Source of the DNA: Dehalococcoidia bacterium
Lineage (GTDB): Bacteria; Chloroflexota; Dehalococcoidia; UBA2979
Reading direction: 5' to 3'
NCBI GenBank assembly: GCA_965219085.1
Contig: OZ244720.1
Span: forward strand, 1,568,001-1,632,000
Length of the DNA stretch: 64,000 nt
This document shows, in pieces, positions 1-64,000 of the stretch; within the stretch, counting starts at the first letter, position 1; every line of letters starts with the position of its first letter. The notes beneath the pieces are model-generated. The model worked only from the letters and a program-made list of their open reading frames with translations. It was not told the origin of the DNA and searched no databases. Made by a program: the position numbers and the translations under genes.

Positions 1-1119
<1,119 letters not shown>

Positions 1120-1141
1120 GGTTGACTCCGCGGGCGGGCGG

Positions 1142-2110
1142 CTAGCGGAACAGCTCGCCGACGGACCCGCCGGTGTGGATGCGGTGCATCGCGTCGCCGA
1201 AGTACGGCGCCACCGAGAGCACGTGCGTCTTTACGTTCTGGAACGAGTTTTCGGCGACAGGCACCGTGTCGGTGAAGACCAGCTCGGAGATGTCGGTCGT
1301 GTCGAGGCGCTCGAAGCCGGCGCCCGCGAACAGCGGGTGGATCGTCCCGACGTAGACCGAGCGCGCGCGATTGCGGCGCAGCAGCTCGAGCGCGCCGGCG
1401 ACGGTGCCGCCGGTGAGGATCTCATCGTCGACGATGATCGCGTCGCGGTCCTCCACCTCGCCGATGATCGTCATCGCCTCGGCCTGCTCGTTGTTGGAGC
1501 TGCGGCGCTTGTCGACGATGGCGAGCTCGGCGCGGAGGCGCTCGGCGACGTCGCGCGCGTTCTTCGCGCCGCCGACGTCGGTGGCGACGATCACGGGGCG
1601 CGGGAGGTTGAGCGAGCGGAAGTACTCGGCGAGGTGTGGCTGCGCGTGCAGCTCGTCGAGCGGGATGTTGAAGAAGCCCTGGATCTGCCCGGCGTGGAGG
1701 TCCATCGTTAGCACGCGGTCGGCCCCGGCGACCTCGATGAAGTTCGCGACGAGGCGCGCGGTGATGGGGACGCGGGGCTGGTCCTTCTTGTCGGAGCGCC
1801 CGTACGCGAAGTACGGGATCACCGCGGTGATGCGGCCCGCCGAGGCGCGCTTGGCGGCGTCGATCATGATGAACAGCTCCATGAGGCGGGTGTTCACCGG
1901 CGGGGCGATGGGCTGGATCAGGAAGACGTCGCGCTCGCGGATGTTGTCCAGGAAGCGCACGAAGATGTTGCCGTTGGAGAACTCGAACACCTCGTTGCGG
2001 CCGAGGGGCATCTCGAGGTGCCTGCAGACAGCCTCGGCGAACGCACGGTGCGCGTTGCCGCTGAACACCGCCATCTCGCGGTATACGCCGAGGTTGTCCG
2101 GCTCGTTCAT
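1142..2110 (-). CDS. prs: Ribose-phosphate pyrophosphokinase
   Basis: FSNGNIFV, ASAGRITAVIPYFAYGRSDKK, DLHAGQIQGFF and the PRPP-binding IIVDDEILTGGT motif. Confidence 0.95.
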   Translation of the reverse strand: MNEPDNLGVYREMAVFSGNAHRAFAEAVCRHLEMPLGRNEVFEFSNGNIFVRFLDNIRERDVFLIQPIAPPVNTRLMELFIMIDAAKRASAGRITAVIPYFAYGRSDKKDQPRVPITARLVANFIEVAGADRVLTMDLHAGQIQGFFNIPLDELHAQPHLAEYFRSLNLPRPVIVATDVGGAKNARDVAERLRAELAIVDKRRSSNNEQAEAMTIIGEVEDRDAIIVDDEILTGGTVAGALELLRRNRARSVYVGTIHPLFAGAGFERLDTTDISELVFTDTVPVAENSFQNVKTHVLSVAPYFGDAMHRIHTGGSVGELFR

Positions 2111-2314
2111 GCCTCCACCACTCAGTCCGCGCTACCTGCGCTGCGTTGTGCGTATCATGCGTCGCCGGAAAGCTGGCGACGCCAGGGAGCAGCGCTGCCG
2201 GCGCCGCACGCAGGCCCGCTTCGGCGGGGGTGCTCCGATGGTACCATGAGGGCCCGCGGGCTCACGGTGAGTCTGCTCCCGTTTGAGGGATAACCGAGGG
2301 ATTCGGCGGCCGCC

Positions 2315-3487
2315 ATGGATTTTGAGTTCACCCCGGATGAGGAACGGTTCCGAGCAGAACTGCGCCAACTCCTGACCTCGCAGTTGCCCGGCGACTGGGC
2401 CAGGCGTGGCGTGGCCGAACCGATTGACTCCGAGGAGCGCTATGCCCTCGCCGATGTGATCTCGAAGCAGCTCGCCGAGCGCAAGTGGCTGACCATGGCC
2501 TGGCCCGAGGAGCACGGCGGCCTCGATGCCACCTACCTGATGCAGTACCTCTTCAACGAGGAGATGGCGTACCTCGACGCGCCGGGTGGCGGCGGCGTCG
2601 GCGTCAGCTCGGTCGGCCCCGCGATCATGATGTTCGGCGACAGCGAGCAACAGCGGCTCTACCTCCCGCGCATCGCCAACGCCGACGACCGCTGGGCCGC
2701 GCTCTACTCCGAGCCCGGCGCCGGCTCCGACCTCGCCGCCATCCAGACGCGCGCCGTCCGCGACGGCGACGAGTACGTCATCAACGGCCTCAAGACGTGG
2801 GTCGCCGGCGCCGACCGCGCCACCATGGGCTGGCTCGCCGCCCGAACCGACCCCAGCGCCCCCAAGCACCGCGGCCTCTCCACCTTCGCCATCCCGATGG
2901 ACGGCCCGGGCGTCGAGATCCGCCCGATCGAGAACCTCGCGGGCGAGCGCCAGCTCTCCGAGGTGCTCCTCCACGACGTCCGTGTGCCCGTCGAGAATCG
3001 CGTCGGCCCCGAGAATCGCGGCTGGTACCACGTCGCCTCAACGCTCGACTTCGAGCGCTCCGGGGTCGCCTCGTACGCGCGCGGCAAGCGGCACGTCGAG
3101 CAGCTCGTGGACCTCGTGAAGGAGAACTCGGCGCTGGCCGACCAGAGCGCGGCGGTGCGTTATGAGCTGGCCGACCGCTGGATCGAGCTGCAGGTCGGGT
3201 TCAACGTCGCGCAGCGCATCCCGTGGCTACAGACGCAGGGCATCTCCCCGAACCACGAGGCGTCGGTCTCGAAGGTCTACGGGTCGGAGATGACGCAGCG
3301 CATCGCCGGGACGGGCATCCGGCTGCTCGGGATGGCGGGATTGCTCCAGCGCGGCAGCGACGGCGCCCCCGCGGGCGGCGCGTTCGCGCGCCACTACCTG
3401 ACCTCGGCCGGCAGCACGATCGCGGCCGGCACGTCCGAGATCCAGCGCAACATCATCGCCCAGCGCGGGCTCGGGCTGCCGAGGTAG
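2315..3487 (+). CDS. Acyl-CoA dehydrogenase family protein
   Basis: MDFEFTPDEERFR start, YSEPGAGSDLA, INGLKTWV and C-terminal TIAAGTSEIQRNIIAQRGLGLPR. Confidence 0.93.
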   Translation: MDFEFTPDEERFRAELRQLLTSQLPGDWARRGVAEPIDSEERYALADVISKQLAERKWLTMAWPEEHGGLDATYLMQYLFNEEMAYLDAPGGGGVGVSSVGPAIMMFGDSEQQRLYLPRIANADDRWAALYSEPGAGSDLAAIQTRAVRDGDEYVINGLKTWVAGADRATMGWLAARTDPSAPKHRGLSTFAIPMDGPGVEIRPIENLAGERQLSEVLLHDVRVPVENRVGPENRGWYHVASTLDFERSGVASYARGKRHVEQLVDLVKENSALADQSAAVRYELADRWIELQVGFNVAQRIPWLQTQGISPNHEASVSKVYGSEMTQRIAGTGIRLLGMAGLLQRGSDGAPAGGAFARHYLTSAGSTIAAGTSEIQRNIIAQRGLGLPR

Positions 3488-3510
3488 CGCGGCACTTCGG
3501 GGGACAGTCG

Positions 3511-3768
3511 ATGACGCGGATCACGTTGCACGACCTCGACGACAACACCGCTGCGGTGCTGCGCGCCCGCGCCACGAAGCACGGGCGTTCGGTGGAGCAG
3601 GAGGCGTGCGCGATCATCCGTGAGGCGCTGGGCAATGCGGATGCCCCGCCCGAGCGACCGCCGGAGAAGCTCGGCACCGCGATTAACGAGCTCTTCAAGC
3701 CGTTTGGGATCAAAGAACTCCCAATCCCGCCGCGCGAACCTGCGCGCGAACCTCCGACTTTCGACTGA
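3511..3768 (+). CDS. FitA-like ribbon-helix-helix antitoxin
   Basis: MTRITLHDLDDNTAAVLRARATKHGRSVEQEACAII matches the FitA/plasmid-stability RHH pattern; immediately upstream of a PIN toxin. Confidence 0.85.
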   Translation: MTRITLHDLDDNTAAVLRARATKHGRSVEQEACAIIREALGNADAPPERPPEKLGTAINELFKPFGIKELPIPPREPAREPPTFD

Positions 3769-3780
3769 TCGCCGAGCCTG

Positions 3781-4203
3781 GTGTTCGTTCTCGATACGAA
3801 CGTCGTGTCGGAGCTCATGAGCGACCGAGCGAATCCGATCGTACTCGGGTGGGTCGACGCACAACTCACGGACGACCTGTTCGTCACGGCCGTTACCGAG
3901 GCAGAAATACGCGTGGGGATTGCACGCCTGCCTGCCGGGCGGAGGCGAGGCGCGCTGGACGCAGCCGCGGCCGCCGTCCTCGATGGGTTCTTCGCGGGGC
4001 GGGTGCTTCCACTCGACAGCGCGGCCGCGCGTGAGTACGCGGCCGTGGTCGCCGAACGGAACGCGGCGGGACGCCCGATTGGCGCATTCGATGGGCTGAT
4101 CGCGGCGACTGTCCGGTCGGTGGGCGCCCCAATCGTGACGCGCGATGTCGGTGGGTTCGAGGGTCTTGGGATCGAGATCGTGAACCCGTGGGCTGTCGCC
4201 TAG
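3781..4203 (+). CDS. VapC/FitB PIN-domain toxin
   Basis: MFVLDTNVVSELM...FDGLIAAT...IVTRDVGGF...NPW PIN motifs. Confidence 0.92.
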   Translation: MFVLDTNVVSELMSDRANPIVLGWVDAQLTDDLFVTAVTEAEIRVGIARLPAGRRRGALDAAAAAVLDGFFAGRVLPLDSAAAREYAAVVAERNAAGRPIGAFDGLIAATVRSVGAPIVTRDVGGFEGLGIEIVNPWAVA

Positions 4204-4229
4204 CGGGCCTGAGCGTCGAGGCGTGCCGT

Positions 4230-4751
4230 CTACCCGCTCAGCGACGTGATCGCGCGGCGGAGGTGGTCGTCTTCCAGGAAGGGGGCGCCCTGCGCCTCCT
4301 TGAGCTCCCCAGCCCTCGCCAGCACCGCCGCGCGCGACATCCCCGCGGGCGGCTCCGTCGTCCACGCGATGAGCGCGATCAGGATCTGGTTCGGGTCCTC
4401 GAGGAACACGAGCCGCTCGTAGCCGCGACGGATCTCCTCGCTTGCCTGTAGCCCCACCGACGACAGCCGGAAGTACGCCTGGTCGATGAACTCGCCGCTG
4501 ACGTGCAGCGTCAGGTACTGCATCGACCCGACACCCGGGCTCGACTCGGCGATGTTGACGCCCTCGCGGTTCGGGCCGACGAGGAGCAGATAGTCCTCGC
4601 CGCCGGCATGCATGAGCACCTGCACCGAATCGGGGTCGTCGCGGTTGGGCTCCATGAAGAGGCGCCGCATGCCGAGCTTCTCGTAGAAGTCGATGCTGGC
4701 CTGCATGTCCTTGCAGATGAGGGCCGGATAGCCGAGGCCGCGCAGCTCCAT
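4230..4751 (-). CDS. VOC (glyoxalase/bleomycin-resistance) family protein
   Basis: From ATG 4751: MELRGLGYPALICKDMQASIDFYEKLG...LVFLEDPNQILI VOC pattern. Confidence 0.75.
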   Translation of the reverse strand: MELRGLGYPALICKDMQASIDFYEKLGMRRLFMEPNRDDPDSVQVLMHAGGEDYLLLVGPNREGVNIAESSPGVGSMQYLTLHVSGEFIDQAYFRLSSVGLQASEEIRRGYERLVFLEDPNQILIALIAWTTEPPAGMSRAAVLARAGELKEAQGAPFLEDDHLRRAITSLSG

Positions 4752-4871
4752 GCCGTTCGCCTTTCGTGTGCCGGTCCGATGTGCTCCGCACGACTGTAGG
4801 CGGTTATGGCGACCCGCGCAGCCTCGTCGCGGCGGCGAGGAGCCCACCCGCCGGGGCGCTATCATCGGGCC

Positions 4872-5351
4872 GTGACGCCCTCGCCCGTCCCCCAGCGCTT
4901 CACCGCCACGCTCCACACGCTCGCCATGAACTACTGCGTCGACGTGCCCGCCGAGGCGAGCCGCGCGCTCGCCGGCGACCCGCCGGAGCGCTACGTGCGC
5001 GTCGAGGGCACGGCGAACGGCCACCCGTTCCGCACGCGCCTCACGCCGCGCGGCGGCGGCGCCTACCGCCTCTTCCTCGACGGCGACGTGCGCGCGGCGG
5101 CCGGCATCGACGTGGGCGACGAGGTGACGATCGAGGTCACCCGCGCCGACGCGCCGCCCGAGCCGCCGCTCCCCGGCGACCTGCGCGAGGCGCTGTCCGC
5201 CCTCGACGGCGGCGTCGAGGCATTCTTCGGCCTCACCGAGGCGCAGCGCACCGGCATGCTCGCCTTCGTCGAGCGCGCGCGGACCGCGTCGACGCGGGCG
5301 GGGTATGTGGAGCGGGTGGTCGACGAGATGCGGAAGCGGGTAGGACGATGA
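4872..5351 (+). CDS. DUF1905 plus YdeI/OmdA-like domain protein
   Basis: VDVP...VRVEGTANGHPFRTRL...VRAAAGIDVGDEVTIEV followed by LPGDLREAL...FFGLT...R...TR C-terminal domain. Confidence 0.75.
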   Translation: MTPSPVPQRFTATLHTLAMNYCVDVPAEASRALAGDPPERYVRVEGTANGHPFRTRLTPRGGGAYRLFLDGDVRAAAGIDVGDEVTIEVTRADAPPEPPLPGDLREALSALDGGVEAFFGLTEAQRTGMLAFVERARTASTRAGYVERVVDEMRKRVGR

Positions 5352-5530
5352 GCGAGCGGGCGGGATGGAGCATGGGCTTGGTCGTGACCGGCGGCCTGGT
5401 GATCGGGACCGTGATCTTCGCGGCGACCGGGAACGCGGCCTGGATCGGCATCGGGTTAGTGGCCGGCGCGGCCTTCGGACAGGCGCTGCGGTGGTCAAGA
5501 CACGGCCGGAGCGACGACGAGCCGCGTTGA
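5348..5530 (+). CDS. Small two-helix membrane protein
   Basis: ATGA overlap with the upstream stop; hydrophobic 60-aa ORF MSERAGWSMGLVVTGGLVIGTVIF...WIGIGLVAGAAFG. Confidence 0.6.
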   Translation: MSERAGWSMGLVVTGGLVIGTVIFAATGNAAWIGIGLVAGAAFGQALRWSRHGRSDDEPR

Positions 5531-5764
5531 GCCCGAGCCCCTCTCAACCGTCGAGGGGCGACGAGGGAGGTCTGTGGCCGGCGGCTGAGGTCCTGAACCG
5601 GGCGCTACTCCAGCACCGTGGCGGAGCGAATGTAGGCAAGCGTGCCGTGACGAATCGATGGCGCACGAGGATGTAACTCCCGTTGGGTTCGCGCAGGAGG
5701 ATTAAACTTGGGGCCCCGAAAGTATGATCCTGCAACGAGGGCTGCAACTCCAGAATCACGCGCG

Positions 5765-5793
5765 TTGACCCCTCCCACCCCCCTGCCTACCAT
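5765..5793 (+). promoter_or_regulatory. Sigma70-type promoter for the valS leader
   Basis: TTGACC (5765-5770), 17 nt spacer, TACCAT (5788-5793); predicted +1 near A5800. Confidence 0.7.
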
Positions 5794-5799
5794 CGACCC

Positions 5800-5847
5800 A
5801 TGCACCAACACGCACACCGCCACGTAGCAGTAGCCGGCGGCGGCTAG
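5800..5847 (+). CDS. Putative leaderless leader peptide MHQHAHRHVAVAGGG upstream of valS
   Basis: ATG coincides with the predicted TSS; two GTA Val codons; followed by a GC hairpin at 5882-5901. Confidence 0.55.
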   Translation: MHQHAHRHVAVAGGG

Positions 5848-5881
5848 CCCGGCCCGCGTCGAGGGCCGCGGCGGCCGCCTG

Positions 5882-5909
5882 CGCCCCGCTTCCGCGGGGC
5901 GTCGCTTTG
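5882..5909 (+). terminator. Attenuator-like hairpin in the valS leader
   Basis: CGCCCCGC-TTCC-GCGGGGCG followed by TCGCTTTG (weak U tract). Confidence 0.45.
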
Positions 5910-5965
5910 CCCGCGCCCGATCGGTTCGCGAACCCACTCACCAGGCACCACCGAGGAGCCCGCCC

Positions 5966-8686
5966 GTGACCACCGATTCAGCGCCACCCGCGTCCCCGGC
6001 CGCGCAGATGGCCACGGCCTACGACCCCTCGATGGTCGAGCAGCGCGTCTACGCCGCGTGGGAGCAGGCCGGCGCGTTCCGGCCGCAGGGCGGCGAGCAG
6101 CCGTTCACCATCATCATGCCGCCGCCCAACCTCACCGGTGAGCTCCATATCGGCCACGCGCTCACCGTCGCCGTCGAGGACGCGCTCGTGCGCTGGCATC
6201 GCATGCTCGGCGACGACACGCTGTGGCTGCCCGGCGTCGACCACGCCGCCATCGCCGTCAACGCGCTCGTCGAGCGCGAACTCGCCGCCGAGGGCATCTC
6301 GCGCCATGACATCGGCCGCGAGGCGTTCCTCGAGCGCGTGTGGGCGTTCGTCGGGCGCTCGCGCTCGCGCATCGCCGAGCAGCACCGGCGGCTCGGCGCC
6401 TCGGCCGACTGGGAGCGCGAGGCGTTCACGATGGACGAGGCGCGACAGCGCGCCGTGCGCCAGACGTTCGCGAACCTCTACGAGGACGGCCTGATCTACC
6501 GCGGCGAGCGCATCATCAACTGGTGCGTCGACTGCGGCACCGCGCTCTCCGACCTCGAGGTCGAGCACGACGACGAGCCCGGCGCGTTCTGGCACTTCCG
6601 CTACCCGGTGCTCGACGACGACAACGAGCAGACCGGCGAGTACCTGGTCATCGCCACGACGCGGCCGGAGACTATCCCCGCGGACACCGCCGTCGCCGTG
6701 AACCCCGAGGACGAGCGCTACCAGCACCTGCTGGGGCGCAACGTGCTGGTCCCGACCTCGGACCGGCCGGTGCCCGTCATCGCCGACGAGGCGGTGACCA
6801 TCGAGGCGGGGTCGGGTGCGCTGAAGGTCACGCCCGGCCACGACCCCGTCGACTTCGAGATCGGCCAGCGTCACGACCTGCCCGTGCTCAACATCGTCGG
6901 CACCGACGGCCGCCTCACCGAGGAGGCCGGCAAGTACGCCGGGATGGAGCGCTTCGAGGCGCGTGACCGCGTGGTCGCGGACCTCGACGCGGCGGGCCTG
7001 CTGGAGCGCACCGAGGACTACACGCACTCGGTCGGGCACTGCCAGCGCTCCGGCACGATCGTCGAGCCGATCATCTCCGAGCAGTGGTTCGTGCGCGCCG
7101 AGCCGCTGGCGAAGCCGGCGATCGAGGCGGTGCGCGACGGCCGCATCAGCTTCGTGCCGCGCCGCTTCGAGCGGACCTACTTCCACTGGATGGAGAACAT
7201 CCGCGACTGGACCATCAGCCGCCAGATCTGGTGGGGCCACCGCATCCCCGTGTGGTACTGCGACGCCTGCCCCGAGACCATCGTCGCCGTCGAGGACCCC
7301 GACGCGTGCCCCACATGCGGCGGCGCGGTGCGGCAGGACGAGGACACGCTCGACACGTGGTTCTCGTCCGGGCTGTGGCCGCACTCGACCCTCGGCTGGC
7401 CGGACCAGGACGCCGACGACCTCGGCCGCTTCTACCCGACGCAGGTCATGGAGACCGGCTACGACATCATCTTCTTCTGGGTCGCGCGCATGGTGATGCT
7501 CTCGCTCTACAACATGCGCGACCTCGGCGACGACGCGATCCCGTTCGAGACCGTCTACCTGCATGGCCTCGTGCGCGCGCCCGACGGGCGCAAGATGTCG
7601 AAGACGCTGGGCAACGTCACGGATCCCCTCGACGTGATTGCGCAGTACGGCACCGACGCGCTGCGCTACGCGCTGATCTCGGGCACCTCGCCCGGCAACG
7701 ACCAGCGCATCACCGATGACCGGCTCGAGGCGGGCCGCAACTTCGCGAACAAGCTGTGGAACGCCAGCCGGCTCGTGCTCACGCTGATCGAGCAGGAGGG
7801 CCTCGACGCGGACGACCTCGCGCTGCCTGCGGTCGGCGACCCGCGGCTGCTGCGCGAGGACCGCTGGGCGCTGTCGCGCCTCGAGCGCACCGTCGCGCTC
7901 GTCGACGAACTGCTGCGCAAGTTCGAGCTGGCCGAAGCGCTGCGGCAGACGCGCGACTTCTTCTGGGACGAACTCGCCGACTGGTACCTCGAGTTGGCGA
8001 AGGTGCGTGTGCGCGGGGGCGACACCACGCCGCTGCCGGTGATGCTGCACGCGCTCGATGCGGTGCTGCGGATGCTGCACCCGTTCATGCCCTTCGTGAC
8101 CGAGGAGCTGTGGCAGCGGCTCACGCCGCTGCGCGCGGACGCCCCCGGCGAGGCCTCGCAGCTCATCGTCGCCCGCTACCCGGTCGCCGACGAGACACGC
8201 TTCGACGACGAAGCGGAGCGCGAACTGGCGGCCGTGCAGGACTTCGTGCGCGCGATCCGCAACGTCCGCGCCGAGCGCCGCGTCGACGCCGGGCGCTGGG
8301 TCGAGGGGTACATCGTCGGCGCCGAGGCGGCCGAGGCAGCGCGCGGCACGGCGGAGGCGCTGGGCCAGCTCGCCCGTGTGCGCCCGCTGCACGTCGTCGA
8401 CACGCCCGACGAGGCGCCCTCCGACGGGGTGGTGACGTCGGTGCTGCCGGTGGGCCGCGTGGTATTGCCGATGGCTGGGCTGTTCGACCTCGATGCCGAG
8501 CGCACGCGCCTGCAGAAGCAGATCGACGACGCGACGAACGAGGTGCGGCGGCTGGAAGGCAAGCTGGGTAACGAGCAGTTCCGCACGCGCGCCCCTGCCG
8601 AGGTGGTGGCGAAGGAGGAGGAGCGCCTCGTGACGGCGGGCGGCCGCCTGCGCGGCCTCGAGGAGTCGTTGGCCGAGATCAGCTAG
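5966..8686 (+). CDS. valS: Valine--tRNA ligase
   Basis: PPPNLTGELHIGH, ATTRPET, DWTISRQIWWGHRIP, KMSKT, LHPFMPFVTEELW and C-terminal coiled coil. Confidence 0.98.
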   Translation: MTTDSAPPASPAAQMATAYDPSMVEQRVYAAWEQAGAFRPQGGEQPFTIIMPPPNLTGELHIGHALTVAVEDALVRWHRMLGDDTLWLPGVDHAAIAVNALVERELAAEGISRHDIGREAFLERVWAFVGRSRSRIAEQHRRLGASADWEREAFTMDEARQRAVRQTFANLYEDGLIYRGERIINWCVDCGTALSDLEVEHDDEPGAFWHFRYPVLDDDNEQTGEYLVIATTRPETIPADTAVAVNPEDERYQHLLGRNVLVPTSDRPVPVIADEAVTIEAGSGALKVTPGHDPVDFEIGQRHDLPVLNIVGTDGRLTEEAGKYAGMERFEARDRVVADLDAAGLLERTEDYTHSVGHCQRSGTIVEPIISEQWFVRAEPLAKPAIEAVRDGRISFVPRRFERTYFHWMENIRDWTISRQIWWGHRIPVWYCDACPETIVAVEDPDACPTCGGAVRQDEDTLDTWFSSGLWPHSTLGWPDQDADDLGRFYPTQVMETGYDIIFFWVARMVMLSLYNMRDLGDDAIPFETVYLHGLVRAPDGRKMSKTLGNVTDPLDVIAQYGTDALRYALISGTSPGNDQRITDDRLEAGRNFANKLWNASRLVLTLIEQEGLDADDLALPAVGDPRLLREDRWALSRLERTVALVDELLRKFELAEALRQTRDFFWDELADWYLELAKVRVRGGDTTPLPVMLHALDAVLRMLHPFMPFVTEELWQRLTPLRADAPGEASQLIVARYPVADETRFDDEAERELAAVQDFVRAIRNVRAERRVDAGRWVEGYIVGAEAAEAARGTAEALGQLARVRPLHVVDTPDEAPSDGVVTSVLPVGRVVLPMAGLFDLDAERTRLQKQIDDATNEVRRLEGKLGNEQFRTRAPAEVVAKEEERLVTAGGRLRGLEESLAEIS

Positions 8687-8711
8687 CGCAGCGAGGCTGC
8701 TCGCGACCTCG

Positions 8712-9137
8712 TTACGAGGACGAGGCGCAGGCGCTGCCGTGGATGCGCAGCACTGACTCCTGGTCGAAGCGTCGCTCGTACTCCCGCGAGATCTCGTCGA
8801 TGAGGCGCAACGTCTCCTCGCCGGGAGCCGCGAGGATCCACAGCACCTTCGAGCGCTCGCGCTGGACGGCGCCCGAGTCGTCGCGCCACTGACCCGCCAC
8901 GTCGAGGACGGTGAGGCCGTCGGGGAAGCGCGGCGTCACGGTGTCGGCGAGGAACGCCGCCCACGCCTCCTCGCTCACCTCGTCGCCGTCCGCGGTGCCG
9001 CGACCGAAGAAGAGCTGGTACTCGGCGTAGCGGTCGCTGCCCTCGGGGCAGGGCGCCTCGCCCTCGTCGCCGCACGCGAGGAGTACGAGCGCGGCGAGGG
9101 CGAGCAGGGCCGGCGCAATCAGGCGTAGTGGCGGCAT
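8712..9137 (-). CDS. DUF3574 family lipoprotein
   Basis: Signal peptide ending LLAC; LFFGR...W..FL...VTPRFPDGLTV.D..GQWR...FDQESVLR. Confidence 0.8.
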   Translation of the reverse strand: MPPLRLIAPALLALAALVLLACGDEGEAPCPEGSDRYAEYQLFFGRGTADGDEVSEEAWAAFLADTVTPRFPDGLTVLDVAGQWRDDSGAVQRERSKVLWILAAPGEETLRLIDEISREYERRFDQESVLRIHGSACASSS

Positions 9138-9289
9138 CACCGCGATCGTACCAACGCTCGCCATTGCAAGCGCCGCCAGGGATGGGACGAGCCCGAGCCG
9201 CGCGATCCGAATCGCCCACTGGGCGCTGAGGGCGGATTTGAACTCAGAACCTTCGCCATGGACACAGCCGGGGTCTGCGGCGGAGGAGT

Positions 9290-9312
9290 GATGTGTATGA
9301 TGAGTACACATC
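9290..9312 (+). promoter_or_regulatory. TA operon operator/promoter inverted repeat
   Basis: GATGTGTA-N7-TACACATC overlapping an extended -10 TGTG-TATGAT, just upstream of the antitoxin ATG. Confidence 0.7.
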
Positions 9313-9327
9313 GGGAGCGGGTGGAAC

Positions 9328-9603
9328 ATGGCTCGGGTACAGATCATCATTCCCGACGAGGATCGTGATCGGTTCTTCTCCCAGGCGAAGCGAGAAGGCG
9401 TGACCTTGAGCGCGTGGCTGCGCGCGGCCGCGCACGAGCGCCTCGAGTCCCGGCAGCAGGCGCAGCACTTCGGATCGCCGGAGGAACTCGAGGCATTCTT
9501 CCGCGAATCCAACCAGCGGGCGGGGCCGGGCCGCGAGCCGGACTGGGAGGAGCACCTGGCTGTGATGCGCGAGTCACGGCTTCGCGGGATCGCCGACGCG
9601 TGA
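9328..9603 (+). CDS. VapB-like RHH antitoxin
   Basis: MARVQIIIPDE...AKREGVTLSAWLR RHH pattern; GTGA overlap with the toxin. Confidence 0.8.
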   Translation: MARVQIIIPDEDRDRFFSQAKREGVTLSAWLRAAAHERLESRQQAQHFGSPEELEAFFRESNQRAGPGREPDWEEHLAVMRESRLRGIADA

Positions 9604-9998
9604 TCTTCGTCGACACCAACATCTTCGTCTATGCGGTTGGACGCGAGCATCCGCGCCGTGAGCCGGCGCAGGCATTCTTTGTCGACGCCAGCCGTACTCG
9701 GGAGCCCCTCTACACGTCCGCGGAGGTCCTGCAGGAACTCCTGCATGTGTACCTGCCGGTCCGGCGGTTCCGCGAACTCGACGAGGCGATGGCGCTGGCG
9801 GCGGGCGCGATGGCCGAGATCTGGGCGCTGGAACAAGCAGACGTCGACCTGGCTCGGCAGCTGGAGCGGCTCCATCCCACGCTGGCTGCCCGGGATCTCT
9901 GCCATCTCGCGAGTTGCCGCAGGCGCGGCGTGACACGGATCGAGAGCTCCGACCGCGCTCTGACCCTCGCCGTCGCCGAACCCAGCAGCGGGAACTGA
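9600..9998 (+). CDS. VapC PIN-domain toxin
   Basis: GTG start; IFVDTNIFVYAVG...TSAEVLQE...ARDLCHLA...SSDR. Confidence 0.88.
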   Translation: MIFVDTNIFVYAVGREHPRREPAQAFFVDASRTREPLYTSAEVLQELLHVYLPVRRFRELDEAMALAAGAMAEIWALEQADVDLARQLERLHPTLAARDLCHLASCRRRGVTRIESSDRALTLAVAEPSSGN

Positions 9999-10065
9999 GA
10001 CGGATCACGCGAGCGTCTGCACGGTGTCGACCGATCCGGGTCGACCAATCCGGGACTTCGCGACG

Positions 10066-10094
10066 TTGACCATGCACGGGGCCGCTGCTACGTT
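10066..10094 (+). promoter_or_regulatory. Putative nuo operon promoter
   Basis: TTGACC-17 nt-TACGTT with a TG extension; a 14-nt imperfect direct repeat (TCGACC(G/A)ATCCGGG x2) lies just upstream at 10027-10054. Confidence 0.5.
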
Positions 10095-10161
10095 CCCCTC
10101 GGCTGCGCGCCGTGCCATCGCACGGCGGAAATGTGCTGCGGCCAGCGGGGTTGGAACGGCC

Positions 10162-10527
10162 GTGGACGAGCTCTTCGGCAACTATCTCCCGGTGCTGCTC
10201 GCGACCGTCACGGGCTTCATCCTCGTGATCACCGCGCTCATCGGCTCGCGGCTGCTCGCGCCCTTCTCCGAGGAGCGCGAAAAGGGCACGACCTACGAGT
10301 GCGGGATGCTGCCCGTCAGGCGCACGAGCACCAACGTGGGCATGCGCTTCTACCTCTTCGCGATCCTCTTCATCATTTTCGACGTCGAGGCCGTGTTCAT
10401 CTTCCCGTGGGCGATGTCCTTCGTGGAGGTCGGCGCCCAGGCGTACTGGGAGATGGTGCTTTTCGTCGCCATCCTCGCCGTCGGCCTCGTCTACGCGTGG
10501 AAGAAGGGAGCGTTGCAGTGGCGCTAA
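10162..10527 (+). CDS. nuoA: NADH-quinone oxidoreductase subunit A
   Basis: K.TTYECG...[22 protein letters not shown]...[10 protein letters not shown]. Confidence 0.95.
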
Positions 10528-11159
10528 GACCCCCTGACGCCGTCACCGGAACCACGGCGCCGCCGGGCGCCCCCGAGACCGCACCGCCGCTGGTGCCCGC
10601 TCCGCTCGTACCGGAGATGCCGCCGACGGAACACCCGGCCGAGGCCCCTCGCCTCGTGCCGATCGAGCCCGTACCGGGCAAGGCGCTCTACCGCGTCGTG
10701 CTCCCGGGCGTGATGCAGGTGCCTGCCGACCTCGTGCTCGCCGCGTCGCGCAAGTCCTCGCTGTGGCCGATGACGTTCGGGCTGGCGTGCTGCGCGATCG
10801 AGATGATCGCGACGTATATGGCCCACTACGACCTCGACCGCTTCGGGATCGTGCCGTGGCCGTCGCCGCGCCAGTCCGACGTGATGATCGTCGCCGGCAC
10901 GGTGACCAAGAAGATGGCGCCCGCCGTCAAGCTGCTCTACGAGCAGATGCCGAACCCCAAGTGGGTGATCTCGATGGGCGCGTGCGCCACCAACGGCGGC
11001 CCCTACACCCGCTACGACCGAGTCCTCCAGGGCGTCGACAAGATCGTGCCCGTCGACGTCTACGTGCCGGGCTGCCCGCCGCGGCCGGAGGCGCTCCTCG
11101 ATGGCTTCGTCGCCCTCCAGGAGAAGATCATGGAGGAGCGGGGAGCGACCGGTCGATGA
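10518..11159 (+). CDS. nuoB: NADH-quinone oxidoreductase subunit B
   Basis: [41 protein letters not shown]; start approximate. Confidence 0.95.
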
Positions 11160-11692
11160 CGACCGACGAGTCCAACGGCGCTCCCGAGTCCTTCGACGAC
11201 ACCATCTGGGGCATCGTCGACACGGCGCTCGCCGGCATCACCGCCGACGCCGAGCGCGGCGCGCAGGACCTCATCGTGTTCATCCCGAAGGGTGAACTCT
11301 CGCGTGGGCTGCGCGCGCTGCGGTCGAACGAGACACTCGCGTTCGACTACCTCCGCAACCTCACCGCGATCGACTGGGAGGAGGAGGGCATCGACGTGGT
11401 GTACCACCTCTACTCCTCCGAGCACCGCCACAACCTGACCGTGAAGTGCCACCTCGACAACGCCGACCTCACGCTCGACACCGCGACGACGGTGTGGCGC
11501 GCGGCGGGCTGGCTCGAGCGCGAGACGGCTGAGATGTTCGGCGTGCGCTTCGACGGCCACCCGGACCCGCGCCCGCTGCTGCTGCCCGAGGACATGGACG
11601 ACACGTTCCCGCTGCGCAAGGATCACCCGCTCGCGGAGATCGAGGTGCTGCAGGGCGAAGGCATCGCCTACGCAGAGGAGGCGTTCGAATGA
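11156..11692 (+). CDS. nuoC: NADH-quinone oxidoreductase subunit C
   Basis: [25 protein letters not shown]...PLRKD. Confidence 0.93.
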
Positions 11693-12822
11693 CCCAGCCT
11701 CCCCCGGTGCTCGACCACGAGTTCGAGACCGAGGACATCTTCATCAACATGGGGCCGCAGCACCCCTCGACGCATGGCGTCTTCCGCATGGTGCTGACGA
11801 TCGACGGTGAGATGGTCACCAACGTGGTCCCACACGTCGGCTACATGCACCGCGGGGCCGAGAAGCTCTGCGAGACCATGGACTACCGCCAGGGCATCGG
11901 CTACATGGACCGCACGGAGTACCTGGCGAACTTCAACGCCGAGCTCTCCTACGTGATGGCCGTCGAGCGCCTCGCCGAGCTCGAGGTCCCCGAGCGCGCG
12001 CAGTGGATCCGCATGATCCTCTGCGAGCTCAACCGGCTGTCCAGCCACTTCATGTTCCTCGGCGCGTTCGGCACGGACGTGGGCGTGTTCGGCACGGCCT
12101 TCGTCTACGGGTTCAAGAACCGCGAGGTGGTCCAGGACCTGTTCGAGGAGATCACGGGCGATCGCCTGATGTTCGCGTACTTCCGCGCCGGCGGCCTCGC
12201 CTGGGAGGTCCCGGACAACTTCGAGACGCGCGTGCGCGAGGTGCTCAAGAACGCACGCGAGGGCCTCAAGGAACTCGACGGGCTGATGACCCGGAACGAG
12301 ATCTTCCGCGCCCGCACCGAGGGCGTCGGCGTCATTACCGCCGAGGACGCGATCGACTGGGGCATGAGCGGCCCCGCGCTGCGCGCCAGCGGCGTGCCGA
12401 TGGACATCCGCCGCGACGAGCCGTACCTCTACTACGACCAGATGGACTTCGACGTCATCACCGGCGACCACGGCGACGTGTTCGACCGCTTCTACAGCCG
12501 CATCCGCGAGGCCAGCGAGTCGATCAAGATCATCGAGCAGTGCCTCGAGCGGCTCGAGCCCGGGCCGATCGTCCCGGACCGCCTGCCGCGGATGCTGCGC
12601 ACCCCGCCGGGCGAGGTGTACACGCGCACCGAGGCGCCGCGCGGCGAGTTCGGGATCTACCTGGTGAGCAGGGGCGGGAACCGCCCGTACCGGCTCAAGA
12701 TCCGCTCGGCCTGCCTCTCCAACCTGCAAGCACTCCGCGACATGACGATCGGCGGCTATGTCGCCGACGCGGTCGTGGTGCTCGGCTCGCTCGACATCGT
12801 GCTCTGCGAGGTTGACCGATGA
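11689..12822 (+). CDS. nuoD: NADH-quinone oxidoreductase subunit D
   Basis: NMGPQHPSTHGVFR, GYMHRGAEK, EAPRGEFG and terminal SLDIVLCEVDR. Confidence 0.96.
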   Translation: MTQPPPVLDHEFETEDIFINMGPQHPSTHGVFRMVLTIDGEMVTNVVPHVGYMHRGAEKLCETMDYRQGIGYMDRTEYLANFNAELSYVMAVERLAELEVPERAQWIRMILCELNRLSSHFMFLGAFGTDVGVFGTAFVYGFKNREVVQDLFEEITGDRLMFAYFRAGGLAWEVPDNFETRVREVLKNAREGLKELDGLMTRNEIFRARTEGVGVITAEDAIDWGMSGPALRASGVPMDIRRDEPYLYYDQMDFDVITGDHGDVFDRFYSRIREASESIKIIEQCLERLEPGPIVPDRLPRMLRTPPGEVYTRTEAPRGEFGIYLVSRGGNRPYRLKIRSACLSNLQALRDMTIGGYVADAVVVLGSLDIVLCEVDR

Positions 12823-13961
12823 ACGTCGGCCTGTTCGGCATCGAGAACGTGAACATCTGGGTTGACGCCGTCATCCGGCTCCAGCTCATCGTCGCGCTCA
12901 TGACGGTGGTGGTGATGGGGCTCATCTACGGCGAGCGGAAGCTGATCGCGCGCTTCCAGTACCGCCTCGGTCCGACGCGCACGGGCCCGGTCGGCATCCT
13001 GCAGTCGCTCGCCGACGCGCTGAAGCTGGTCGGCAAGGAGGACCTGCGGCCGCGCGGCGCGGACCCGTGGGTGTTCGAGCTGGCCGTCTACTTCGTCTTC
13101 GTCCCGGTGTTCCTCGGCTTCGTGGCCGTGCCGTTCGCGTTCGACTGGAACGTGCGGGTGCTCGAGCTCGGGCTGTTCTACATCATTGCCGTGAGCTCGG
13201 TGAACATCGTCGGGTGGGTGATGGCCGGCTGGGCGTCGGACAACCGTTACGCGATGCTGGGCGCACTGCGCGCCGCCGCGCAGGGCATCTCCTACGAGCT
13301 CCCGCTGATCCTCTCGCTCATCGCCGTCTCGATGGTGGTGAGCACCGACGCCGGGCGCGGCTCGCTCAACCTCGCTGTGATCGTGGCCGAGCAGGGCCAC
13401 ATCCCGTACATCGTGTGGCAGCCGCTGGCGTTCGCGATCTTCTACGTCGCGATGCTGGCCGAGTTGAACCGCACCCCGTTCGACATCCCGGTCGGTGAGT
13501 CCGAGGTGGTGGGCGGGCCGTTCGTCGAGTACAGCGGGATCCGCTGGTCGATGTTCTTCCTGGGCGAATACGCCGGGCTGTTCATCCTCGCGCTGGTCGG
13601 CGCCGCGGTGTTCCTCGGAGGCTGGGCGTGGCCGCTCGGCGAGGAGATCGGGACGGTGTGGCAGCTGGCGCTGACGGCCGTAAAGGCGCTGTTCCTCATC
13701 TTCACCGTGTTCTGGGTACGCGTGACGATGCCACGGATGCGCATCGACCAGCTCATGGGCTTCTCCTGGAAGGTCCTGCTGCCGATGTCGTTCGCGCTGA
13801 TCCTCGTCAACGGGCTGATCCTGGTGTACGACTGGCCGGACGTGGCCCTGCTGGCGGGGAACCTCGTCGGCCTCGCGGCGCTGTACCTGATCGTCGACCG
13901 AGGCATCACGCGACGGCGGGTGCGGCCGCCCGCGCGGGCGGGCGCGCCCACTACCGCGTAA
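12819..13961 (+). CDS. nuoH: NADH-quinone oxidoreductase subunit H
   Basis: ERKLIARFQYRLGP, LADALKL..KE, AELNRTPFDIP..ESE, PRMRIDQL. Confidence 0.95.
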   Translation: MNVGLFGIENVNIWVDAVIRLQLIVALMTVVVMGLIYGERKLIARFQYRLGPTRTGPVGILQSLADALKLVGKEDLRPRGADPWVFELAVYFVFVPVFLGFVAVPFAFDWNVRVLELGLFYIIAVSSVNIVGWVMAGWASDNRYAMLGALRAAAQGISYELPLILSLIAVSMVVSTDAGRGSLNLAVIVAEQGHIPYIVWQPLAFAIFYVAMLAELNRTPFDIPVGESEVVGGPFVEYSGIRWSMFFLGEYAGLFILALVGAAVFLGGWAWPLGEEIGTVWQLALTAVKALFLIFTVFWVRVTMPRMRIDQLMGFSWKVLLPMSFALILVNGLILVYDWPDVALLAGNLVGLAALYLIVDRGITRRRVRPPARAGAPTTA

Positions 13962-13987
13962 GGAACGATCGTGAAAGGCTCCGCGAC

Positions 13988-14461
13988 ATGAAGGGCGTAC
14001 TGAAAAGCATGGCCGTGACGATGAACGCATTCGTGCGTCGGCCCGTCACGCGCCAGTACCCCGAGCAGCATCGCGCCCTGCCTGAGCGCGACCGCGCGTT
14101 CCCCCTCCTGCTGTGGGACGACGACATCGATGAGCCGTACTGCACGGGCTGCCACGCCTGCGAGCGGGCCTGCCCGGTGGAGTGCATGACGGTGCTGATG
14201 AAGGACAACCCCAACCACGAGAGCGTGGGCGGGGACTCCCGGCGCCGCAAGATCATCGACAAGTTCTGGATTGACTACGCCCGCTGCATGCGCTGCAACA
14301 TCTGCGTCGAGGTCTGCAACTTCGAGGCCATCGCCATGAACAACACATGGACCGGCCACGAGATTTCAGTCTACGACCGTGCAGACCTGGTCATGGACCT
14401 GCCGCAGCTGCTCGCGCAGCACAAGGCGGGCGAACTCGATGAGTGGGTCGCCGACATCTAG
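13988..14461 (+). CDS. nuoI: NADH-quinone oxidoreductase subunit I
   Basis: TRQYPE; two 4Fe-4S motifs CTGCHACERACP and CMRCNICVEVC. Confidence 0.93.
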   Translation: MKGVLKSMAVTMNAFVRRPVTRQYPEQHRALPERDRAFPLLLWDDDIDEPYCTGCHACERACPVECMTVLMKDNPNHESVGGDSRRRKIIDKFWIDYARCMRCNICVEVCNFEAIAMNNTWTGHEISVYDRADLVMDLPQLLAQHKAGELDEWVADI

Positions 14462-14497
14462 GTCGGTCCCGATCCGGAGCGTGGTACAGGGCCTGAC

Positions 14498-15211
14498 GTG
14501 ATCGACCGCTTACCGCTCCCTGCCGCACTCGACGCCCTGGTGCGTCGTGTCTTCTACCCGGAAGGGTCATTCCGGGTGCCGCTGCCCCCCCAGCTCGACC
14601 GCGTGATCATCTTCGGCGGGCTCCTCGCCGGGGCAGTGCTGACGCCGATCCTGCTCGTGCTGATCGTGCTGCTGGCCTTCAACGTCCTGACGGCGCCCGA
14701 GCTGGTCTTCTGGCTCGCCTCCGCCATCATCGTCGGCGGCGCACTCGGAGCGGTGCTGCTCAGGAACATCGTCCACGCCACGTTGTGCCTGGTCGTGACC
14801 TTGCTCGGCGTGGCGGCGATCTTCCTGCTGCTGGGCTCCGAGTTCCTCGCACTCGTGCAAGTCCTTGTCTATGGCGGCGGCGTCACCGTGCTGCTGCTGT
14901 TCGGTCTCATGCTCACCAACGCGACCGATGACCCCATCGTCTCCGACGGGGCGCAGAAGCCGTTCGCGTTCATCGTGGGCATCGCGCTCGCGGGCCTCCT
15001 CGCCGTGGCGCTGGTCGACCAGGTCTGGGGGGCGCCGACGGCGTCGACCGTCCCGTTCCGGGAGCTCGGCGTGCGGCTCTTCCGCGACTTCGGTGCGCCG
15101 TTCGAGATCGCCTCGCTCGTGCTCATCATCGCGCTCATCGGCGCCATCGCGATCGCGCGGCGCGACCTGCCCGAGGACACTGAGGACACGGCGACGGGAG
15201 ACGGCGCCTGA
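14498..15211 (+). CDS. nuoJ: NADH-quinone oxidoreductase subunit J (N-terminally extended)
   Basis: NIVHATLCL...EFLALVQVLVYGGGVTVLLLFGLML...PFEIASLVL. Confidence 0.9.
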   Translation: MIDRLPLPAALDALVRRVFYPEGSFRVPLPPQLDRVIIFGGLLAGAVLTPILLVLIVLLAFNVLTAPELVFWLASAIIVGGALGAVLLRNIVHATLCLVVTLLGVAAIFLLLGSEFLALVQVLVYGGGVTVLLLFGLMLTNATDDPIVSDGAQKPFAFIVGIALAGLLAVALVDQVWGAPTASTVPFRELGVRLFRDFGAPFEIASLVLIIALIGAIAIARRDLPEDTEDTATGDGA

Positions 15212-15528
15212 TGGCCGGCGACATCCCGATGGAGAACTTCCTGATCCTCTCGGCCGTCCTGTTCGGGATCGGCTTCTATGGGGTGCTGGCGCGGCGCAGC
15301 GCGATCCTCATCCTTGTCTCGGTCGAACTCATGCTCGCCGCGGTCACGATCAACATGGTCGCGTTCGCGACCTACCTCGACCCGGACCGGTTCACCGGCA
15401 TCATCTTCGCGATCTTCGTCATCACCGTCGCCGCGGCCGAGGTCGGCCTCGCGCTCGGCATCGTGTTGCGGCTGTTCCGCGAACGGCAGACGGCGATGGT
15501 CGACGAAGCGAGCGATCTCAAGTGGTAG
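15211..15528 (+). CDS. nuoK: NADH-quinone oxidoreductase subunit K
   Basis: LF.IG.YGVL.RR...SVELML...VAAAEVGLAL. Confidence 0.95.
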   Translation: MAGDIPMENFLILSAVLFGIGFYGVLARRSAILILVSVELMLAAVTINMVAFATYLDPDRFTGIIFAIFVITVAAAEVGLALGIVLRLFRERQTAMVDEASDLKW

Positions 15529-15596
15529 GCGCGCGCGCCATGCAGTCATTCCAGATCGCGGCTGCCGCCGCGCGGCAGGCCGGGGAGTAGCGCGGT

Positions 15597-17522
15597 ATGG
15601 GTATGGAGCAGGTCTGGCTGCTGCCGGCGATCCCCGCGGTGCTGTTCGCACTGATGGCGCTCTTCAGCCGCGTCGTCCCGCGGCGCGGCGACTTCATCGT
15701 GATCCTCGGGATGGCGGCGGTCGTCGTGCTCTCGCTGCTCGTCCTGCTGGACTTCCAGGGCAGCTTCAAGGACGGGCACTTCGCGCCCGGCGACAGCAAC
15801 GTGTACGCGTTCGTGTGGGCCGAGATCAGCACCGGCGTCGTCGACAACCTGCTGCTGATCGAGTTCAGCACGTACGTCGACGGCATCACCGTGCTCATGC
15901 TGGCCGTGGTCAGCATCGTAACGCTGATGGTGATGATCTACTCGGTCGGCTACATGCAGGGCGAGGCGCGCTACGGGTGGTACTTCGCGGCGCTGTCCGG
16001 CTTCGGCGCGGCGATGCTCTTGCTCGTCGTCTCCGGCAACCTGCTGCTGCTCTACCTCTCGTGGGAGGCGGTCGGCCTCGCCTCGTACCTGCTGATCGGC
16101 TTCTACTGGGAGCGCCAGACGGCCGCCGAGGCGGCGAAGAAGGCGTTCATCACCACGCGCATCGGCGATGTGGGCCTGCTGATCGGGATCATCCTGCTGT
16201 GGCGCGGGGCCGGCTCGTTCGACATCCAGGAGATCATCCACTTCGCCGAGGCGGGCGGGTACAGCGACGTCTACCTGACCGTCTCGATGCTTATGGTCTT
16301 CGCCGGCGCCGCCGGCAAGTCCGCGCAGTTCCCGTTCCACGTCTGGCTGCCCGACGCGATGGAGGGCCCCACGCCCGTCAGCGCGCTCATCCACGCCGCG
16401 ACCATGGTCGTCGCCGGCGTCTACCTCGTCGCGCGCATGATGCCGGTGTTCGACGTGGCGCTCGTGGCGCGCGACGTGGTGCTGTACATCGGCCTCACGA
16501 CCGCCGTGCTCGGAGCCACGCTCGGCCTCGTGACGAGCGACATCAAGCGCGTGCTCGCGTATTCGACGGTGTCGCAACTCGGGTTCATGTTTGTCGCGCT
16601 CGGCGTCGGGTCGGTGACGGCGGCGATGTTCCACCTGTTCACGCACGCCTTCTTCAAGTCGCTACTGTTCCTCGGCGCCGGTTCGGTCATCCACGCGACC
16701 GAGCAGCAGGTCGTCGAGTCGCTGGGCGGGCTGTGGCGCAAGATGCCGGCCACGACGCTGCTGTTCGCGCTCGGCTCGCTCGCGTTGGCGGGGATCATTC
16801 CGCTCGCCGGGTTCTGGTCGAAGGACGAGATCCTGCTCGTGCTGCGCGACGGCGCCGCGTTCGGGCCGTTCGTGCTCCTCGCCGCGACCGCGGCGCTGAC
16901 CGCGATCTACACCACGCGCCTGGTGCTGCTGACCTTCTTCGGCGCGCCCAAGGACCAGCAAGCCTACGACCACGCGCACGAGTCGCCGCCCGTCATGGTG
17001 CTGCCGATGGTGCTGCTATGCCTGCTCGCGGTCATCGCCGGCTTTATCGCCCTCGACCCCGTCGGCAGGGTGCTCGGCTTCACGGGTGGCATCGGCGAGG
17101 TCGTGTTCACGCAGGGCCACGAGGGGCACGCGTTCGCGCTCGACGCGACGATCGCGCTGGGCGCGACGCTGTCGGCCCTCGCCGGCATCGCCATCGGGTT
17201 CATGTACTGGTCGGGCGCAGCCGAGCGCGCCGTCCGCGCACGGCAGTGGGCGCCGGAGTTCCACGACCTGCTGGTCAACCGCTACTACATCGACCACCTC
17301 TACCAGTTCGCCATCGACAAGGTGGTGTTCGGGCTGGCCACGGTCGTGGCGTACTTCGACCGCTGGGTGGTGAACGAGACGGGTGTCGACGGGAGCGCGC
17401 AGGGCATCAGCTTCGCGGGCTACCGGCTCAAGTTCTTGCAGACCGGCCGCATTCCGAACTACGCGCTGGCGATGGCCATTGGTGTCGTCGTCCTGGCGCT
17501 CGTCGCGGTCGGCCGGACGTAA
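15597..17522 (+). CDS. nuoL: NADH-quinone oxidoreductase subunit L
   Basis: GKSAQFPFHVWLPDAMEGPTPVSALIHAATMV, DIKRVLAYST.SQLG, HAFFK.LLFL. Confidence 0.96.
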   Translation: MGMEQVWLLPAIPAVLFALMALFSRVVPRRGDFIVILGMAAVVVLSLLVLLDFQGSFKDGHFAPGDSNVYAFVWAEISTGVVDNLLLIEFSTYVDGITVLMLAVVSIVTLMVMIYSVGYMQGEARYGWYFAALSGFGAAMLLLVVSGNLLLLYLSWEAVGLASYLLIGFYWERQTAAEAAKKAFITTRIGDVGLLIGIILLWRGAGSFDIQEIIHFAEAGGYSDVYLTVSMLMVFAGAAGKSAQFPFHVWLPDAMEGPTPVSALIHAATMVVAGVYLVARMMPVFDVALVARDVVLYIGLTTAVLGATLGLVTSDIKRVLAYSTVSQLGFMFVALGVGSVTAAMFHLFTHAFFKSLLFLGAGSVIHATEQQVVESLGGLWRKMPATTLLFALGSLALAGIIPLAGFWSKDEILLVLRDGAAFGPFVLLAATAALTAIYTTRLVLLTFFGAPKDQQAYDHAHESPPVMVLPMVLLCLLAVIAGFIALDPVGRVLGFTGGIGEVVFTQGHEGHAFALDATIALGATLSALAGIAIGFMYWSGAAERAVRARQWAPEFHDLLVNRYYIDHLYQFAIDKVVFGLATVVAYFDRWVVNETGVDGSAQGISFAGYRLKFLQTGRIPNYALAMAIGVVVLALVAVGRT

Positions 17523-17550
17523 GGCAGAGGGTCGAGGGTCTCGAGGAACG

Positions 17551-19041
17551 ATGACGGCGAACGAAGGCTACCTGCTCCTCTCGCTCCCGCTGATCCCAAT
17601 GGGCACAGCGGTGCTGCTCATGTTCGTCCCCTCGGGCGAGCGGACGCTGATCCGCATCGTCACGGGCGCGGCATCGGTCGCGATGTTCGCGATCTCCGTC
17701 TACGTGTTCTTCGCGTTCGACTACCGCGGCGAGCAGTTCCAGGGCGTACTCGCGTGGCCGTGGTTCGAGAACGTCGGGTTCCTCGGCGATAACGGGGTGC
17801 AGCTCAAGGTTGGCGTCGACGGCATCGCCGCGCCGATGGTGCTGCTGACCGGGATCGTGATCCTGACCGGGACGTGGGTGTCCTGGAAGCAGGAGCACCG
17901 CACGAAGGACTTCTTCATCCTGCTATTCGTGCTCGTCGCCGGGGTCTACGGCACGTTCGTCGCGCTCGACCTGTTCTTCTGGTTCCTGCTCTACGAGACC
18001 GCGGTGCTGCCGATGTACCTGCTCATCGGGGTGTGGGGCTCGGGCCGGCGCGAGTACGGCGCGATGAAGCTGATGATGATGCTCGTCGCGGCCTCGATCC
18101 TGATCTTCACCGCCATCTTCGGCATCTTCACCGAGGCCGGCCTCGGCACGTTCGACCTGCCGGCGCTGTTCGACGCCACCTATGACCCGACGTTCCAGAA
18201 GATCATGTTCCCGCTGGTCGTGCTCGGCTGCGGCACGCTGGGCGGCATCTTCCCGCTCCACCCGTGGTCGCCGGACGGCCACGCCGCCGCGCCCACGGCC
18301 GTGTCGATGCTGCACGCGGGCGTGCTGATGAAGCTGGGCGCGTTCGGCATCATCCGCCTGGGCTTCCAGATCCTGCCGGAGGGCGGCGAGTTCTGGGCGC
18401 CGGCGCTGCTCACGCTTGGTATCGTCGGCGCGCTCTACGGCGCGATCGGCGCGATGCGCCAGACCGACTTCAAGCTGATGACCGGTTTCTCCTCGATCTC
18501 GCACATGGGCTACGTGTTCCTGGGGCTCGGCACGCTCAACCTCATCGGCATGAGCGGCGCGGTGCTGCAGATGTTCGCGCACGGCGTGATGACGGCGCTG
18601 TTCTTCCTCCTCATCGGCGCGCTCTACGACCAGTCGCACGACCGCGAGATCACGCACTTCTCGGGCATGGCGAAGCAGATGCCGGTGTGGGCCGTGTTCT
18701 TCGTCATCGCCGGCCTCGCGTCGTTCGGCCTGCCCGGGCTGTCCGGGTTCATCGCCGAGGTGCATATCTTCATCGGCGCGTTCCGGGCCTACCCCATCGT
18801 CGGCGGGCTGGCGGTGTTCACCGCCGCCATCACCGCGACGTACCTGCTGCGCATGTTCGCGCGCACCTTCTTCGGCGAGGTCGACCCGCGCTGGAGCAGC
18901 ATCGGCGAGATCACCTGGGCCGAACGGGCCGGGGCGACCGTGCTCTCGATCTCGATCTTCGCGCTCGGCCTCTGGCCCGCGCCGTGGATCGACCGCATCG
19001 CGATGGGCCTTGAGATGGGCATTCCCGAGGTGCTGTCGTGA
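17551..19041 (+). CDS. nuoM: NADH-quinone oxidoreductase subunit M
   Basis: GVDGI, FPLHPWSPDGHAAAPT..SM.HAGVLMKLG, SSISHMG, GLPGLSGF. Confidence 0.95.
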   Translation: MTANEGYLLLSLPLIPMGTAVLLMFVPSGERTLIRIVTGAASVAMFAISVYVFFAFDYRGEQFQGVLAWPWFENVGFLGDNGVQLKVGVDGIAAPMVLLTGIVILTGTWVSWKQEHRTKDFFILLFVLVAGVYGTFVALDLFFWFLLYETAVLPMYLLIGVWGSGRREYGAMKLMMMLVAASILIFTAIFGIFTEAGLGTFDLPALFDATYDPTFQKIMFPLVVLGCGTLGGIFPLHPWSPDGHAAAPTAVSMLHAGVLMKLGAFGIIRLGFQILPEGGEFWAPALLTLGIVGALYGAIGAMRQTDFKLMTGFSSISHMGYVFLGLGTLNLIGMSGAVLQMFAHGVMTALFFLLIGALYDQSHDREITHFSGMAKQMPVWAVFFVIAGLASFGLPGLSGFIAEVHIFIGAFRAYPIVGGLAVFTAAITATYLLRMFARTFFGEVDPRWSSIGEITWAERAGATVLSISIFALGLWPAPWIDRIAMGLEMGIPEVLS

Positions 19042-20489
19042 GCGGCCTGAACTTCGAGTACGGACTGCTGCTCCCGGAGTTCATCCTCGTGGGCGCGGCC
19101 GCCGCCGTGCTGATGCTCGACGCGTTCCGCAGCGACCTGCGGATCTCCCGCAACCTGCTGCCCGCCGTCACCGTCCTCGGCGCGCTCGTCGCCGGTGTCG
19201 CCAGCCTGCTCTTCCTCGACCGCGCCCCGACCGACTTCGCGCAACTCATCGCCGTCGATGACTACACGACGTTCTTCCGCATCCTCTTCATCGCGACGCT
19301 GATCGCGATCGTGCTCGGCTCCTACGAGTTCGTGGACCGCCACATCACGCACCAGGGCGAGTTCTACGCCCTGCTGCTCGTCTCGACGATCGGCGCGATC
19401 TACATGGCCGCCGCGCGCGAGCTGCTCACCGCCTACATCTCCATCGAGCTGCTCTCGTTCTCGCTGTACGTCGGCGTCTCGCTCGCCAAGAGCGACACGC
19501 GGTCGGGCGAGGCGGGGCTGAAGTACGTGCTGCTCGGCGGCGTCGCCTCGGCGATGCTGCTCTACGGCCTGAGCCTCATCTACGGCACCACCGGCACGAC
19601 GACCTACGACGGCATCGCCGCGGCGCTCGAGGGCGGCGTGGTCGGCACACCGGCGTTCCTGCTCGGCCTCGCCTTCCTCGTTGGCGGGCTCGGCTTCAAG
19701 GCCTCGGCGGTACCCTTCCACATGTGGACGCCCGACGCCTACGAGGGCGCCCCGCTGCCCATCACCGCCTACATCGCGGCGACCTCGAAGGCGGCGGCGT
19801 TCGCGCTCATGCTCGCGCTGTTCGGCACCGCGCTCGAACCGGCGAAGGCGGACTGGCAGTGGATGCTGGCCTCGCTGGCGGTCGCGACGATGGTCGTGGG
19901 GAACCTGATCGCCATCCAGCAGTCGAACATCAAGCGGCTGCTCGCCTACTCCTCGATCGGCCAGGTCGGCTTCATGCTGATGGCGATCACGACGGTGTCG
20001 GACGCTTCGGGGACCGCGCTGCTGCTGCACCTCGCCGGCTACCTGATCACGAACCTCGCCGTGTTCATCGCGGTGATCGCGTTCTACAACCGCGTGGGGT
20101 CCGAGGAGATCGAGGACTTCCGCGGCCTGGCGGAGACCCAGCCGTACCTCGCGCTCGTGATCACGGCGGGGCTGTTCTCGCTCGGCGGGATGCCGCTGCT
20201 GGCGGGCTTCGTGACGAAGTTCGTGCTGTTCCAGGCGGCCGCCGAGGAGGGCTTCCTCTGGCTCGCGACCGTCGCGGTCATCATGAGCACCGTCTCGCTG
20301 TACTACTACCTGAAGGTCATCCGCCAGATGTACGTGGCGGAGCCCGCCGATGGCGACACGCGCTGGCGGCTCTCACCCGTCGCCTACCTCACGACGGGCG
20401 TGCTGTTCCTCGGCATCTTCCTCGTCGGCCTCTGGGCGACGCCGATCTTCAAGGCCGCCGACGGCGCCTCGGCGATGCTCTTCGGGTAG
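19038..20489 (+). CDS. nuoN: NADH-quinone oxidoreductase subunit N
   Basis: EAGLKY, FKASAVPFHMWTPDAYEGAP, NIKRLLAYSSI, SLGGMP. Confidence 0.95.
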   Translation: MSGLNFEYGLLLPEFILVGAAAAVLMLDAFRSDLRISRNLLPAVTVLGALVAGVASLLFLDRAPTDFAQLIAVDDYTTFFRILFIATLIAIVLGSYEFVDRHITHQGEFYALLLVSTIGAIYMAAARELLTAYISIELLSFSLYVGVSLAKSDTRSGEAGLKYVLLGGVASAMLLYGLSLIYGTTGTTTYDGIAAALEGGVVGTPAFLLGLAFLVGGLGFKASAVPFHMWTPDAYEGAPLPITAYIAATSKAAAFALMLALFGTALEPAKADWQWMLASLAVATMVVGNLIAIQQSNIKRLLAYSSIGQVGFMLMAITTVSDASGTALLLHLAGYLITNLAVFIAVIAFYNRVGSEEIEDFRGLAETQPYLALVITAGLFSLGGMPLLAGFVTKFVLFQAAAEEGFLWLATVAVIMSTVSLYYYLKVIRQMYVAEPADGDTRWRLSPVAYLTTGVLFLGIFLVGLWATPIFKAADGASAMLFG

Positions 20490-20568
20490 GCACGAGGCCG
20501 GGCCGCGACGGCACACGGCCGCTCTCAGCACACACACGGCGAACACGAACCGAAGGAGCGCTGCGCCC

Positions 20569-21756
20569 ATGGCCTGGACACGCAACCGCCCGAGCGGGCT
20601 CGTCTACCGCGACCCCGGGCAGTCCCACGACGGCTACACGCTGTTCTCGAACGTCGAGGGCTACCACGCCACGCTGCTCGACCCGGAGGGCCGCATCGCG
20701 CATCGCTGGGTGCACGACGAGGGCGTGCAGTACGCAAAGCTGCTCCCCAGCGGGCACGTGCTGTTCCACACGGCCAACCCGGTCCACTTCATGGAGGCGG
20801 AGGAGACGAGCCCGGTCGGCGTCATCGGCGGCGCGGCACACGCGCTCATCGAGCTCGACTGGGACGGAAACACGGTCTGGGAGTACCGCAACGAGCAGCA
20901 GCACCACGACTTCGTGCGGCTCGACAACGGCAACACCGTGATCCTGCACTGGGAGGTGCTGCCCGACGAGGTGCGTCGCCAGGTGCAGGGCGGCTTCCAC
21001 GGCCCCAACGACCCCGACGTGATGGTCGGCGACCTCGTGCGCGAGATCACGCCGGATGGCGAGACGGTCCGGGAGTGGCGCTCCTGGGAGCACTTCAACT
21101 ACCGGCTCGACGTGCTCTGCCCGCTCGAGCGGCGCCGGGAGTGGACGCACGCCAACTCGGTCTCCGTCGCCCCCGACGGCCGCTGGCTGGTCAGCCTGCG
21201 CCAGACGGACACGGTCGTGATCGTCGATCCGGATAGCGGAGAGATCGAGTGGAGGTGGGGACCAGGCGTGACCTCGCACCAGCACCACTTCACGATGCTG
21301 CCGAGCGGCAACGTGTTGCTGTTCGACAACGGCATCCACCGCCGAGGCGGCCCCGGCCACTCGCGCATCCTCGAGGTGGACCCGGCCACGGAGGAGATCG
21401 TCTGGCAGTACCAGGCGGAGGTGATGCTGGCCTTCATCAGCTTCATGACGAGCGGCGCGGAGCGGCAGCCGAATGGCAACACGCTCATCACGGAGGGCGC
21501 CACCGGCCGCATCTTCGAGGTGACGACCGAGGGCGAGACCGTGTGGGAGTACGTGACCGGCTTCATGCCGGCGGGCCGTTTCGGCAAGACCCCCTCGATG
21601 TTCCGCGCGCACCGCTACGCCGCGGACGGCCCCGAGCTGGCCGGTCGGGACCTGGATCCGGCGCGGTGGGTGGAGGAGACGAAGAAGCTGAACAGCGGCG
21701 AGGAGCCGTACGGAGTGCAGAGCGCCTGGGAGCGGGACACGTCGGTCGCATCCTAG
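20569..21756 (+). CDS. Aryl-sulfate sulfotransferase (ASST)-like beta-propeller protein
   Basis: GYTLF, ELDWDGN.VWEY...QHHDF, WTHANSV, QHH...LLFDNG, SGAERQPNGNTLITEG..GRIFEVT; RBS AAGGAG. Confidence 0.8.
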   Translation: MAWTRNRPSGLVYRDPGQSHDGYTLFSNVEGYHATLLDPEGRIAHRWVHDEGVQYAKLLPSGHVLFHTANPVHFMEAEETSPVGVIGGAAHALIELDWDGNTVWEYRNEQQHHDFVRLDNGNTVILHWEVLPDEVRRQVQGGFHGPNDPDVMVGDLVREITPDGETVREWRSWEHFNYRLDVLCPLERRREWTHANSVSVAPDGRWLVSLRQTDTVVIVDPDSGEIEWRWGPGVTSHQHHFTMLPSGNVLLFDNGIHRRGGPGHSRILEVDPATEEIVWQYQAEVMLAFISFMTSGAERQPNGNTLITEGATGRIFEVTTEGETVWEYVTGFMPAGRFGKTPSMFRAHRYAADGPELAGRDLDPARWVEETKKLNSGEEPYGVQSAWERDTSVAS

Positions 21757-21802
21757 AGCCGGGGCATCAGAGGGGCGGCGACGCTCTGCGCGCGGAGAGC
21801 AG

Positions 21803-21973
21803 CTACGTCCAGAGCCGCATAGCGGCGAGGATGATGCCGGTCGCGGTCGCGAGCCCGACGGTCATCGCGACGTAGAGGCGCACCGCGAGCCGTTCGAGAT
21901 CAGCCTTGGTGGCCAGATGCTCGATGATGCCCTCGATGCGGGCGACGCGTTCGCCGAGCGTGTCCGTCGTCAT
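21803..21973 (-). CDS. Small coiled-coil plus TM protein (DUF1640/CCDC90-like)
   Basis: MTTDTLGERVARIEGIIEHLATKADLERLAVRLYVAMTVGLATATGIILAAMRLWT; LATKADL motif followed by a C-terminal TM helix; below the ORF-track size cutoff. Confidence 0.6.
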   Translation of the reverse strand: MTTDTLGERVARIEGIIEHLATKADLERLAVRLYVAMTVGLATATGIILAAMRLWT

Positions 21974-22093
21974 GGCATCCCCGGTATCCCGGCGGTGGGG
22001 GTCCAGCCTAACACCGCGACTGACAAGTGTGCGTCAGTCGGGAGCATTATCCGGAATTCAATATCAGGCGCCTGCGTGGTGACTCGCGCCCGC

Positions 22094-22218
22094 CTACAAC
22101 ACGCCGAGGTAGCGCTCCAGCTCGAACTCCGAGACGTGGGTGCGGTACTCGTCCCACTCGTGGCGCTTGTTCGCCACCAGTGACTCACACACGTGCTCGC
22201 CGAGGGCGTCACGCAGCA
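22094..22218 (-). repeat. Orphan copy of the last 125 bp of glnA (direct repeat of 23483-23607)
   Basis: Manual alignment gives 7 mismatches in 125 nt, stop codon included; 6 of the 7 are synonymous. Confidence 0.95.
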
Positions 22219-22286
22219 ACCCAGCAGGGGGTAAGTGTGGATAACTCTTACCCGTCTCCCGGATTACGCTGCTAAACTGTACCTTC

Positions 22287-23360
22287 GTGACAGTTCAACG
22301 TGGCCAAGGCGACCCGGACGGTCGTCGCATTGCGCGGCGCAAGAACCTCCAACTCTCTGAGGCGGGACGTTTGGGCCGTGCGTTCGCCGCACTGCTCCGG
22401 CGGGCAGATTTTCAAGCGCCAGATCTCGATGACTTGCTCAAGGCCATTGCGTTAGAGGAGAGGCGCGAGTTGATGCGCCGTGAAGGGCGGGTCGAGTCGC
22501 GGCAGCGCTTCAAGTACAAGAGCGGACAGCCGCTGGGCGAATCACGAACGCCTGACTACCTGTTCCTTGATGAATCTGGCCGATCGGATCCGCGGTTCCC
22601 AAGTGCCTACTTCGTCATCGGCGGTGTCGCAATGGCGGAGCAGGACATATCTGCGTACCAAGAGCATGCCGACGCACTCAAGATGGATTTCTTCGGTCAG
22701 TCGGATATGACGTTCCACGAGCCACAGATGCGGAACCACGAAGGCTGGTTCGGGCTGGGTGGTCGCGAAGAGCGCCAGCGTGAGCTATGCGAGGCTCTGG
22801 ACGAACTCGTCGCCAAGAGTTCGTGCACAGTGTTCGGTGTGGCTGTTCGCAAGGACGTCTTCAGAGAGTTCATCGGCTCACGGGAAGACCCTTACTTACC
22901 CCCGGACCCGTACTCGGTAGCCATACAGATGCTCCTCGAGCGCTACGTCGACTACCTAGCCGCGCGTGGAGACGACCCGTTCGGACGGGTGACCTTCGAG
23001 AGCATTGGCCCCCGGGAGGACGCGGAGCACCATCGCGACTATGTTGATCTCCTGTTGCAAGGCACGCAGTGGGTTCCTGAGTCGGCTTTCAGGAACTGGC
23101 TGGGTACGGGCTGCGTCTTCATGGGGAAGAAGAGCAACCACCCCATGGAACTGGCCGACATGTTCTCGCGAGACCTCTTCGAGTGGGTGCGTGGCGGCTG
23201 CGGCGAGATTCTACCTCGACGTTGGGATACTTGGGAGCCGAAGATATACGCACGTGATGATGCCCAAATGGGGAAGTTCGGTATCAAGGTGTTCCCGGAT
23301 AGCGACATCCGCGACCGCATCGAAGATCATCGCAGACGGGTGCTTGAGGGGGGAAACTAG
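22287..23360 (+). CDS. DUF3800 domain protein (RNase H-like fold)
   Basis: YLFLDESG N-terminal acidic motif, YFVIGGV, FHE and C-terminal ELADM (QxAD-like); visibly lower GC than the flanks. Confidence 0.8.
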   Translation: MTVQRGQGDPDGRRIARRKNLQLSEAGRLGRAFAALLRRADFQAPDLDDLLKAIALEERRELMRREGRVESRQRFKYKSGQPLGESRTPDYLFLDESGRSDPRFPSAYFVIGGVAMAEQDISAYQEHADALKMDFFGQSDMTFHEPQMRNHEGWFGLGGREERQRELCEALDELVAKSSCTVFGVAVRKDVFREFIGSREDPYLPPDPYSVAIQMLLERYVDYLAARGDDPFGRVTFESIGPREDAEHHRDYVDLLLQGTQWVPESAFRNWLGTGCVFMGKKSNHPMELADMFSRDLFEWVRGGCGEILPRRWDTWEPKIYARDDAQMGKFGIKVFPDSDIRDRIEDHRRRVLEGGN

Positions 23361-23414
23361 AAGCGCCGAGCCCCAAGGGGGCGCGGCGCCGATAACGGAA
23401 TTCCGCTATCCACT
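23361..23414 (+). ncRNA. Candidate DUF3800-associated structured RNA (two hairpins)
   Basis: GCGCCG-A-GCCCC-AAG-GGGGC-G-CGGCGC then GATA-A-CGG-AATT-CCG-C-TATC immediately after the DUF3800 stop; no plus-strand U tract. Confidence 0.5.
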
Positions 23415-23482
23415 GCGAACAATGTATCGCATTTTGTGATCACTCTCAACGGTGACATGCCCATTCGCGGTCTTCCGGCGCG

Positions 23483-24829
23483 CTACAGCACGCCCAGGTA
23501 GCGCTCCAACTCGAACTCGGAGACGTGGGTGCGGTACTCGTCCCACTCGTGGCGCTTGTTCGCCACCAGCGACTCGCACACGTGCGCGCCGAGGGCGTCA
23601 CGCAGCAGCGCCGAGTCGTCGAAGGCCGCGATCGCCTCGCCGAGCGAGCTCGGCAGCGGCGTGATCGCGCGCCGCTCCACCTCGTCGGCTTCGAGGTCGC
23701 GGACGTCGCGGTCGAGCGCCCCCGGCAGCGCCGCCTCGCGCTCGATGCCGTCGAGGCCGGCCGAGAGCAGCGCGGCGAACGCCAGGTACGGGTTGCAGGC
23801 CGGGTCCGGCACGCGGTACTCGATGCGCGTCGCGCCGGGGTCGCCCGGCTTGTAGCTCGGCACGCGCAGCAGGTCGGCGTGGTTCGTCGTGGACCACGTG
23901 GCGTGGGTCGGCGCCTCGAAGCCCGGCACGAGCCGGCGGTACGAGTTCACCCACTGGTTGGTGACGAGCATCGTCTCCGACGCGTGGTCCAGCAGGCCCG
24001 CCATGAAGTGGCGCGCGAGGGGGCTCAGCCCCAGCGCGTCGTCCGGGTCGGCGAAGGCGTTGTCCTCGCCTCGGAAGAGCGAGAGCTGGAGATGCATACC
24101 GGAGCCGTTCACCTCGCGCAGCGGCTTCGGCATGAACGTCGCGTACGCCCCGTGGCGCATCGCGACCTCTTTCACGACGAGGCGATACGTCATGATCGCG
24201 TCGGCCATCGTCAGCGCGTCGGTGTAGCGCAGGTCGATCTCGTGCTGGCTCGGGGCCGCCTCGTGGTGGCTGAGCGCCACGCCGATGCCCATGCTCTCCA
24301 GCATCAGCACCGTCTCGCGCCGCAGGTCGCTGCCTGAGTCGAGCGGGGTGAGGTCGAAGTACCCGCCGCGGTCGAGGGGCTCCGTTCCGGTCGCGTCGCG
24401 GAAGTAGAAGAACTCGATCTCCGGCGAGACGTAGAACGTCAGCCCCTGCTGAGCCGCGCGTTCGACGGTGCGCTGTAGCACCCAGCGCGGATCGCCCTCG
24501 AACGGTTCGCCGCCTGGCCTGCGGATGTCGCAGAGCATGCGCGCCACCGCGCGCTCGCGCGGCCGCCACGGCAGCAACTGGAACGTCGAAGGGTCGGGGA
24601 CGGCGACCATGTCGGCCTCGTCGACGCGCGCGAAGCCCTCGATCGAGGCGCCGTCGAACGTCACGCCGTCGTCGAGGGCGTGCTCAAGCTCCTCGATGGT
24701 GATGGCGACGGACTTGAGCATCCCGAGGATGTCCGTGAACCACAGGCGGATGAACTTCACGTCCTGGTCGTAGCACGCCTGGATCACGTGCTGCCGCTCG
24801 TCGTAGTCGGACCGCGGTGGACTCGTCAT
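23483..24829 (-). CDS. glnA: Glutamine synthetase type I-alpha (GlnA2-like)
   Basis: FIRLWFTDILG.LKS, FDGASIEGF, HHEAAPSQHEIDL, ATFMPKP...NGSGMH, RIEYRVPDPACNPYL; lacks the NLYDLP adenylylation loop. Confidence 0.9.
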   Translation of the reverse strand: MTSPPRSDYDERQHVIQACYDQDVKFIRLWFTDILGMLKSVAITIEELEHALDDGVTFDGASIEGFARVDEADMVAVPDPSTFQLLPWRPRERAVARMLCDIRRPGGEPFEGDPRWVLQRTVERAAQQGLTFYVSPEIEFFYFRDATGTEPLDRGGYFDLTPLDSGSDLRRETVLMLESMGIGVALSHHEAAPSQHEIDLRYTDALTMADAIMTYRLVVKEVAMRHGAYATFMPKPLREVNGSGMHLQLSLFRGEDNAFADPDDALGLSPLARHFMAGLLDHASETMLVTNQWVNSYRRLVPGFEAPTHATWSTTNHADLLRVPSYKPGDPGATRIEYRVPDPACNPYLAFAALLSAGLDGIEREAALPGALDRDVRDLEADEVERRAITPLPSSLGEAIAAFDDSALLRDALGAHVCESLVANKRHEWDEYRTHVSEFELERYLGVL

Positions 24830-24838
24830 CGTGCGACG

Positions 24839-24870
24839 ATCGTAGGCGGCGGACGTTTCACCGATGTTTC
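24839..24870 (-). promoter_or_regulatory. GlnR-type box pair and -10 element of the second glnA
   Basis: Minus strand reads GAAAC-N6-GAAAC (24870-24855) then TACGAT (24844-24839). Confidence 0.6.
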
Positions 24871-24905
24871 TCGCAGGCATCGTCCTGGCGTCGGCGGCGA
24901 GTGGC

Positions 24906-26018
24906 TCACTCGTCGCTAAGCTCCCGGAGTGCGGCGCGGATGCGCTCGGCCTCGTCGGCTGTGGCGGGGCGCGGGCGGTTCTCGTCGGGGTCGATGTACG
25001 CCGGACGGAAGTCGATGCTCGGTGGGGCATCCTCGCGCAGCTCGACCACGGCGACGACGCTCGCGAACGGCCCCTCGCCGAGCGTCGCGAGGTCGTCGCG
25101 GTCGAGGTCGAAGACGAAGTTGCCGAGGCCGTAGAGGATCAGCGCGTCGCCTCGGCGCTCCCACGGCTGGAGCGTGTGCCCGTGGTGTCCGGCCACGAGG
25201 GTGGCCCCGGCATCCGCGGCGGCGCGGGCGAGCAGGCGCTGCTCTTCGGTGGGGTCGGGGTCGTACTCCGTGCCGAAGTGGAAGACCACGACGACGAAGT
25301 CGGCCTCGACGGTGGCGGCCTGCACCGCGGCGATCACCTCCTCGTGGCCCGCCTCGGCGACACCGGAGCGCGACTCGCCGGCGAAGACCGAGGAGCGCAC
25401 CGCGCTGAACCCGAGCAGTGCGAGGCGGAATCCGCTCGCCTCGAGCATGAGCGGCCGCGCCGCCTCGGTGGCGTCGCCGCCCGCTCCGAAGTGCGCCACC
25501 CCGAGCGCGTCGAGGGCCTCGCGCGTGTCGATGAGGCCGACCGGCCCGAAGTCGAGCGCGTGGTTGTTGGCAAGCGAGACGGCGTCGAAGCCGGCCTCGC
25601 GCAGCGTCGGCGCGAGCGAGGGCGGCGCACGGAACGTGTAGTACTTGTTCGCGCGCACGCCGCGGTCGGTGAAGGCGCCCTCGAGGTTGCCGATCAGCAC
25701 GTCCACGCCCCTGAACAGCCGGGTCACGCGCTCGAACGGGTAGCCGGGGCCGTGCTCCTGCATGAGCGTGACCACGTCACGCGCAAACATCAGGTCGCCG
25801 ACGAGGCCGATCGTCACTGTGGGCGGCCCGGGCGTCGCGGTCGGTGCGAGCGTGGCAGGCGCGGCGGTCGGTGTCAGGGCCGATGCGGCAACGGTCGGTG
25901 CTGCGGGATCCGCGGGCGTCGGGGTCATGAGCCCGGGCCCGCGCACCGGCTCCCTCGCCGCGCAGGCCATGAGCAGCGCGATGAGCGCCGACGCCATCGC
26001 GGCGCGGAGGGCGGGCAT
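24906..26018 (-). CDS. CapA/PGA_cap family metallophosphatase-like lipoprotein
   Basis: LMAC lipobox, Pro/Thr linker, VGDLM, GNLE, SLANNHALDFG, HFGTEY, GHHGH, YGLGNFVFD. Confidence 0.88.
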   Translation of the reverse strand: MPALRAAMASALIALLMACAAREPVRGPGLMTPTPADPAAPTVAASALTPTAAPATLAPTATPGPPTVTIGLVGDLMFARDVVTLMQEHGPGYPFERVTRLFRGVDVLIGNLEGAFTDRGVRANKYYTFRAPPSLAPTLREAGFDAVSLANNHALDFGPVGLIDTREALDALGVAHFGAGGDATEAARPLMLEASGFRLALLGFSAVRSSVFAGESRSGVAEAGHEEVIAAVQAATVEADFVVVVFHFGTEYDPDPTEEQRLLARAAADAGATLVAGHHGHTLQPWERRGDALILYGLGNFVFDLDRDDLATLGEGPFASVVAVVELREDAPPSIDFRPAYIDPDENRPRPATADEAERIRAALRELSDE

Positions 26019-26032
26019 GCGACTGCGCGCGG

Positions 26033-27529
26033 CTACGGCCCGCAGCCGCTGATGATCAGCGGCTCGCGCCAGAGGCGGCCGAACCTGAATGTACCCTCGA
26101 ACGCGGCGTTCGCGGCAGCGTCGGCCGAGGGGTCGAGCGTCACGAATGCACCCTCCCACTCGTGCCGCCCGTTGGCGACGGCGATCGCGCCGGGGGCGCA
26201 CTCCGTCTCCAACGCGTGGCGGAGCCGCTCGACGCCGCCGGTGTAGATGGTGAGCGTCTCGGTGCTGCTTCGCACGGAGGGTTCGAGGTACGTCGGGTGC
26301 CCGCAGTAGTCCACGCGCAGCGGAGCCACGTCGAGTCCCTCCGGGAACGCCGCCTCGAAGTCGGCGTTGTGCGGGCTCGCGATCCCGTTCGGCGCGACCG
26401 CGTAGGAAACCCATCGCGTCTCGCCGTCCTCGATCACCGATCCGTAGACGATGACGCCGCCCGGGCACTGCGCGCCCAGGATGCCCCGGAAGTCCTCGTG
26501 TGAGCCGCTGAAGGTGATCAGACCGGGCCGGATGCCCGCCCACTGGGACCAGGCGCCTTCGCCGAGACCGTTCCAGGAGCGGACGCGGAACGTGCGAGCC
26601 GGAGCGTGGAATACGGTCTCAATGGCCGTCTGGGTCTTGCCGCCCACCCACGCGATCTCGGACCAGTAGTCGTAGCCGATGAGGTGGTCGATGGCGTGTC
26701 GGCGTTCGACCTGGTGGGCGAAGATGTCGCTGCCGCCGGCGTCGGGGGCGACCCACCGCAGGCGCACCTCCCGCGGGCCGATCCCGATGATGGTGAGCGA
26801 CGGCGGGCGTGCGGGCACGGTGACGTCGTCACGGGCGAGCACGGGCTCCGACCACTCGCTGGCGCCCGCACCGTTCCAGGATCGGATCCGGTACGCGCGC
26901 CCGGGCTCCTCGAACGGGTTGTCGATCGTGAACGCAAAGCGCGAGTCGCCTTCGGGCCACTCGGTGAACGCCCAGAAGCCGACGACGATGCGGTGATCGG
27001 AGCCGAAGAGCCGCTCGAGCTCGTAGCGAATCACGGGGCTGCCGTTCTCGACGGGCGTGCTCCACTCAATCGTGATCGACTCGGCGCTCACGGCGGTGAC
27101 GGCGAGGTCCGTGATTGCAGCGGGCGCGGCGGCGGGGGTGCCGTGCGCGGGCTCGGACCACTCGCCGGCGCCCGCCGCGCTGACTGCGCGTACGCGGTAC
27201 CAGTAGCGCTGACCCTGGGTCAGTGGGCGGTCGCGAAGCGCCGCGAACCCGGGATGGGACGTGAGGTCTGTCCACTGCTCACCGTCGTCGCTGCGCTGGA
27301 TGTCGTAGCCGGTGACCGGTTCGCCGTTGTCGGCCGGTACGGACCAGCGCAGCACGAGCGAGCCCCCGCTGCCGATCCGGACGGCGAGGGCCTCCACCCG
27401 GTCGGGCGGTGTGGCCACGTTGGAGCTGACTGCGGCCTCCCCTTCGGCCGCCGCCGGAGCCACCGCGACCGCAAGCCACCCGAGCGCAGCGAGGGCGACC
27501 GACGCGGCGAGGACAAACGCGCGGCTCAC
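26033..27529 (-). CDS. Secreted fibronectin type III repeat protein with duplicated C-terminal domain
   Basis: Signal peptide; three Fn3 repeats (W..P..NG..I..Y...YRVRA.N..G...WS); two ~75-aa Cys-bounded C-terminal repeats. Confidence 0.85.
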   Translation of the reverse strand: MSRAFVLAASVALAALGWLAVAVAPAAAEGEAAVSSNVATPPDRVEALAVRIGSGGSLVLRWSVPADNGEPVTGYDIQRSDDGEQWTDLTSHPGFAALRDRPLTQGQRYWYRVRAVSAAGAGEWSEPAHGTPAAAPAAITDLAVTAVSAESITIEWSTPVENGSPVIRYELERLFGSDHRIVVGFWAFTEWPEGDSRFAFTIDNPFEEPGRAYRIRSWNGAGASEWSEPVLARDDVTVPARPPSLTIIGIGPREVRLRWVAPDAGGSDIFAHQVERRHAIDHLIGYDYWSEIAWVGGKTQTAIETVFHAPARTFRVRSWNGLGEGAWSQWAGIRPGLITFSGSHEDFRGILGAQCPGGVIVYGSVIEDGETRWVSYAVAPNGIASPHNADFEAAFPEGLDVAPLRVDYCGHPTYLEPSVRSSTETLTIYTGGVERLRHALETECAPGAIAVANGRHEWEGAFVTLDPSADAAANAAFEGTFRFGRLWREPLIISGCGP

Positions 27530-27646
27530 GCTGCCCGGCTCACGCAGCGCTCACGATCAGTTGCCCCGCGCCTGAGATGGTCACGGCCGTCACACTAACA
27601 CTACGGCGGGGCGGGCACGTCGGATGTACCCTCGAACGGGAGCATC

Positions 27647-28390
27647 ATGACGGCCGAGTCCAGGCGAACAGCCCAACACCGCTCGCCCCTGCTCATCGCG
27701 CATCGCACGGCGATGGGCCTGCGGCCCGAGAACACCATCGTTGGCATCGAGGCGGCCATCGCCTCGGGCGTCGACGGCGTCGAGATCGACGTGCGCGCCA
27801 CGCGCGACGGTGTGCTGGTGCTCATGCACGACGCCTCGCTTGCCCGCACCACGGGCGACCCGCGGGAGGTCGAGGAGGTCACGCTGGACGGGCTGCGCGC
27901 GCTGCGCGTCCTCGACCCGCACGGCGACGTCGGCCCCCAGCCCGTCCCGACGTTCGCCGAGGCGCTGCAGGCGACGGCCGCCACGCACCTCGTGATCGAG
28001 GTGAAGCAGACGGGCATCGAGGACCTGGTCGCGAAGGGCGTCCGCGACGGCGACGCCCTCGGACGCTGCTCGCTGTGCGCGTTCGACGCCGGGGTGTGCG
28101 CGGCGTCGGCCGAGGTGATGCCCGATGTGCCCGTCTCGCTCCTCGCCGCGCCGAACCGCGATGCCGCCGAGGTGCTCGCGCAGGCCGCCGAGCTCGGCCT
28201 CGCGGGCGTGAGCCTGCACTACTCGATGGTGGATGAGCAGCTCGTGCGTGACGCGCACGACGTCGGCCTGAGCGTGGCGACGTGGACCGTCAACACCGAC
28301 GCCGAGGCGCGCCGCCTGCACGCGGCGGGCGTGGCTCTGATCTGCGGGGACTACCCGGCGAGCCTGGTCGAGGTGGTGCGCGGCGCGTGA
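27647..28390 (+). CDS. Glycerophosphodiester phosphodiesterase
   Basis: IAHR...PENT...VEIDV..TRDG.LV.MHD..L.RTT; WTVN; C-terminal GDYP. Confidence 0.9.
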   Translation: MTAESRRTAQHRSPLLIAHRTAMGLRPENTIVGIEAAIASGVDGVEIDVRATRDGVLVLMHDASLARTTGDPREVEEVTLDGLRALRVLDPHGDVGPQPVPTFAEALQATAATHLVIEVKQTGIEDLVAKGVRDGDALGRCSLCAFDAGVCAASAEVMPDVPVSLLAAPNRDAAEVLAQAAELGLAGVSLHYSMVDEQLVRDAHDVGLSVATWTVNTDAEARRLHAAGVALICGDYPASLVEVVRGA

Positions 28391-28513
28391 CGCCGCGGCG
28401 TCAGCCGTGACACTAACGTCTGACGAACGGAGTCGGCGATGACCGAACGGGCTGGAGGTCTGGACGAGCGCGCCGCTGATGCACGGTCTGACGAGCCCGC
28501 GGGGTAACGCGAG

Positions 28514-29200
28514 GTGCACGATCCATCCCAGTTCCGTGACGACCTCGCGAAGCTTCCCATGGCTGTGCTTGTGGTTGCGGTTACGGGCACGCTCGGCTTC
28601 TTTGCGGTGATGCTCACGTTTGGCGGCATCGCGGACGCACTCGCGCTCAACGGCCAGCACCCGAGGCGTGAGGGTATCGAGCTTGTACTGTTTCCGCTCG
28701 GGGTAGTAGCGACGAGCCTCCTGATGCGCAGGTTGGGACGCGACATACCCGTCGCGCGCCGCCCGTGGGTGGGGCCGCTGCTGCCGCTGTTGGCGGCGCC
28801 GGTAGTACCGGGGATCGCCTTGCACCTCTGGTCAACCTGGGAGGCGCAACGCCTGGAGGCGGCGATCGGGCCGGAACGGTTGCTGGGGGCCGCGATGATC
28901 GCGGCCGCCGCAGTCGCGGGAACGCTGTTCTTCCCCCGGATCGCGGCCGCGATCGCGGGAGCCATCGCCGTTCCGATCCTGTTCGGCTTGCTCGTACTCC
29001 CAATCCCCACGAGCGCGCTCGTCGACAACAACGGGGTGGGTTTCACCTACCTCGCGCTCTGGTTCGGGGGCCCGTTGGCGCTGGTCTACGCGTCGTGGCG
29101 AATGGGGGGGCGTCCGTTGAGCCACGCTATGCGGGTCGGGGCGATCACGCTCTTCCTCGGCATCTTCGGTTACGGGTGGGCGCACGGCTCAGGAGGTTGA
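28514..29200 (+). CDS. Multi-pass membrane protein (possibly N-terminally truncated)
   Basis: About 7 hydrophobic segments; an in-frame upstream ATG at 28439 is separated by a TAA at 28505-28507. Confidence 0.55.
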   Translation: MHDPSQFRDDLAKLPMAVLVVAVTGTLGFFAVMLTFGGIADALALNGQHPRREGIELVLFPLGVVATSLLMRRLGRDIPVARRPWVGPLLPLLAAPVVPGIALHLWSTWEAQRLEAAIGPERLLGAAMIAAAAVAGTLFFPRIAAAIAGAIAVPILFGLLVLPIPTSALVDNNGVGFTYLALWFGGPLALVYASWRMGGRPLSHAMRVGAITLFLGIFGYGWAHGSGG

Positions 29201-29294
29201 GTGTGCCCCACCGATGCTGTGCTGCGCTTCATATGCCTGACGTGCCAGGACACGCGCCTTACGGGTGACCGTGTCGCCCCGGGGTGCTGCGCCG

Positions 29295-30134
29295 CTACTC
29301 CAGCGTGAGCGGGGTGTCCTCGCGGTTCGCCCACTCGCCCATCGAGCCGTCGTAGTTGCGCGCGCGGTCGTTGCCGAGCATGCGCAGGACGAAGGCCGCG
29401 AACGCGGCCCGGATGCCACCCTGTCAATAGCTGACCGTCGCCGCCTCCGGGTTGATCCCCGCGCCTTCGATCAGCTCCCGGATCTCGTCGAGGGGGCGGA
29501 AGCGGCGCGACGGCGGGCCCTGCATCAGCCGTAGCCACTCGAGGTGCTTCGCGCCCGGCACGTGGCCGGCGCGCTGGTTGCCGCGGCCGTTCGAGCCGTC
29601 CCACTCGCCGTCGGAGCGCGTGTCCCAGATCTGGGGCGCGTCCGGCGCGTCCGGGCCCGCCTCGACGATGGTCAGCAGCTCGTCGACGGTGCAGTGCGAG
29701 CGGTCGTCGACGCGCGTCGTGAACGTCGCGGGCGCGGGGCGTGCGGGCGCCGAGGTGAGCGGGCGGCCCTCGTGCAGCCAGGCGTTGAGGCCGCCGTCGA
29801 CGACGCGCACGTCGCGATGGCCGAAGTGCTCGAACACCCACCACACGCGCGCGGCGTGTAGCGAGGCGTTGTCGTCGTAGATGACGACCGGCGTGTCGTT
29901 GGAGATGCCGAGGCGGCCCATGAGCGCCTCGAACTCCGGCGCGGTCATGACGAGCCGGGACTGCTCGCGGCCCTTGAGATAGGGGTGCGGCAGACCGACG
30001 GCGCCCGGGATGTGGGCGCGCCGGTAGGCGACGGCCTCGCCGGCGTCGATGAGCGCGAAGTCGCTGCCGACGCCGTCGAGGTTGTCGGCCAGCCAATCCG
30101 TGGTCGTGAGCAACTCGGACTGAGCGGTCGTCAT
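29295..30134 (-). CDS. Selenocysteine-containing two-domain rhodanese/sulfurtransferase (SseA/MPST family)
   Basis: HIPGAV, GISNDTPVVIYD...AARVWW, DGGL, GHVPGA; reading through TGA 29424-29426 gives VSY-U-QGGIRAA...RNYDGSMGEW to TAG at 29295 (279 aa). Confidence 0.9.
29385..29423 (-). promoter_or_regulatory. Bacterial SECIS-like hairpin
   Basis: Directly 3' of the UGA: lower stem CAGGGU/GUCCUG, upper stem GGCCGC/GCGGCC, apical loop GUUC starting 20 nt after the UGA. Confidence 0.75.
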
Positions 30135-30240
30135 GGTCGCCTCCTCATCGCCGCCGGGGGATCATACGCGGCGTGGCGCCCGGCGTCGGGCCGCCTCGAC
30201 GCGGGGCGCGGTAGCATGGCGTCGCTTCAGGAGGCGACCC

Positions 30241-31080
30241 GTGCGCATCGGCATCTCGCTCCCCGTGCGGGAGCTCCAGAACGACATGGCGGCGATCCGC
30301 GATTTCGCGCAGACCGCCGACGAACTCGGATTCACACACCTCCGCGTCCCCGAGCTACTCATCCGCCCCGGCAGCGGCGAGCTGCACGAGTCGCTGACGC
30401 TGCTGAGCTGGGTCGCGGCGCTCACCACGAACATCGAGCTCGTGCCGTCGGTGATCATCCTGCCCGCCCGCCAGACCGTGATGGTGGCGAAGCAGGCCGC
30501 CACCATCGACGTGCTGAGCGGCGGGCGCTTGCGCCTCGGCGTGGGCATAGGCGGGAGCGCCGAGGAGTATGTCGCGCTCGGCCAGGACTTCCACACGCGC
30601 GGGCGGCGCTGCGACGAGCAACTCGAACTGCTGCGCCTGCTGTGGACGCAGGAGTCGGTCGACTTCGAAGGGCGTTGGGACCGCGTCGAGGGCGCGGGCA
30701 TCGGCCCGCTGCCCGTGCAGCGCCCGATCCCGGTCTGGATCGGGCCCGGCGGCGGTGCGCCACTCCCCGAGCCGGTGCTGCGCCGCATCGGCCGCTTTGC
30801 CGACGGCTGGTTCGCCATTGTCCCGCGCGACCAGGTAGCCCCGACGCACGAGGCCATCGCCCGCCACGCCGAGGAAGCGGGGCGCGACCCGGCCGCGATC
30901 GGCGTCGAGGGCGCCGTGGGTGTGACCGGCGGAGCAACAGCCGAGTGGCTCGCGGACGTCGATGCGTGGGAAGCCGCGGGGGCGACGCACCTCTGCCTGC
31001 GCACGCTCGGCGCGGACCTCGACGGTGCCGGGCACGTCGCCGCCCTGCGCGAGGCCCGCGAGGCGCTCGACGCGCGTTAG
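30241..31080 (+). CDS. LLM-class (probably F420-dependent) oxidoreductase
   Basis: RBS AGGAGG; ADELGF..., VAKQAATIDVLSGGRLRLGVGIG, P.PVQRPIPVWIG, RIGRFADGW. Confidence 0.9.
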   Translation: MRIGISLPVRELQNDMAAIRDFAQTADELGFTHLRVPELLIRPGSGELHESLTLLSWVAALTTNIELVPSVIILPARQTVMVAKQAATIDVLSGGRLRLGVGIGGSAEEYVALGQDFHTRGRRCDEQLELLRLLWTQESVDFEGRWDRVEGAGIGPLPVQRPIPVWIGPGGGAPLPEPVLRRIGRFADGWFAIVPRDQVAPTHEAIARHAEEAGRDPAAIGVEGAVGVTGGATAEWLADVDAWEAAGATHLCLRTLGADLDGAGHVAALREAREALDAR

Positions 31081-31109
31081 CCGCTCACGATAGCCGCTAC
31101 TGGGCGGGG

Positions 31110-32384
31110 CTACGCCCCGCGGCCGGCGAAGATCGCCGGCGGGTACGCGGGCTCGACGTCGTCCGGGATGCCGTCGCGGATGGCCCGCTCCACCGTCTCG
31201 GCGGCGAGGTCGATATCCGCCTCGTTGTTGAAGGCGTGGAGCGACAGCCGCACGCTGTTGAACTCGGCGACCGAGCGACACACAACCCTCGCCTCGGCCT
31301 GGAGGAAGGCGTTCACGTCGCCCGCAGGCAGCTCGTCCACGCTGAAGCAGAACAGCCCGGTGCGCGTCGAATCATGGAGCGGGCTGACCACGCTCACGCC
31401 CTCGATGCGCCCGAAGCGCCCCTCGGCGTAGCGGTTGAGCTCGCGTGCCCGCTCGAAGACCGCCTCGGGCCCCGAGTCGAGGAACCACTCGGCCGCCTCG
31501 AGCGTGCCAGCGATGAGCGGCGTCGAGGTTGTCGTGAGCTCGTACTTCGTGATGCGCTCGCGCTCGGGCTCGAAGTTGCCCTCGAAGTCGTATGAGGCGG
31601 CCGAGCGCCCCGCCACCTTCGCCGGCGCGACGAGCGGGATCAGCTCCTCGCGCACGTAGAGCGCGCCGAGGCCGTCCGGGCCGCACAGCCACTTGTGTGA
31701 CGGGATCGCATAGAAGTCGACGCCGCTGTCGTGCACGTCGATCGGGATGTGGCCGGCCGTCTGCGCGCCGTCGACGAGCACGTACCCGCCTCGGCGGTGG
31801 GTCTCCTCGACGATGGCCTTGAGTGGCAGCAACTGGCCGGTCGAGTAGGAGATCTCGGAGAGGATGACGAGCTTCGTGTTGCCCTGTGCGGCGCCCATCG
31901 TAGAGACGAAGGACTCCATCGCCTGGCCGGGCGAGTCCTGCGCGTGGATGGGGACGATCAGCACCTCGCAGCCCGTGCGCTCGCGCAGGTAGTAGGCGGG
32001 CACGATGCCGGAGCCGTGCTCGACGTTGGTGGTCACGATGGCGTCGGCCGAGGTGACCTCCAGGCCGTTCGTGATGATGTTGATGCCCTCGGTGGTGTTG
32101 CCCATGATCGCGATCTCGTCGGGCGATGCGCCGCCGACGAGGCGACCCATCGTCTCGCGGTAGCGCGCGGCGAGGTCGAAGCGGTCGTCGAGCGCGTAAC
32201 GCGTCGTCGAGCCGTGCATGAGTTCGAGGTCGAGGCGCTGCTGTACCGCTGCGTGGGTCGCGCGGCGCTTGGGCCCGGAGAAGCCCGAGTTCATGTACGC
32301 GTACTCGACCATCGCGGGTGTGTCGTCGCGCCACGCCTGCCAGCGCTCGCTGCCGCCCATTACGTCGCAGTCGTCGTTCGTCAC
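31110..32384 (-). CDS. PLP-dependent class V aminotransferase (cysteine desulfhydrase/CefD-like)
   Basis: YMNSG, NTTEGIN, EH, VLVDGAQTAG, SHKWLCGP.G.GALYV, VRLSLH.FN; no SufS/IscS catalytic-Cys loop is evident. Confidence 0.85.
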   Translation of the reverse strand: MTNDDCDVMGGSERWQAWRDDTPAMVEYAYMNSGFSGPKRRATHAAVQQRLDLELMHGSTTRYALDDRFDLAARYRETMGRLVGGASPDEIAIMGNTTEGINIITNGLEVTSADAIVTTNVEHGSGIVPAYYLRERTGCEVLIVPIHAQDSPGQAMESFVSTMGAAQGNTKLVILSEISYSTGQLLPLKAIVEETHRRGGYVLVDGAQTAGHIPIDVHDSGVDFYAIPSHKWLCGPDGLGALYVREELIPLVAPAKVAGRSAASYDFEGNFEPERERITKYELTTTSTPLIAGTLEAAEWFLDSGPEAVFERARELNRYAEGRFGRIEGVSVVSPLHDSTRTGLFCFSVDELPAGDVNAFLQAEARVVCRSVAEFNSVRLSLHAFNNEADIDLAAETVERAIRDGIPDDVEPAYPPAIFAGRGA

Positions 32385-32456
32385 GCGCGTCTCCCCTCGC
32401 CGAAGTCTGTGATCGAGTCTACCGCGCGACGCCGCAGTGGGCCGCACCTGTGCCGA

Positions 32457-33101
32457 TGACCGGACCCCCTTCGCGAGACCACCGATTATGAGAGTCCAGC
32501 GTGTTGCTGAGCCTCCCAGCGCTCGGCGTAGGCAGCCGGGGCGAGCCAGCCCAGGCTGCTATGCGGGCGCTGCGTGTTGTACTCGATCCGCCAGTCCTCG
32601 ATGAGCACCTGCGCCTCGAGCAGGCTGTCGAACTGCTCGACGGCCAGGAACTCGTCGCGCAGCCGGCCGTTGAACGGCTCCACGTACGGGTTCTCCCACG
32701 GCGCGCCGGGCTCGATGTAGCTGCTGCCCGTGCCGGAGAACCGGCACCAGTCACGCAGCGCGTTGGCCGTGAGCTCGGGCCCGTTGTCACAGCGGATGTA
32801 CCCCGGCGCCGTCCCGCGCCCGGCGACGATCCGGTCGAGCGTCGCGGCGGTGGCGTCGGCGTTGATACGCCTGGCGGCCACCACCGCCAGCGCCTCCCGC
32901 GTGTGCTCGTCGACGACGTTGAGCAGCTTCAGGACCCGCCCGTCCGCGGTCTGGTCGAACTGGAAGTCCAGCGCCCAGACGTGGTTCGGCCGCTCGGCCC
33001 GCAGCCTGGCGGCGGGCACCGCCGAGTCCCCCAGACGCTGACGCTTGCGGCGTTTCACCGGGACGCGCAGCCCCTCCTCACGCCAGAGCCGTTGCACCCG
33101 C
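32457..33101 (-). mobile_element. IS3-family remnant (integrase core and one terminal inverted repeat)
   Basis: RVQRLWREEGL, RPNHVWALDF, IRCDNGPE, IEPGAPWENPYVE.FNGRLRDE, YNTQRPHSSLG; terminus ...GGGGGTCCGGTCA at 32457; orfA and the N-terminus are missing. Confidence 0.88.
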
Positions 33102-33745
33102 ATCCGCGAGGCGCGCTTCCCACGCCTCAAGTACCTCGCCGACTTCGGCCTGGAGGCGGCGCCGACCGTCGACCCGGCGCTGCTCGCCGCACTCGAACGC
33201 GGCGAGTGGATCGCCCAGCGCGAGCCCGTCGTGCTGCTCGGCGACAGCGGTACCGGCAAGTCGCACCTGCTGATCGGCCTCGGCATGGCCGCCTGCCAGC
33301 GCGGGCTGCGGGTGCGCTACACGACGGCGGCCGCGCTCGTGAACGAACTGGCCGAGGCGGCCGACGAGCGCACTCTCTCGCGCCTGGTCGCCCGCTACGG
33401 GCGGCTCGACCTGCTGTGCCTCGACGAGTTCGGCGACGTCCACCTCGACCCGCGCGGCGCCGAGTTGCTCTTCCAGATCCTGACCGAGCGCGAGGAGCGG
33501 GCCTCGGTGGCGGTCGCCTCCAGCGCCCCCTTCTCGGAGTGGGGCCGCACCTTCACCCACGCCCCCTCGCCGCCGCGGTCATCGACCGCCTCACCTTCCG
33601 CGCCCACATCATCCAGACCGGAACCGAGTCCTACCGGCTGCGGATCACCACCGCTGCGAAGGGAGGTGCGCAGACCAACTGATCACACCCCCGGAGGTAG
33701 GGCCCAAACCGATCATCAGGGTGGGGCCGAGTCTGGTCATCCCCA
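33099..33745 (+). mobile_element. istB: IS21-family remnant (truncated, frameshifted istB and right end)
   Basis: RIREARFP, GDSGTGKSHL, LLCLDEFG, frameshift near 33560 before AAAVIDRLT...GTESYR; tandem G(T/A)GGGCC end repeats ending in CA at about 33745; no istA. Confidence 0.85.
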
Positions 33746-34150
33746 CCCGTAACGTCTCCACCCCGGAAAGGCGTGATCCAAGCAGGCTACATCGGTAGTC
33801 ACGGAGGGGATGGTCTCGCCGAAGGGGTATTCGCGGATCTGCCGCTCGCCGGAGATGTCGAGTGGCGAAGAATGGCTGTGCGTTATCCCTAACCTCGTTT
33901 GGGCGGACACGTCGCACCAGTGTGTGTGTTCGAAGTAGGCGTGCTCGATGTCCGTGAAGACCAGGACGGCGAGGAGGATGGACGCGCTTGCGAGGCCGAC
34001 GCTGATGACCCTCTTGGGGGTCAAGAGGCGCCTTGCTGCGGAACCGGCTCGTTCGAGGCTCTTGGCTCGCTCCTCAGCGAGACGTTGCTCGATGCGCATG
34101 CTCTCTTCGCGCTTGCGCGCATCGACGTGGAATGCTTCTGGCGCAGGCAC
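33737..34150 (-). CDS. Hypothetical single-TM protein, 3' end abuts the IS21 end (probably truncated)
   Basis: One hydrophobic helix; the stop codon is supplied by IS sequence. Confidence 0.4.
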   Translation of the reverse strand: MPAPEAFHVDARKREESMRIEQRLAEERAKSLERAGSAARRLLTPKRVISVGLASASILLAVLVFTDIEHAYFEHTHWCDVSAQTRLGITHSHSSPLDISGERQIREYPFGETIPSVTTDVACLDHAFPGWRRYGWG

Positions 34151-34353
34151 GTGGGTGCTCCCCCCGGCCGCCGTGGCTCGATAGAGTCGGATCGTACTAC
34201 TTCACCACCAGTCCACCAGAGCGCAGGCTCCGCCAGGTGCCCCCTTGCTGGCTCTGGGAGCGGAGCGCTCACCGCAAGCAAGCCGGCCTGACCGGGCGCG
34301 GCGGCCGGTCCGGCGGCGTAGCTGACTCTCGACCATGCCGGCCCGGGCAAGCG

Positions 34354-34377
34354 AGAGGCCCCCGTGAGGGGGCCTCT
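34354..34377 (-). terminator. Terminator-like hairpin after glnA (GS I-beta)
   Basis: AGAGGCCCCC-GTGA-GGGGGCCTCT perfect 10-bp stem about 25 nt after the stop. Confidence 0.7.
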
Positions 34378-34400
34378 GCGTGTGCCCGGACGAGCGACCG

Positions 34401-35825
34401 TTAGTCGTTGAAGTACATCTCGTACTCGAACGGGGTGGGGCGCTGGGCCTGTTCGGCCACCTCGGAGCGCTTGAACTCGAGCCAGGTGTCGAGCACGTCT
34501 TGCGTGAAGACGCCGCCCTGCAGCAGGTAGTCGTGGTCGGCTTCCAGTGCGTCGAGCGCCTCGCCGAGGTTGCCCGGCACCTGTGGGAGGCCCATGGCCT
34601 CCTCGGTCGGCAGGTCGTAGATGTTGCGGTCCAGCGGGTCGCCGGGGTCGATCTGGTTCTGGATGCCGTCCAGGCCGGCCATCAGCATCGCCGAGAACGC
34701 GAGGTAGCAGTTCGCGCTCGGGTCCGGCGGGCGGAACTCGATGCGGGTGGTCTCCGCCCAGTCCGGCATGCCGATGCGGTAGGTGGAGATGCGGATCGCG
34801 GCGGAGCGGTTGCGCATCGAGTAGACGAGGTTCACGGGCGCCTCGAAGCCCGGTACCAGTCGCTTGTACGAGTTGGTCGTCGGCGCGGCGAACGCGAGCA
34901 CGCTGTGTGCGTGGCGGAGCAGGCCGCCCGTGTACCAGCGCGCGAGCTGCGAGAGGCCGGCGTAGCCGTCGGCGTCGAAAAAGAGCGGCACGCCGTCCTT
35001 CCACAGCGACTGGTGCGTGTGCATCCCCGAGCCGTTGTCGCCGTAGATCGGCTTCGGCATGAAGGTCGCGACCTTGCCGTCCTGGCGGGCGATGTTGCGG
35101 ACCAGGTACTTGTACCACTGGGCCACGTCGGCCTGCCTGACGAGGGTGTTCTTGCCCACGCCGATCTCGGCCTGGCCGGCCGTCGCCACCTCGTGGTGGT
35201 CGACGAAGGTGTCGATGCCGCAGTTGTTCATGGCCGTGACGATCTCGGCGCGCAGGTCGGCGGTGTCATCGAATGGCGGAAGCGGCGCGTAGCCCTCCTT
35301 GCCGGGGATCTTGTAGCCGAGGTTCGGTGCGTCGCCGGAGCCGGAGTTCCAGTGCGCCTCGACCGAGTCGATCTCGTAGTAGGCCGACTGCGGAGTCTGC
35401 TGGTAGCGGACGTCGTCGAAGAGGAAGAACTCGAGCTCGGGGCCGAAGAACGCCTCGTCGGCGATGCCCGTGGACTTCATGTACTCCTCGGCCTTGACCG
35501 CGACGTTGCGCGGGTCACGCGAGTAGCGGTCGCGCGTGACGGTGTCGATGACGCCGCACACGAGCGCGAGGGTCGGCTGGGCCGGGATGGGGTCGATGAC
35601 GGCGGACTCGATGTCCGGGACGAGCAGCATGTCGGACTCGTGGATCTCCTGGAACCCGCGCAGGCTCGAGCCGTCGAAGCCGTTGCCGTTCGCGAACAGG
35701 TCCTCGTCGAGCGCCTTCGGCGGGATCGTGAAGTGGTTCCAGCGGCCGAGCAGGTCCGTCACGCGCAGATCGACGCGCATGATGTTGTTCTGCTGTACCA
35801 GTGCCGTCAGCTCCTGCAGGTTCAA
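34401..35825 (-). CDS. glnA: Glutamine synthetase type I-beta
   Basis: FDGSSLRGFQEIHESDM, HHEVATAGQAEI, FMPKPIYGDNGSGMH.HQSLW, NRSA.IRI and the NIYDLP adenylylation site. Confidence 0.97.
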   Translation of the reverse strand: MNLQELTALVQQNNIMRVDLRVTDLLGRWNHFTIPPKALDEDLFANGNGFDGSSLRGFQEIHESDMLLVPDIESAVIDPIPAQPTLALVCGVIDTVTRDRYSRDPRNVAVKAEEYMKSTGIADEAFFGPELEFFLFDDVRYQQTPQSAYYEIDSVEAHWNSGSGDAPNLGYKIPGKEGYAPLPPFDDTADLRAEIVTAMNNCGIDTFVDHHEVATAGQAEIGVGKNTLVRQADVAQWYKYLVRNIARQDGKVATFMPKPIYGDNGSGMHTHQSLWKDGVPLFFDADGYAGLSQLARWYTGGLLRHAHSVLAFAAPTTNSYKRLVPGFEAPVNLVYSMRNRSAAIRISTYRIGMPDWAETTRIEFRPPDPSANCYLAFSAMLMAGLDGIQNQIDPGDPLDRNIYDLPTEEAMGLPQVPGNLGEALDALEADHDYLLQGGVFTQDVLDTWLEFKRSEVAEQAQRPTPFEYEMYFND

Positions 35826-35949
35826 GCGCTGCCTCCCTCTTCCCGGCGGCCCCTTCCGGCGGCCGCACCGTGGACTTGTGTACTACCGATATTGCACCGT
35901 GCGGCGCGCGTGATCACGCGCCGCTACGGATGCAGGCTATGGGTGCGCT

Positions 35950-35987
35950 ATTACCGCCGGATTACCCGGTTGTTACCGCTATGTTTC
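35950..35987 (-). promoter_or_regulatory. GlnR-type operator array upstream of glnA
   Basis: Minus strand GAAAC-N6-GTAAC-N6-GTAAT-N6-GTAAT (11-bp period). Confidence 0.75.
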
Positions 35988-36050
35988 AAGCTCCACACAC
36001 GTCCGAGGCGCCTCGGGAGGTGGGATCGCGCCCGGCCGGCCCGGCACGGC

Positions 36051-36731
36051 TCAGGCCGGCGGGTTCACCTCGACGAAGCGGTAGCCCACGTTGCGCACGG
36101 TCTCGATGTACGGCTCGTGGAGCTCGATCTTGGCGCGGATGCGCCGCACGTGGACGTCGACGGTGCGCGATCCGCCGTAGTAGTCGTAGCCCCACACATG
36201 GTTGAGCAGCATCTCGCGCGTGAACGCCTTGCCCGGATTGAGCGCGAGGAACCGCAGCAACTCGTACTCCTTGTAGGTGAGGTCGACGACCTCCCCGCCG
36301 AGCCGCACGGTGTAGCGGTCCTGGTCGATCGCGAGCTCGGCACGCCGCAACACGCCCGTCTCGATCGCCGCACCGACCGAGCCGAGGATGCGCTCCACGC
36401 GCAAGCGCAGCTCATCCGGGTCGAAGGGCGGCACGATCAGGTCGCTGACGGGCACGCCGGCGCCCACGAGGTGGAACTGCATCGGCGTCGCGATCGCGAG
36501 CAGCGCCGTGTCGCCCTCGAGCTGCGGGTCGCGCATGAGCGCGGCGAACCCGCCCATGGTCAGCCCGAGGTTGAGGTCGACGCAGAAGACGCGCGGCGGA
36601 TCCTCGCGCATGGCGATCAGGCCGCGCTCGAGGGTGGGCTCGCAGCGCAGTTCGTACGCGCCGTCGCGGAACGCCGCCTCGGCGGCGTCGGTGAACGCGC
36701 GCGAGTCACTGACCATCAGTACCTTCGGCAC
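36051..36731 (-). CDS. glnR: GlnR-like orphan OmpR-family response regulator
   Basis: wHTH DLTYKEYELL...VWGYDYYGGSRTVDVHVRRIRAK closely resembles actinobacterial GlnR; degenerate receiver (no KPF lysine); adjacent to glnA. Confidence 0.72.
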   Translation of the reverse strand: MPKVLMVSDSRAFTDAAEAAFRDGAYELRCEPTLERGLIAMREDPPRVFCVDLNLGLTMGGFAALMRDPQLEGDTALLAIATPMQFHLVGAGVPVSDLIVPPFDPDELRLRVERILGSVGAAIETGVLRRAELAIDQDRYTVRLGGEVVDLTYKEYELLRFLALNPGKAFTREMLLNHVWGYDYYGGSRTVDVHVRRIRAKIELHEPYIETVRNVGYRFVEVNPPA

Positions 36732-36901
36732 CGGTGCAGTGTAGGGAATCAGACGCGCGATATGCGAGGGGTCGCGGGGGTCGGCTGGTTACGTCGACTA
36801 TCGCGGCTCCCGGCAGGCGTTGCTACAATCCGTGGCCCACCCGCCGTGACGGACAGCCCGCACGTCCACGAGCGCAGCTGTGCCGAGGAGTACGCCTCTC
36901 C

Positions 36902-38113
36902 ATGCACGTTGTCGAAGCGGTGGACCTCACCAAGGTCTACCACAATCGCTACATCGCGCTGAACGCGCTCGACCTCCAGGTCGACAAAGGGATGGTGTAT
37001 GGGCTCGTGGGTCCGAACGGCGCCGGTAAGTCCACCACGTTCCGCATCATGCTGGGCCTGCAGCGCCCCACGGCGGGCGAGGTGCGCGTGTTCGGGGAGC
37101 CGATGAGTCCGCAGCGCGCGGACCTCCGACGCCGCATCGGCTTCCTCCCGACGAACCCCTCGCTCCCACGCGAGATGACGCCGATCACGTACCTGCGGTT
37201 CGTCGGCAAGCTCCTCGGCATGGACCGGGCCGAGGTCATGATCCGCCTCTCGACCCTCCTGCAGGTCGTCGACCTGGTTTCCGCCGGCTCCCAGCGCATC
37301 GACGAGCTGTCCACCGGCATGGTGACGCGTCTCGCGATCGCCGCCGCACTCATGAATGACCCCGAGCTGCTGATCTTCGACGAGCCGACCTCAGGCCTCG
37401 ACCCGTCCGGCCGCCGCCAGACGATCGAGCTGATCCGCGAGCTCTCGGGCCACGACCGCACGATCATCATCGCGACGCACATCCTCAGCGACGTCGAGCG
37501 GCTCTGCACGGATATCGGGATCATCTCGGAGGGCCGGATCATCTATCACGGCCCCATGGCCGAGATGCGCCGGCTCGTGCGCCAGCGCACCATCTCCGTC
37601 GAAGTCGAGGGCAACCTCATGCGCTTCGAACAGCAGCTCCCGGAGCTCGACACCTTCGGAATGGTCCGAGCCGAGCGCATCGGGTCGGAGTTCCGCATCA
37701 GCTTCCTCGGTGCTGAGCCGATCCCGGCCTACGTGCAGCGCGTGCTCGACCTCGTGAAGCGTACCGGCGTGGAACTGCTGCACCTCGACACCGGCGCCCA
37801 CGAGATCGAGGAAGCCTTCCTGCGACGCCTCGAGGAGGACCGTGCGACCAGCTTTGTGCGTGCATCGGCGTGGACGGCGGCGCAGAAGCTGGCGCTCCCT
37901 CCGGGCAAGCCCCGCAACGGCAGCGCCGTCGAGGTGATCAGCGAGGCCCTGCCCCCGGCCGGCGCCGGCACTGCCGACACCGCGGCCGATCCCGACCATG
38001 GCGACCTCGATATCGCTCCCGACGGCGCCGGGCAACACGCGTACGCCGGCGACGACGGCGATACGGAAGCGGAGGGACGGGATGCAGGCGTACGTCGCCC
38101 TGGTACGCCGTGA
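36902..38113 (+). CDS. ABC-2 type transporter ATP-binding protein
   Basis: GPNGAGKST, LSTGM signature variant, LIFDEPTSGLDP, THIL. Confidence 0.92.
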   Translation: MHVVEAVDLTKVYHNRYIALNALDLQVDKGMVYGLVGPNGAGKSTTFRIMLGLQRPTAGEVRVFGEPMSPQRADLRRRIGFLPTNPSLPREMTPITYLRFVGKLLGMDRAEVMIRLSTLLQVVDLVSAGSQRIDELSTGMVTRLAIAAALMNDPELLIFDEPTSGLDPSGRRQTIELIRELSGHDRTIIIATHILSDVERLCTDIGIISEGRIIYHGPMAEMRRLVRQRTISVEVEGNLMRFEQQLPELDTFGMVRAERIGSEFRISFLGAEPIPAYVQRVLDLVKRTGVELLHLDTGAHEIEEAFLRRLEEDRATSFVRASAWTAAQKLALPPGKPRNGSAVEVISEALPPAGAGTADTAADPDHGDLDIAPDGAGQHAYAGDDGDTEAEGRDAGVRRPGTP

Positions 38114-38801
38114 CCTGGAGCAGCTGATCGGCTCCTGGCTGCTGCGCGGCTGGGTCGTCTTGCTGGCGGGGCCGGCGGCGTTCCTGGTAGTGGTGGCCGC
38201 ACGCGAGGATGAGTTGGCCTCCGAGACGCTCGCGGCGTACGTCGCGGCGGTCCTCGCTCCGCTGTCGTGGATCGTGATCTCGGTCCTCGGCGGGACCGCG
38301 GTGAGCGGCGAGGCGGGCACGATCGCGGATGCGATCCTGTCGAAGTCGGTGACGCGCAGCGAGTATATCTGGGCGAAGATCACGAGTCGCCTGGTGGTCT
38401 TCATGAGCATCTACTGCGCCGTCATCATCCCTTTCGCGTACCTGATCGAGCGCTATGCGATCTCGAACGACACGTCACTCGAGGGGGTGGTGAGCGGCGT
38501 CGTGATGGTGGGTGTCCTGCTCGTGTTCCTCACGTCGTTCGGAATTGCGCTGTCCACGGTGTTCCGTAACTCGCAGTTCGCCGTCGTGGCCGCGTTGCTC
38601 ACGGTGGCGGTGTCGGGGGCGGTGCTGCAGTTCCTCGGGCTGAAGTGGATGAGCACGACCGCCGTCATCGGCGGCTTGCCCGAGACGTTCCGGGGCGAGA
38701 CGCCGCTCACCGACATGGTGCGCGTCCTGATCGTGTTCGCCGCGCTGAGCGCGGCCGCCATCGCCTCGGGCGTGTGGGTGTTCGAGCGAAGGGACCTTTG
38801 A
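38082..38801 (+). CDS. ABC-2 type transporter permease
   Basis: Six TM helices; VSGE..GT...ILSK.VTR.EY..AK; ends FERRDL. Confidence 0.88.
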   Translation: MQAYVALVRRDLEQLIGSWLLRGWVVLLAGPAAFLVVVAAREDELASETLAAYVAAVLAPLSWIVISVLGGTAVSGEAGTIADAILSKSVTRSEYIWAKITSRLVVFMSIYCAVIIPFAYLIERYAISNDTSLEGVVSGVVMVGVLLVFLTSFGIALSTVFRNSQFAVVAALLTVAVSGAVLQFLGLKWMSTTAVIGGLPETFRGETPLTDMVRVLIVFAALSAAAIASGVWVFERRDL

Positions 38802-39136
38802 TGCGCGACCGTCGCGGCGCCGGGCTGCTCTACACCACCGAGGTGACCCGCACGGACCTCGGGCGGCACGCGGGACGCCTGCTGCGAGGCCGGGCCGAGC
38901 GGCGCACACTGCGGATCGCGCTCGGCGCGCGGCGCGGGTTGCGGCTCTACGGCGGCCGGCTGCGCCCGGTGGCGATCGAGGTGACCGGAGAGGACGACCG
39001 CCGCTACGAGGCGCCGATCCCCGAGACCCCGGACCCACGCCTGGTCACGGCACGCCGCGTGATCGCCTGCTGGATGATCGCGGCCGCGGTGCTCGGCGTC
39101 GCCAGGCTGCTGCGCGCGAGGGCGGCTGCGTCGTGA
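38801..39136 (+). CDS. Hypothetical protein with C-terminal TM
   Basis: Translationally coupled on both sides (TGATG and GTGA overlaps). Confidence 0.55.
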   Translation: MRDRRGAGLLYTTEVTRTDLGRHAGRLLRGRAERRTLRIALGARRGLRLYGGRLRPVAIEVTGEDDRRYEAPIPETPDPRLVTARRVIACWMIAAAVLGVARLLRARAAAS

Positions 39137-39519
39137 CTGCCGGCGCGCCCGACGTACGCGGCGAGGGTATGGACGAACTCGCCTCGATCCCCGGGCGCGT
39201 GACGGCGGCGGCGTGCTTCGGCGAAGCGCAGGCCGTTGGGGACCAGGTGGTGATTCCGGTTGCCGAGGTCGTGTACGGCCTCGGATTCGGCTACGGCTAC
39301 GACGGCAACGAGGGTGCGAGCGAGAACGCGCGAGCGGGCGGCGGCGGAGGCGGCGGGGGCGGACGTGCGCGCGCCGTCGCGGTGATTCGCGTCTCGCCGG
39401 ACGGCGTCGAGGTCCACCCCGTCCGCGACGAGACGGCCATCACGCTAGCGGGTATTGCGTCCGCGTTCGCCGCGACGGTGATCGTGGTGCGCACGCTGAG
39501 GAAGCTGATCCGCGGGTAG
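39133..39519 (+). CDS. GerW/YtfJ family protein
   Basis: FGE....D.VVIPVA.V.YG.GFG.G...GGGGGGGG.AR.VAVI. Confidence 0.8.
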   Translation: MTAGAPDVRGEGMDELASIPGRVTAAACFGEAQAVGDQVVIPVAEVVYGLGFGYGYDGNEGASENARAGGGGGGGGGRARAVAVIRVSPDGVEVHPVRDETAITLAGIASAFAATVIVVRTLRKLIRG

Positions 39520-39540
39520 GAGTGCTCCGCATCGGAACGC

Positions 39541-39578
39541 ACGACGAAGGGGAGCCCCCGGGGGCTCCCCTTCGTTGT
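39541..39578. terminator. Long hairpin between convergent genes (bidirectional terminator candidate)
   Basis: ACGACGAAGGGGAGCCCCCGGGGGCTCCCCTTCGTTGT near-perfect palindrome between ytfJ-like and rpoC stops. Confidence 0.8.
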
Positions 39579-39611
39579 GTCGGCTGGCGGGGCAGCGCCC
39601 CGCCGCCGATC

Positions 39612-43962
<4,351 letters not shown>

Positions 43963-43970
<8 letters not shown>

Positions 43971-46900
43971 TCGTGCTCTCCTCTGCCTCGCGCCCGGACA
44001 GGTTGATGCCGAGCGACGGGATCGCCTCGATGTAGTCCTCCGAGAACGCGACCTGTTCCTCGTCCTCGTTGAGGATTTCCACGCTCATGCAGAGCGATTG
44101 GAGCTCCTTGACCAGCACCTTGAAGGACTCCGGCACGCCGGGCTCCATGGTGTTCTCGCCCTTGACGATCGCCTCGTAGGCCTTCACGCGGCCCACGACA
44201 TCGTCGGACTTCACGGTCAGCATCTCCTGGAGGATGTGCGCCGCGCCGTAGGCTTCCAGCGCCCACACCTCCATCTCGCCGAAGCGCTGCCCGCCGAACT
44301 GTGCCTTGCCGCCCAGCGGCTGCTGCGTGATCAGCGAGTACGGCCCCGTCGAGCGGGCGTGGATCTTGTCCTCCACCAGGTGGACGAGCTTGAGCATGTA
44401 GATGTAGCCGACGGTCACCGGCTGGTCGAACGGCTCGCCCGTGCGGCCGTCGTAGAGGGTCTGCTTGCCCCACACCGGCGGCGCCTCGCCCGAGTCGCGG
44501 GCGACGACGCTGATGCGCTTGTTGAGCGCGACATCGTCCACCCCGCGCGCATCGCGCTCGCCGCGCTGCTCCAGCCACAGCGTGAGGCAGGCCTTGCGGG
44601 CGGCGCCCACGTGCTGGTGGCTGAGCACCTCGTCCGGATCGAAGCCACCCTCGCGCACGTACGCTTCGAGCTTCCCGAAATCGAGCCGCGCACCGAGGTC
44701 GCTGGGGCTGCCGGCGCCTTGCCCGTTGCCGTGAGAGGCCACGGAGCCGTCCGGCAGCAGCGCCTCGGCCTGCATCGCCAGCCAGGCGCGGGCCAGCGCG
44801 TCCTCGATCTCGGCGTCGGATGCGCCGTCGAAGACCGGGGTCACGGCACGCATGCCGAGCGTGTTCGCGGCCCACCCGAGGTGGGTCTCCAACACCTGCC
44901 CGACGTTCATGCGCGACGGCACGCCGATCGGGTTCAGCACGATCTCGATCGGCCGCCCGTCGGCGAGGTACGGCATGTCCTCGATGGGGGTGATGCGGCT
45001 GACCACGCCCTTGTTGCCGTGGCGGCCGGCCATCTTGTCGCCCTCGGCGATCTTGCGCTTCTGCGCGACGGAGACGCGCACCATCATGTTCACGTCGGTC
45101 GGCAGTTCGTCGTCGGCGGTGCGCTCGAAGACGCGCACATCGATCACCTTGCCGCGTTCGCCGTGTGGGACGCGCAGCGAGGTGTCCTTCACCTCGCGCG
45201 CCTTCTCACCGAAGATCGCGCGCAGCAGCTTCTCCTCTGGCGTGAGCTCGGTCTCGCCCTTCGGCGTGATCTTGCCGACCAGGATGTCGCCCTCGCGCAC
45301 CTCCGCACCGACGCGGATGATGCCGCGCGGATCGAGGTCACGGAGCGACTCGTCGCCGACGTTCGGGATGTCGCGCGTGATCTCCTCGGGGCCCAGCTTC
45401 GTGTCGCGCGCTTCGACCTCGTACTTCTCGATGTGGATCGAGGTGAACTTGTCGTCGCGGATGATGCTCTCCGAGAGCACGATCGCGTCCTCGAAGTTGA
45501 GGCCCTCCCACGACATGAAGGCGACGAGCACCGACTGGCCGAGCGCCAGTTCACCGTTCTGCGTCGACGAGGAGTCGACGAGCGGCTGGCCCGGCGCCAC
45601 GCGGTCGCCCCTGGCGACGATCGGGCGCTGGCTGATGCACGTGCCCTGGTTGGAGCGCACGAACTTGCTGAGCGGGTAGCGCTCCTCGCGGCCGGACGCG
45701 TAGCGGACCGTGATGAAGTTGGCCGACGAGGACAGCACCTCGCCGTCCTCCTCGGCGGACAGCACCTGGCCCGAGTTCAGCGCGACCTGGCGCTCCATGC
45801 CGGTGCCGACGAGCGGCACCTCCGGGCGCAACAGCGGCACGGCCTGGCGCTGCATGTTCGCGCCCATGAGCGCGCGGTTTGCGTCGTCGTGCTCCAGGAA
45901 CGGGATCAGCGCCGCCGCCACGGAGACGATCTGCTTGGGCGACACGTCGATGAAGTCGACCTCGTTCGAGGTCACCATGCGCAGGCGCTCGGCGTGGCGC
46001 ACCTCAAGCCGGTCGTCCAGGAGGTTGCCCTCGTCGTCCAGCCGCGTGCTCGCCTCCGCGATGCGGTAGTCCTTCTCGGTGTCGGCGTCCAGGTACTGCG
46101 TCTCGCGCGAGGCAAACGGGCGCACGACCAGGCGGTCGTGGCCGGCGGCCGCGAGCGCCGCCGCCAGCTCCTCGGTGACGAGGTCGCCGGCACCCGCGAT
46201 GACCGTACCGGCATTGTCCGTGACGTCGGCTGCCAGCACGCGGCCGACGAACTCCGGGCTCGCCTTGCCGACCTCGCTGCGCACGGGGCGGTACGGGGTC
46301 TCGATGAAGCCGAAGTCGTTGATGCGGCCGTAGGTGGCGAGGTTGCCGATGAGGCCGATGTTCGGACCCTCGGGCGTCTCGATGGGGCAGATGCGGCCGT
46401 AGTGGCTGAAGTGCACGTCGCGCACGTCGAAGCCGGCGCGGTCGCGGGAGAGGCCGCCGGGGCCGAGGGCGGAGAGCCGCCGCTTGTGGGCGAGCTCGGC
46501 GAGGGGGTTGGTCTGGTCCATGAACTGCGAGAGCTGGGAGCCGCCGAAGAACTCCTTCATCGCCGCCACCACGGGCCGCACGTTGACGAGCGCCGAGGGC
46601 GTCGCCTCGTCGGGGTCGGTGATGGTCATGCGCTCGCGCACGACGCGCTCCATGCGGAGCAGGCCGACGCGGAACTGGTTCTGGATCAGCTCGCCCACGG
46701 ACCGCACGCGGCGGTTGCCGAGGTGGTCGATGTCGTCGGGCTCGCCGACGTGGTTGTTGATCTCGATCATCTTGCGGACGATCGCGATGATGTCCTCGCT
46801 GCGCAGCGTGCGCTCCTCCGGGTCGTCGGGGAACATGAGGCGCTTGTTGACCTTGTAGCGGCCGACGCGGCCGAGGTCGTAGCGGCGCTCACCGAAGAAC

Positions 46901-47706
46901 AGCGTGTCGAGCAGGTTGCGGGCGTTCTCGGCCGTCGGCGGGTCGCCGGGGCGGATGCGCCGGTAGAACTCCTCGAGCGCCTGGCGGCGGGTCTCGGTCG
47001 GGTCCTTCGCGAGGGTGGCGTCGACGTAGGAGTGCTCCTCGTCGGTGTCGACGGCGCCGAGCATGCGGCGAATGCGGTCGCTGGTGCCGAGCTCGTCGTC
47101 GCTGACGCCCTCCTCGATGTCGATGGCGCGGAGGAGGATGGTGACCGGGATCTTGCGCTTGCGGTCGACCTTGACGGAGAGGATGTCCTTGTTGGAGGTC
47201 TCGAACTCCAGCCAGGCGCCGCGGTTGGGGATGAGCTTGGCCTGGGTCAGGCGCCGGCCCGTCGCGGGGTCCACGGTCTCGGTGAAGTAGACGCCGGGCG
47301 AGCGCACGAGCTGGGACACGACGACGCGCTCGGCGCCGTTGATGATGAACGTGCCCTGCCCGGTCATGAGCGGGAGGTCGCCGAGGTAGAGCTCCTGCTC
47401 CTTGACCTCGCCGGTCTCCTTGACGGTCAGCTCGGCGATGACCTTGAGCGGGGCGCCGTAGGTGGAGTCGCGCTGGCGGCACTCACGCTCGTCGAGCTTG
47501 GGGCTCTCGATGTAGTACTCGAGGAAGGACAGCGCCATGCGGGTGCCGGTGAAGTCCTCGATCGGCGAGATCTCGTCGAACAGCTCGCGCAGCGAGCGGT
47601 CCAGGAACCGCTCGTAGGAGCGCTTTGGCATGTCGATCAGGTGCGGGACATCCAGCACCGGGCGAGACTTGCCGTAGTCCCGGGTGATGAGTTGTCCGCC
47701 TGGCAT
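43963..47706 (-). CDS. rpoB: DNA-directed RNA polymerase subunit beta
   Basis: [14 protein letters not shown] (RRDR), [37 protein letters not shown]; start approximate. Confidence 0.99.
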
Positions 47707-47937
47707 GCTGGCTCGCTCGGTGGTGACCAAGTAGCGACTCCTTCGCATTCGTCACGGTGGACCGTGCAGCGTTGCGCTCCGGATTCCGTACAAGCGCCTG
47801 GTTGGGCCTGTGGGGGAGAGTCTCGACACAGCTACGCAGCGCCGGTTGCCTACCGGTGCTGCTCGATGTGTTGTCGCTAATGGAATTCGCCGTGCCCAAC
47901 GCCTTGAGGATGATACCCGATCGCGCACAGGAAAGCG

Positions 47938-47966
47938 AGGGTATCGAGGACCCGCCGATCTGTCAA
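47938..47966 (-). promoter_or_regulatory. rpoBC promoter
   Basis: TTGACA-17 nt-TACCCT on the minus strand, giving a 5' leader of about 225 nt. Confidence 0.65.
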
Positions 47967-48056
47967 CGATCTTTCCACGTCAGGTGCATGGCGCGGCCAT
48001 TCGCGGAGCATGGGGGGAGTCCTCGGAGCGTGTCTTGAAGAGCCCTGGCTAGTACC

Positions 48057-48593
48057 ATGAGTCGCATGGTTTCGGATCGTGATAGTGCCTCCGGTCGAGC
48101 ACCCCGGGCCGCTTACGACATGGCGCTCTGGCAGCTGACTGAGCAGGTCAACGAGAACCGCTCCTTCGATACGAGGGCCGGTGTGGTGCTATCCGTGGCG
48201 GCAGCGTTCGCGGGGCTCTTCGGGGCATCCCTGGTGCGGGTCGTGAGCGACCATCCCGCGGGATCGGAGATCGCCACCGTGACCGTGAGTGGCGTCGCAG
48301 TCCTTATCGCGTTCGGGTGGACGATGTTCGCCTTCTACCGCACCGTCAGGCCGAGTCGGTGGGCGAGTGGACCTGCAGCACGGGAACTGATTGAAGTTGC
48401 GTCAGAGCACGAGGAGCCGGCGGTGCGGCTCTGGATCGCTGAAGCGCTCGCCGACTCGTTTATCCGGAATGAGGCGGCGGCTCAGCGGGAGGCTACCTGG
48501 TTCCGGCGCGAACTCTACGGAGCGATGATCGTTGGCGGCGTTGCGGTGCTGGCGATGCTCGCGACAACGCTCGCACGACTCCTCACGTCGTGA
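48057..48593 (+). CDS. Hypothetical three-TM membrane protein
   Basis: Hydrophobic segments; atypical codon usage. Confidence 0.55.
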   Translation: MSRMVSDRDSASGRAPRAAYDMALWQLTEQVNENRSFDTRAGVVLSVAAAFAGLFGASLVRVVSDHPAGSEIATVTVSGVAVLIAFGWTMFAFYRTVRPSRWASGPAARELIEVASEHEEPAVRLWIAEALADSFIRNEAAAQREATWFRRELYGAMIVGGVAVLAMLATTLARLLTS

Positions 48594-48624
48594 ACCATTA
48601 CCGGGTTGTGATTGAAGCGGGTGG

Positions 48625-48798
48625 CTAGCCGTCCGCGTCCTCACGGTCGCGCTGTCTCATGCCGAACCCGTAGCCTCCGGTGATGTACTGGAGCTTCGCC
48701 TTCGGCAGCCCGGAGACACCGACCTCCCGATCAGGCTCGCGCGTGTCGTCCGGCTGCGATCCGTTCTGTTCCGGGGGACGATGTTTCGAGTGAGTCAT
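48625..48798 (-). CDS. Possible small hypothetical protein (57 aa)
   Basis: Open frame MTHSKHRPPEQ...YITGGYGFGMRQRDREDADG preceded by a TG-n-CATACT -10-like element; no recognisable family. Confidence 0.25.
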   Translation of the reverse strand: MTHSKHRPPEQNGSQPDDTREPDREVGVSGLPKAKLQYITGGYGFGMRQRDREDADG

Positions 48799-48858
48799 CT
48801 CGGAACCGAGTATGCCACACGATGAGGGCGCGCGAGGACGGCGGGCAGCGGTAGCACG

Positions 48859-50007
48859 CTACGGCTCCCCAGCGCCCGAACCCTCCACCGGCCGGCTCGC
48901 CGTCTCCGCCCACACCGACCACGCCTCCTTCGCCCGGTCCATCGAGTCCCGCAACCCCACGCTCGACAGCAGGTTCAGCGGGGGCGCCTCCACGAACGCC
49001 GGGTCGCGCCCGGCGAACCACACGACGAACGGCGCGTCCAGGGCGTCGGCGTCGGCGAGCAGGCGCTGCAGGTAGCGGCGCTGCTCCGCCGGCGTCGAGG
49101 AGTGCAGACCGTCCGGCTGCGCCGCCGAGGCGAACCCGACGGATGCGAACGCGATCGGCAGCCGCGTGTGGTCACGGATCTGCTGGTAGTAGAGCGGCGG
49201 GAGGTCGTTCGCCACCTCGTAGGCGACCGAGGGGAACGTGGCGATCGCGAACAGGTCGAGCCGGCCCGCGAAGTCGGCGAGGAGCTCCCAGCGCGGAGGC
49301 CGCGACGGCTCCCACGGCACCGCGCCCAGCAACTGCTCGTACTGGAACGTGGCGAAGACGCGCGTCTCCGGGCTCACGGCCTTCACCGCCCGGTACGCCT
49401 CGTTGTAGGCGGCGAGGAACGCCCGGTACTGCGACGGTGAGCGCTCGAACGTGGCGTTGATCTCGACGCCGAGCGCGAGGTACGCGGGCGTGTAGCTGGT
49501 GGCGATGAACCGCGCCTCGGCGACGAAGGCCGCGCGCAGGTCTGGGTGCGCCAGGTCTGCGTCGCGGTAGCCAAGCGGGGCAGCGGCCAGGCGGCCACGG
49601 TCGACCGGGTCGAACGGATCGAGGGCGTAGAAGAGCGTGAGCTCGCGCTCCTCGACGGCGACGCGCTCGCGCACCGTGAGCTCATGGAGCCGCGGCGACG
49701 GCTCGACGCCGGGGAGGAACTCGGCCCACTCGGGCGCGCGCTGGATCAGCAGCAGTTCGCCGTAGCGCGCCGTGAGGTCGAGTGCGGCGATGTAGGCGTC
49801 CTGCGTCAACTCGGCGGGCACGGATGAGAAGCCGAGGAGGAAGGGGCGGGGCGTCCCTGCCTGCTCGCGCGGCTGCGGTACGAAGCCCGGCTCCTGGATA
49901 CGCTCCTCGCGGCACCCCAGCGCCGCGGAGGCGACAAGCATCAGCACCAGCGCCGCCGGTGCGAGCACCGCGAGCCGCTCCCGGCTGGCCGTTCGAATGT
50001 GCGCCAC
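48859..50007 (-). CDS. Putative glycoside-hydrolase-like (TIM barrel) lipoprotein
   Basis: LGC lipobox; YLALGVEIN resembling the clan-A acid/base strand; Y..VKA.SP.T.V; GL.D.....K.AW..W terminus. Confidence 0.5.
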   Translation of the reverse strand: MAHIRTASRERLAVLAPAALVLMLVASAALGCREERIQEPGFVPQPREQAGTPRPFLLGFSSVPAELTQDAYIAALDLTARYGELLLIQRAPEWAEFLPGVEPSPRLHELTVRERVAVEERELTLFYALDPFDPVDRGRLAAAPLGYRDADLAHPDLRAAFVAEARFIATSYTPAYLALGVEINATFERSPSQYRAFLAAYNEAYRAVKAVSPETRVFATFQYEQLLGAVPWEPSRPPRWELLADFAGRLDLFAIATFPSVAYEVANDLPPLYYQQIRDHTRLPIAFASVGFASAAQPDGLHSSTPAEQRRYLQRLLADADALDAPFVVWFAGRDPAFVEAPPLNLLSSVGLRDSMDRAKEAWSVWAETASRPVEGSGAGEP

Positions 50008-50089
50008 GTCACGATTCTCGGGACGGCGGGCGATCGGGGTCAAACGCGGGCGCGGTTCGACGCCTGCTCGCGAGGTGTAGACTCGGCCC

Positions 50090-50545
50090 ATGGATGGCCC
50101 GCAGAACATCGACGTGGACGGGCTGCGCGCATCGATCAGGTCCGTCGAGCACCTGTTGCTGCGCTTCACGCCCGTGGCCGAGCGCTTGTTGCTGGACTTC
50201 CGCACGCGCGAAGGCGTCGGGCCGGGCGTCGCGCTGCTGCCGCCGGTCGACTCGTTCGTCGAGCGCATCCGCACCATCGAGCGCGTGCGGCCGGGGTTCG
50301 AGCGGCCGAAGCGCATCCACGTGGTGACGTGGCCGTTGCGCGTGGCGTCGCTCGAGCGCCTCGGCGTGCTCGAGACGGTGCGCAGCCGCCTCGCCGACAT
50401 GGACGCGTTCGACGTGATCGCCAGCGTGAACGAGACCTACAAACGCCTGCTCGAGATCGAGCGCGAGGAGACCAAGCGGGCGATCGAGGGCGAGGGCTAC
50501 CACACCATCTGGCCGGCCGAGACCCGCGGCAGTCGCGGCGCCTGA
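50090..50545 (+). CDS. Conserved hypothetical protein
   Basis: Native codon bias; RLLLDFR...YHTIW; no family assigned. Confidence 0.7.
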   Translation: MDGPQNIDVDGLRASIRSVEHLLLRFTPVAERLLLDFRTREGVGPGVALLPPVDSFVERIRTIERVRPGFERPKRIHVVTWPLRVASLERLGVLETVRSRLADMDAFDVIASVNETYKRLLEIEREETKRAIEGEGYHTIWPAETRGSRGA

Positions 50546-50562
50546 GCCTCCCGCCGGCCTCG

Positions 50563-50925
50563 ATGCAGCGCGACCGCTTCCGCCGCCTCGTCCAGCAGGC
50601 TGTGGACTCGCTGCCACCGGACATCGACAACTACCTCGACAACGTCGCGATCGTGATCGAACGCGAGCCCGCGCCCGAGGACCTCGCCGACGCCGGCCTC
50701 CCACGGGGCGCGGAGCTGTTCGGGCTCTACATCGGCATACCGCTGATCGACCGCAGCGAGTACCACATGACGCTCCCGGACCGGATCGCGATCTACCAGG
50801 GCCCGCTGGAGCGCGCGTTCCACCCGCGCATGATCCCCGAGGAGGTGCGTCGCACCGTCCTCCACGAGATCGCGCACCACTTCGGGTTCGGCGAGGCGGA
50901 GATGAAACGCCTCGGCCTCGACTAG
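50563..50925 (+). CDS. Zincin_1 family minimal metallopeptidase
   Basis: LFGLY.G.P...PDRI.IY..P...TVLHEIAHHFG (HExxH). Confidence 0.9.
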   Translation: MQRDRFRRLVQQAVDSLPPDIDNYLDNVAIVIEREPAPEDLADAGLPRGAELFGLYIGIPLIDRSEYHMTLPDRIAIYQGPLERAFHPRMIPEEVRRTVLHEIAHHFGFGEAEMKRLGLD

Positions 50926-50938
50926 CTCCCCGTGAGCA

Positions 50939-53900
50939 TTAGCTTCCGGTGAGCAACAGTATCGCCGCGATGCGCCGCGCGGTGTCGGTGACGTGCTGGA
51001 TCTCCTCGGCGCGGAGCGGGCGGTCCAGCACCTTGTGCTCGCGGTAGGAGAGCCACTTCTTGAGCACCTGGTAGCCGCCGAGCTTGTAGTTCCAGACGGC
51101 GGCCGGAACGTTGCGCCAGCAGGCCCGGTCGTTGAGATGGACGTCGAACGTCGTCTCGCCGAGGGTCGTGACTGCGTCGCCCATCGAGGAGCGCTCGTCC
51201 GCCGTGAGCGGCCGCTCGTCGGCCCTGCCCTGGCCGGGCATGACGGCCTCGCGGCTGCCGAAGTGGCCCCAGCCCGCCGTGACCGAGAAGTCGTCCCCCG
51301 ACATGTTGTGGCCGTCGACGGTCGTCGGCACGCCGATCGCCGCGAGCTCGGCCCGGAGCGCGCCGGTGGTGACGCCCGGCACGGGCGTGTCGACATCGAG
51401 GAGCACGGCGAGTTCGCGGCCGCGCGCCGCCGACGCCTCGAGCTCCTCGGCCGCGCCGTCCGCGTTGCCGTCGGGCCAGCCGGGGAGCGGGATGCGTGGC
51501 CACTCCATGCGCAGCGCGCCCGCATTGGCCTCGCGGTAGGCGGGGTTGTGCAGCGTCGCCAGCACGTGGTGGAACAGATCCTCGACGCCGAGACCGAGGC
51601 GGTCGAGGTAGCTCTGGGCTGCGTCCGACAGGTTGGGCCGCCGGCCCGCCCCGTCTGCGCCGAGCCCCAGCCCCTCGTCGCGCAACCACAGCGGGAACAG
51701 GTGCACTCCCCAGTTTCCAAGCTTCCAGTTGCTGAGATGACGTATTGAGATGCCGTGTGAGAACTCGTGATCAATCTCTCGCTTATTCGAACCCAGCCAG
51801 AGATTCTTGCCAGTGACGTGCGACTTGTAGTCTGCGCGCTTCTCGTCTAGCAGCTTCGTGTCTGCCTCCCAGTAGAGCCAACGATCGTCGAAGGGCCGGT
51901 ATGCGCAGCGAACGAAACCTGCCTCGGTCGGGCCACCGCGCGCGAGCAGCGCGGCACGCACGTGACGCGCGTCAAACCGCGCCGTGGAGCGCATGACGCC
52001 CGGGTGGCTGCGGGCGATCTCCTCGTCGCTTAGATCCGGGTCAAAGTACTCGGCAACGCGCGTTTCGAGCCGGTCGCGATCGATATCGAGGAGGAATGCG
52101 TCGCGGCTGGTCTTCACTCCCGGGAACGAGGTCGGGAACAGGTCAGGCAGCGCCGGCCAGTCGGACCAACCGTCGCTGACCGCGATCTGTGCGAAGGGCA
52201 GGCCCAGCGGCAGCAGCGGCTCGACGGCTTCGTAGAGTGCGTCCGGCTCGGCGTCAGCCGTGGCCGTCAACCCGTCTCGCTTCGCCTGGCCCCAGAGCTG
52301 GCGGAAGCCGATCGCCTCCGCCGGTTCGTGGTCGGCCTTGCGCACCAGCGTCGTGATCGCCGTCCCGACCTGGATGCCGACCGGGTCCTCAGGCGCGGAG
52401 AAGATGCTCGGGTCGGGCTCCCCGTCCGGCGTCGTCTTGCCCGTCTTGTACTTGTCGCCGTTGAGCGAGTCGATGCGGATCACGTCGAAGGCTTCGAGGT
52501 AGCGCTCGCGCATGCCCGTGAACGAGAGGCCGTCCAGCCACGAGTAGTTCGAGATGAAGCAGACCACGCCGCGACCGGTCTTTTCCGCGATCCGCCGCTC
52601 CGCCATGCGGAAGAAGCGCACATAGAGGTCGTTGAGCCCCTGGCCCTCGGGCCGCCGCACTTGCTGCGTCGTGCGGTACGCCGTGGACAACTCGCGCTCC
52701 TCGTCCACCGCCATCCCGGCGAAGCCGTTGTACGGCGGATTGCCGAGGATCACGAGCACGGGCGTGTCCTGCTTCACACGGTCGGCGCGGTCGCGCTCCT
52801 CCTCGAGCTCCGGGAAGGGGAGCGGCTTCTGGGTGGTCGGCTCCCAGCCGGTCAGTGCATTCGTCAGGAACACGCTTGCCCGCTCCGGCCTATTGGGGTC
52901 GTCGGAGAGCGGCGCGTCCAGCGCCTGCATCGTCAGGCCGACCTGCAGGTGGGCGACGACGAACGGCGCGGGCATGATCTCGAAGCCGAACACGCGCTCC
53001 ATCGCCGCCCGCTTGACCCGCGCGCCCGTCAGCGCGCCGCTCCCCTGCGCCCGCAGGTTCGCGTCGATGCGTCGCAGCACCTCGCCGAGGTACGCGCCGG
53101 TGCCGCAGCACGGGTCGAGCACGTAGACGTTGTCGGCCGCCAGTCCGTCGGCGATGCCGAGGTCGTCCTTCAGTGCGCGGTCCACGCGCGCGACCATGTA
53201 GCGCACCACCTCGTTGGGCGTGTACCAGACGCCCAGTTGCTTGCGCAGGTCGGGGTCGAACTCCGCGAAGAACGGCTCGTAGAAGTACTGCACGGCCTCG
53301 CCCTCGCTGAAGCGTTCGAAGAACGCCTCGCGGTCCACGCGGTCGAGCGCCGCGGACGTCCAGTCCAGCACCTCGACGAGGCCGAGTGGTTGCAGGCGGC
53401 CGGGGTCGGATAGCTGCTGGAAGAGCGCCCGCAGGACGGCGCGCGCAGGTGCCAGACCGCCTCGCGCCAGTTGAACGACCCGGTGGGCGGCGGGGTCTGG
53501 CGCGCCCACAGCACCCACGCCGAGAACACGCCGTAGAAGAGCGTCTGCACCAGCGTCGAGCGGAAGAAGGCCGCGCCGCGCTCGCCCTCGAAGCGGACGC
53601 CGAGCGCCTCCTCGAGCGCCGCGCGCACCGCGTGCAGCGAGGGTTCATCGCCCGCCGCCTCGACCCGCGCGAGCCCGTCGCGCGCGTAGGAGGCGAGCAG
53701 CCACGCGACGTCTTTCGGCTCGACCAGCGTGGCGCGATGCGAGAGCGCGCGGCTGAGGTACTCGCCAAGCCCCGCGCCGACCTCGCGCGCGAAGGTGCGC
53801 GGGCGCTCCAGCCGCGCCTCGAACGCGTCGGCGGAGTGGGCGAGCCGGACCGTCTCCAGCTTCGCGGGCTTGCCGCTCGCGTCCTCGCCGAGCAGCACGA

Positions 53901-54284
53901 AGTCGCGGGTGTTGGTGACCAGCACCAGGCGGTACTTTTCCCAGTACTTGCTCACCTGGTCGCTCTCGGCGGTGAGCCAGGCGTCGTCGGCAGCGGGCTT
54001 CACTTCGATGACACCGCGCTCCGGGCTTTGACCCTCGCGCGGCTTGCCTTCTGGATCTGTTTGCCGGAGTAGAGCCCGATGTCGGGGTGCCCCGCGCCCT
54101 GGTCCGCCAGCTCGCTGATGCAGAACACCCTGGGCCTGAGTGCGCCGCCCACCGCGTTGAGCAAGTTGATGAGCGGCGGGTAGTAGGAGCGTTCGCTTGT
54201 CGCGCCGCCGGACGCGCGGATCTTGCGCAGGTCGGTCAGGTAGTCCTCGACCATCCGGGTCAGCCGGGCGTCGGCGGCGGTCAT
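50939..54284 (-). pseudogene. Type IIG / type ISP-like fused restriction-modification enzyme with two frameshifts
   Basis: N-terminal nuclease G.PD...IEVK; YFYEPF, GVWYTP, LDPCCGTG (motif I), GNPPY (motif IV); C-terminal ISP-like specificity region. Single-base deletions near 54047 and 53438; adding 2 nt restores a 1115-aa frame. Confidence 0.85.
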
Positions 54285-54396
54285 GGGCGCAATGTGGCGG
54301 CACCGACGGGCGAAGCGCAAGCGCGTGTTTCGCGTGGCCGCGACTGTTTGACGCCGACGAGCGCTGCCACCGGCCCGGGAGCCGCGACTCCGCGGG

Positions 54397-56112
54397 CTAC
54401 TGGCCGCTCAGCGTGAGGATCCGCGCCGCCTCCTCGAGCGTGGAGGTGACGCGCAGGGCGTCCCAGACGTCGGTCCCGCGGGCGTAGCTGCCGTGGCCGC
54501 GCACGACGACGATCGGGTGCTCGCGGAGCGCGTCGGCGACTGGCTGCGCCGAGGACTCCCACTCCGCCTCCACCACCGGCACGCTGCCGAGGAAGAGCCG
54601 CCCCTCGAGGTTCGCGGGGTCGATCGCGTCGCGCCCGTAGGCGAGCGCGATGGCGTGGACGGGATGGGCGTGCACCACCGCGCCGGCGTCGGCGCACGCC
54701 TCGTAGATGGCGAGGTGCACGGCCGTGTCGGACGATGGCGCGGCGGCGTCCTCGTCGCGCGGCTGGCCGTCGGCGTCGACGGCCACGAGGAGGTCGTTCG
54801 TCAGCCGCCCGAGCATCGCGCCTGTCGCGGAGATGAGCGCGCCGCTGCGCGCGGCGCGGACCGAGACGTTGCCGCCGTGCGAGGTCACGAGGCCGTCCGC
54901 GCGGAGGTCCGTGCCGACCTCGATCAGCTCGCTGGTGGCGGTGGTCTCGGCCGCAGTCGCGGCGTAGTCCCACACGCCGCGTCGCACGAGGCGTTCCGCG
55001 GCGCCCTCGGCCAGCTCGGCGGCGCGGCGCATCGCCTCCGCCTCGAAGATGCGGTTGGTGGTGAGCGTCTCGAAGTCGACGACGCCCGATGTGGCGCCGT
55101 CGACGCTGCCGGCCACGACGACGCACGGCGTCTCGTAGCGCTCGGCGAGCGCGGTGACCATTTCGAGGGCCTTGCCGAACGTGGTCTGCGCGTCGAGGCG
55201 GCCCTCGCCGGTGATGATGAGGTCGGCGTCGCGGATCGCGTCCTCCAGGCCCACGGCCTCGGCGATCAGGGCTGCGCCGGACTGAATCGCGCCGCCGATC
55301 GTGCCGATCAGCCCCGCCGCGAGCCCGCCGCCCGCGCCGCCGCCGGCGAGGTCGGTGACCTCGACGCCGAGGTCCGAGGCGATCACGGCCGCCCAGCGCC
55401 GCAACGCTTCCTCGAGCGGCTGCATGAGGTCCTCGCCGACGCCCTTCTGCGGGCCGTAGACCACCGTCGCTCCCTCGGGCCCGAGCAGCACGTTGGTCAC
55501 GTCGGCGGCGACCGTGAGGTTGATGTCACCGAGCCTGCGGTCGACGGCGTTGTGGTCGAGCGCGACCAGCCTGGCCAGGTCGAGGGCCGCGACGGGCTCT
55601 GCCATCGCCCACGCGTCGGTGCTGACGAGCTGGTAGCCGAACGCCTGCGCTGCGCCCGCGCCGCCGTCGTTGGTCGCGGTGCCGCCGACGCCCACGATGA
55701 TCTCGCCCGCCCCGCGGTCGACCGCCGCGCGGATGAGCTGGCCGACGCCGTACGACGTCGCGCGCGCGGGGTCGCGCTCGTCGGGCGGGACGAGCACGAG
55801 GCCGGCCGCCTCGGCGGCCTCGATGACCGCGCCGGATCGTCCGCCGGCGGTTGCCGGCGGCAGCAACGCGAAGCGGGCGCGCACGGGGGCGCCCATCGGC
55901 CCGGTGACCTCGGCCTCGACGAGCTCGCCGCCGCGGGCGGCCGCGAGGACGGCGGCGGTGCCCGGTCCGCCGTCGGCGAGGGGCATCTCGATGATCTCGG
56001 CGTCGGGTTCGCCGGCGCGCGCGCCGGCGGCGAGGGCGGCGGCGGCCTCGAAGGCGGTGAGGGAGCCCTTGAACTCCTGCGGGCAGATCAGGATCCGAAG
56101 CGGCGGGCTCAT
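54397..56112 (-). CDS. Fusion of GlxK/GarK-type glycerate kinase and class II aldolase/adducin domain
   Basis: FKGSL, PLADGGPGT, GGTATNDGG, TGEGRLD.QT..GK; then GGNVSVR, PSSD..VH..IY, VHAHP, RGHG. Confidence 0.85.
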   Translation of the reverse strand: MSPPLRILICPQEFKGSLTAFEAAAALAAGARAGEPDAEIIEMPLADGGPGTAAVLAAARGGELVEAEVTGPMGAPVRARFALLPPATAGGRSGAVIEAAEAAGLVLVPPDERDPARATSYGVGQLIRAAVDRGAGEIIVGVGGTATNDGGAGAAQAFGYQLVSTDAWAMAEPVAALDLARLVALDHNAVDRRLGDINLTVAADVTNVLLGPEGATVVYGPQKGVGEDLMQPLEEALRRWAAVIASDLGVEVTDLAGGGAGGGLAAGLIGTIGGAIQSGAALIAEAVGLEDAIRDADLIITGEGRLDAQTTFGKALEMVTALAERYETPCVVVAGSVDGATSGVVDFETLTTNRIFEAEAMRRAAELAEGAAERLVRRGVWDYAATAAETTATSELIEVGTDLRADGLVTSHGGNVSVRAARSGALISATGAMLGRLTNDLLVAVDADGQPRDEDAAAPSSDTAVHLAIYEACADAGAVVHAHPVHAIALAYGRDAIDPANLEGRLFLGSVPVVEAEWESSAQPVADALREHPIVVVRGHGSYARGTDVWDALRVTSTLEEAARILTLSGQ

Positions 56113-56161
56113 CGCTGCGTCCTTTCCTCGGGCGCTATGGGCGTGCGCCCCTCGGTGGGTG

Positions 56162-56341
56162 TTACGTGCCCCAGAAGCCGGCGAGGCGCAGCACCGCGCT
56201 GATGAGGATCGCGGCCACGTAGGCGTAGCCGAGCGTGCGCGCGTTCTTGCCGAGCTGGCGGAACCGCCTCGGCTGCATGATCGTCAGCCAGACGATGACC
56301 AGGCCGACGGCGATGAATCCCCAGTAGACGAGGCGCCACAT
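56162..56341 (-). CDS. Small two-TM membrane protein (59 aa)
   Basis: MWRLVYWGFIAVGLVIVWLTIMQPRRFRQLGKNARTLGYAYVAAILISAVLRLAGFWGT with native codon usage; below the ORF-track cutoff. Confidence 0.65.
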   Translation of the reverse strand: MWRLVYWGFIAVGLVIVWLTIMQPRRFRQLGKNARTLGYAYVAAILISAVLRLAGFWGT

Positions 56342-56389
56342 CGCCTCGCATCGTAGCGGAGCGTGCCCGCGAGCGGGTGTCGCGGCCGG

Positions 56390-56734
56390 TCAGCGGAGGT
56401 CCGCTGGAACCATGACCGTTGTCCCTGGCAGGATCACCTGCACGTAGTCGACCCGGTCCTGCACCGTCGGCACCCGTGCGGGGCACTCCTCACCCAACCG
56501 GAACACGTTGAACCTGGTCGCCACGCCCGCGCTCGGGAGGACCGCGGTACACACGCGGATGGCTTGCCCGAGGCCGACGTTCCCCGCGATGTGGCCCCGA
56601 TGGGAGACGTACGCTCCGGTCGATCCGATGTCAGCTTCGGTGGTGTCCAGCCCCTTCAGGATGGAGCTGACCATGGTGAAGACGGTCAGGACCAGGAACG
56701 CGGCGACGAGGAGTTGCCAGATGCGGACCATCAT
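56390..56734 (-). CDS. Secreted/membrane-anchored partner of LuxR-LRR copy 1
   Basis: ATGA overlap with the upstream stop; N-terminal TM; EADIGS motif shared with 58079-58270. Confidence 0.55.
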   Translation of the reverse strand: MMVRIWQLLVAAFLVLTVFTMVSSILKGLDTTEADIGSTGAYVSHRGHIAGNVGLGQAIRVCTAVLPSAGVATRFNVFRLGEECPARVPTVQDRVDYVQVILPGTTVMVPADLR

Positions 56735-57921
56735 GGCTGGACCTCGAACCACCAGGACTCAGCAAGCAGGTCGAACAGTTCCTCGTAGTTGTCCCTGACG
56801 CTGACCGGGATCTCGTCCACGCTCCGGCTCCACTCCCCGCCGTACTTCGCGTCGAAGTGGTAGAAGGCGCCCGTCACCGTCTCCTCGAACAGGATGGCCG
56901 TGTTGCTCCGCGGATTCGCGGAGGGAGTCCTCCCTGGCACCAACCTGCGGATCGCCTTGACCACGCCGTCGAATCGCAGCGACAGGCCCCGGGGGACGTC
57001 GATGACGAGGTGCTTCTCCCCCGACCGGACGGGGCCCCAATGTCGGAAATGGTAGGTGCCGGGCGCGAGCACCCCCGAGGCGGACCAGAGGTCGGTCGAT
57101 GCCCCACAGTCGTCGAGGCCGGTCGAGGCAATGTCGTTCGTCGCCGCCTTGCGCAGCACGGGCGGGGCACACTCCTCGAAGCTGTTGTCCGCGAGCGAGA
57201 CGATCGTCAGGTTCGTCAGCAGCACGAGCTTCGACGGGATCATGCCCGTGAGGGCGTTGCCGTCGAGCCGGAGGTCCGTCAGCCCCGTGAGGTTGCCCAG
57301 CAGCCCCGACAACTCACCGTCGAGGCCGAGGTCCGACAGGTTCAGCGCGGTGACGCGCTGCGGCGTGCCGGAGACGGTGACACCCATCCACTCGGACATC
57401 GGCTTCCCGGCCGTCCAGTTGAGCTTGCCCGTCCCGCGCAGCGTGTCGCGGAGGCCGAGCAGCGCTTCGCAGTCCGCCACGAGCTCGGTGTTCGTGTCCG
57501 GGTTCGTCACCGCGACTCCCGACGAGCACGACATCACCTCGAACTCGGTCTCCGCCAGTGGGACGTCGATGGACTCCGCGTCGTCGCGGGACGCACCGAT
57601 GATGACGGCCAGGATGACGATCAATGCGCCGACCCCGGTCGCCGCCCCGAGCCCGGCGGCTGGCCTCACGAGCAGGCCGAACCAGCCGCGCGCTCTGCGG
57701 CGCGGCGGCTCGGGCTGCCACCCGGCCAGCTCGTGCCGGTTGGAGAGGTCGAGCTTCGAGAGCATGCTGGCGATGTGGGTCTTGACCGTCTCGCGGCTGA
57801 GCCCGAGCCGCGCGGCGATCTCGGCGTTCGTCCCGCCCTCGCGCAGCTCGTCGAGCACACGCTGCTCGGCCGGCGTCAGGACGCCGGGGTAGCGAGGTCT
57901 GCCGCCGCGCTCGCGCTCCAT
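56731..57921 (-). CDS. LuxR-HTH / TM / leucine-rich-repeat protein, copy 1
   Basis: LTPAEQRVL...TNAEIAARLGLSRETVKTHIASMLSKL (LuxR HTH); TM helix; LRR cap DCEALL...LNW...W.GVT; plant-type LRR LTDLRLDGNALTGMIPSKL. Confidence 0.85.
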   Translation of the reverse strand: MERERGGRPRYPGVLTPAEQRVLDELREGGTNAEIAARLGLSRETVKTHIASMLSKLDLSNRHELAGWQPEPPRRRARGWFGLLVRPAAGLGAATGVGALIVILAVIIGASRDDAESIDVPLAETEFEVMSCSSGVAVTNPDTNTELVADCEALLGLRDTLRGTGKLNWTAGKPMSEWMGVTVSGTPQRVTALNLSDLGLDGELSGLLGNLTGLTDLRLDGNALTGMIPSKLVLLTNLTIVSLADNSFEECAPPVLRKAATNDIASTGLDDCGASTDLWSASGVLAPGTYHFRHWGPVRSGEKHLVIDVPRGLSLRFDGVVKAIRRLVPGRTPSANPRSNTAILFEETVTGAFYHFDAKYGGEWSRSVDEIPVSVRDNYEELFDLLAESWWFEVQP

Positions 57922-57969
57922 GCCTCAATACTCACACGCCGATGGGGGAGGTTTCCTCACCCGACCTTG

Positions 57970-58270
57970 TGACCGCACGCCGAGTGCGCAACTGTGCGTC
58001 AGGCCTGCGGTGACTGAGTGGTAGGTCCCCGTGGGCGCGTCCGTCTCACCGCGCGAGTTGTCGGCCCAGGACACCAACTCACCCAACTTGCTGACGGAAC
58101 GAGCTCTTGCCAAGGGTCCTGTTGCGGGCCACGTACGGCTCGTCCATGTACGTCTGCGAAGATCCGATGTCCGCTTCAGCAGGACGCGGCTCGTCGACGA
58201 GGGCACGTACGGTGCCGCCAACGGTGATCGGGACGGCGAGGAACGAGAAGACAGCGCTGAGGACTCTCAC
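57970..58270 (-). pseudogene. Degraded partner gene of LuxR-LRR copy 2 with an RCC1-like repeat fragment
   Basis: GTG immediately after the upstream stop, TM and EADIGS, early stop at 58079; another frame gives SWADNSRGETDAPTGTYHSVTAGLTHSCAL (RCC1-like), cut off at the copy-1 upstream repeat. Confidence 0.5.
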
Positions 58271-59383
58271 CTACGGGCTCCCGCGCCACATTGACTCGAT
58301 GATCCGGTCGAAGATCTCATCGAGAGCCGCGTTAGGCTGGTTACCCTCGTAGCGGCGAGACCACTCCCCGAGCCACTTCACGTCGAGCCCAATTAGTGCG
58401 GTTGGGGCTGCATTCCGGAGGATGATGCCGACATCCCCACCCTTGGGTGGCCCCAGCGCGGTATCAGGAGTGGACAGGGTCACTCCCCTGAAGGTCAACT
58501 GAGCACCAGGCGGGATGTCGAAGACGAGGGGGGTATCCCCCAAGTCGAGGCGGTAGGTTCCAGGCGCGAGCACGGTCGGCCGGTAGAAGGTCTCGAGGTC
58601 GGTTGGCGCCCCACAGTCGTCCAGACCGCTCGTGGCCACGTCGTTTGTCGCCACCCTCCGCAGCACCGCCGGAGCACAACCGGTGAACGACGTGCCCGAC
58701 AGTGAGACGGTCGTCAGGTTCGTCAGCTGGCCCAGCTTCGACGGGAGCATGCCCGTGAGGGCGTTCCCGTCCAGCCGCAGGTCCGTCAGCCCCGTGAGGT
58801 TCCCGAGCAGGCCCGACAGCTGACCGTTCAAGCCAAGGTCCGCCAGGTTCAGGCCCGTCACACGCTGCGGGGTACCGGAAACGGTCACGCCCATCCAGTC
58901 GGACATCGGCTTCCAGGCCGTCCAGTTGAGCTTGCTCGTGCCGCGGATCGTCTCGCGGAAGCCCAGGAGCGACTCGCAGTCACCGACGAGCTCGGTGTTC
59001 GTCTCCGGGTTCGCCACCGCGAACCCCGACGAGCACGACACCACCTCGCGGGACGCACCGATGACTACGGCGAAGATGACGATCACCGCGCCGACCCCGG
59101 TCGCCGCCCCGAACCCGATCGCTGGCCTCACGAGCAGGCCGAACCAGCCGCGCGCTCCTCTGCGCGGCGGCTCGGGCCGCCACGCGGCCAGCTCACGCCG
59201 GTTGGCGAGGTCGAGCTTCGAGAGCATGCTGGCGATGTGGGTCTTGACCGTCTCGCGGCTGAGCCCGAGACGAGCGGCGATCTCGGCGTTCGACCCGCCG
59301 TCGCACAGCTCCTCGAGCACACGCTGCTCGGCCGGCGTCAGGACGCCGGGGTAGCGAGGTCTGCCGCCACGGTCGCGCTCCAT
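58271..59383 (-). CDS. LuxR-HTH / TM / leucine-rich-repeat protein, copy 2
   Basis: Same architecture as 56731-57921; near-identical N-terminus and diverged C-terminal ~100 aa. Confidence 0.85.
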   Translation of the reverse strand: MERDRGGRPRYPGVLTPAEQRVLEELCDGGSNAEIAARLGLSRETVKTHIASMLSKLDLANRRELAAWRPEPPRRGARGWFGLLVRPAIGFGAATGVGAVIVIFAVVIGASREVVSCSSGFAVANPETNTELVGDCESLLGFRETIRGTSKLNWTAWKPMSDWMGVTVSGTPQRVTGLNLADLGLNGQLSGLLGNLTGLTDLRLDGNALTGMLPSKLGQLTNLTTVSLSGTSFTGCAPAVLRRVATNDVATSGLDDCGAPTDLETFYRPTVLAPGTYRLDLGDTPLVFDIPPGAQLTFRGVTLSTPDTALGPPKGGDVGIILRNAAPTALIGLDVKWLGEWSRRYEGNQPNAALDEIFDRIIESMWRGSP

Positions 59384-59427
59384 GCCTCAATACTCACACG
59401 CCGAGGGGAGAGGTTTTCTCACCCGAC
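59384..59427 (-). repeat. 44-nt upstream element duplicated at 57922-57965
   Basis: GCCTCAATACTCACACGCCGA...CTCACCCGAC; 3 mismatches between the copies. Confidence 0.9.
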
Positions 59428-59430
59428 GAC

Positions 59431-59477
59431 TGGACACGAACGCACGTTCTGACTAGAGTATGTGAAACGTCTGTTCG
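59431..59477 (+). promoter_or_regulatory. Promoter with two LexA (SOS) boxes
   Basis: TGGACA-17 nt-TAGAGT; GAAC-GCAC-GTTC (59438-59449) in the spacer and AAAC-GTCT-GTTC (59465-59476) at the TSS. Confidence 0.75.
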
Positions 59478-59490
59478 ATGGAGACGCCCG

Positions 59491-59742
59491 ATGGTCACCA
59501 CTACCGCCCCCGCCACCCGCACCGTCGAGCGCCCCGCGCGGCCGAGGCGACCTGCGGAGGCCACCCGCGACGTGGCCGCCGAGGCGGTCACGCAGGTGCG
59601 CGCGCCGCGCCGGCTGCGTCGCATGGTCGCGTTCGGGCCGCGCTGCCCGGACTGCGCCGGGCCGCTCGCGTTCGGCGAGGGCTGCTCGCTTTGTCCCGTC
59701 TGCGGTTACTCGAGCTGCACACCGGCGCGCCGAGGCCCGTAG
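59491..59742 (+). CDS. Small protein with class II RNR (NrdJ)-type C-terminal Cys-rich Zn finger
   Basis: RBS GGAG; CPDC...EGCSLCPVCGYSSC. Confidence 0.7.
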   Translation: MVTTTAPATRTVERPARPRRPAEATRDVAAEAVTQVRAPRRLRRMVAFGPRCPDCAGPLAFGEGCSLCPVCGYSSCTPARRGP

Positions 59743-59835
59743 GGCCTGCGGGAGGGCGCATTTCGCCGTTGCATCCGTAGCCCTTGTGCGCGCCCCTTCG
59801 TATACTCGCGGAAATCCCCGGGGCGCAGAGGCGAC

Positions 59836-60711
59836 ATGGTCATCGGCGCGGCACGTGACACGGACCTCACCGCGCTGGGCAGGCGCATCCGACGCCATGT
59901 CGTGCGCATGGTCTACGACGCCAAGTCCGGACACATCGGCGGCTCACTCTCCGCCGTCGAGATCATGAGCGTGCTCTACTGCCGCATCATGCAGCACGAC
60001 CCCGAGCGGCCCGACTGGCCCGCGCGCGACCGCTTCATCATGAGCAAGGGCCACTGCACGCCGGTGCAGTACGCGCTCCTCGCCGAGCTCGGCTACTTCC
60101 CCGTCGACGAGCTGTCGACGTTCCGCCAACTCGGCTCGCGACTGCAGGGACACTCGGTGCGCAACCGCCCGCTCGGCGTCGAGAACTCGGCGGGCTCGCT
60201 CGGGATGGGGCTGTCGTTCGGCCTCGGGATGCGCCTCGCGGCACGCCTCGGCGAGGGCGACGTGCGCGCCGACACCCGCGTGTGGGTGCTGATGGGCGAC
60301 GGCGAGCAGAACGAGGGCCAGGTCTGGGAGGCGGCGATGGCCGCCGCCCACCACGACGCCGAGGGCCTGATCGCGCTCATCGACCGCAACGGCATCCAGA
60401 ACGACGACTTCACCCGCACCACCATGGTCACCGAGCCGCTCGACGAGAAGTACGCCGCGTTTGGCTGGGACGTGATCTCCGGCGTCGACGGCCACGACAT
60501 CGACGCCGTCGAGGCGGCGTTGCTGCACGCCCGCGACGTGCGAGGGCGGCCCGCCTGCGTGATCTTCGACACGGTGAAGGGACACGGCGTCTCCTTCATG
60601 GAGCACAACCCGGGCTTCCACGGCGCGCCGCCCAGCCCGGATCAGTTCGAGGAAGCGATGCGCGAACTCGCCGACCCCGACGACGCAAACGGCTCGGGAG
60701 CTGCCTCGTGA
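59836..60711 (+). CDS. Transketolase, N-terminal (ThDP-binding) subunit
   Basis: SGHIGGSLS, RDRFIMSKGH, GSLGMGLS, GDGEQNEGQVWEA, DGHD, TVKG.GV.FME...FHG. Confidence 0.93.
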   Translation: MVIGAARDTDLTALGRRIRRHVVRMVYDAKSGHIGGSLSAVEIMSVLYCRIMQHDPERPDWPARDRFIMSKGHCTPVQYALLAELGYFPVDELSTFRQLGSRLQGHSVRNRPLGVENSAGSLGMGLSFGLGMRLAARLGEGDVRADTRVWVLMGDGEQNEGQVWEAAMAAAHHDAEGLIALIDRNGIQNDDFTRTTMVTEPLDEKYAAFGWDVISGVDGHDIDAVEAALLHARDVRGRPACVIFDTVKGHGVSFMEHNPGFHGAPPSPDQFEEAMRELADPDDANGSGAAS

Positions 60712-61664
60712 CCACCACCGAGGCGCCCGCCCCCGCCGCGACCCGCGAGGCCCTGGGGCCGACGCTGCTCCGGCTGCGCGAGGAGGGCATGGACCTCGTC
60801 GTCGTCGACGCCGACCTCGGCAACTCGACCTCGGCGCGCAAGTTCCAGGTGGCGTACCCGGAGCGCTTCTTCACGCTCGGCGCCGCCGAGCAGAACATGA
60901 TCTCGGTCGCAGCGGGCATGGCGGCGATCGGCAAGGTCGCCTTCGCGTCGACCTTCGCCGTCTTCGCCGAGCACGCCTACGACCAGCTCCGGATGTCGGT
61001 CTCGCAGCCGAACCTCGACGTGAAGCTCGTCGCCTCGCACGGCGGCCTTTCCGTCGGCGAGGACGGCGCGTCCGCGCAGTCGGTCGAGGACATCGCGGTG
61101 ATGTCCTCGCTCGTGAACTTCCGCGTGATCGTGCCGGCCGACGTGGTCGAGGCCGCGGCGGCCGTCGAGGTCGCCGCGCGCACGCCGGGGCCGTTCTACA
61201 TCCGCACGGACCGCCCCAAGCACCGCGTGCTCTACCCAGACGGCGCACGCTTCGAGCTGGGCCGCGCCGACATGCTGCGCGACGGCTCGGACGTCACGCT
61301 GGTCTCGTACGGCCTCATGGTGGAGCGCACGCTCGACGCGGCCGAGGAGCTCGCCGCCCACGGCGTCTCGGCGCGCGTGCTCAACATGGCCACGATCCGC
61401 CCACTCGACGTCGACGCGCTGGAGCGCGCGGCAGCCGACACGGGCGCGGTCGTCGTCGCCGAGGAGCACCTCGTGCACTCCGGGCTCGGCGCGATGGCCG
61501 CGCAGGCGCTCGCCTCGCGCCGCCCCGTGCCGATGGAGTTCGTCGGCGTGCAGGACCGCTACGGCGAGTCGGGCCTGTGGCACGAGGTACTCGACGCGCT
61601 CGGCCTCACGACGGAGCACATCGCCGCCGCCGCGCGCCGCGCGATCGCTCGCAAGTCGGGCTAG
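60708..61664 (+). CDS. Transketolase, C-terminal subunit
   Basis: DADL..ST, PERFF..G.AEQNM...AAG, GEDGASAQ, P.YIR, EEH...GLG, D.YGESG. Confidence 0.92.
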   Translation: MTTTEAPAPAATREALGPTLLRLREEGMDLVVVDADLGNSTSARKFQVAYPERFFTLGAAEQNMISVAAGMAAIGKVAFASTFAVFAEHAYDQLRMSVSQPNLDVKLVASHGGLSVGEDGASAQSVEDIAVMSSLVNFRVIVPADVVEAAAAVEVAARTPGPFYIRTDRPKHRVLYPDGARFELGRADMLRDGSDVTLVSYGLMVERTLDAAEELAAHGVSARVLNMATIRPLDVDALERAAADTGAVVVAEEHLVHSGLGAMAAQALASRRPVPMEFVGVQDRYGESGLWHEVLDALGLTTEHIAAAARRAIARKSG

Positions 61665-61670
61665 CGCCGC

Positions 61671-62432
61671 CTACTCCCTGCCCCCACCCACGCCCAGGTA
61701 CGGCCACGCCTCGCGCAGCTCGCGCACCTCGAGGTCGGGCGTGAACGCGTCGTCGTTCGGGTCCAGGCGCCAGTCGCCGCGGTTCACCCAGATCGCGCCG
61801 ACGCCCGCCGCGCGCGCTCCCACCACGTCGTGGTACGGGTTGTCGCCGACGTACACGGCCGCACCCGGCGCCGCGCCGAGGGGTTCGAGGGCGAGCGCGA
61901 AGATCGCCGCGTCTGGCTTCTGCACGCCCACCTCGCCGGAGACCACGACCACCTCGAAGTAGCGTTCCAGGTCGAAGCGCTCGATCTTCGGGCGCTGGAT
62001 GTGCGACAGGCCGTTCGTGATGAGCCCTAGCGGGTAGCGTGACCCGAGGAGCTCGAGCGTCTCGATGGCGTCGGGGTGGATGCCGACGTGGTTGATGTTG
62101 ACCGCGCGGTAGCGGTCGGTGAGGTGTGCCGCGAGCGTGGGGTCGGGGCGCAGGTGCTCGGCGATGAGCCGCTCGTACGCCTCGAGGGTGAAGCGCTCCT
62201 CCCACTCGCCGCCGCCGGCCGCGCGGTGCGCGGCCTCGGTGTAGTGGCGGAAGTAGCCGTCGTAGATCGCCTCGGGGCTGCCGAGGGCCTGTAGCGCGGG
62301 CTCGGCGGCGTGCAGCTCGGCGATCGACTCGGCGAAGCCGGCGCGCCACGAGCCGCGCGCGTCGATGAGCGTGTCGTCGAGGTCGAACAGCACCGCCTGG
62401 AGTTGGTCGGGGGCGGGCAGGCGGTCGATCAT
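61671..62432 (-). CDS. HAD-superfamily hydrolase
   Basis: VLFDLDDTL, LITNG...Q..KI, KPD..IF, YVGDN...DV.GA...G. Confidence 0.9.
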   Translation of the reverse strand: MIDRLPAPDQLQAVLFDLDDTLIDARGSWRAGFAESIAELHAAEPALQALGSPEAIYDGYFRHYTEAAHRAAGGGEWEERFTLEAYERLIAEHLRPDPTLAAHLTDRYRAVNINHVGIHPDAIETLELLGSRYPLGLITNGLSHIQRPKIERFDLERYFEVVVVSGEVGVQKPDAAIFALALEPLGAAPGAAVYVGDNPYHDVVGARAAGVGAIWVNRGDWRLDPNDDAFTPDLEVRELREAWPYLGVGGGRE

Positions 62433-62513
62433 GATCGCCGGTTCGGCGGGGCGCTCATGATCGCCGGGTTCGGCGGGGCGCTCATGATCGCCGGGTTCGG
62501 CGGGGGGGTCATG
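62430..62513 (-). repeat. Three tandem 26-27 nt repeats, each beginning with ATG, at the HAD gene start
   Basis: CATGATCGCCG(G)GTTCGGCGGGG(CGC/GGG)T x3. Confidence 0.9.
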
Positions 62514-62536
62514 GTCGCGGCGCTCGGCGGAGCGCC

Positions 62537-62872
62537 CTACGAGGACTCCTCGTCCTCGGCAGCGCCGTCGCCGTCGCCGTCTTCGTCCGAGGTGTCGTCG
62601 TCGGCGAAGACGCCGAGCTCCTCGCCGCGCCACACGGTCACGACCAGGTCCTCGCGGTACGGGTCGGCCGAGGTCACGATCTGGTCGTCGATGGCTTCGA
62701 GCAGGTCCTGCACCTGGTCGTCGTCGATGGCGGCGTGGACGATGAGCGTCGCGTGCGCGGACGAGCCCGTGAAGTGCACGTCGACGCGGCCGAGCGCGTG
62801 CTCGCCGTCGTCGATGGTGTAGACCTCGGAGTACGGCGTGCGCGCCTCGCGCTTGAAGCGGTAGTCGGCCAT
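62537..62872 (-). CDS. Conserved hypothetical acidic protein
   Basis: RBS GAGGGGA; MADYRFKREARTPYSEVY...; native codon bias. Confidence 0.7.
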   Translation of the reverse strand: MADYRFKREARTPYSEVYTIDDGEHALGRVDVHFTGSSAHATLIVHAAIDDDQVQDLLEAIDDQIVTSADPYREDLVVTVWRGEELGVFADDDTSDEDGDGDGAAEDEESS

Positions 62873-62910
62873 CGGATCCCCTCGTTCGCGGCGACCGGTC
62901 TCGGCCGCGG

Positions 62911-64000
62911 CTATGTCCGCACCTGGCCGGTGCCGAGCACCACCCACTTGTAGGAGGTCAGTTCGCGCAGGCCCATGGGGCCGCGGGCGTGCATCTTCTG
63001 CGTCGAGATGCCGACCTCGCAGCCGAGCCCGAACTGGCCGCCGTCGTTGAAGTACGTCGAGGCGTTCACGAACACCGCCGAGGCGTCGGCCTCGCGCTGG
63101 AAGCGCTGTGCGGCGGCGTACGAGTCCGTCACGATCGCCTCGGAGTGCCCGCTGCCGTGGACCTCGATGTGGTCGAGCGCCTCGTCCAGCGAGTCGACGA
63201 TGCGCACCGAGCAGTCGAGCGACAGCCACTCGCGGTCGTAGTCGTCGAGTTCGACGGGGAGCGACGGCGCACCGTCGCCGACGAGGGGCGCGGCGCGGTC
63301 GTCGACGTGGAGCGTGACGCCGCGCTCGCCGAGCGCGCGGGCGACGCGCGGCACGAACGCCGCGGCGACGCTCGAGTGGACGAGCAGCGTGTCCATCGCA
63401 TTGCACACCGAGGGGCGCTGCGTCTTGGCGTTGACGGCGATGCGCTCCGCCATGACCAGCTCGGCCTCGGCGTCGACGTAGGTGTGGCAGACGCCGATAC
63501 CGCCGGCGACGACGGGCATCTTCGCCTCGTCGCGGACGCGGCGGATCAGGTCCGCGCCGCCGCGCGGCACCATGAGGTCGATGGACTCGGCGGCGCGCAG
63601 CATCGCGCCGACCTCGGAGCGGTCGGTGGACTGGATGAACTCGACGCAGTGCTCGGGCAGCCCGGCGGCGGCGGTCTCGCGCTGCAGGATCGCGGCGAGC
63701 GCGGCCGAGGTGGCGTGCGCGTCGGTGCCGGAGCGCAGCAGCACGCCGTTGCCCGACTTGAGGCACACCGCCGCGATGTCGACCGTCACGTTCGGGCGCG
63801 ACTCGTAGATGGCCCCGATGACGCCGAGCGGCACGCGCATGCGGCCGATCTGCAGCCCGTTCGGCCGCGTCGTCATCTCCTCGACCTCGCCGACGGGATC
63901 GGGCAGCGCCGCGACCGCGCGCACGTCGTGCGCGATGCCGGCGATGCGGTCCGGCGTGAGCGTCATGCGGTCGAGGAAGGCGTCGGTCAGGCCGTTGGCG
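62911..64000 (-). CDS. proA: Gamma-glutamyl phosphate reductase (5' part outside the window)
   Basis: DRMTLT, RVPLGVIG.IYESRPNVT, CLKSGN, CNAMDTLL, VNAST.F.DGGQFG.G.E.GISTQK.HARGPMGL. Confidence 0.96.
   Translation of the reverse strand, partial: ANGLTDAFLDRMTLTPDRIAGIAHDVRAVAALPDPVGEVEEMTTRPNGLQIGRMRVPLGVIGAIYESRPNVTVDIAAVCLKSGNGVLLRSGTDAHATSAALAAILQRETAAAGLPEHCVEFIQSTDRSEVGAMLRAAESIDLMVPRGGADLIRRVRDEAKMPVVAGGIGVCHTYVDAEAELVMAERIAVNAKTQRPSVCNAMDTLLVHSSVAAAFVPRVARALGERGVTLHVDDRAAPLVGDGAPSLPVELDDYDREWLSLDCSVRIVDSLDEALDHIEVHGSGHSEAIVTDSYAAAQRFQREADASAVFVNASTYFNDGGQFGLGCEVGISTQKMHARGPMGLRELTSYKWVVLGTGQVRT

Follow-up and report, generated by a model that had tools for sequence, protein, structure and literature searches.

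On the minus strand of the window, the whole 64-kb stretch of DNA analysed here, from an uncultured bacterium of the Chloroflexota, two paralogous genes lie in tandem: gene 1 (56731..57921, stop codon included), encoding a protein of 396 aa (P0001), and gene 2 (58271..59383), encoding a protein of 370 aa with the same architecture (P0002). As a preliminary description of this locus had stated, each product consists of a LuxR-type helix-turn-helix (HTH), a single transmembrane (TM) segment, a cysteine-capped leucine-rich repeat (LRR) module and a C-terminal domain, and the corresponding reading frames and domains were all recovered. Both proteins are identical at 251 of 394 aligned positions (64%) in a pairwise alignment, the identity reaching 88% in the HTH, 62% in the TM segment and linker, 79% in the LRR module and 29% in the C-terminal 122 aa (35% when this last value is taken from a four-sequence alignment), with a 15-aa indel immediately past the membrane segment. 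Taking into account these regional values, the term "nearly identical", formerly applied to the HTH, TM and LRR regions, suits the HTH and slightly overstates the agreement in the LRR.

The HTH occupies aa 14-67 of the gene 1 product (57721..57882) and positions 59183-59344 in gene 2, and scores 53.5 bits (P0001) and 56.8 bits (P0002) against the GerE/LuxR profile PF00196, whose Pfam cut-off is 23.5. Its closest PDB sequence matches are the DNA-binding domains of NarL (E 1.8e-7), DosR, VraR and GerE (E values up to 2.6e-4); the NarL domain aligns across aa 13-69, covering all four helices, and the recognition helices are closely similar (TVKTHI in the window HTH, TVKVHV in NarL). In the AlphaFold model, helices are found at residues 17-27, 32-39, 43-56 and 62-66 (pLDDT 86-96), the third being the recognition helix, which is also the most conserved stretch in an alignment of 50 family members (V46, H49, M53 and K56 invariant; T45, K47 and I50 at least 90% conserved). 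Thus, by profile score and by their four-helix bundle, the window proteins are members of the LuxR/FixJ/GerE HTH family. They have the DNA-binding fold and a similar recognition helix in common with NarL, GerE and DosR, but they carry no receiver domain, their HTH is N-terminal and tied to the membrane, and it is preceded by an extra basic arm, the conserved GGRPR (aa 6-10), which we take to resemble an AT-hook core. Since an autoinducer-binding domain was not found with Pfam at E<=1 and the HTH is N-terminal, these are not LuxR proteins of the quorum-sensing type; Trans_reg_C, the OmpR-type winged helix, was not found with Pfam either, which places them outside the ToxR/CadC family.

The TM segments were assigned by hydropathy, at aa 90-108 in gene 1 (57598..57654; hydropathy 2.47) and at aa 89-107 in gene 2 (59063-59119). 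In gene 1, four K/R residues precede the segment and one follows it, while no D/E residue precedes it and four follow. The same pattern is found in the wider family described below: a hydrophobic segment is present at about aa 76-126 in 67 of 71 locus ORFs, acidic residues average 0.06 ahead of the membrane segment versus 2.9 behind it, and cysteines average 0.014 in the cytoplasmic part versus 13.7 in the ectodomain, where their number is even in 62 of 69 cases. These charge and cysteine asymmetries predict in silico an N-in/C-out topology, in agreement with the proposal that the HTH is cytoplasmic and the LRR and C-terminal tip are extracytoplasmic. A very short tether of roughly 12-23 residues joins the HTH to the membrane (the HTH ends at about aa 68 and the hydrophobic stretch begins at about aa 79-90), and the AlphaFold model is poor over aa 74-126.

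Outside the membrane, a Cys-capped LRR module spans aa 129-274 of gene 1 (57100..57537), with an N-cap helix, about three 24-residue repeats and a C-cap containing Cys251 and Cys272; its counterpart in gene 2 lies at 58607-59044. LRRs of the plant-specific type are built from tandem 24-residue units of consensus LxxLxLxxNxLtGxIPxxLxxLxx, and the repeats read from the sequence (aa 189-212, 213-236 and 237-260) agree with it, the second being a perfect LxxLxLxxNxLTGxIPxxL unit. Because just about three repeats are present, Pfam LRR_1 remains below its cut-off of 20.6 bits (15.8 in P0001 and 18.3 in P0002); close relatives carry a precomputed PF00560. The module is modelled as a curved solenoid with an N-terminal cap at pLDDT 92-98, and the top PDB fold matches of the ectodomain model are the ectodomains of plant LRR receptors (BAK1/SERK1/SERK2, BIR, SOBIR1, FLS2 and PGIP; E 1e-7 to 1e-5); among the Foldseek PDB matches listed, all those with a named molecule are plant LRR ectodomains (E 1.4e-7 and upward). 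The assignment to the plant-type LRR class is therefore upheld. The ectodomains of the best matches, SERK1/BAK1, BIR and SOBIR1 (E 1.4e-7 to 1e-5, with 24-29% identical residues in alignments of about 115-180 columns), are likewise short LRR domains in which a cap helix at the N terminus is followed by repeats of the 24-residue LxxLxLxxNxLtGxIP form. These plant co-receptors have about five repeats, whereas the window LRR has three, places its cap cysteines elsewhere and is linked to an intracellular HTH as output instead of a kinase. This similarity carries no information on common descent.

The C-terminal tip comprises aa 275-396 in gene 1 (56734..57099) and corresponds to 58274-58606 in gene 2. 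It is modelled as seven strands and one helix (pLDDT 85.2, pTM 0.76), with no fold match in the PDB or among viral structures at E<=0.001. The skeleton motifs PGTY, LV.D.P, D.K..GEWSR and E.FD...ES.W noticed previously are all present in the pairwise alignment.

Both genes are members of a large family specific to Chloroflexota of the class Dehalococcoidia. In a species-representative genome collection, relatives are encoded at 424 of 468 pattern matches, in Dehalococcoidia/Tepidiformaceae genomes, so that the suggestion of a LuxR-TM-X family is borne out; LRR, RCC1 and fn3 are among its many ectodomains. All 58 scanned members from other loci carry GerE above cut-off. RCC1_2 was found in 27 of these 58 ORFs, two of which also have LRR, and LRR without RCC1_2 in three; CarboxypepD_reg appears in three (one of them also with Peptidase_MA_2), SH3_3, Cupredoxin_1 and fn3 in one each, and 22 have no Pfam domain other than the HTH. 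Members devoid of the HTH also exist (e.g., P0099, P0089 and P0091). The LRR and other ectodomain modules double as building blocks of giant, presumably structural surface proteins of 1,000-7,800 aa, in which the LRR module is repeated 10-35 times. No recurrent neighbouring gene family occurs in more than 8 of 71 loci, and the family genes are therefore stand-alone units. Among the PADLOC models of known anti-phage defence systems, the one match is generic, between aa 14-58 in the HTH and the HTH end of a CARF model; neither the ectodomain nor the small gene behind gene 1 gives a match.

Each gene is preceded by a 44-nt element on the same strand (57922..57965 for gene 1 and 59384..59427 for gene 2). 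As had been noted, this element is shared, with 41 of 44 positions identical and divergence beginning directly upstream. It contains a 14-nt box, CGGGTGAGGAAACC in gene 1 (57950-57963; 59412-59425 in gene 2), and a -10-like hexamer, GAGTAT (57928-57933 and 59390-59395), separated from the ATG by a 6-nt spacer. With the box at -42..-29 and the hexamer 6 nt ahead of the ATG, the element is, as judged from its sequence, a predicted promoter for a leaderless mRNA. Throughout the family this arrangement is maintained: of 71 upstream regions, 62 have the first position of the box at -41 to -43, and the hexamer lies 6 nt ahead of the start codon in 64 and 6-8 nt ahead in all 71. Thus, one conserved chassis (leaderless promoter with a box at the -35 place, HTH and TM helix) is combined with many binding ectodomains.

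The box is specific to these genes. Its core has two matches in the 64-kb window, both in the elements of this pair, versus 0.14 expected from shuffles. A scan of both strands over about 630 kb gives 80 matches with up to two mismatches that are correctly spaced ahead of a family gene, and the exact matches are distributed as 40 ahead of family genes, two ahead of an HTH-less lipoprotein-like surface gene (L005/L006) and one ahead of nothing. Such lipoprotein-like surface genes have the family promoter type and share ectodomain modules with the family, and no other box-bearing targets were found in the 630 kb besides the family genes and these 2-4 surface-protein genes. A regulator mainly targeting its own kind is unusual, a circumstance that counts against the explanation preferred below. 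Inverted-repeat symmetry of the box is weak family-wide (4.13 of 8 pairs versus 3.88 in shuffles), the two window copies reaching 6-7 of 8. A sigma-70-type -35 hexamer was not found in the family promoters, and a dedicated factor is therefore needed; since the box occupies the usual site of sigma region 4, it could be what a separate sigma factor or activator recognises, or else the binding site of a repressor.

Taken as a whole, these data are best explained, with a probability of roughly 0.55, by each gene encoding a single-pass transmembrane transcription regulator that works as a one-component receptor. The N-terminal 70 residues, with their basic GRPR arm and NarL/GerE-type HTH, would act in the cytoplasm while tethered to the membrane, and outside it the disulfide-capped mini-LRR of plant-receptor type would be followed by the variable, beta-rich tip. 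A soluble ligand would bind the LRR and/or tip and thereby alter how the protein oligomerises or is proteolysed, and the HTH would then act on the family box at its own promoter, at paralogous promoters and at a few other surface-protein genes; thus, outside information would set the expression of the surface repertoire. The data themselves show the architecture, the signals of topology, the similarities of fold, the size of the family, a conserved and specific promoter and a mosaic mode of evolution; that the HTH binds DNA, which sequence is its operator, that a ligand is sensed and in which direction transcription is regulated are inferred. By analogy, it may be tentatively proposed that the family works with the logic of plant receptor-like proteins, as a repertoire of one-component surface receptors in which a shared HTH chassis and box operator would form one self-amplifying surface-protein regulon, with ectodomains (LRR with its tip, RCC1 propellers, fn3 and others) for different ligands, conversion of the 5' parts, exchange of tip cassettes between paralogs and genomes, and action in cis; we hold this extended scheme to be rather doubtful. 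Insertion beside the own gene, and hence possible action in cis, is suggested by the genes being leaderless and encoding membrane proteins.

A different and distinctly less probable explanation is that the ectodomain is the functional part, serving in adhesion or binding at the surface, with the HTH-TM region being mainly a signal-anchor inherited along with the promoter, the box read by another factor (a dedicated sigma or activator), and the HTH vestigial or limited to feedback. Ectodomains such as LRR, RCC1, fn3 and SH3 occur in surface and "eukaryote-like" proteins, and the multiplication of the LRR module in the giant proteins, the same promoter type on HTH-less surface genes, the HTH-less family members and the failure to find a wider regulon in the 630 kb all agree with surface display. 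However, a plain anchor needs no DNA-recognition helix, yet no other part of the protein is conserved as well as this helix, the HTH remains 60-79% identical among paralogs with unrelated ectodomains, and GerE is retained in every scanned member. The export/anchor role that the preliminary description had raised as an alternative is thus weakened by the conserved HTH and its recognition helix, and retains in its favour the HTH-less members and the surface-type ectodomains.

It is improbable that the tethered protein is an inactive precursor and that the ligand triggers its cleavage, either by regulated intramembrane proteolysis, as for anti-sigma factors, or in a CadC-type process, the freed 70-90-aa HTH then working as a soluble GerE-like dimer. 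In favour of this reading, the very short tether makes DNA binding at the membrane sterically demanding. GerE itself has 74 aa, so that a free domain of this size is a known functional unit, and dependence of CadC activation on cleavage has been published (PMC11484849). Against this, no protease gene is among the conserved neighbours in 71 loci, a cleavage motif was not found, and ToxR, like other characterised regulators with one membrane pass, binds DNA from its place in the membrane (PMC11856585).

Neutral decay of the C-terminal part after tandem duplication, with one or both genes becoming pseudogenes, can be practically dismissed: the ORF after gene 2 is indeed no more than a truncated remnant, and GC3 is lower in gene 2 (0.86) than in gene 1 (0.93), but neither reading frame is interrupted, a related genome has a syntenic tandem pair, the tip of P0002 shares 97% identity with the tip of P0014, encoded in another genome, and the tip model is folded (pLDDT 85) with its skeleton kept across 50 members (G288, T289, Y290, D308, P310, S389 and W391). 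Neutral decay, one of the grounds on which the preliminary description would have given up its proposal, is thus largely refuted, and it is also unlikely given the course of synonymous divergence. Between the two paralogs, dS rises about 14-fold along the gene, from 0.076 in the HTH through 0.15 and 0.43 to 1.09 in the tip. Selection on the protein cannot produce such a climb in dS, and the "diversifying" selection formerly suggested is therefore not borne out; the gradient points to gene conversion at the 5' end, to swapping of 3' cassettes, or to both, a reading with which the 97% identity of the P0002 and P0014 tips, as opposed to 82% in their LRR parts, agrees. Gene conversion would keep the 5' chassis uniform, and the 3' tips would be old, divergent and exchangeable. 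This steep gradient offers a clean natural example of a gene family in which one end is kept uniform while the opposite end diversifies.

Returning to the preferred reading of a membrane-bound one-component receptor, transmembrane transcription regulators are widespread, 56% of them being single-pass, and GerE is the DNA-binding domain in 4,943 of the 50,302 collected in one survey (Demey et al. 2023, PMC10269533). That survey counts any protein in which a DNA-binding domain is joined to one or more TM regions (PMC10269533), and the window proteins come under this definition through GerE and the hydrophobic segment at aa 89-108. GerE-type membrane regulators are thus already catalogued; an LRR ectodomain on one of them is not. 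Its nine supplementary files hold no LRR entry, record RCC1_2 in four regulators, with one example row pairing it with HTH_3, and cover two Dehalococcoidia genomes, with one and three regulators (PMC10269533), and on this account the window family and its expansion are not represented there. No description of the architecture was found in the literature searched, in line with the earlier view that it is uncharacterised.

ToxR, CadC and TcpP have the same topology, with an N-terminal cytoplasmic DNA-binding domain, one TM helix and a C-terminal extracytoplasmic sensor, and are likewise one-component proteins working from the membrane (PMC11856585, PMC10269533). They differ in that the window DNA-binding domain is GerE/LuxR (PF00196) and not an OmpR-type winged helix, the sensor is an LRR plus a domain without known fold match, and the window family has undergone a great expansion in which ectodomains were swapped and the promoter is common to its members. 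The paralogs are therefore ToxR-like in logic, not in family, and it is on their own box that they probably act. Membrane-spanning LuxR-type activators have been shown genetically in Eggerthella lenta, where DadR, HcdR and CadR belong to a lineage-expanded set (83 in one strain) with a conserved LuxR-type DNA-binding domain, divergent sensors and a hint of autoregulation; their HTH is C-terminal, the sensor is a membrane domain of 10-12 helices, and the gene adjoins that of the controlled enzyme (PMC9734109). In contrast, the window proteins have an N-terminal HTH, one TM helix, a folded extracellular sensor and no conserved neighbour.

In cellulolytic clostridia, paralogous anti-sigma factors of the RsgI type share a cytoplasmic module and one TM helix and differ in their extracellular binding modules, forming a sensor array, a design to which the window family is alike. 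The cytoplasmic part of RsgI is an anti-sigma domain holding a partner sigma factor, whereas in the window proteins a DNA-binding domain takes this place, and sigma genes are not among the conserved neighbours.

The transmembrane regulators characterised so far respond to small molecules, pH or bile by way of small domains located in the periplasm or the membrane. The family described here, large and undescribed, may turn outside signals directly into gene activity. In that case, one compact protein would suffice to link an extracellular protein-recognition domain with a promoter, and many such proteins per genome would be present in a bacterial class that is abundant yet almost uncultured; the family would also form a large, structurally distinct branch of transmembrane transcription regulators with LRR, RCC1 and fn3 ectodomains. 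The 44-nt promoter, the 70-aa HTH and the exchangeable sensor domains would provide a handle on how these bacteria sense their surroundings, and the modular chassis could be used for engineered sensors.

Finally, a small ORF lies behind each gene, which, like the large family beyond the pair, the preliminary description had missed. On the minus strand, P0261 (56390..56734; 114 aa) begins with an ATG overlapping the stop codon of gene 1 (ATGA); its product starts with a hydrophobic anchor, carries two cysteines in its C-terminal part and has no Pfam match; the 63-aa ORF directly behind gene 2 (58079..58270) is a truncated and diverged copy, marked by a short DNA repeat (D10). In co-component pairs of the ToxRS/VtrAC type, a small bitopic partner, co-transcribed from a downstream gene, binds the sensor domain. 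A small gene for a membrane-anchored protein after gene 1 recalls toxR-toxS, but it is not conserved across the family: a small anchored ORF abuts a family gene in the window (two copies), L007 and L028 only, and tblastn with the two small proteins against the 71 loci yields at best one weak match (L002, E 0.001). P0261 is a possible co-component of the gene 1 system, its membership being uncertain; it has a relative in one other genome (P0262), with 62% identity overall and the last 42 residues identical.

The two genes that the preliminary description had taken for paralogs with a LuxR-type HTH, a single membrane segment, an LRR region and a variable C-terminal domain are intact ORFs on the minus strand, gene 1 (56731-57921) encoding P0001, of 396 aa, and gene 2 (58271-59383) encoding P0002, of 370 aa. 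The architecture ascribed to them has been confirmed, and extended at the level of the ORFs, their domains, the 44-nt upstream element and the family to which they belong. In a pairwise alignment both proteins are 64% identical (251/394 positions), identity being 88% in the HTH, 62% in the TM/linker, 79% in the LRR module and 29% in the last 122 aa, and a 15-aa indel is located directly after the membrane segment. Residues 14-67 match the GerE/LuxR HTH far above the Pfam cut-off, and by sequence the window proteins are members of the GerE HTH family. A single strongly hydrophobic segment follows, at aa 90-108 in P0001 and aa 89-107 in P0002.

The LRR module (aa 129-274 of P0001) begins with an N-terminal cap that contains a helix and two Cys, continues with approximately three 24-residue repeats, one of them a perfect LxxLxLxxNxLTGxIPxxL unit, and ends in a C-terminal cap that also carries two Cys. 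Pfam LRR models score slightly under their cut-off on the window proteins. In an AlphaFold2 model of P0001 built on 50 family members, pLDDT is 92-98 over this module (82.7 for the whole model), and the top PDB matches of the modelled module are the ectodomains of plant LRR receptors (BAK1, SERK1/2, BIR2/3, SOBIR1, FLS2 and PGIP). The C-terminal domain (hereafter, the tip; last 122 residues), modelled alone with a pLDDT of 85.2 and a pTM of 0.76, is predicted to fold into seven strands and a long C-terminal helix. This predicted fold has no match in the PDB (best E 0.56) or among predicted viral structures (best E 0.40), and gives only noise-level scores in the ESM Atlas (<=0.80).

The placement of the LRR outside the cell, which had also been claimed, agrees with the residues flanking the hydrophobic segment, which was found in 69 of 73 proteins (71 ORFs from related loci plus the two window proteins). 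The 15 residues before the segment contain on average 0.06 acidic residues and 1.17 K/R, and the 15 after it 2.9 and 0.59, respectively, while the mean number of Cys rises from 0.014 before the segment to 13.7 after it, this number being even in 62 of the 69 proteins. Such a charge and Cys asymmetry is the pattern of a protein whose N terminus lies inside and whose C terminus lies outside, the outer part being disulfide-bonded. Cultivated Tepidiformales are described as monoderm, their cytoplasmic membrane being surrounded by a ~40-nm periplasm with peptidoglycan and by an S-layer (PMC10284905). If the window organism were built in the same way, the 270-aa ectodomain would lie beneath the S-layer, and would therefore meet diffusible ligands and not other cells.

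The pair belongs to a real and large family in which the outer part is exchangeable, so that the number of LuxR-TM-X paralogs and the variety of their ectodomains, two points raised by the preliminary description, can be answered in outline. A word-indexed search returned 176 relatives of similar length, the only two named ones being hypothetical proteins of Chloroflexi/Dehalococcoidia MAGs; since several relatives come from one contig, many paralogs per genome are to be expected. An exhaustive search gave 39,365 matches at E<=0.001 and 1,730 at E<=1e-30, headed by proteins of 1,000-7,800 aa that repeat the LRR module (aa 130-275) up to 35 times, and including a few HTH-less proteins with the LRR module and a tip at their C terminus. 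The presence of this module in giant and HTH-less proteins indicates that it is a common extracellular building block. Family members lacking the HTH (P0099, P0089, P0091 and P0079) were also observed; in P0099 the membrane segment comes right after the first few residues, as would be expected from a precise deletion of the HTH.

When one genome per species was queried with the two most conserved HTH peptides, 468 matches were obtained, 424 of which encode relatives, and the best 80 matches were gathered into 71 loci (prefix L). Judging by their record titles, these come from MAGs of Dehalococcoidia, Tepidiformaceae or Chloroflexota; the exceptions are L047 and L058, short contigs (2.3 and 5.1 kb) filed under Gemmatimonadetes, which hold typical family genes with the family promoter and could reflect either a binning error or a transfer outside Chloroflexota. 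One genome contributes as many as 7 of the loci, a minimum figure. The hydrophobic segment is found at about aa 76-126 of the ORF in 67 of the 71 loci.

The Pfam scan took in 58 of the 71 ORFs, leaving out L001-L008 (the window's own type), L032 (which does not differ from L025 in ORF length, TM position or upstream sequence), L034 and L038 (whose ORF is not at the HTH start), and the short L054 and L058. All 58 carry GerE. As regards their ectodomains, RCC1_2 repeats appear in 27 (two of them also with LRR), LRR without RCC1_2 in three, CarboxypepD_reg in three (one also with Peptidase_MA_2), SH3_3, Cupredoxin_1 and fn3 in one each, and no Pfam domain in the remaining 22. When the 322 neighbouring ORFs of the 71 loci were clustered, no neighbour family was present in more than eight loci, which argues that the family genes are stand-alone units. 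Tandem arrays are frequent, with three family genes in L004 (1054-6900, plus strand) and two each in L007 (4001-6700, plus strand) and L002 (4001-6411, plus strand), every copy having its own box and -10 element.

The 44 nt preceding the ATG of the two window genes are identical at 41 positions, and divergence begins immediately upstream. The family genes of the other loci are preceded by the same layout, a 14-nt core or box (consensus CGGGT-R-R-GG-W-AA) followed by a -10-like hexamer (TACGAT, TAGCGT, TAGGAT or TAGCAT; GAGTAT in the window). In 62 of the 71 upstream regions the start of the box is at -41 to -43. The hexamer is separated from the start codon by 6-8 nt in every one of the 71 regions, and by exactly 6 nt in 64 of them. 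With this spacing, the transcription start is predicted to fall on the start codon itself, and most copies lack a Shine-Dalgarno sequence. The box occupies the position of the -35 hexamer, yet it is unlike TTGACA, and a consensus scan detected neither sigma-70 promoters nor intrinsic terminators for the two window genes. Taken together, the element has the sequence features of a conserved leaderless promoter. It corresponds to no known RNA, since an Rfam scan of 55500-60500 at E<=1 found no family. An upstream in-frame start or leader peptide was discarded, being present in single loci only and not conserved, and the dyad symmetry of the box, considered as a sign of a dimeric operator, was given no weight because its excess over shuffled sequences, although real, is small and the sequences are related.

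A weight matrix of the 44 nt, run over both strands of the window and all loci (~630 kb), finds its matches almost exclusively directly before family genes, with extra tandem copies in L004, L007, L034, L038 and L061; two weak matches, of 17.7 and 12.4 bits, have no family gene behind them, and a further one, in L068 (17.9 bits), was assigned to neither group. The 14-nt box itself occurs only twice in the window, against 0.14 occurrences expected. Allowing up to two mismatches, the window and loci contain 144 box matches. Of these, 80 are placed at the right distance ahead of family genes and 12 lie before other ORFs, whereas the remaining 52 precede no ORF, 46 of these last having two mismatches, which is the noise level.

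The clearest non-family gene with the family promoter encodes a large lipoprotein-like surface protein in L006 (5221-9144, plus strand) and L005 (7343-9682, plus strand); its start codon is a GTG in the leaderless arrangement, behind an exact box and a -10-like hexamer. This protein, of 1,293 aa in L006, has no Pfam domain and no HTH, and repeats modules that are also present in family ectodomains. A similar case, with a box at 8101 of the minus strand and two mismatches, was found in L048. These cases indicate that the promoter type belongs to a set of genes for surface proteins, most of which have an HTH of their own. In L013 (643-3930, plus strand), a sequence that differs from the box at two positions, and whose -10 geometry is right, stands ahead of a 1,081-aa ORF. 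The zinc-ribbon-like CxxC...CxxC motif at the start of this ORF may represent a further type of cytoplasmic N-terminal module under a promoter of this kind.

Taking into account the architecture, the family and its promoter, the window proteins are best read as single-pass LuxR-type transmembrane transcription regulators in which the sensor is a plant-type LRR and the tip is exchangeable, which are among many paralogs sharing promoter, HTH and TM helix, and which probably act on the family box, the HTH being the part that would do so; we assign this reading a probability of about 0.55. The main rival explanation, by which they are surface-display proteins whose HTH-TM part is chiefly an anchor, is favoured by the surface genes under the same promoter and by the use of the LRR module as a building block, but it appears clearly less probable. 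For the HTH itself, the matches among solved structures are the DNA-binding domains of NarL (E 1.8e-7), DosR, VraR, ComA and GerE, and their recognition helix is closely similar to that of the window HTH. The interpretation as a one-component receptor proposed in the preliminary description is thus supported in part: the architecture and the LuxR-TM-X family have stood, while the diversifying selection attributed to it is not what the substitution rates show.

ToxR, TcpP and CadC are known examples of regulators that cross the membrane once, with the DNA-binding domain in the cytoplasm and the sensor outside, and the class is now called transmembrane transcription regulators (PMC11856585). A survey counted 50,302 of them, 56% single-pass, and took in only two Dehalococcoidia genomes, with 1 and 3 regulators; in its supplement, GerE is the DNA-binding domain of 4,943 regulators, RCC1_2 appears in 4, and there is no entry with an LRR domain (PMC10269533). 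As predicted from sequence, the window proteins fall within the definition used in this survey (PMC10269533). By analogy they would work as ToxR does, and they lie outside the ToxR family because their DNA-binding domain differs. Membrane-spanning LuxR-type activators have been demonstrated genetically in Eggerthella lenta, but in these the HTH is C-terminal and follows 10-12 TM helices, and the genes adjoin their targets (PMC9734109). In the literature searched, which takes in only a minority of subscription journals, neither a family of the HTH-TM-LRR or HTH-TM-RCC1 type nor its promoter is described. What a specialist would find surprising is the architecture, the family size, the leaderless promoter common to its genes and the mosaic evolution; the function is what we infer.

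The comparison of substitution rates along the gene pair (Nei-Gojobori estimates), suggested earlier as a check, gave a dS of 0.076 and a dN of 0.058 in the HTH, 0.15 and 0.099 in the TM/linker, 0.43 and 0.13 in the LRR, and 1.09 (saturated) and 0.72 in the tip. A 14-fold change in dS inside one gene pair cannot be caused by selection on the protein, and diversifying selection, which may act as well, is not what these values show; either the 5' part, including the promoter, has been recently homogenised, or the 3' parts have different origins. In the related genome of L002, a tandem pair occupies the same place, between glycerate kinase and transketolase flanks that are 86-87% identical in DNA, and in both genomes the copies are closer to each other than to their syntenic counterparts, with the same gradient. 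In the HTH, the window copies share 94% of their nucleotides and the L002 copies 98%, against 86-88% for comparisons across the two genomes, a pattern that fits concerted evolution or independent duplications. At this syntenic locus, the tips of window and L002 have only 24-30% of residues in common. The tips of P0002 and of P0014, a protein of a third genome, nevertheless agree at 97% of residues, their LRR parts being only 82% identical, and the fold-determining residues G288, T289, Y290, D308, P310, S389 and W391 are fixed. Hence, the tips behave as old, conserved and exchangeable cassettes, and their neutral decay is unlikely. A diversity-generating retroelement was rejected as the source of tip variation, as the 40 window ORFs scanned include no reverse transcriptase and the tip-region repeats (56000-60000) do not exceed 26 nt.

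The ATG of a 114-aa ORF with an N-terminal hydrophobic anchor overlaps the stop codon of gene 1 (ATGA), and a 63-aa ORF directly 3' of gene 2 is a truncated, diverged copy of it. The 114-aa protein has one relative elsewhere, with 62% identity overall and the last 42 residues identical, and a tblastn search of the 71 loci with the two small-ORF proteins gave at best one weak match, in L002 (E 0.001). This arrangement recalls toxR-toxS, but small anchored ORFs lie next to a family gene only in the window, L007 and L028. A complex prediction for the P0001 ectodomain (aa 129-396) and the small protein (aa 26-114) scored 0.02 (mark 0.32), which speaks neither for nor against binding.

The gene pair is located in an ordinary stretch of chromosome (~69% G+C) that contains secA, valS, the nuo operon, two glnA, rpoB/rpoC, transketolase and a glycerate kinase-aldolase fusion; the window holds no further copy of any part of either protein, and PADLOC assigns the pair to no defence system. 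Between gene 2 and transketolase there is an 83-aa ORF with a zinc-ribbon motif, CPDC...CSLCPVC (59431-59742, plus strand). Upstream of this ORF lies the one sigma-70-like match that the region yields, TGGACA-17-TAGAGT, which adjoins the gene 2 box in divergent orientation. Directly downstream of the small gene, a 571-aa ORF fuses glycerate kinase and class II aldolase domains (54397-56112, minus strand); L002 has it in the syntenic position. A Type IIG/ISP restriction-modification ORF of 859 aa, with methylase and C-terminal specificity domains (50939-54320, minus strand), is shorter than the matching PADLOC profiles (~1,090 positions), and overlapping ORFs (53170-54303 and 54000-54320) are located upstream of it. 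This gene may be split or frameshifted. An arylsulfotransferase-type beta-propeller ORF immediately 3' of the nuo operon (20350-21756, plus strand) and a 498-aa protein with fibronectin type III domains (26033-27529, minus strand) may be further extracytoplasmic proteins of the organism. Finally, the two glutamine synthetase genes lie ~10 kb apart (23483-25030 and 34401-35825, both on the minus strand), with an IS element integrase (rve) ORF between them (32486-33286, minus strand).
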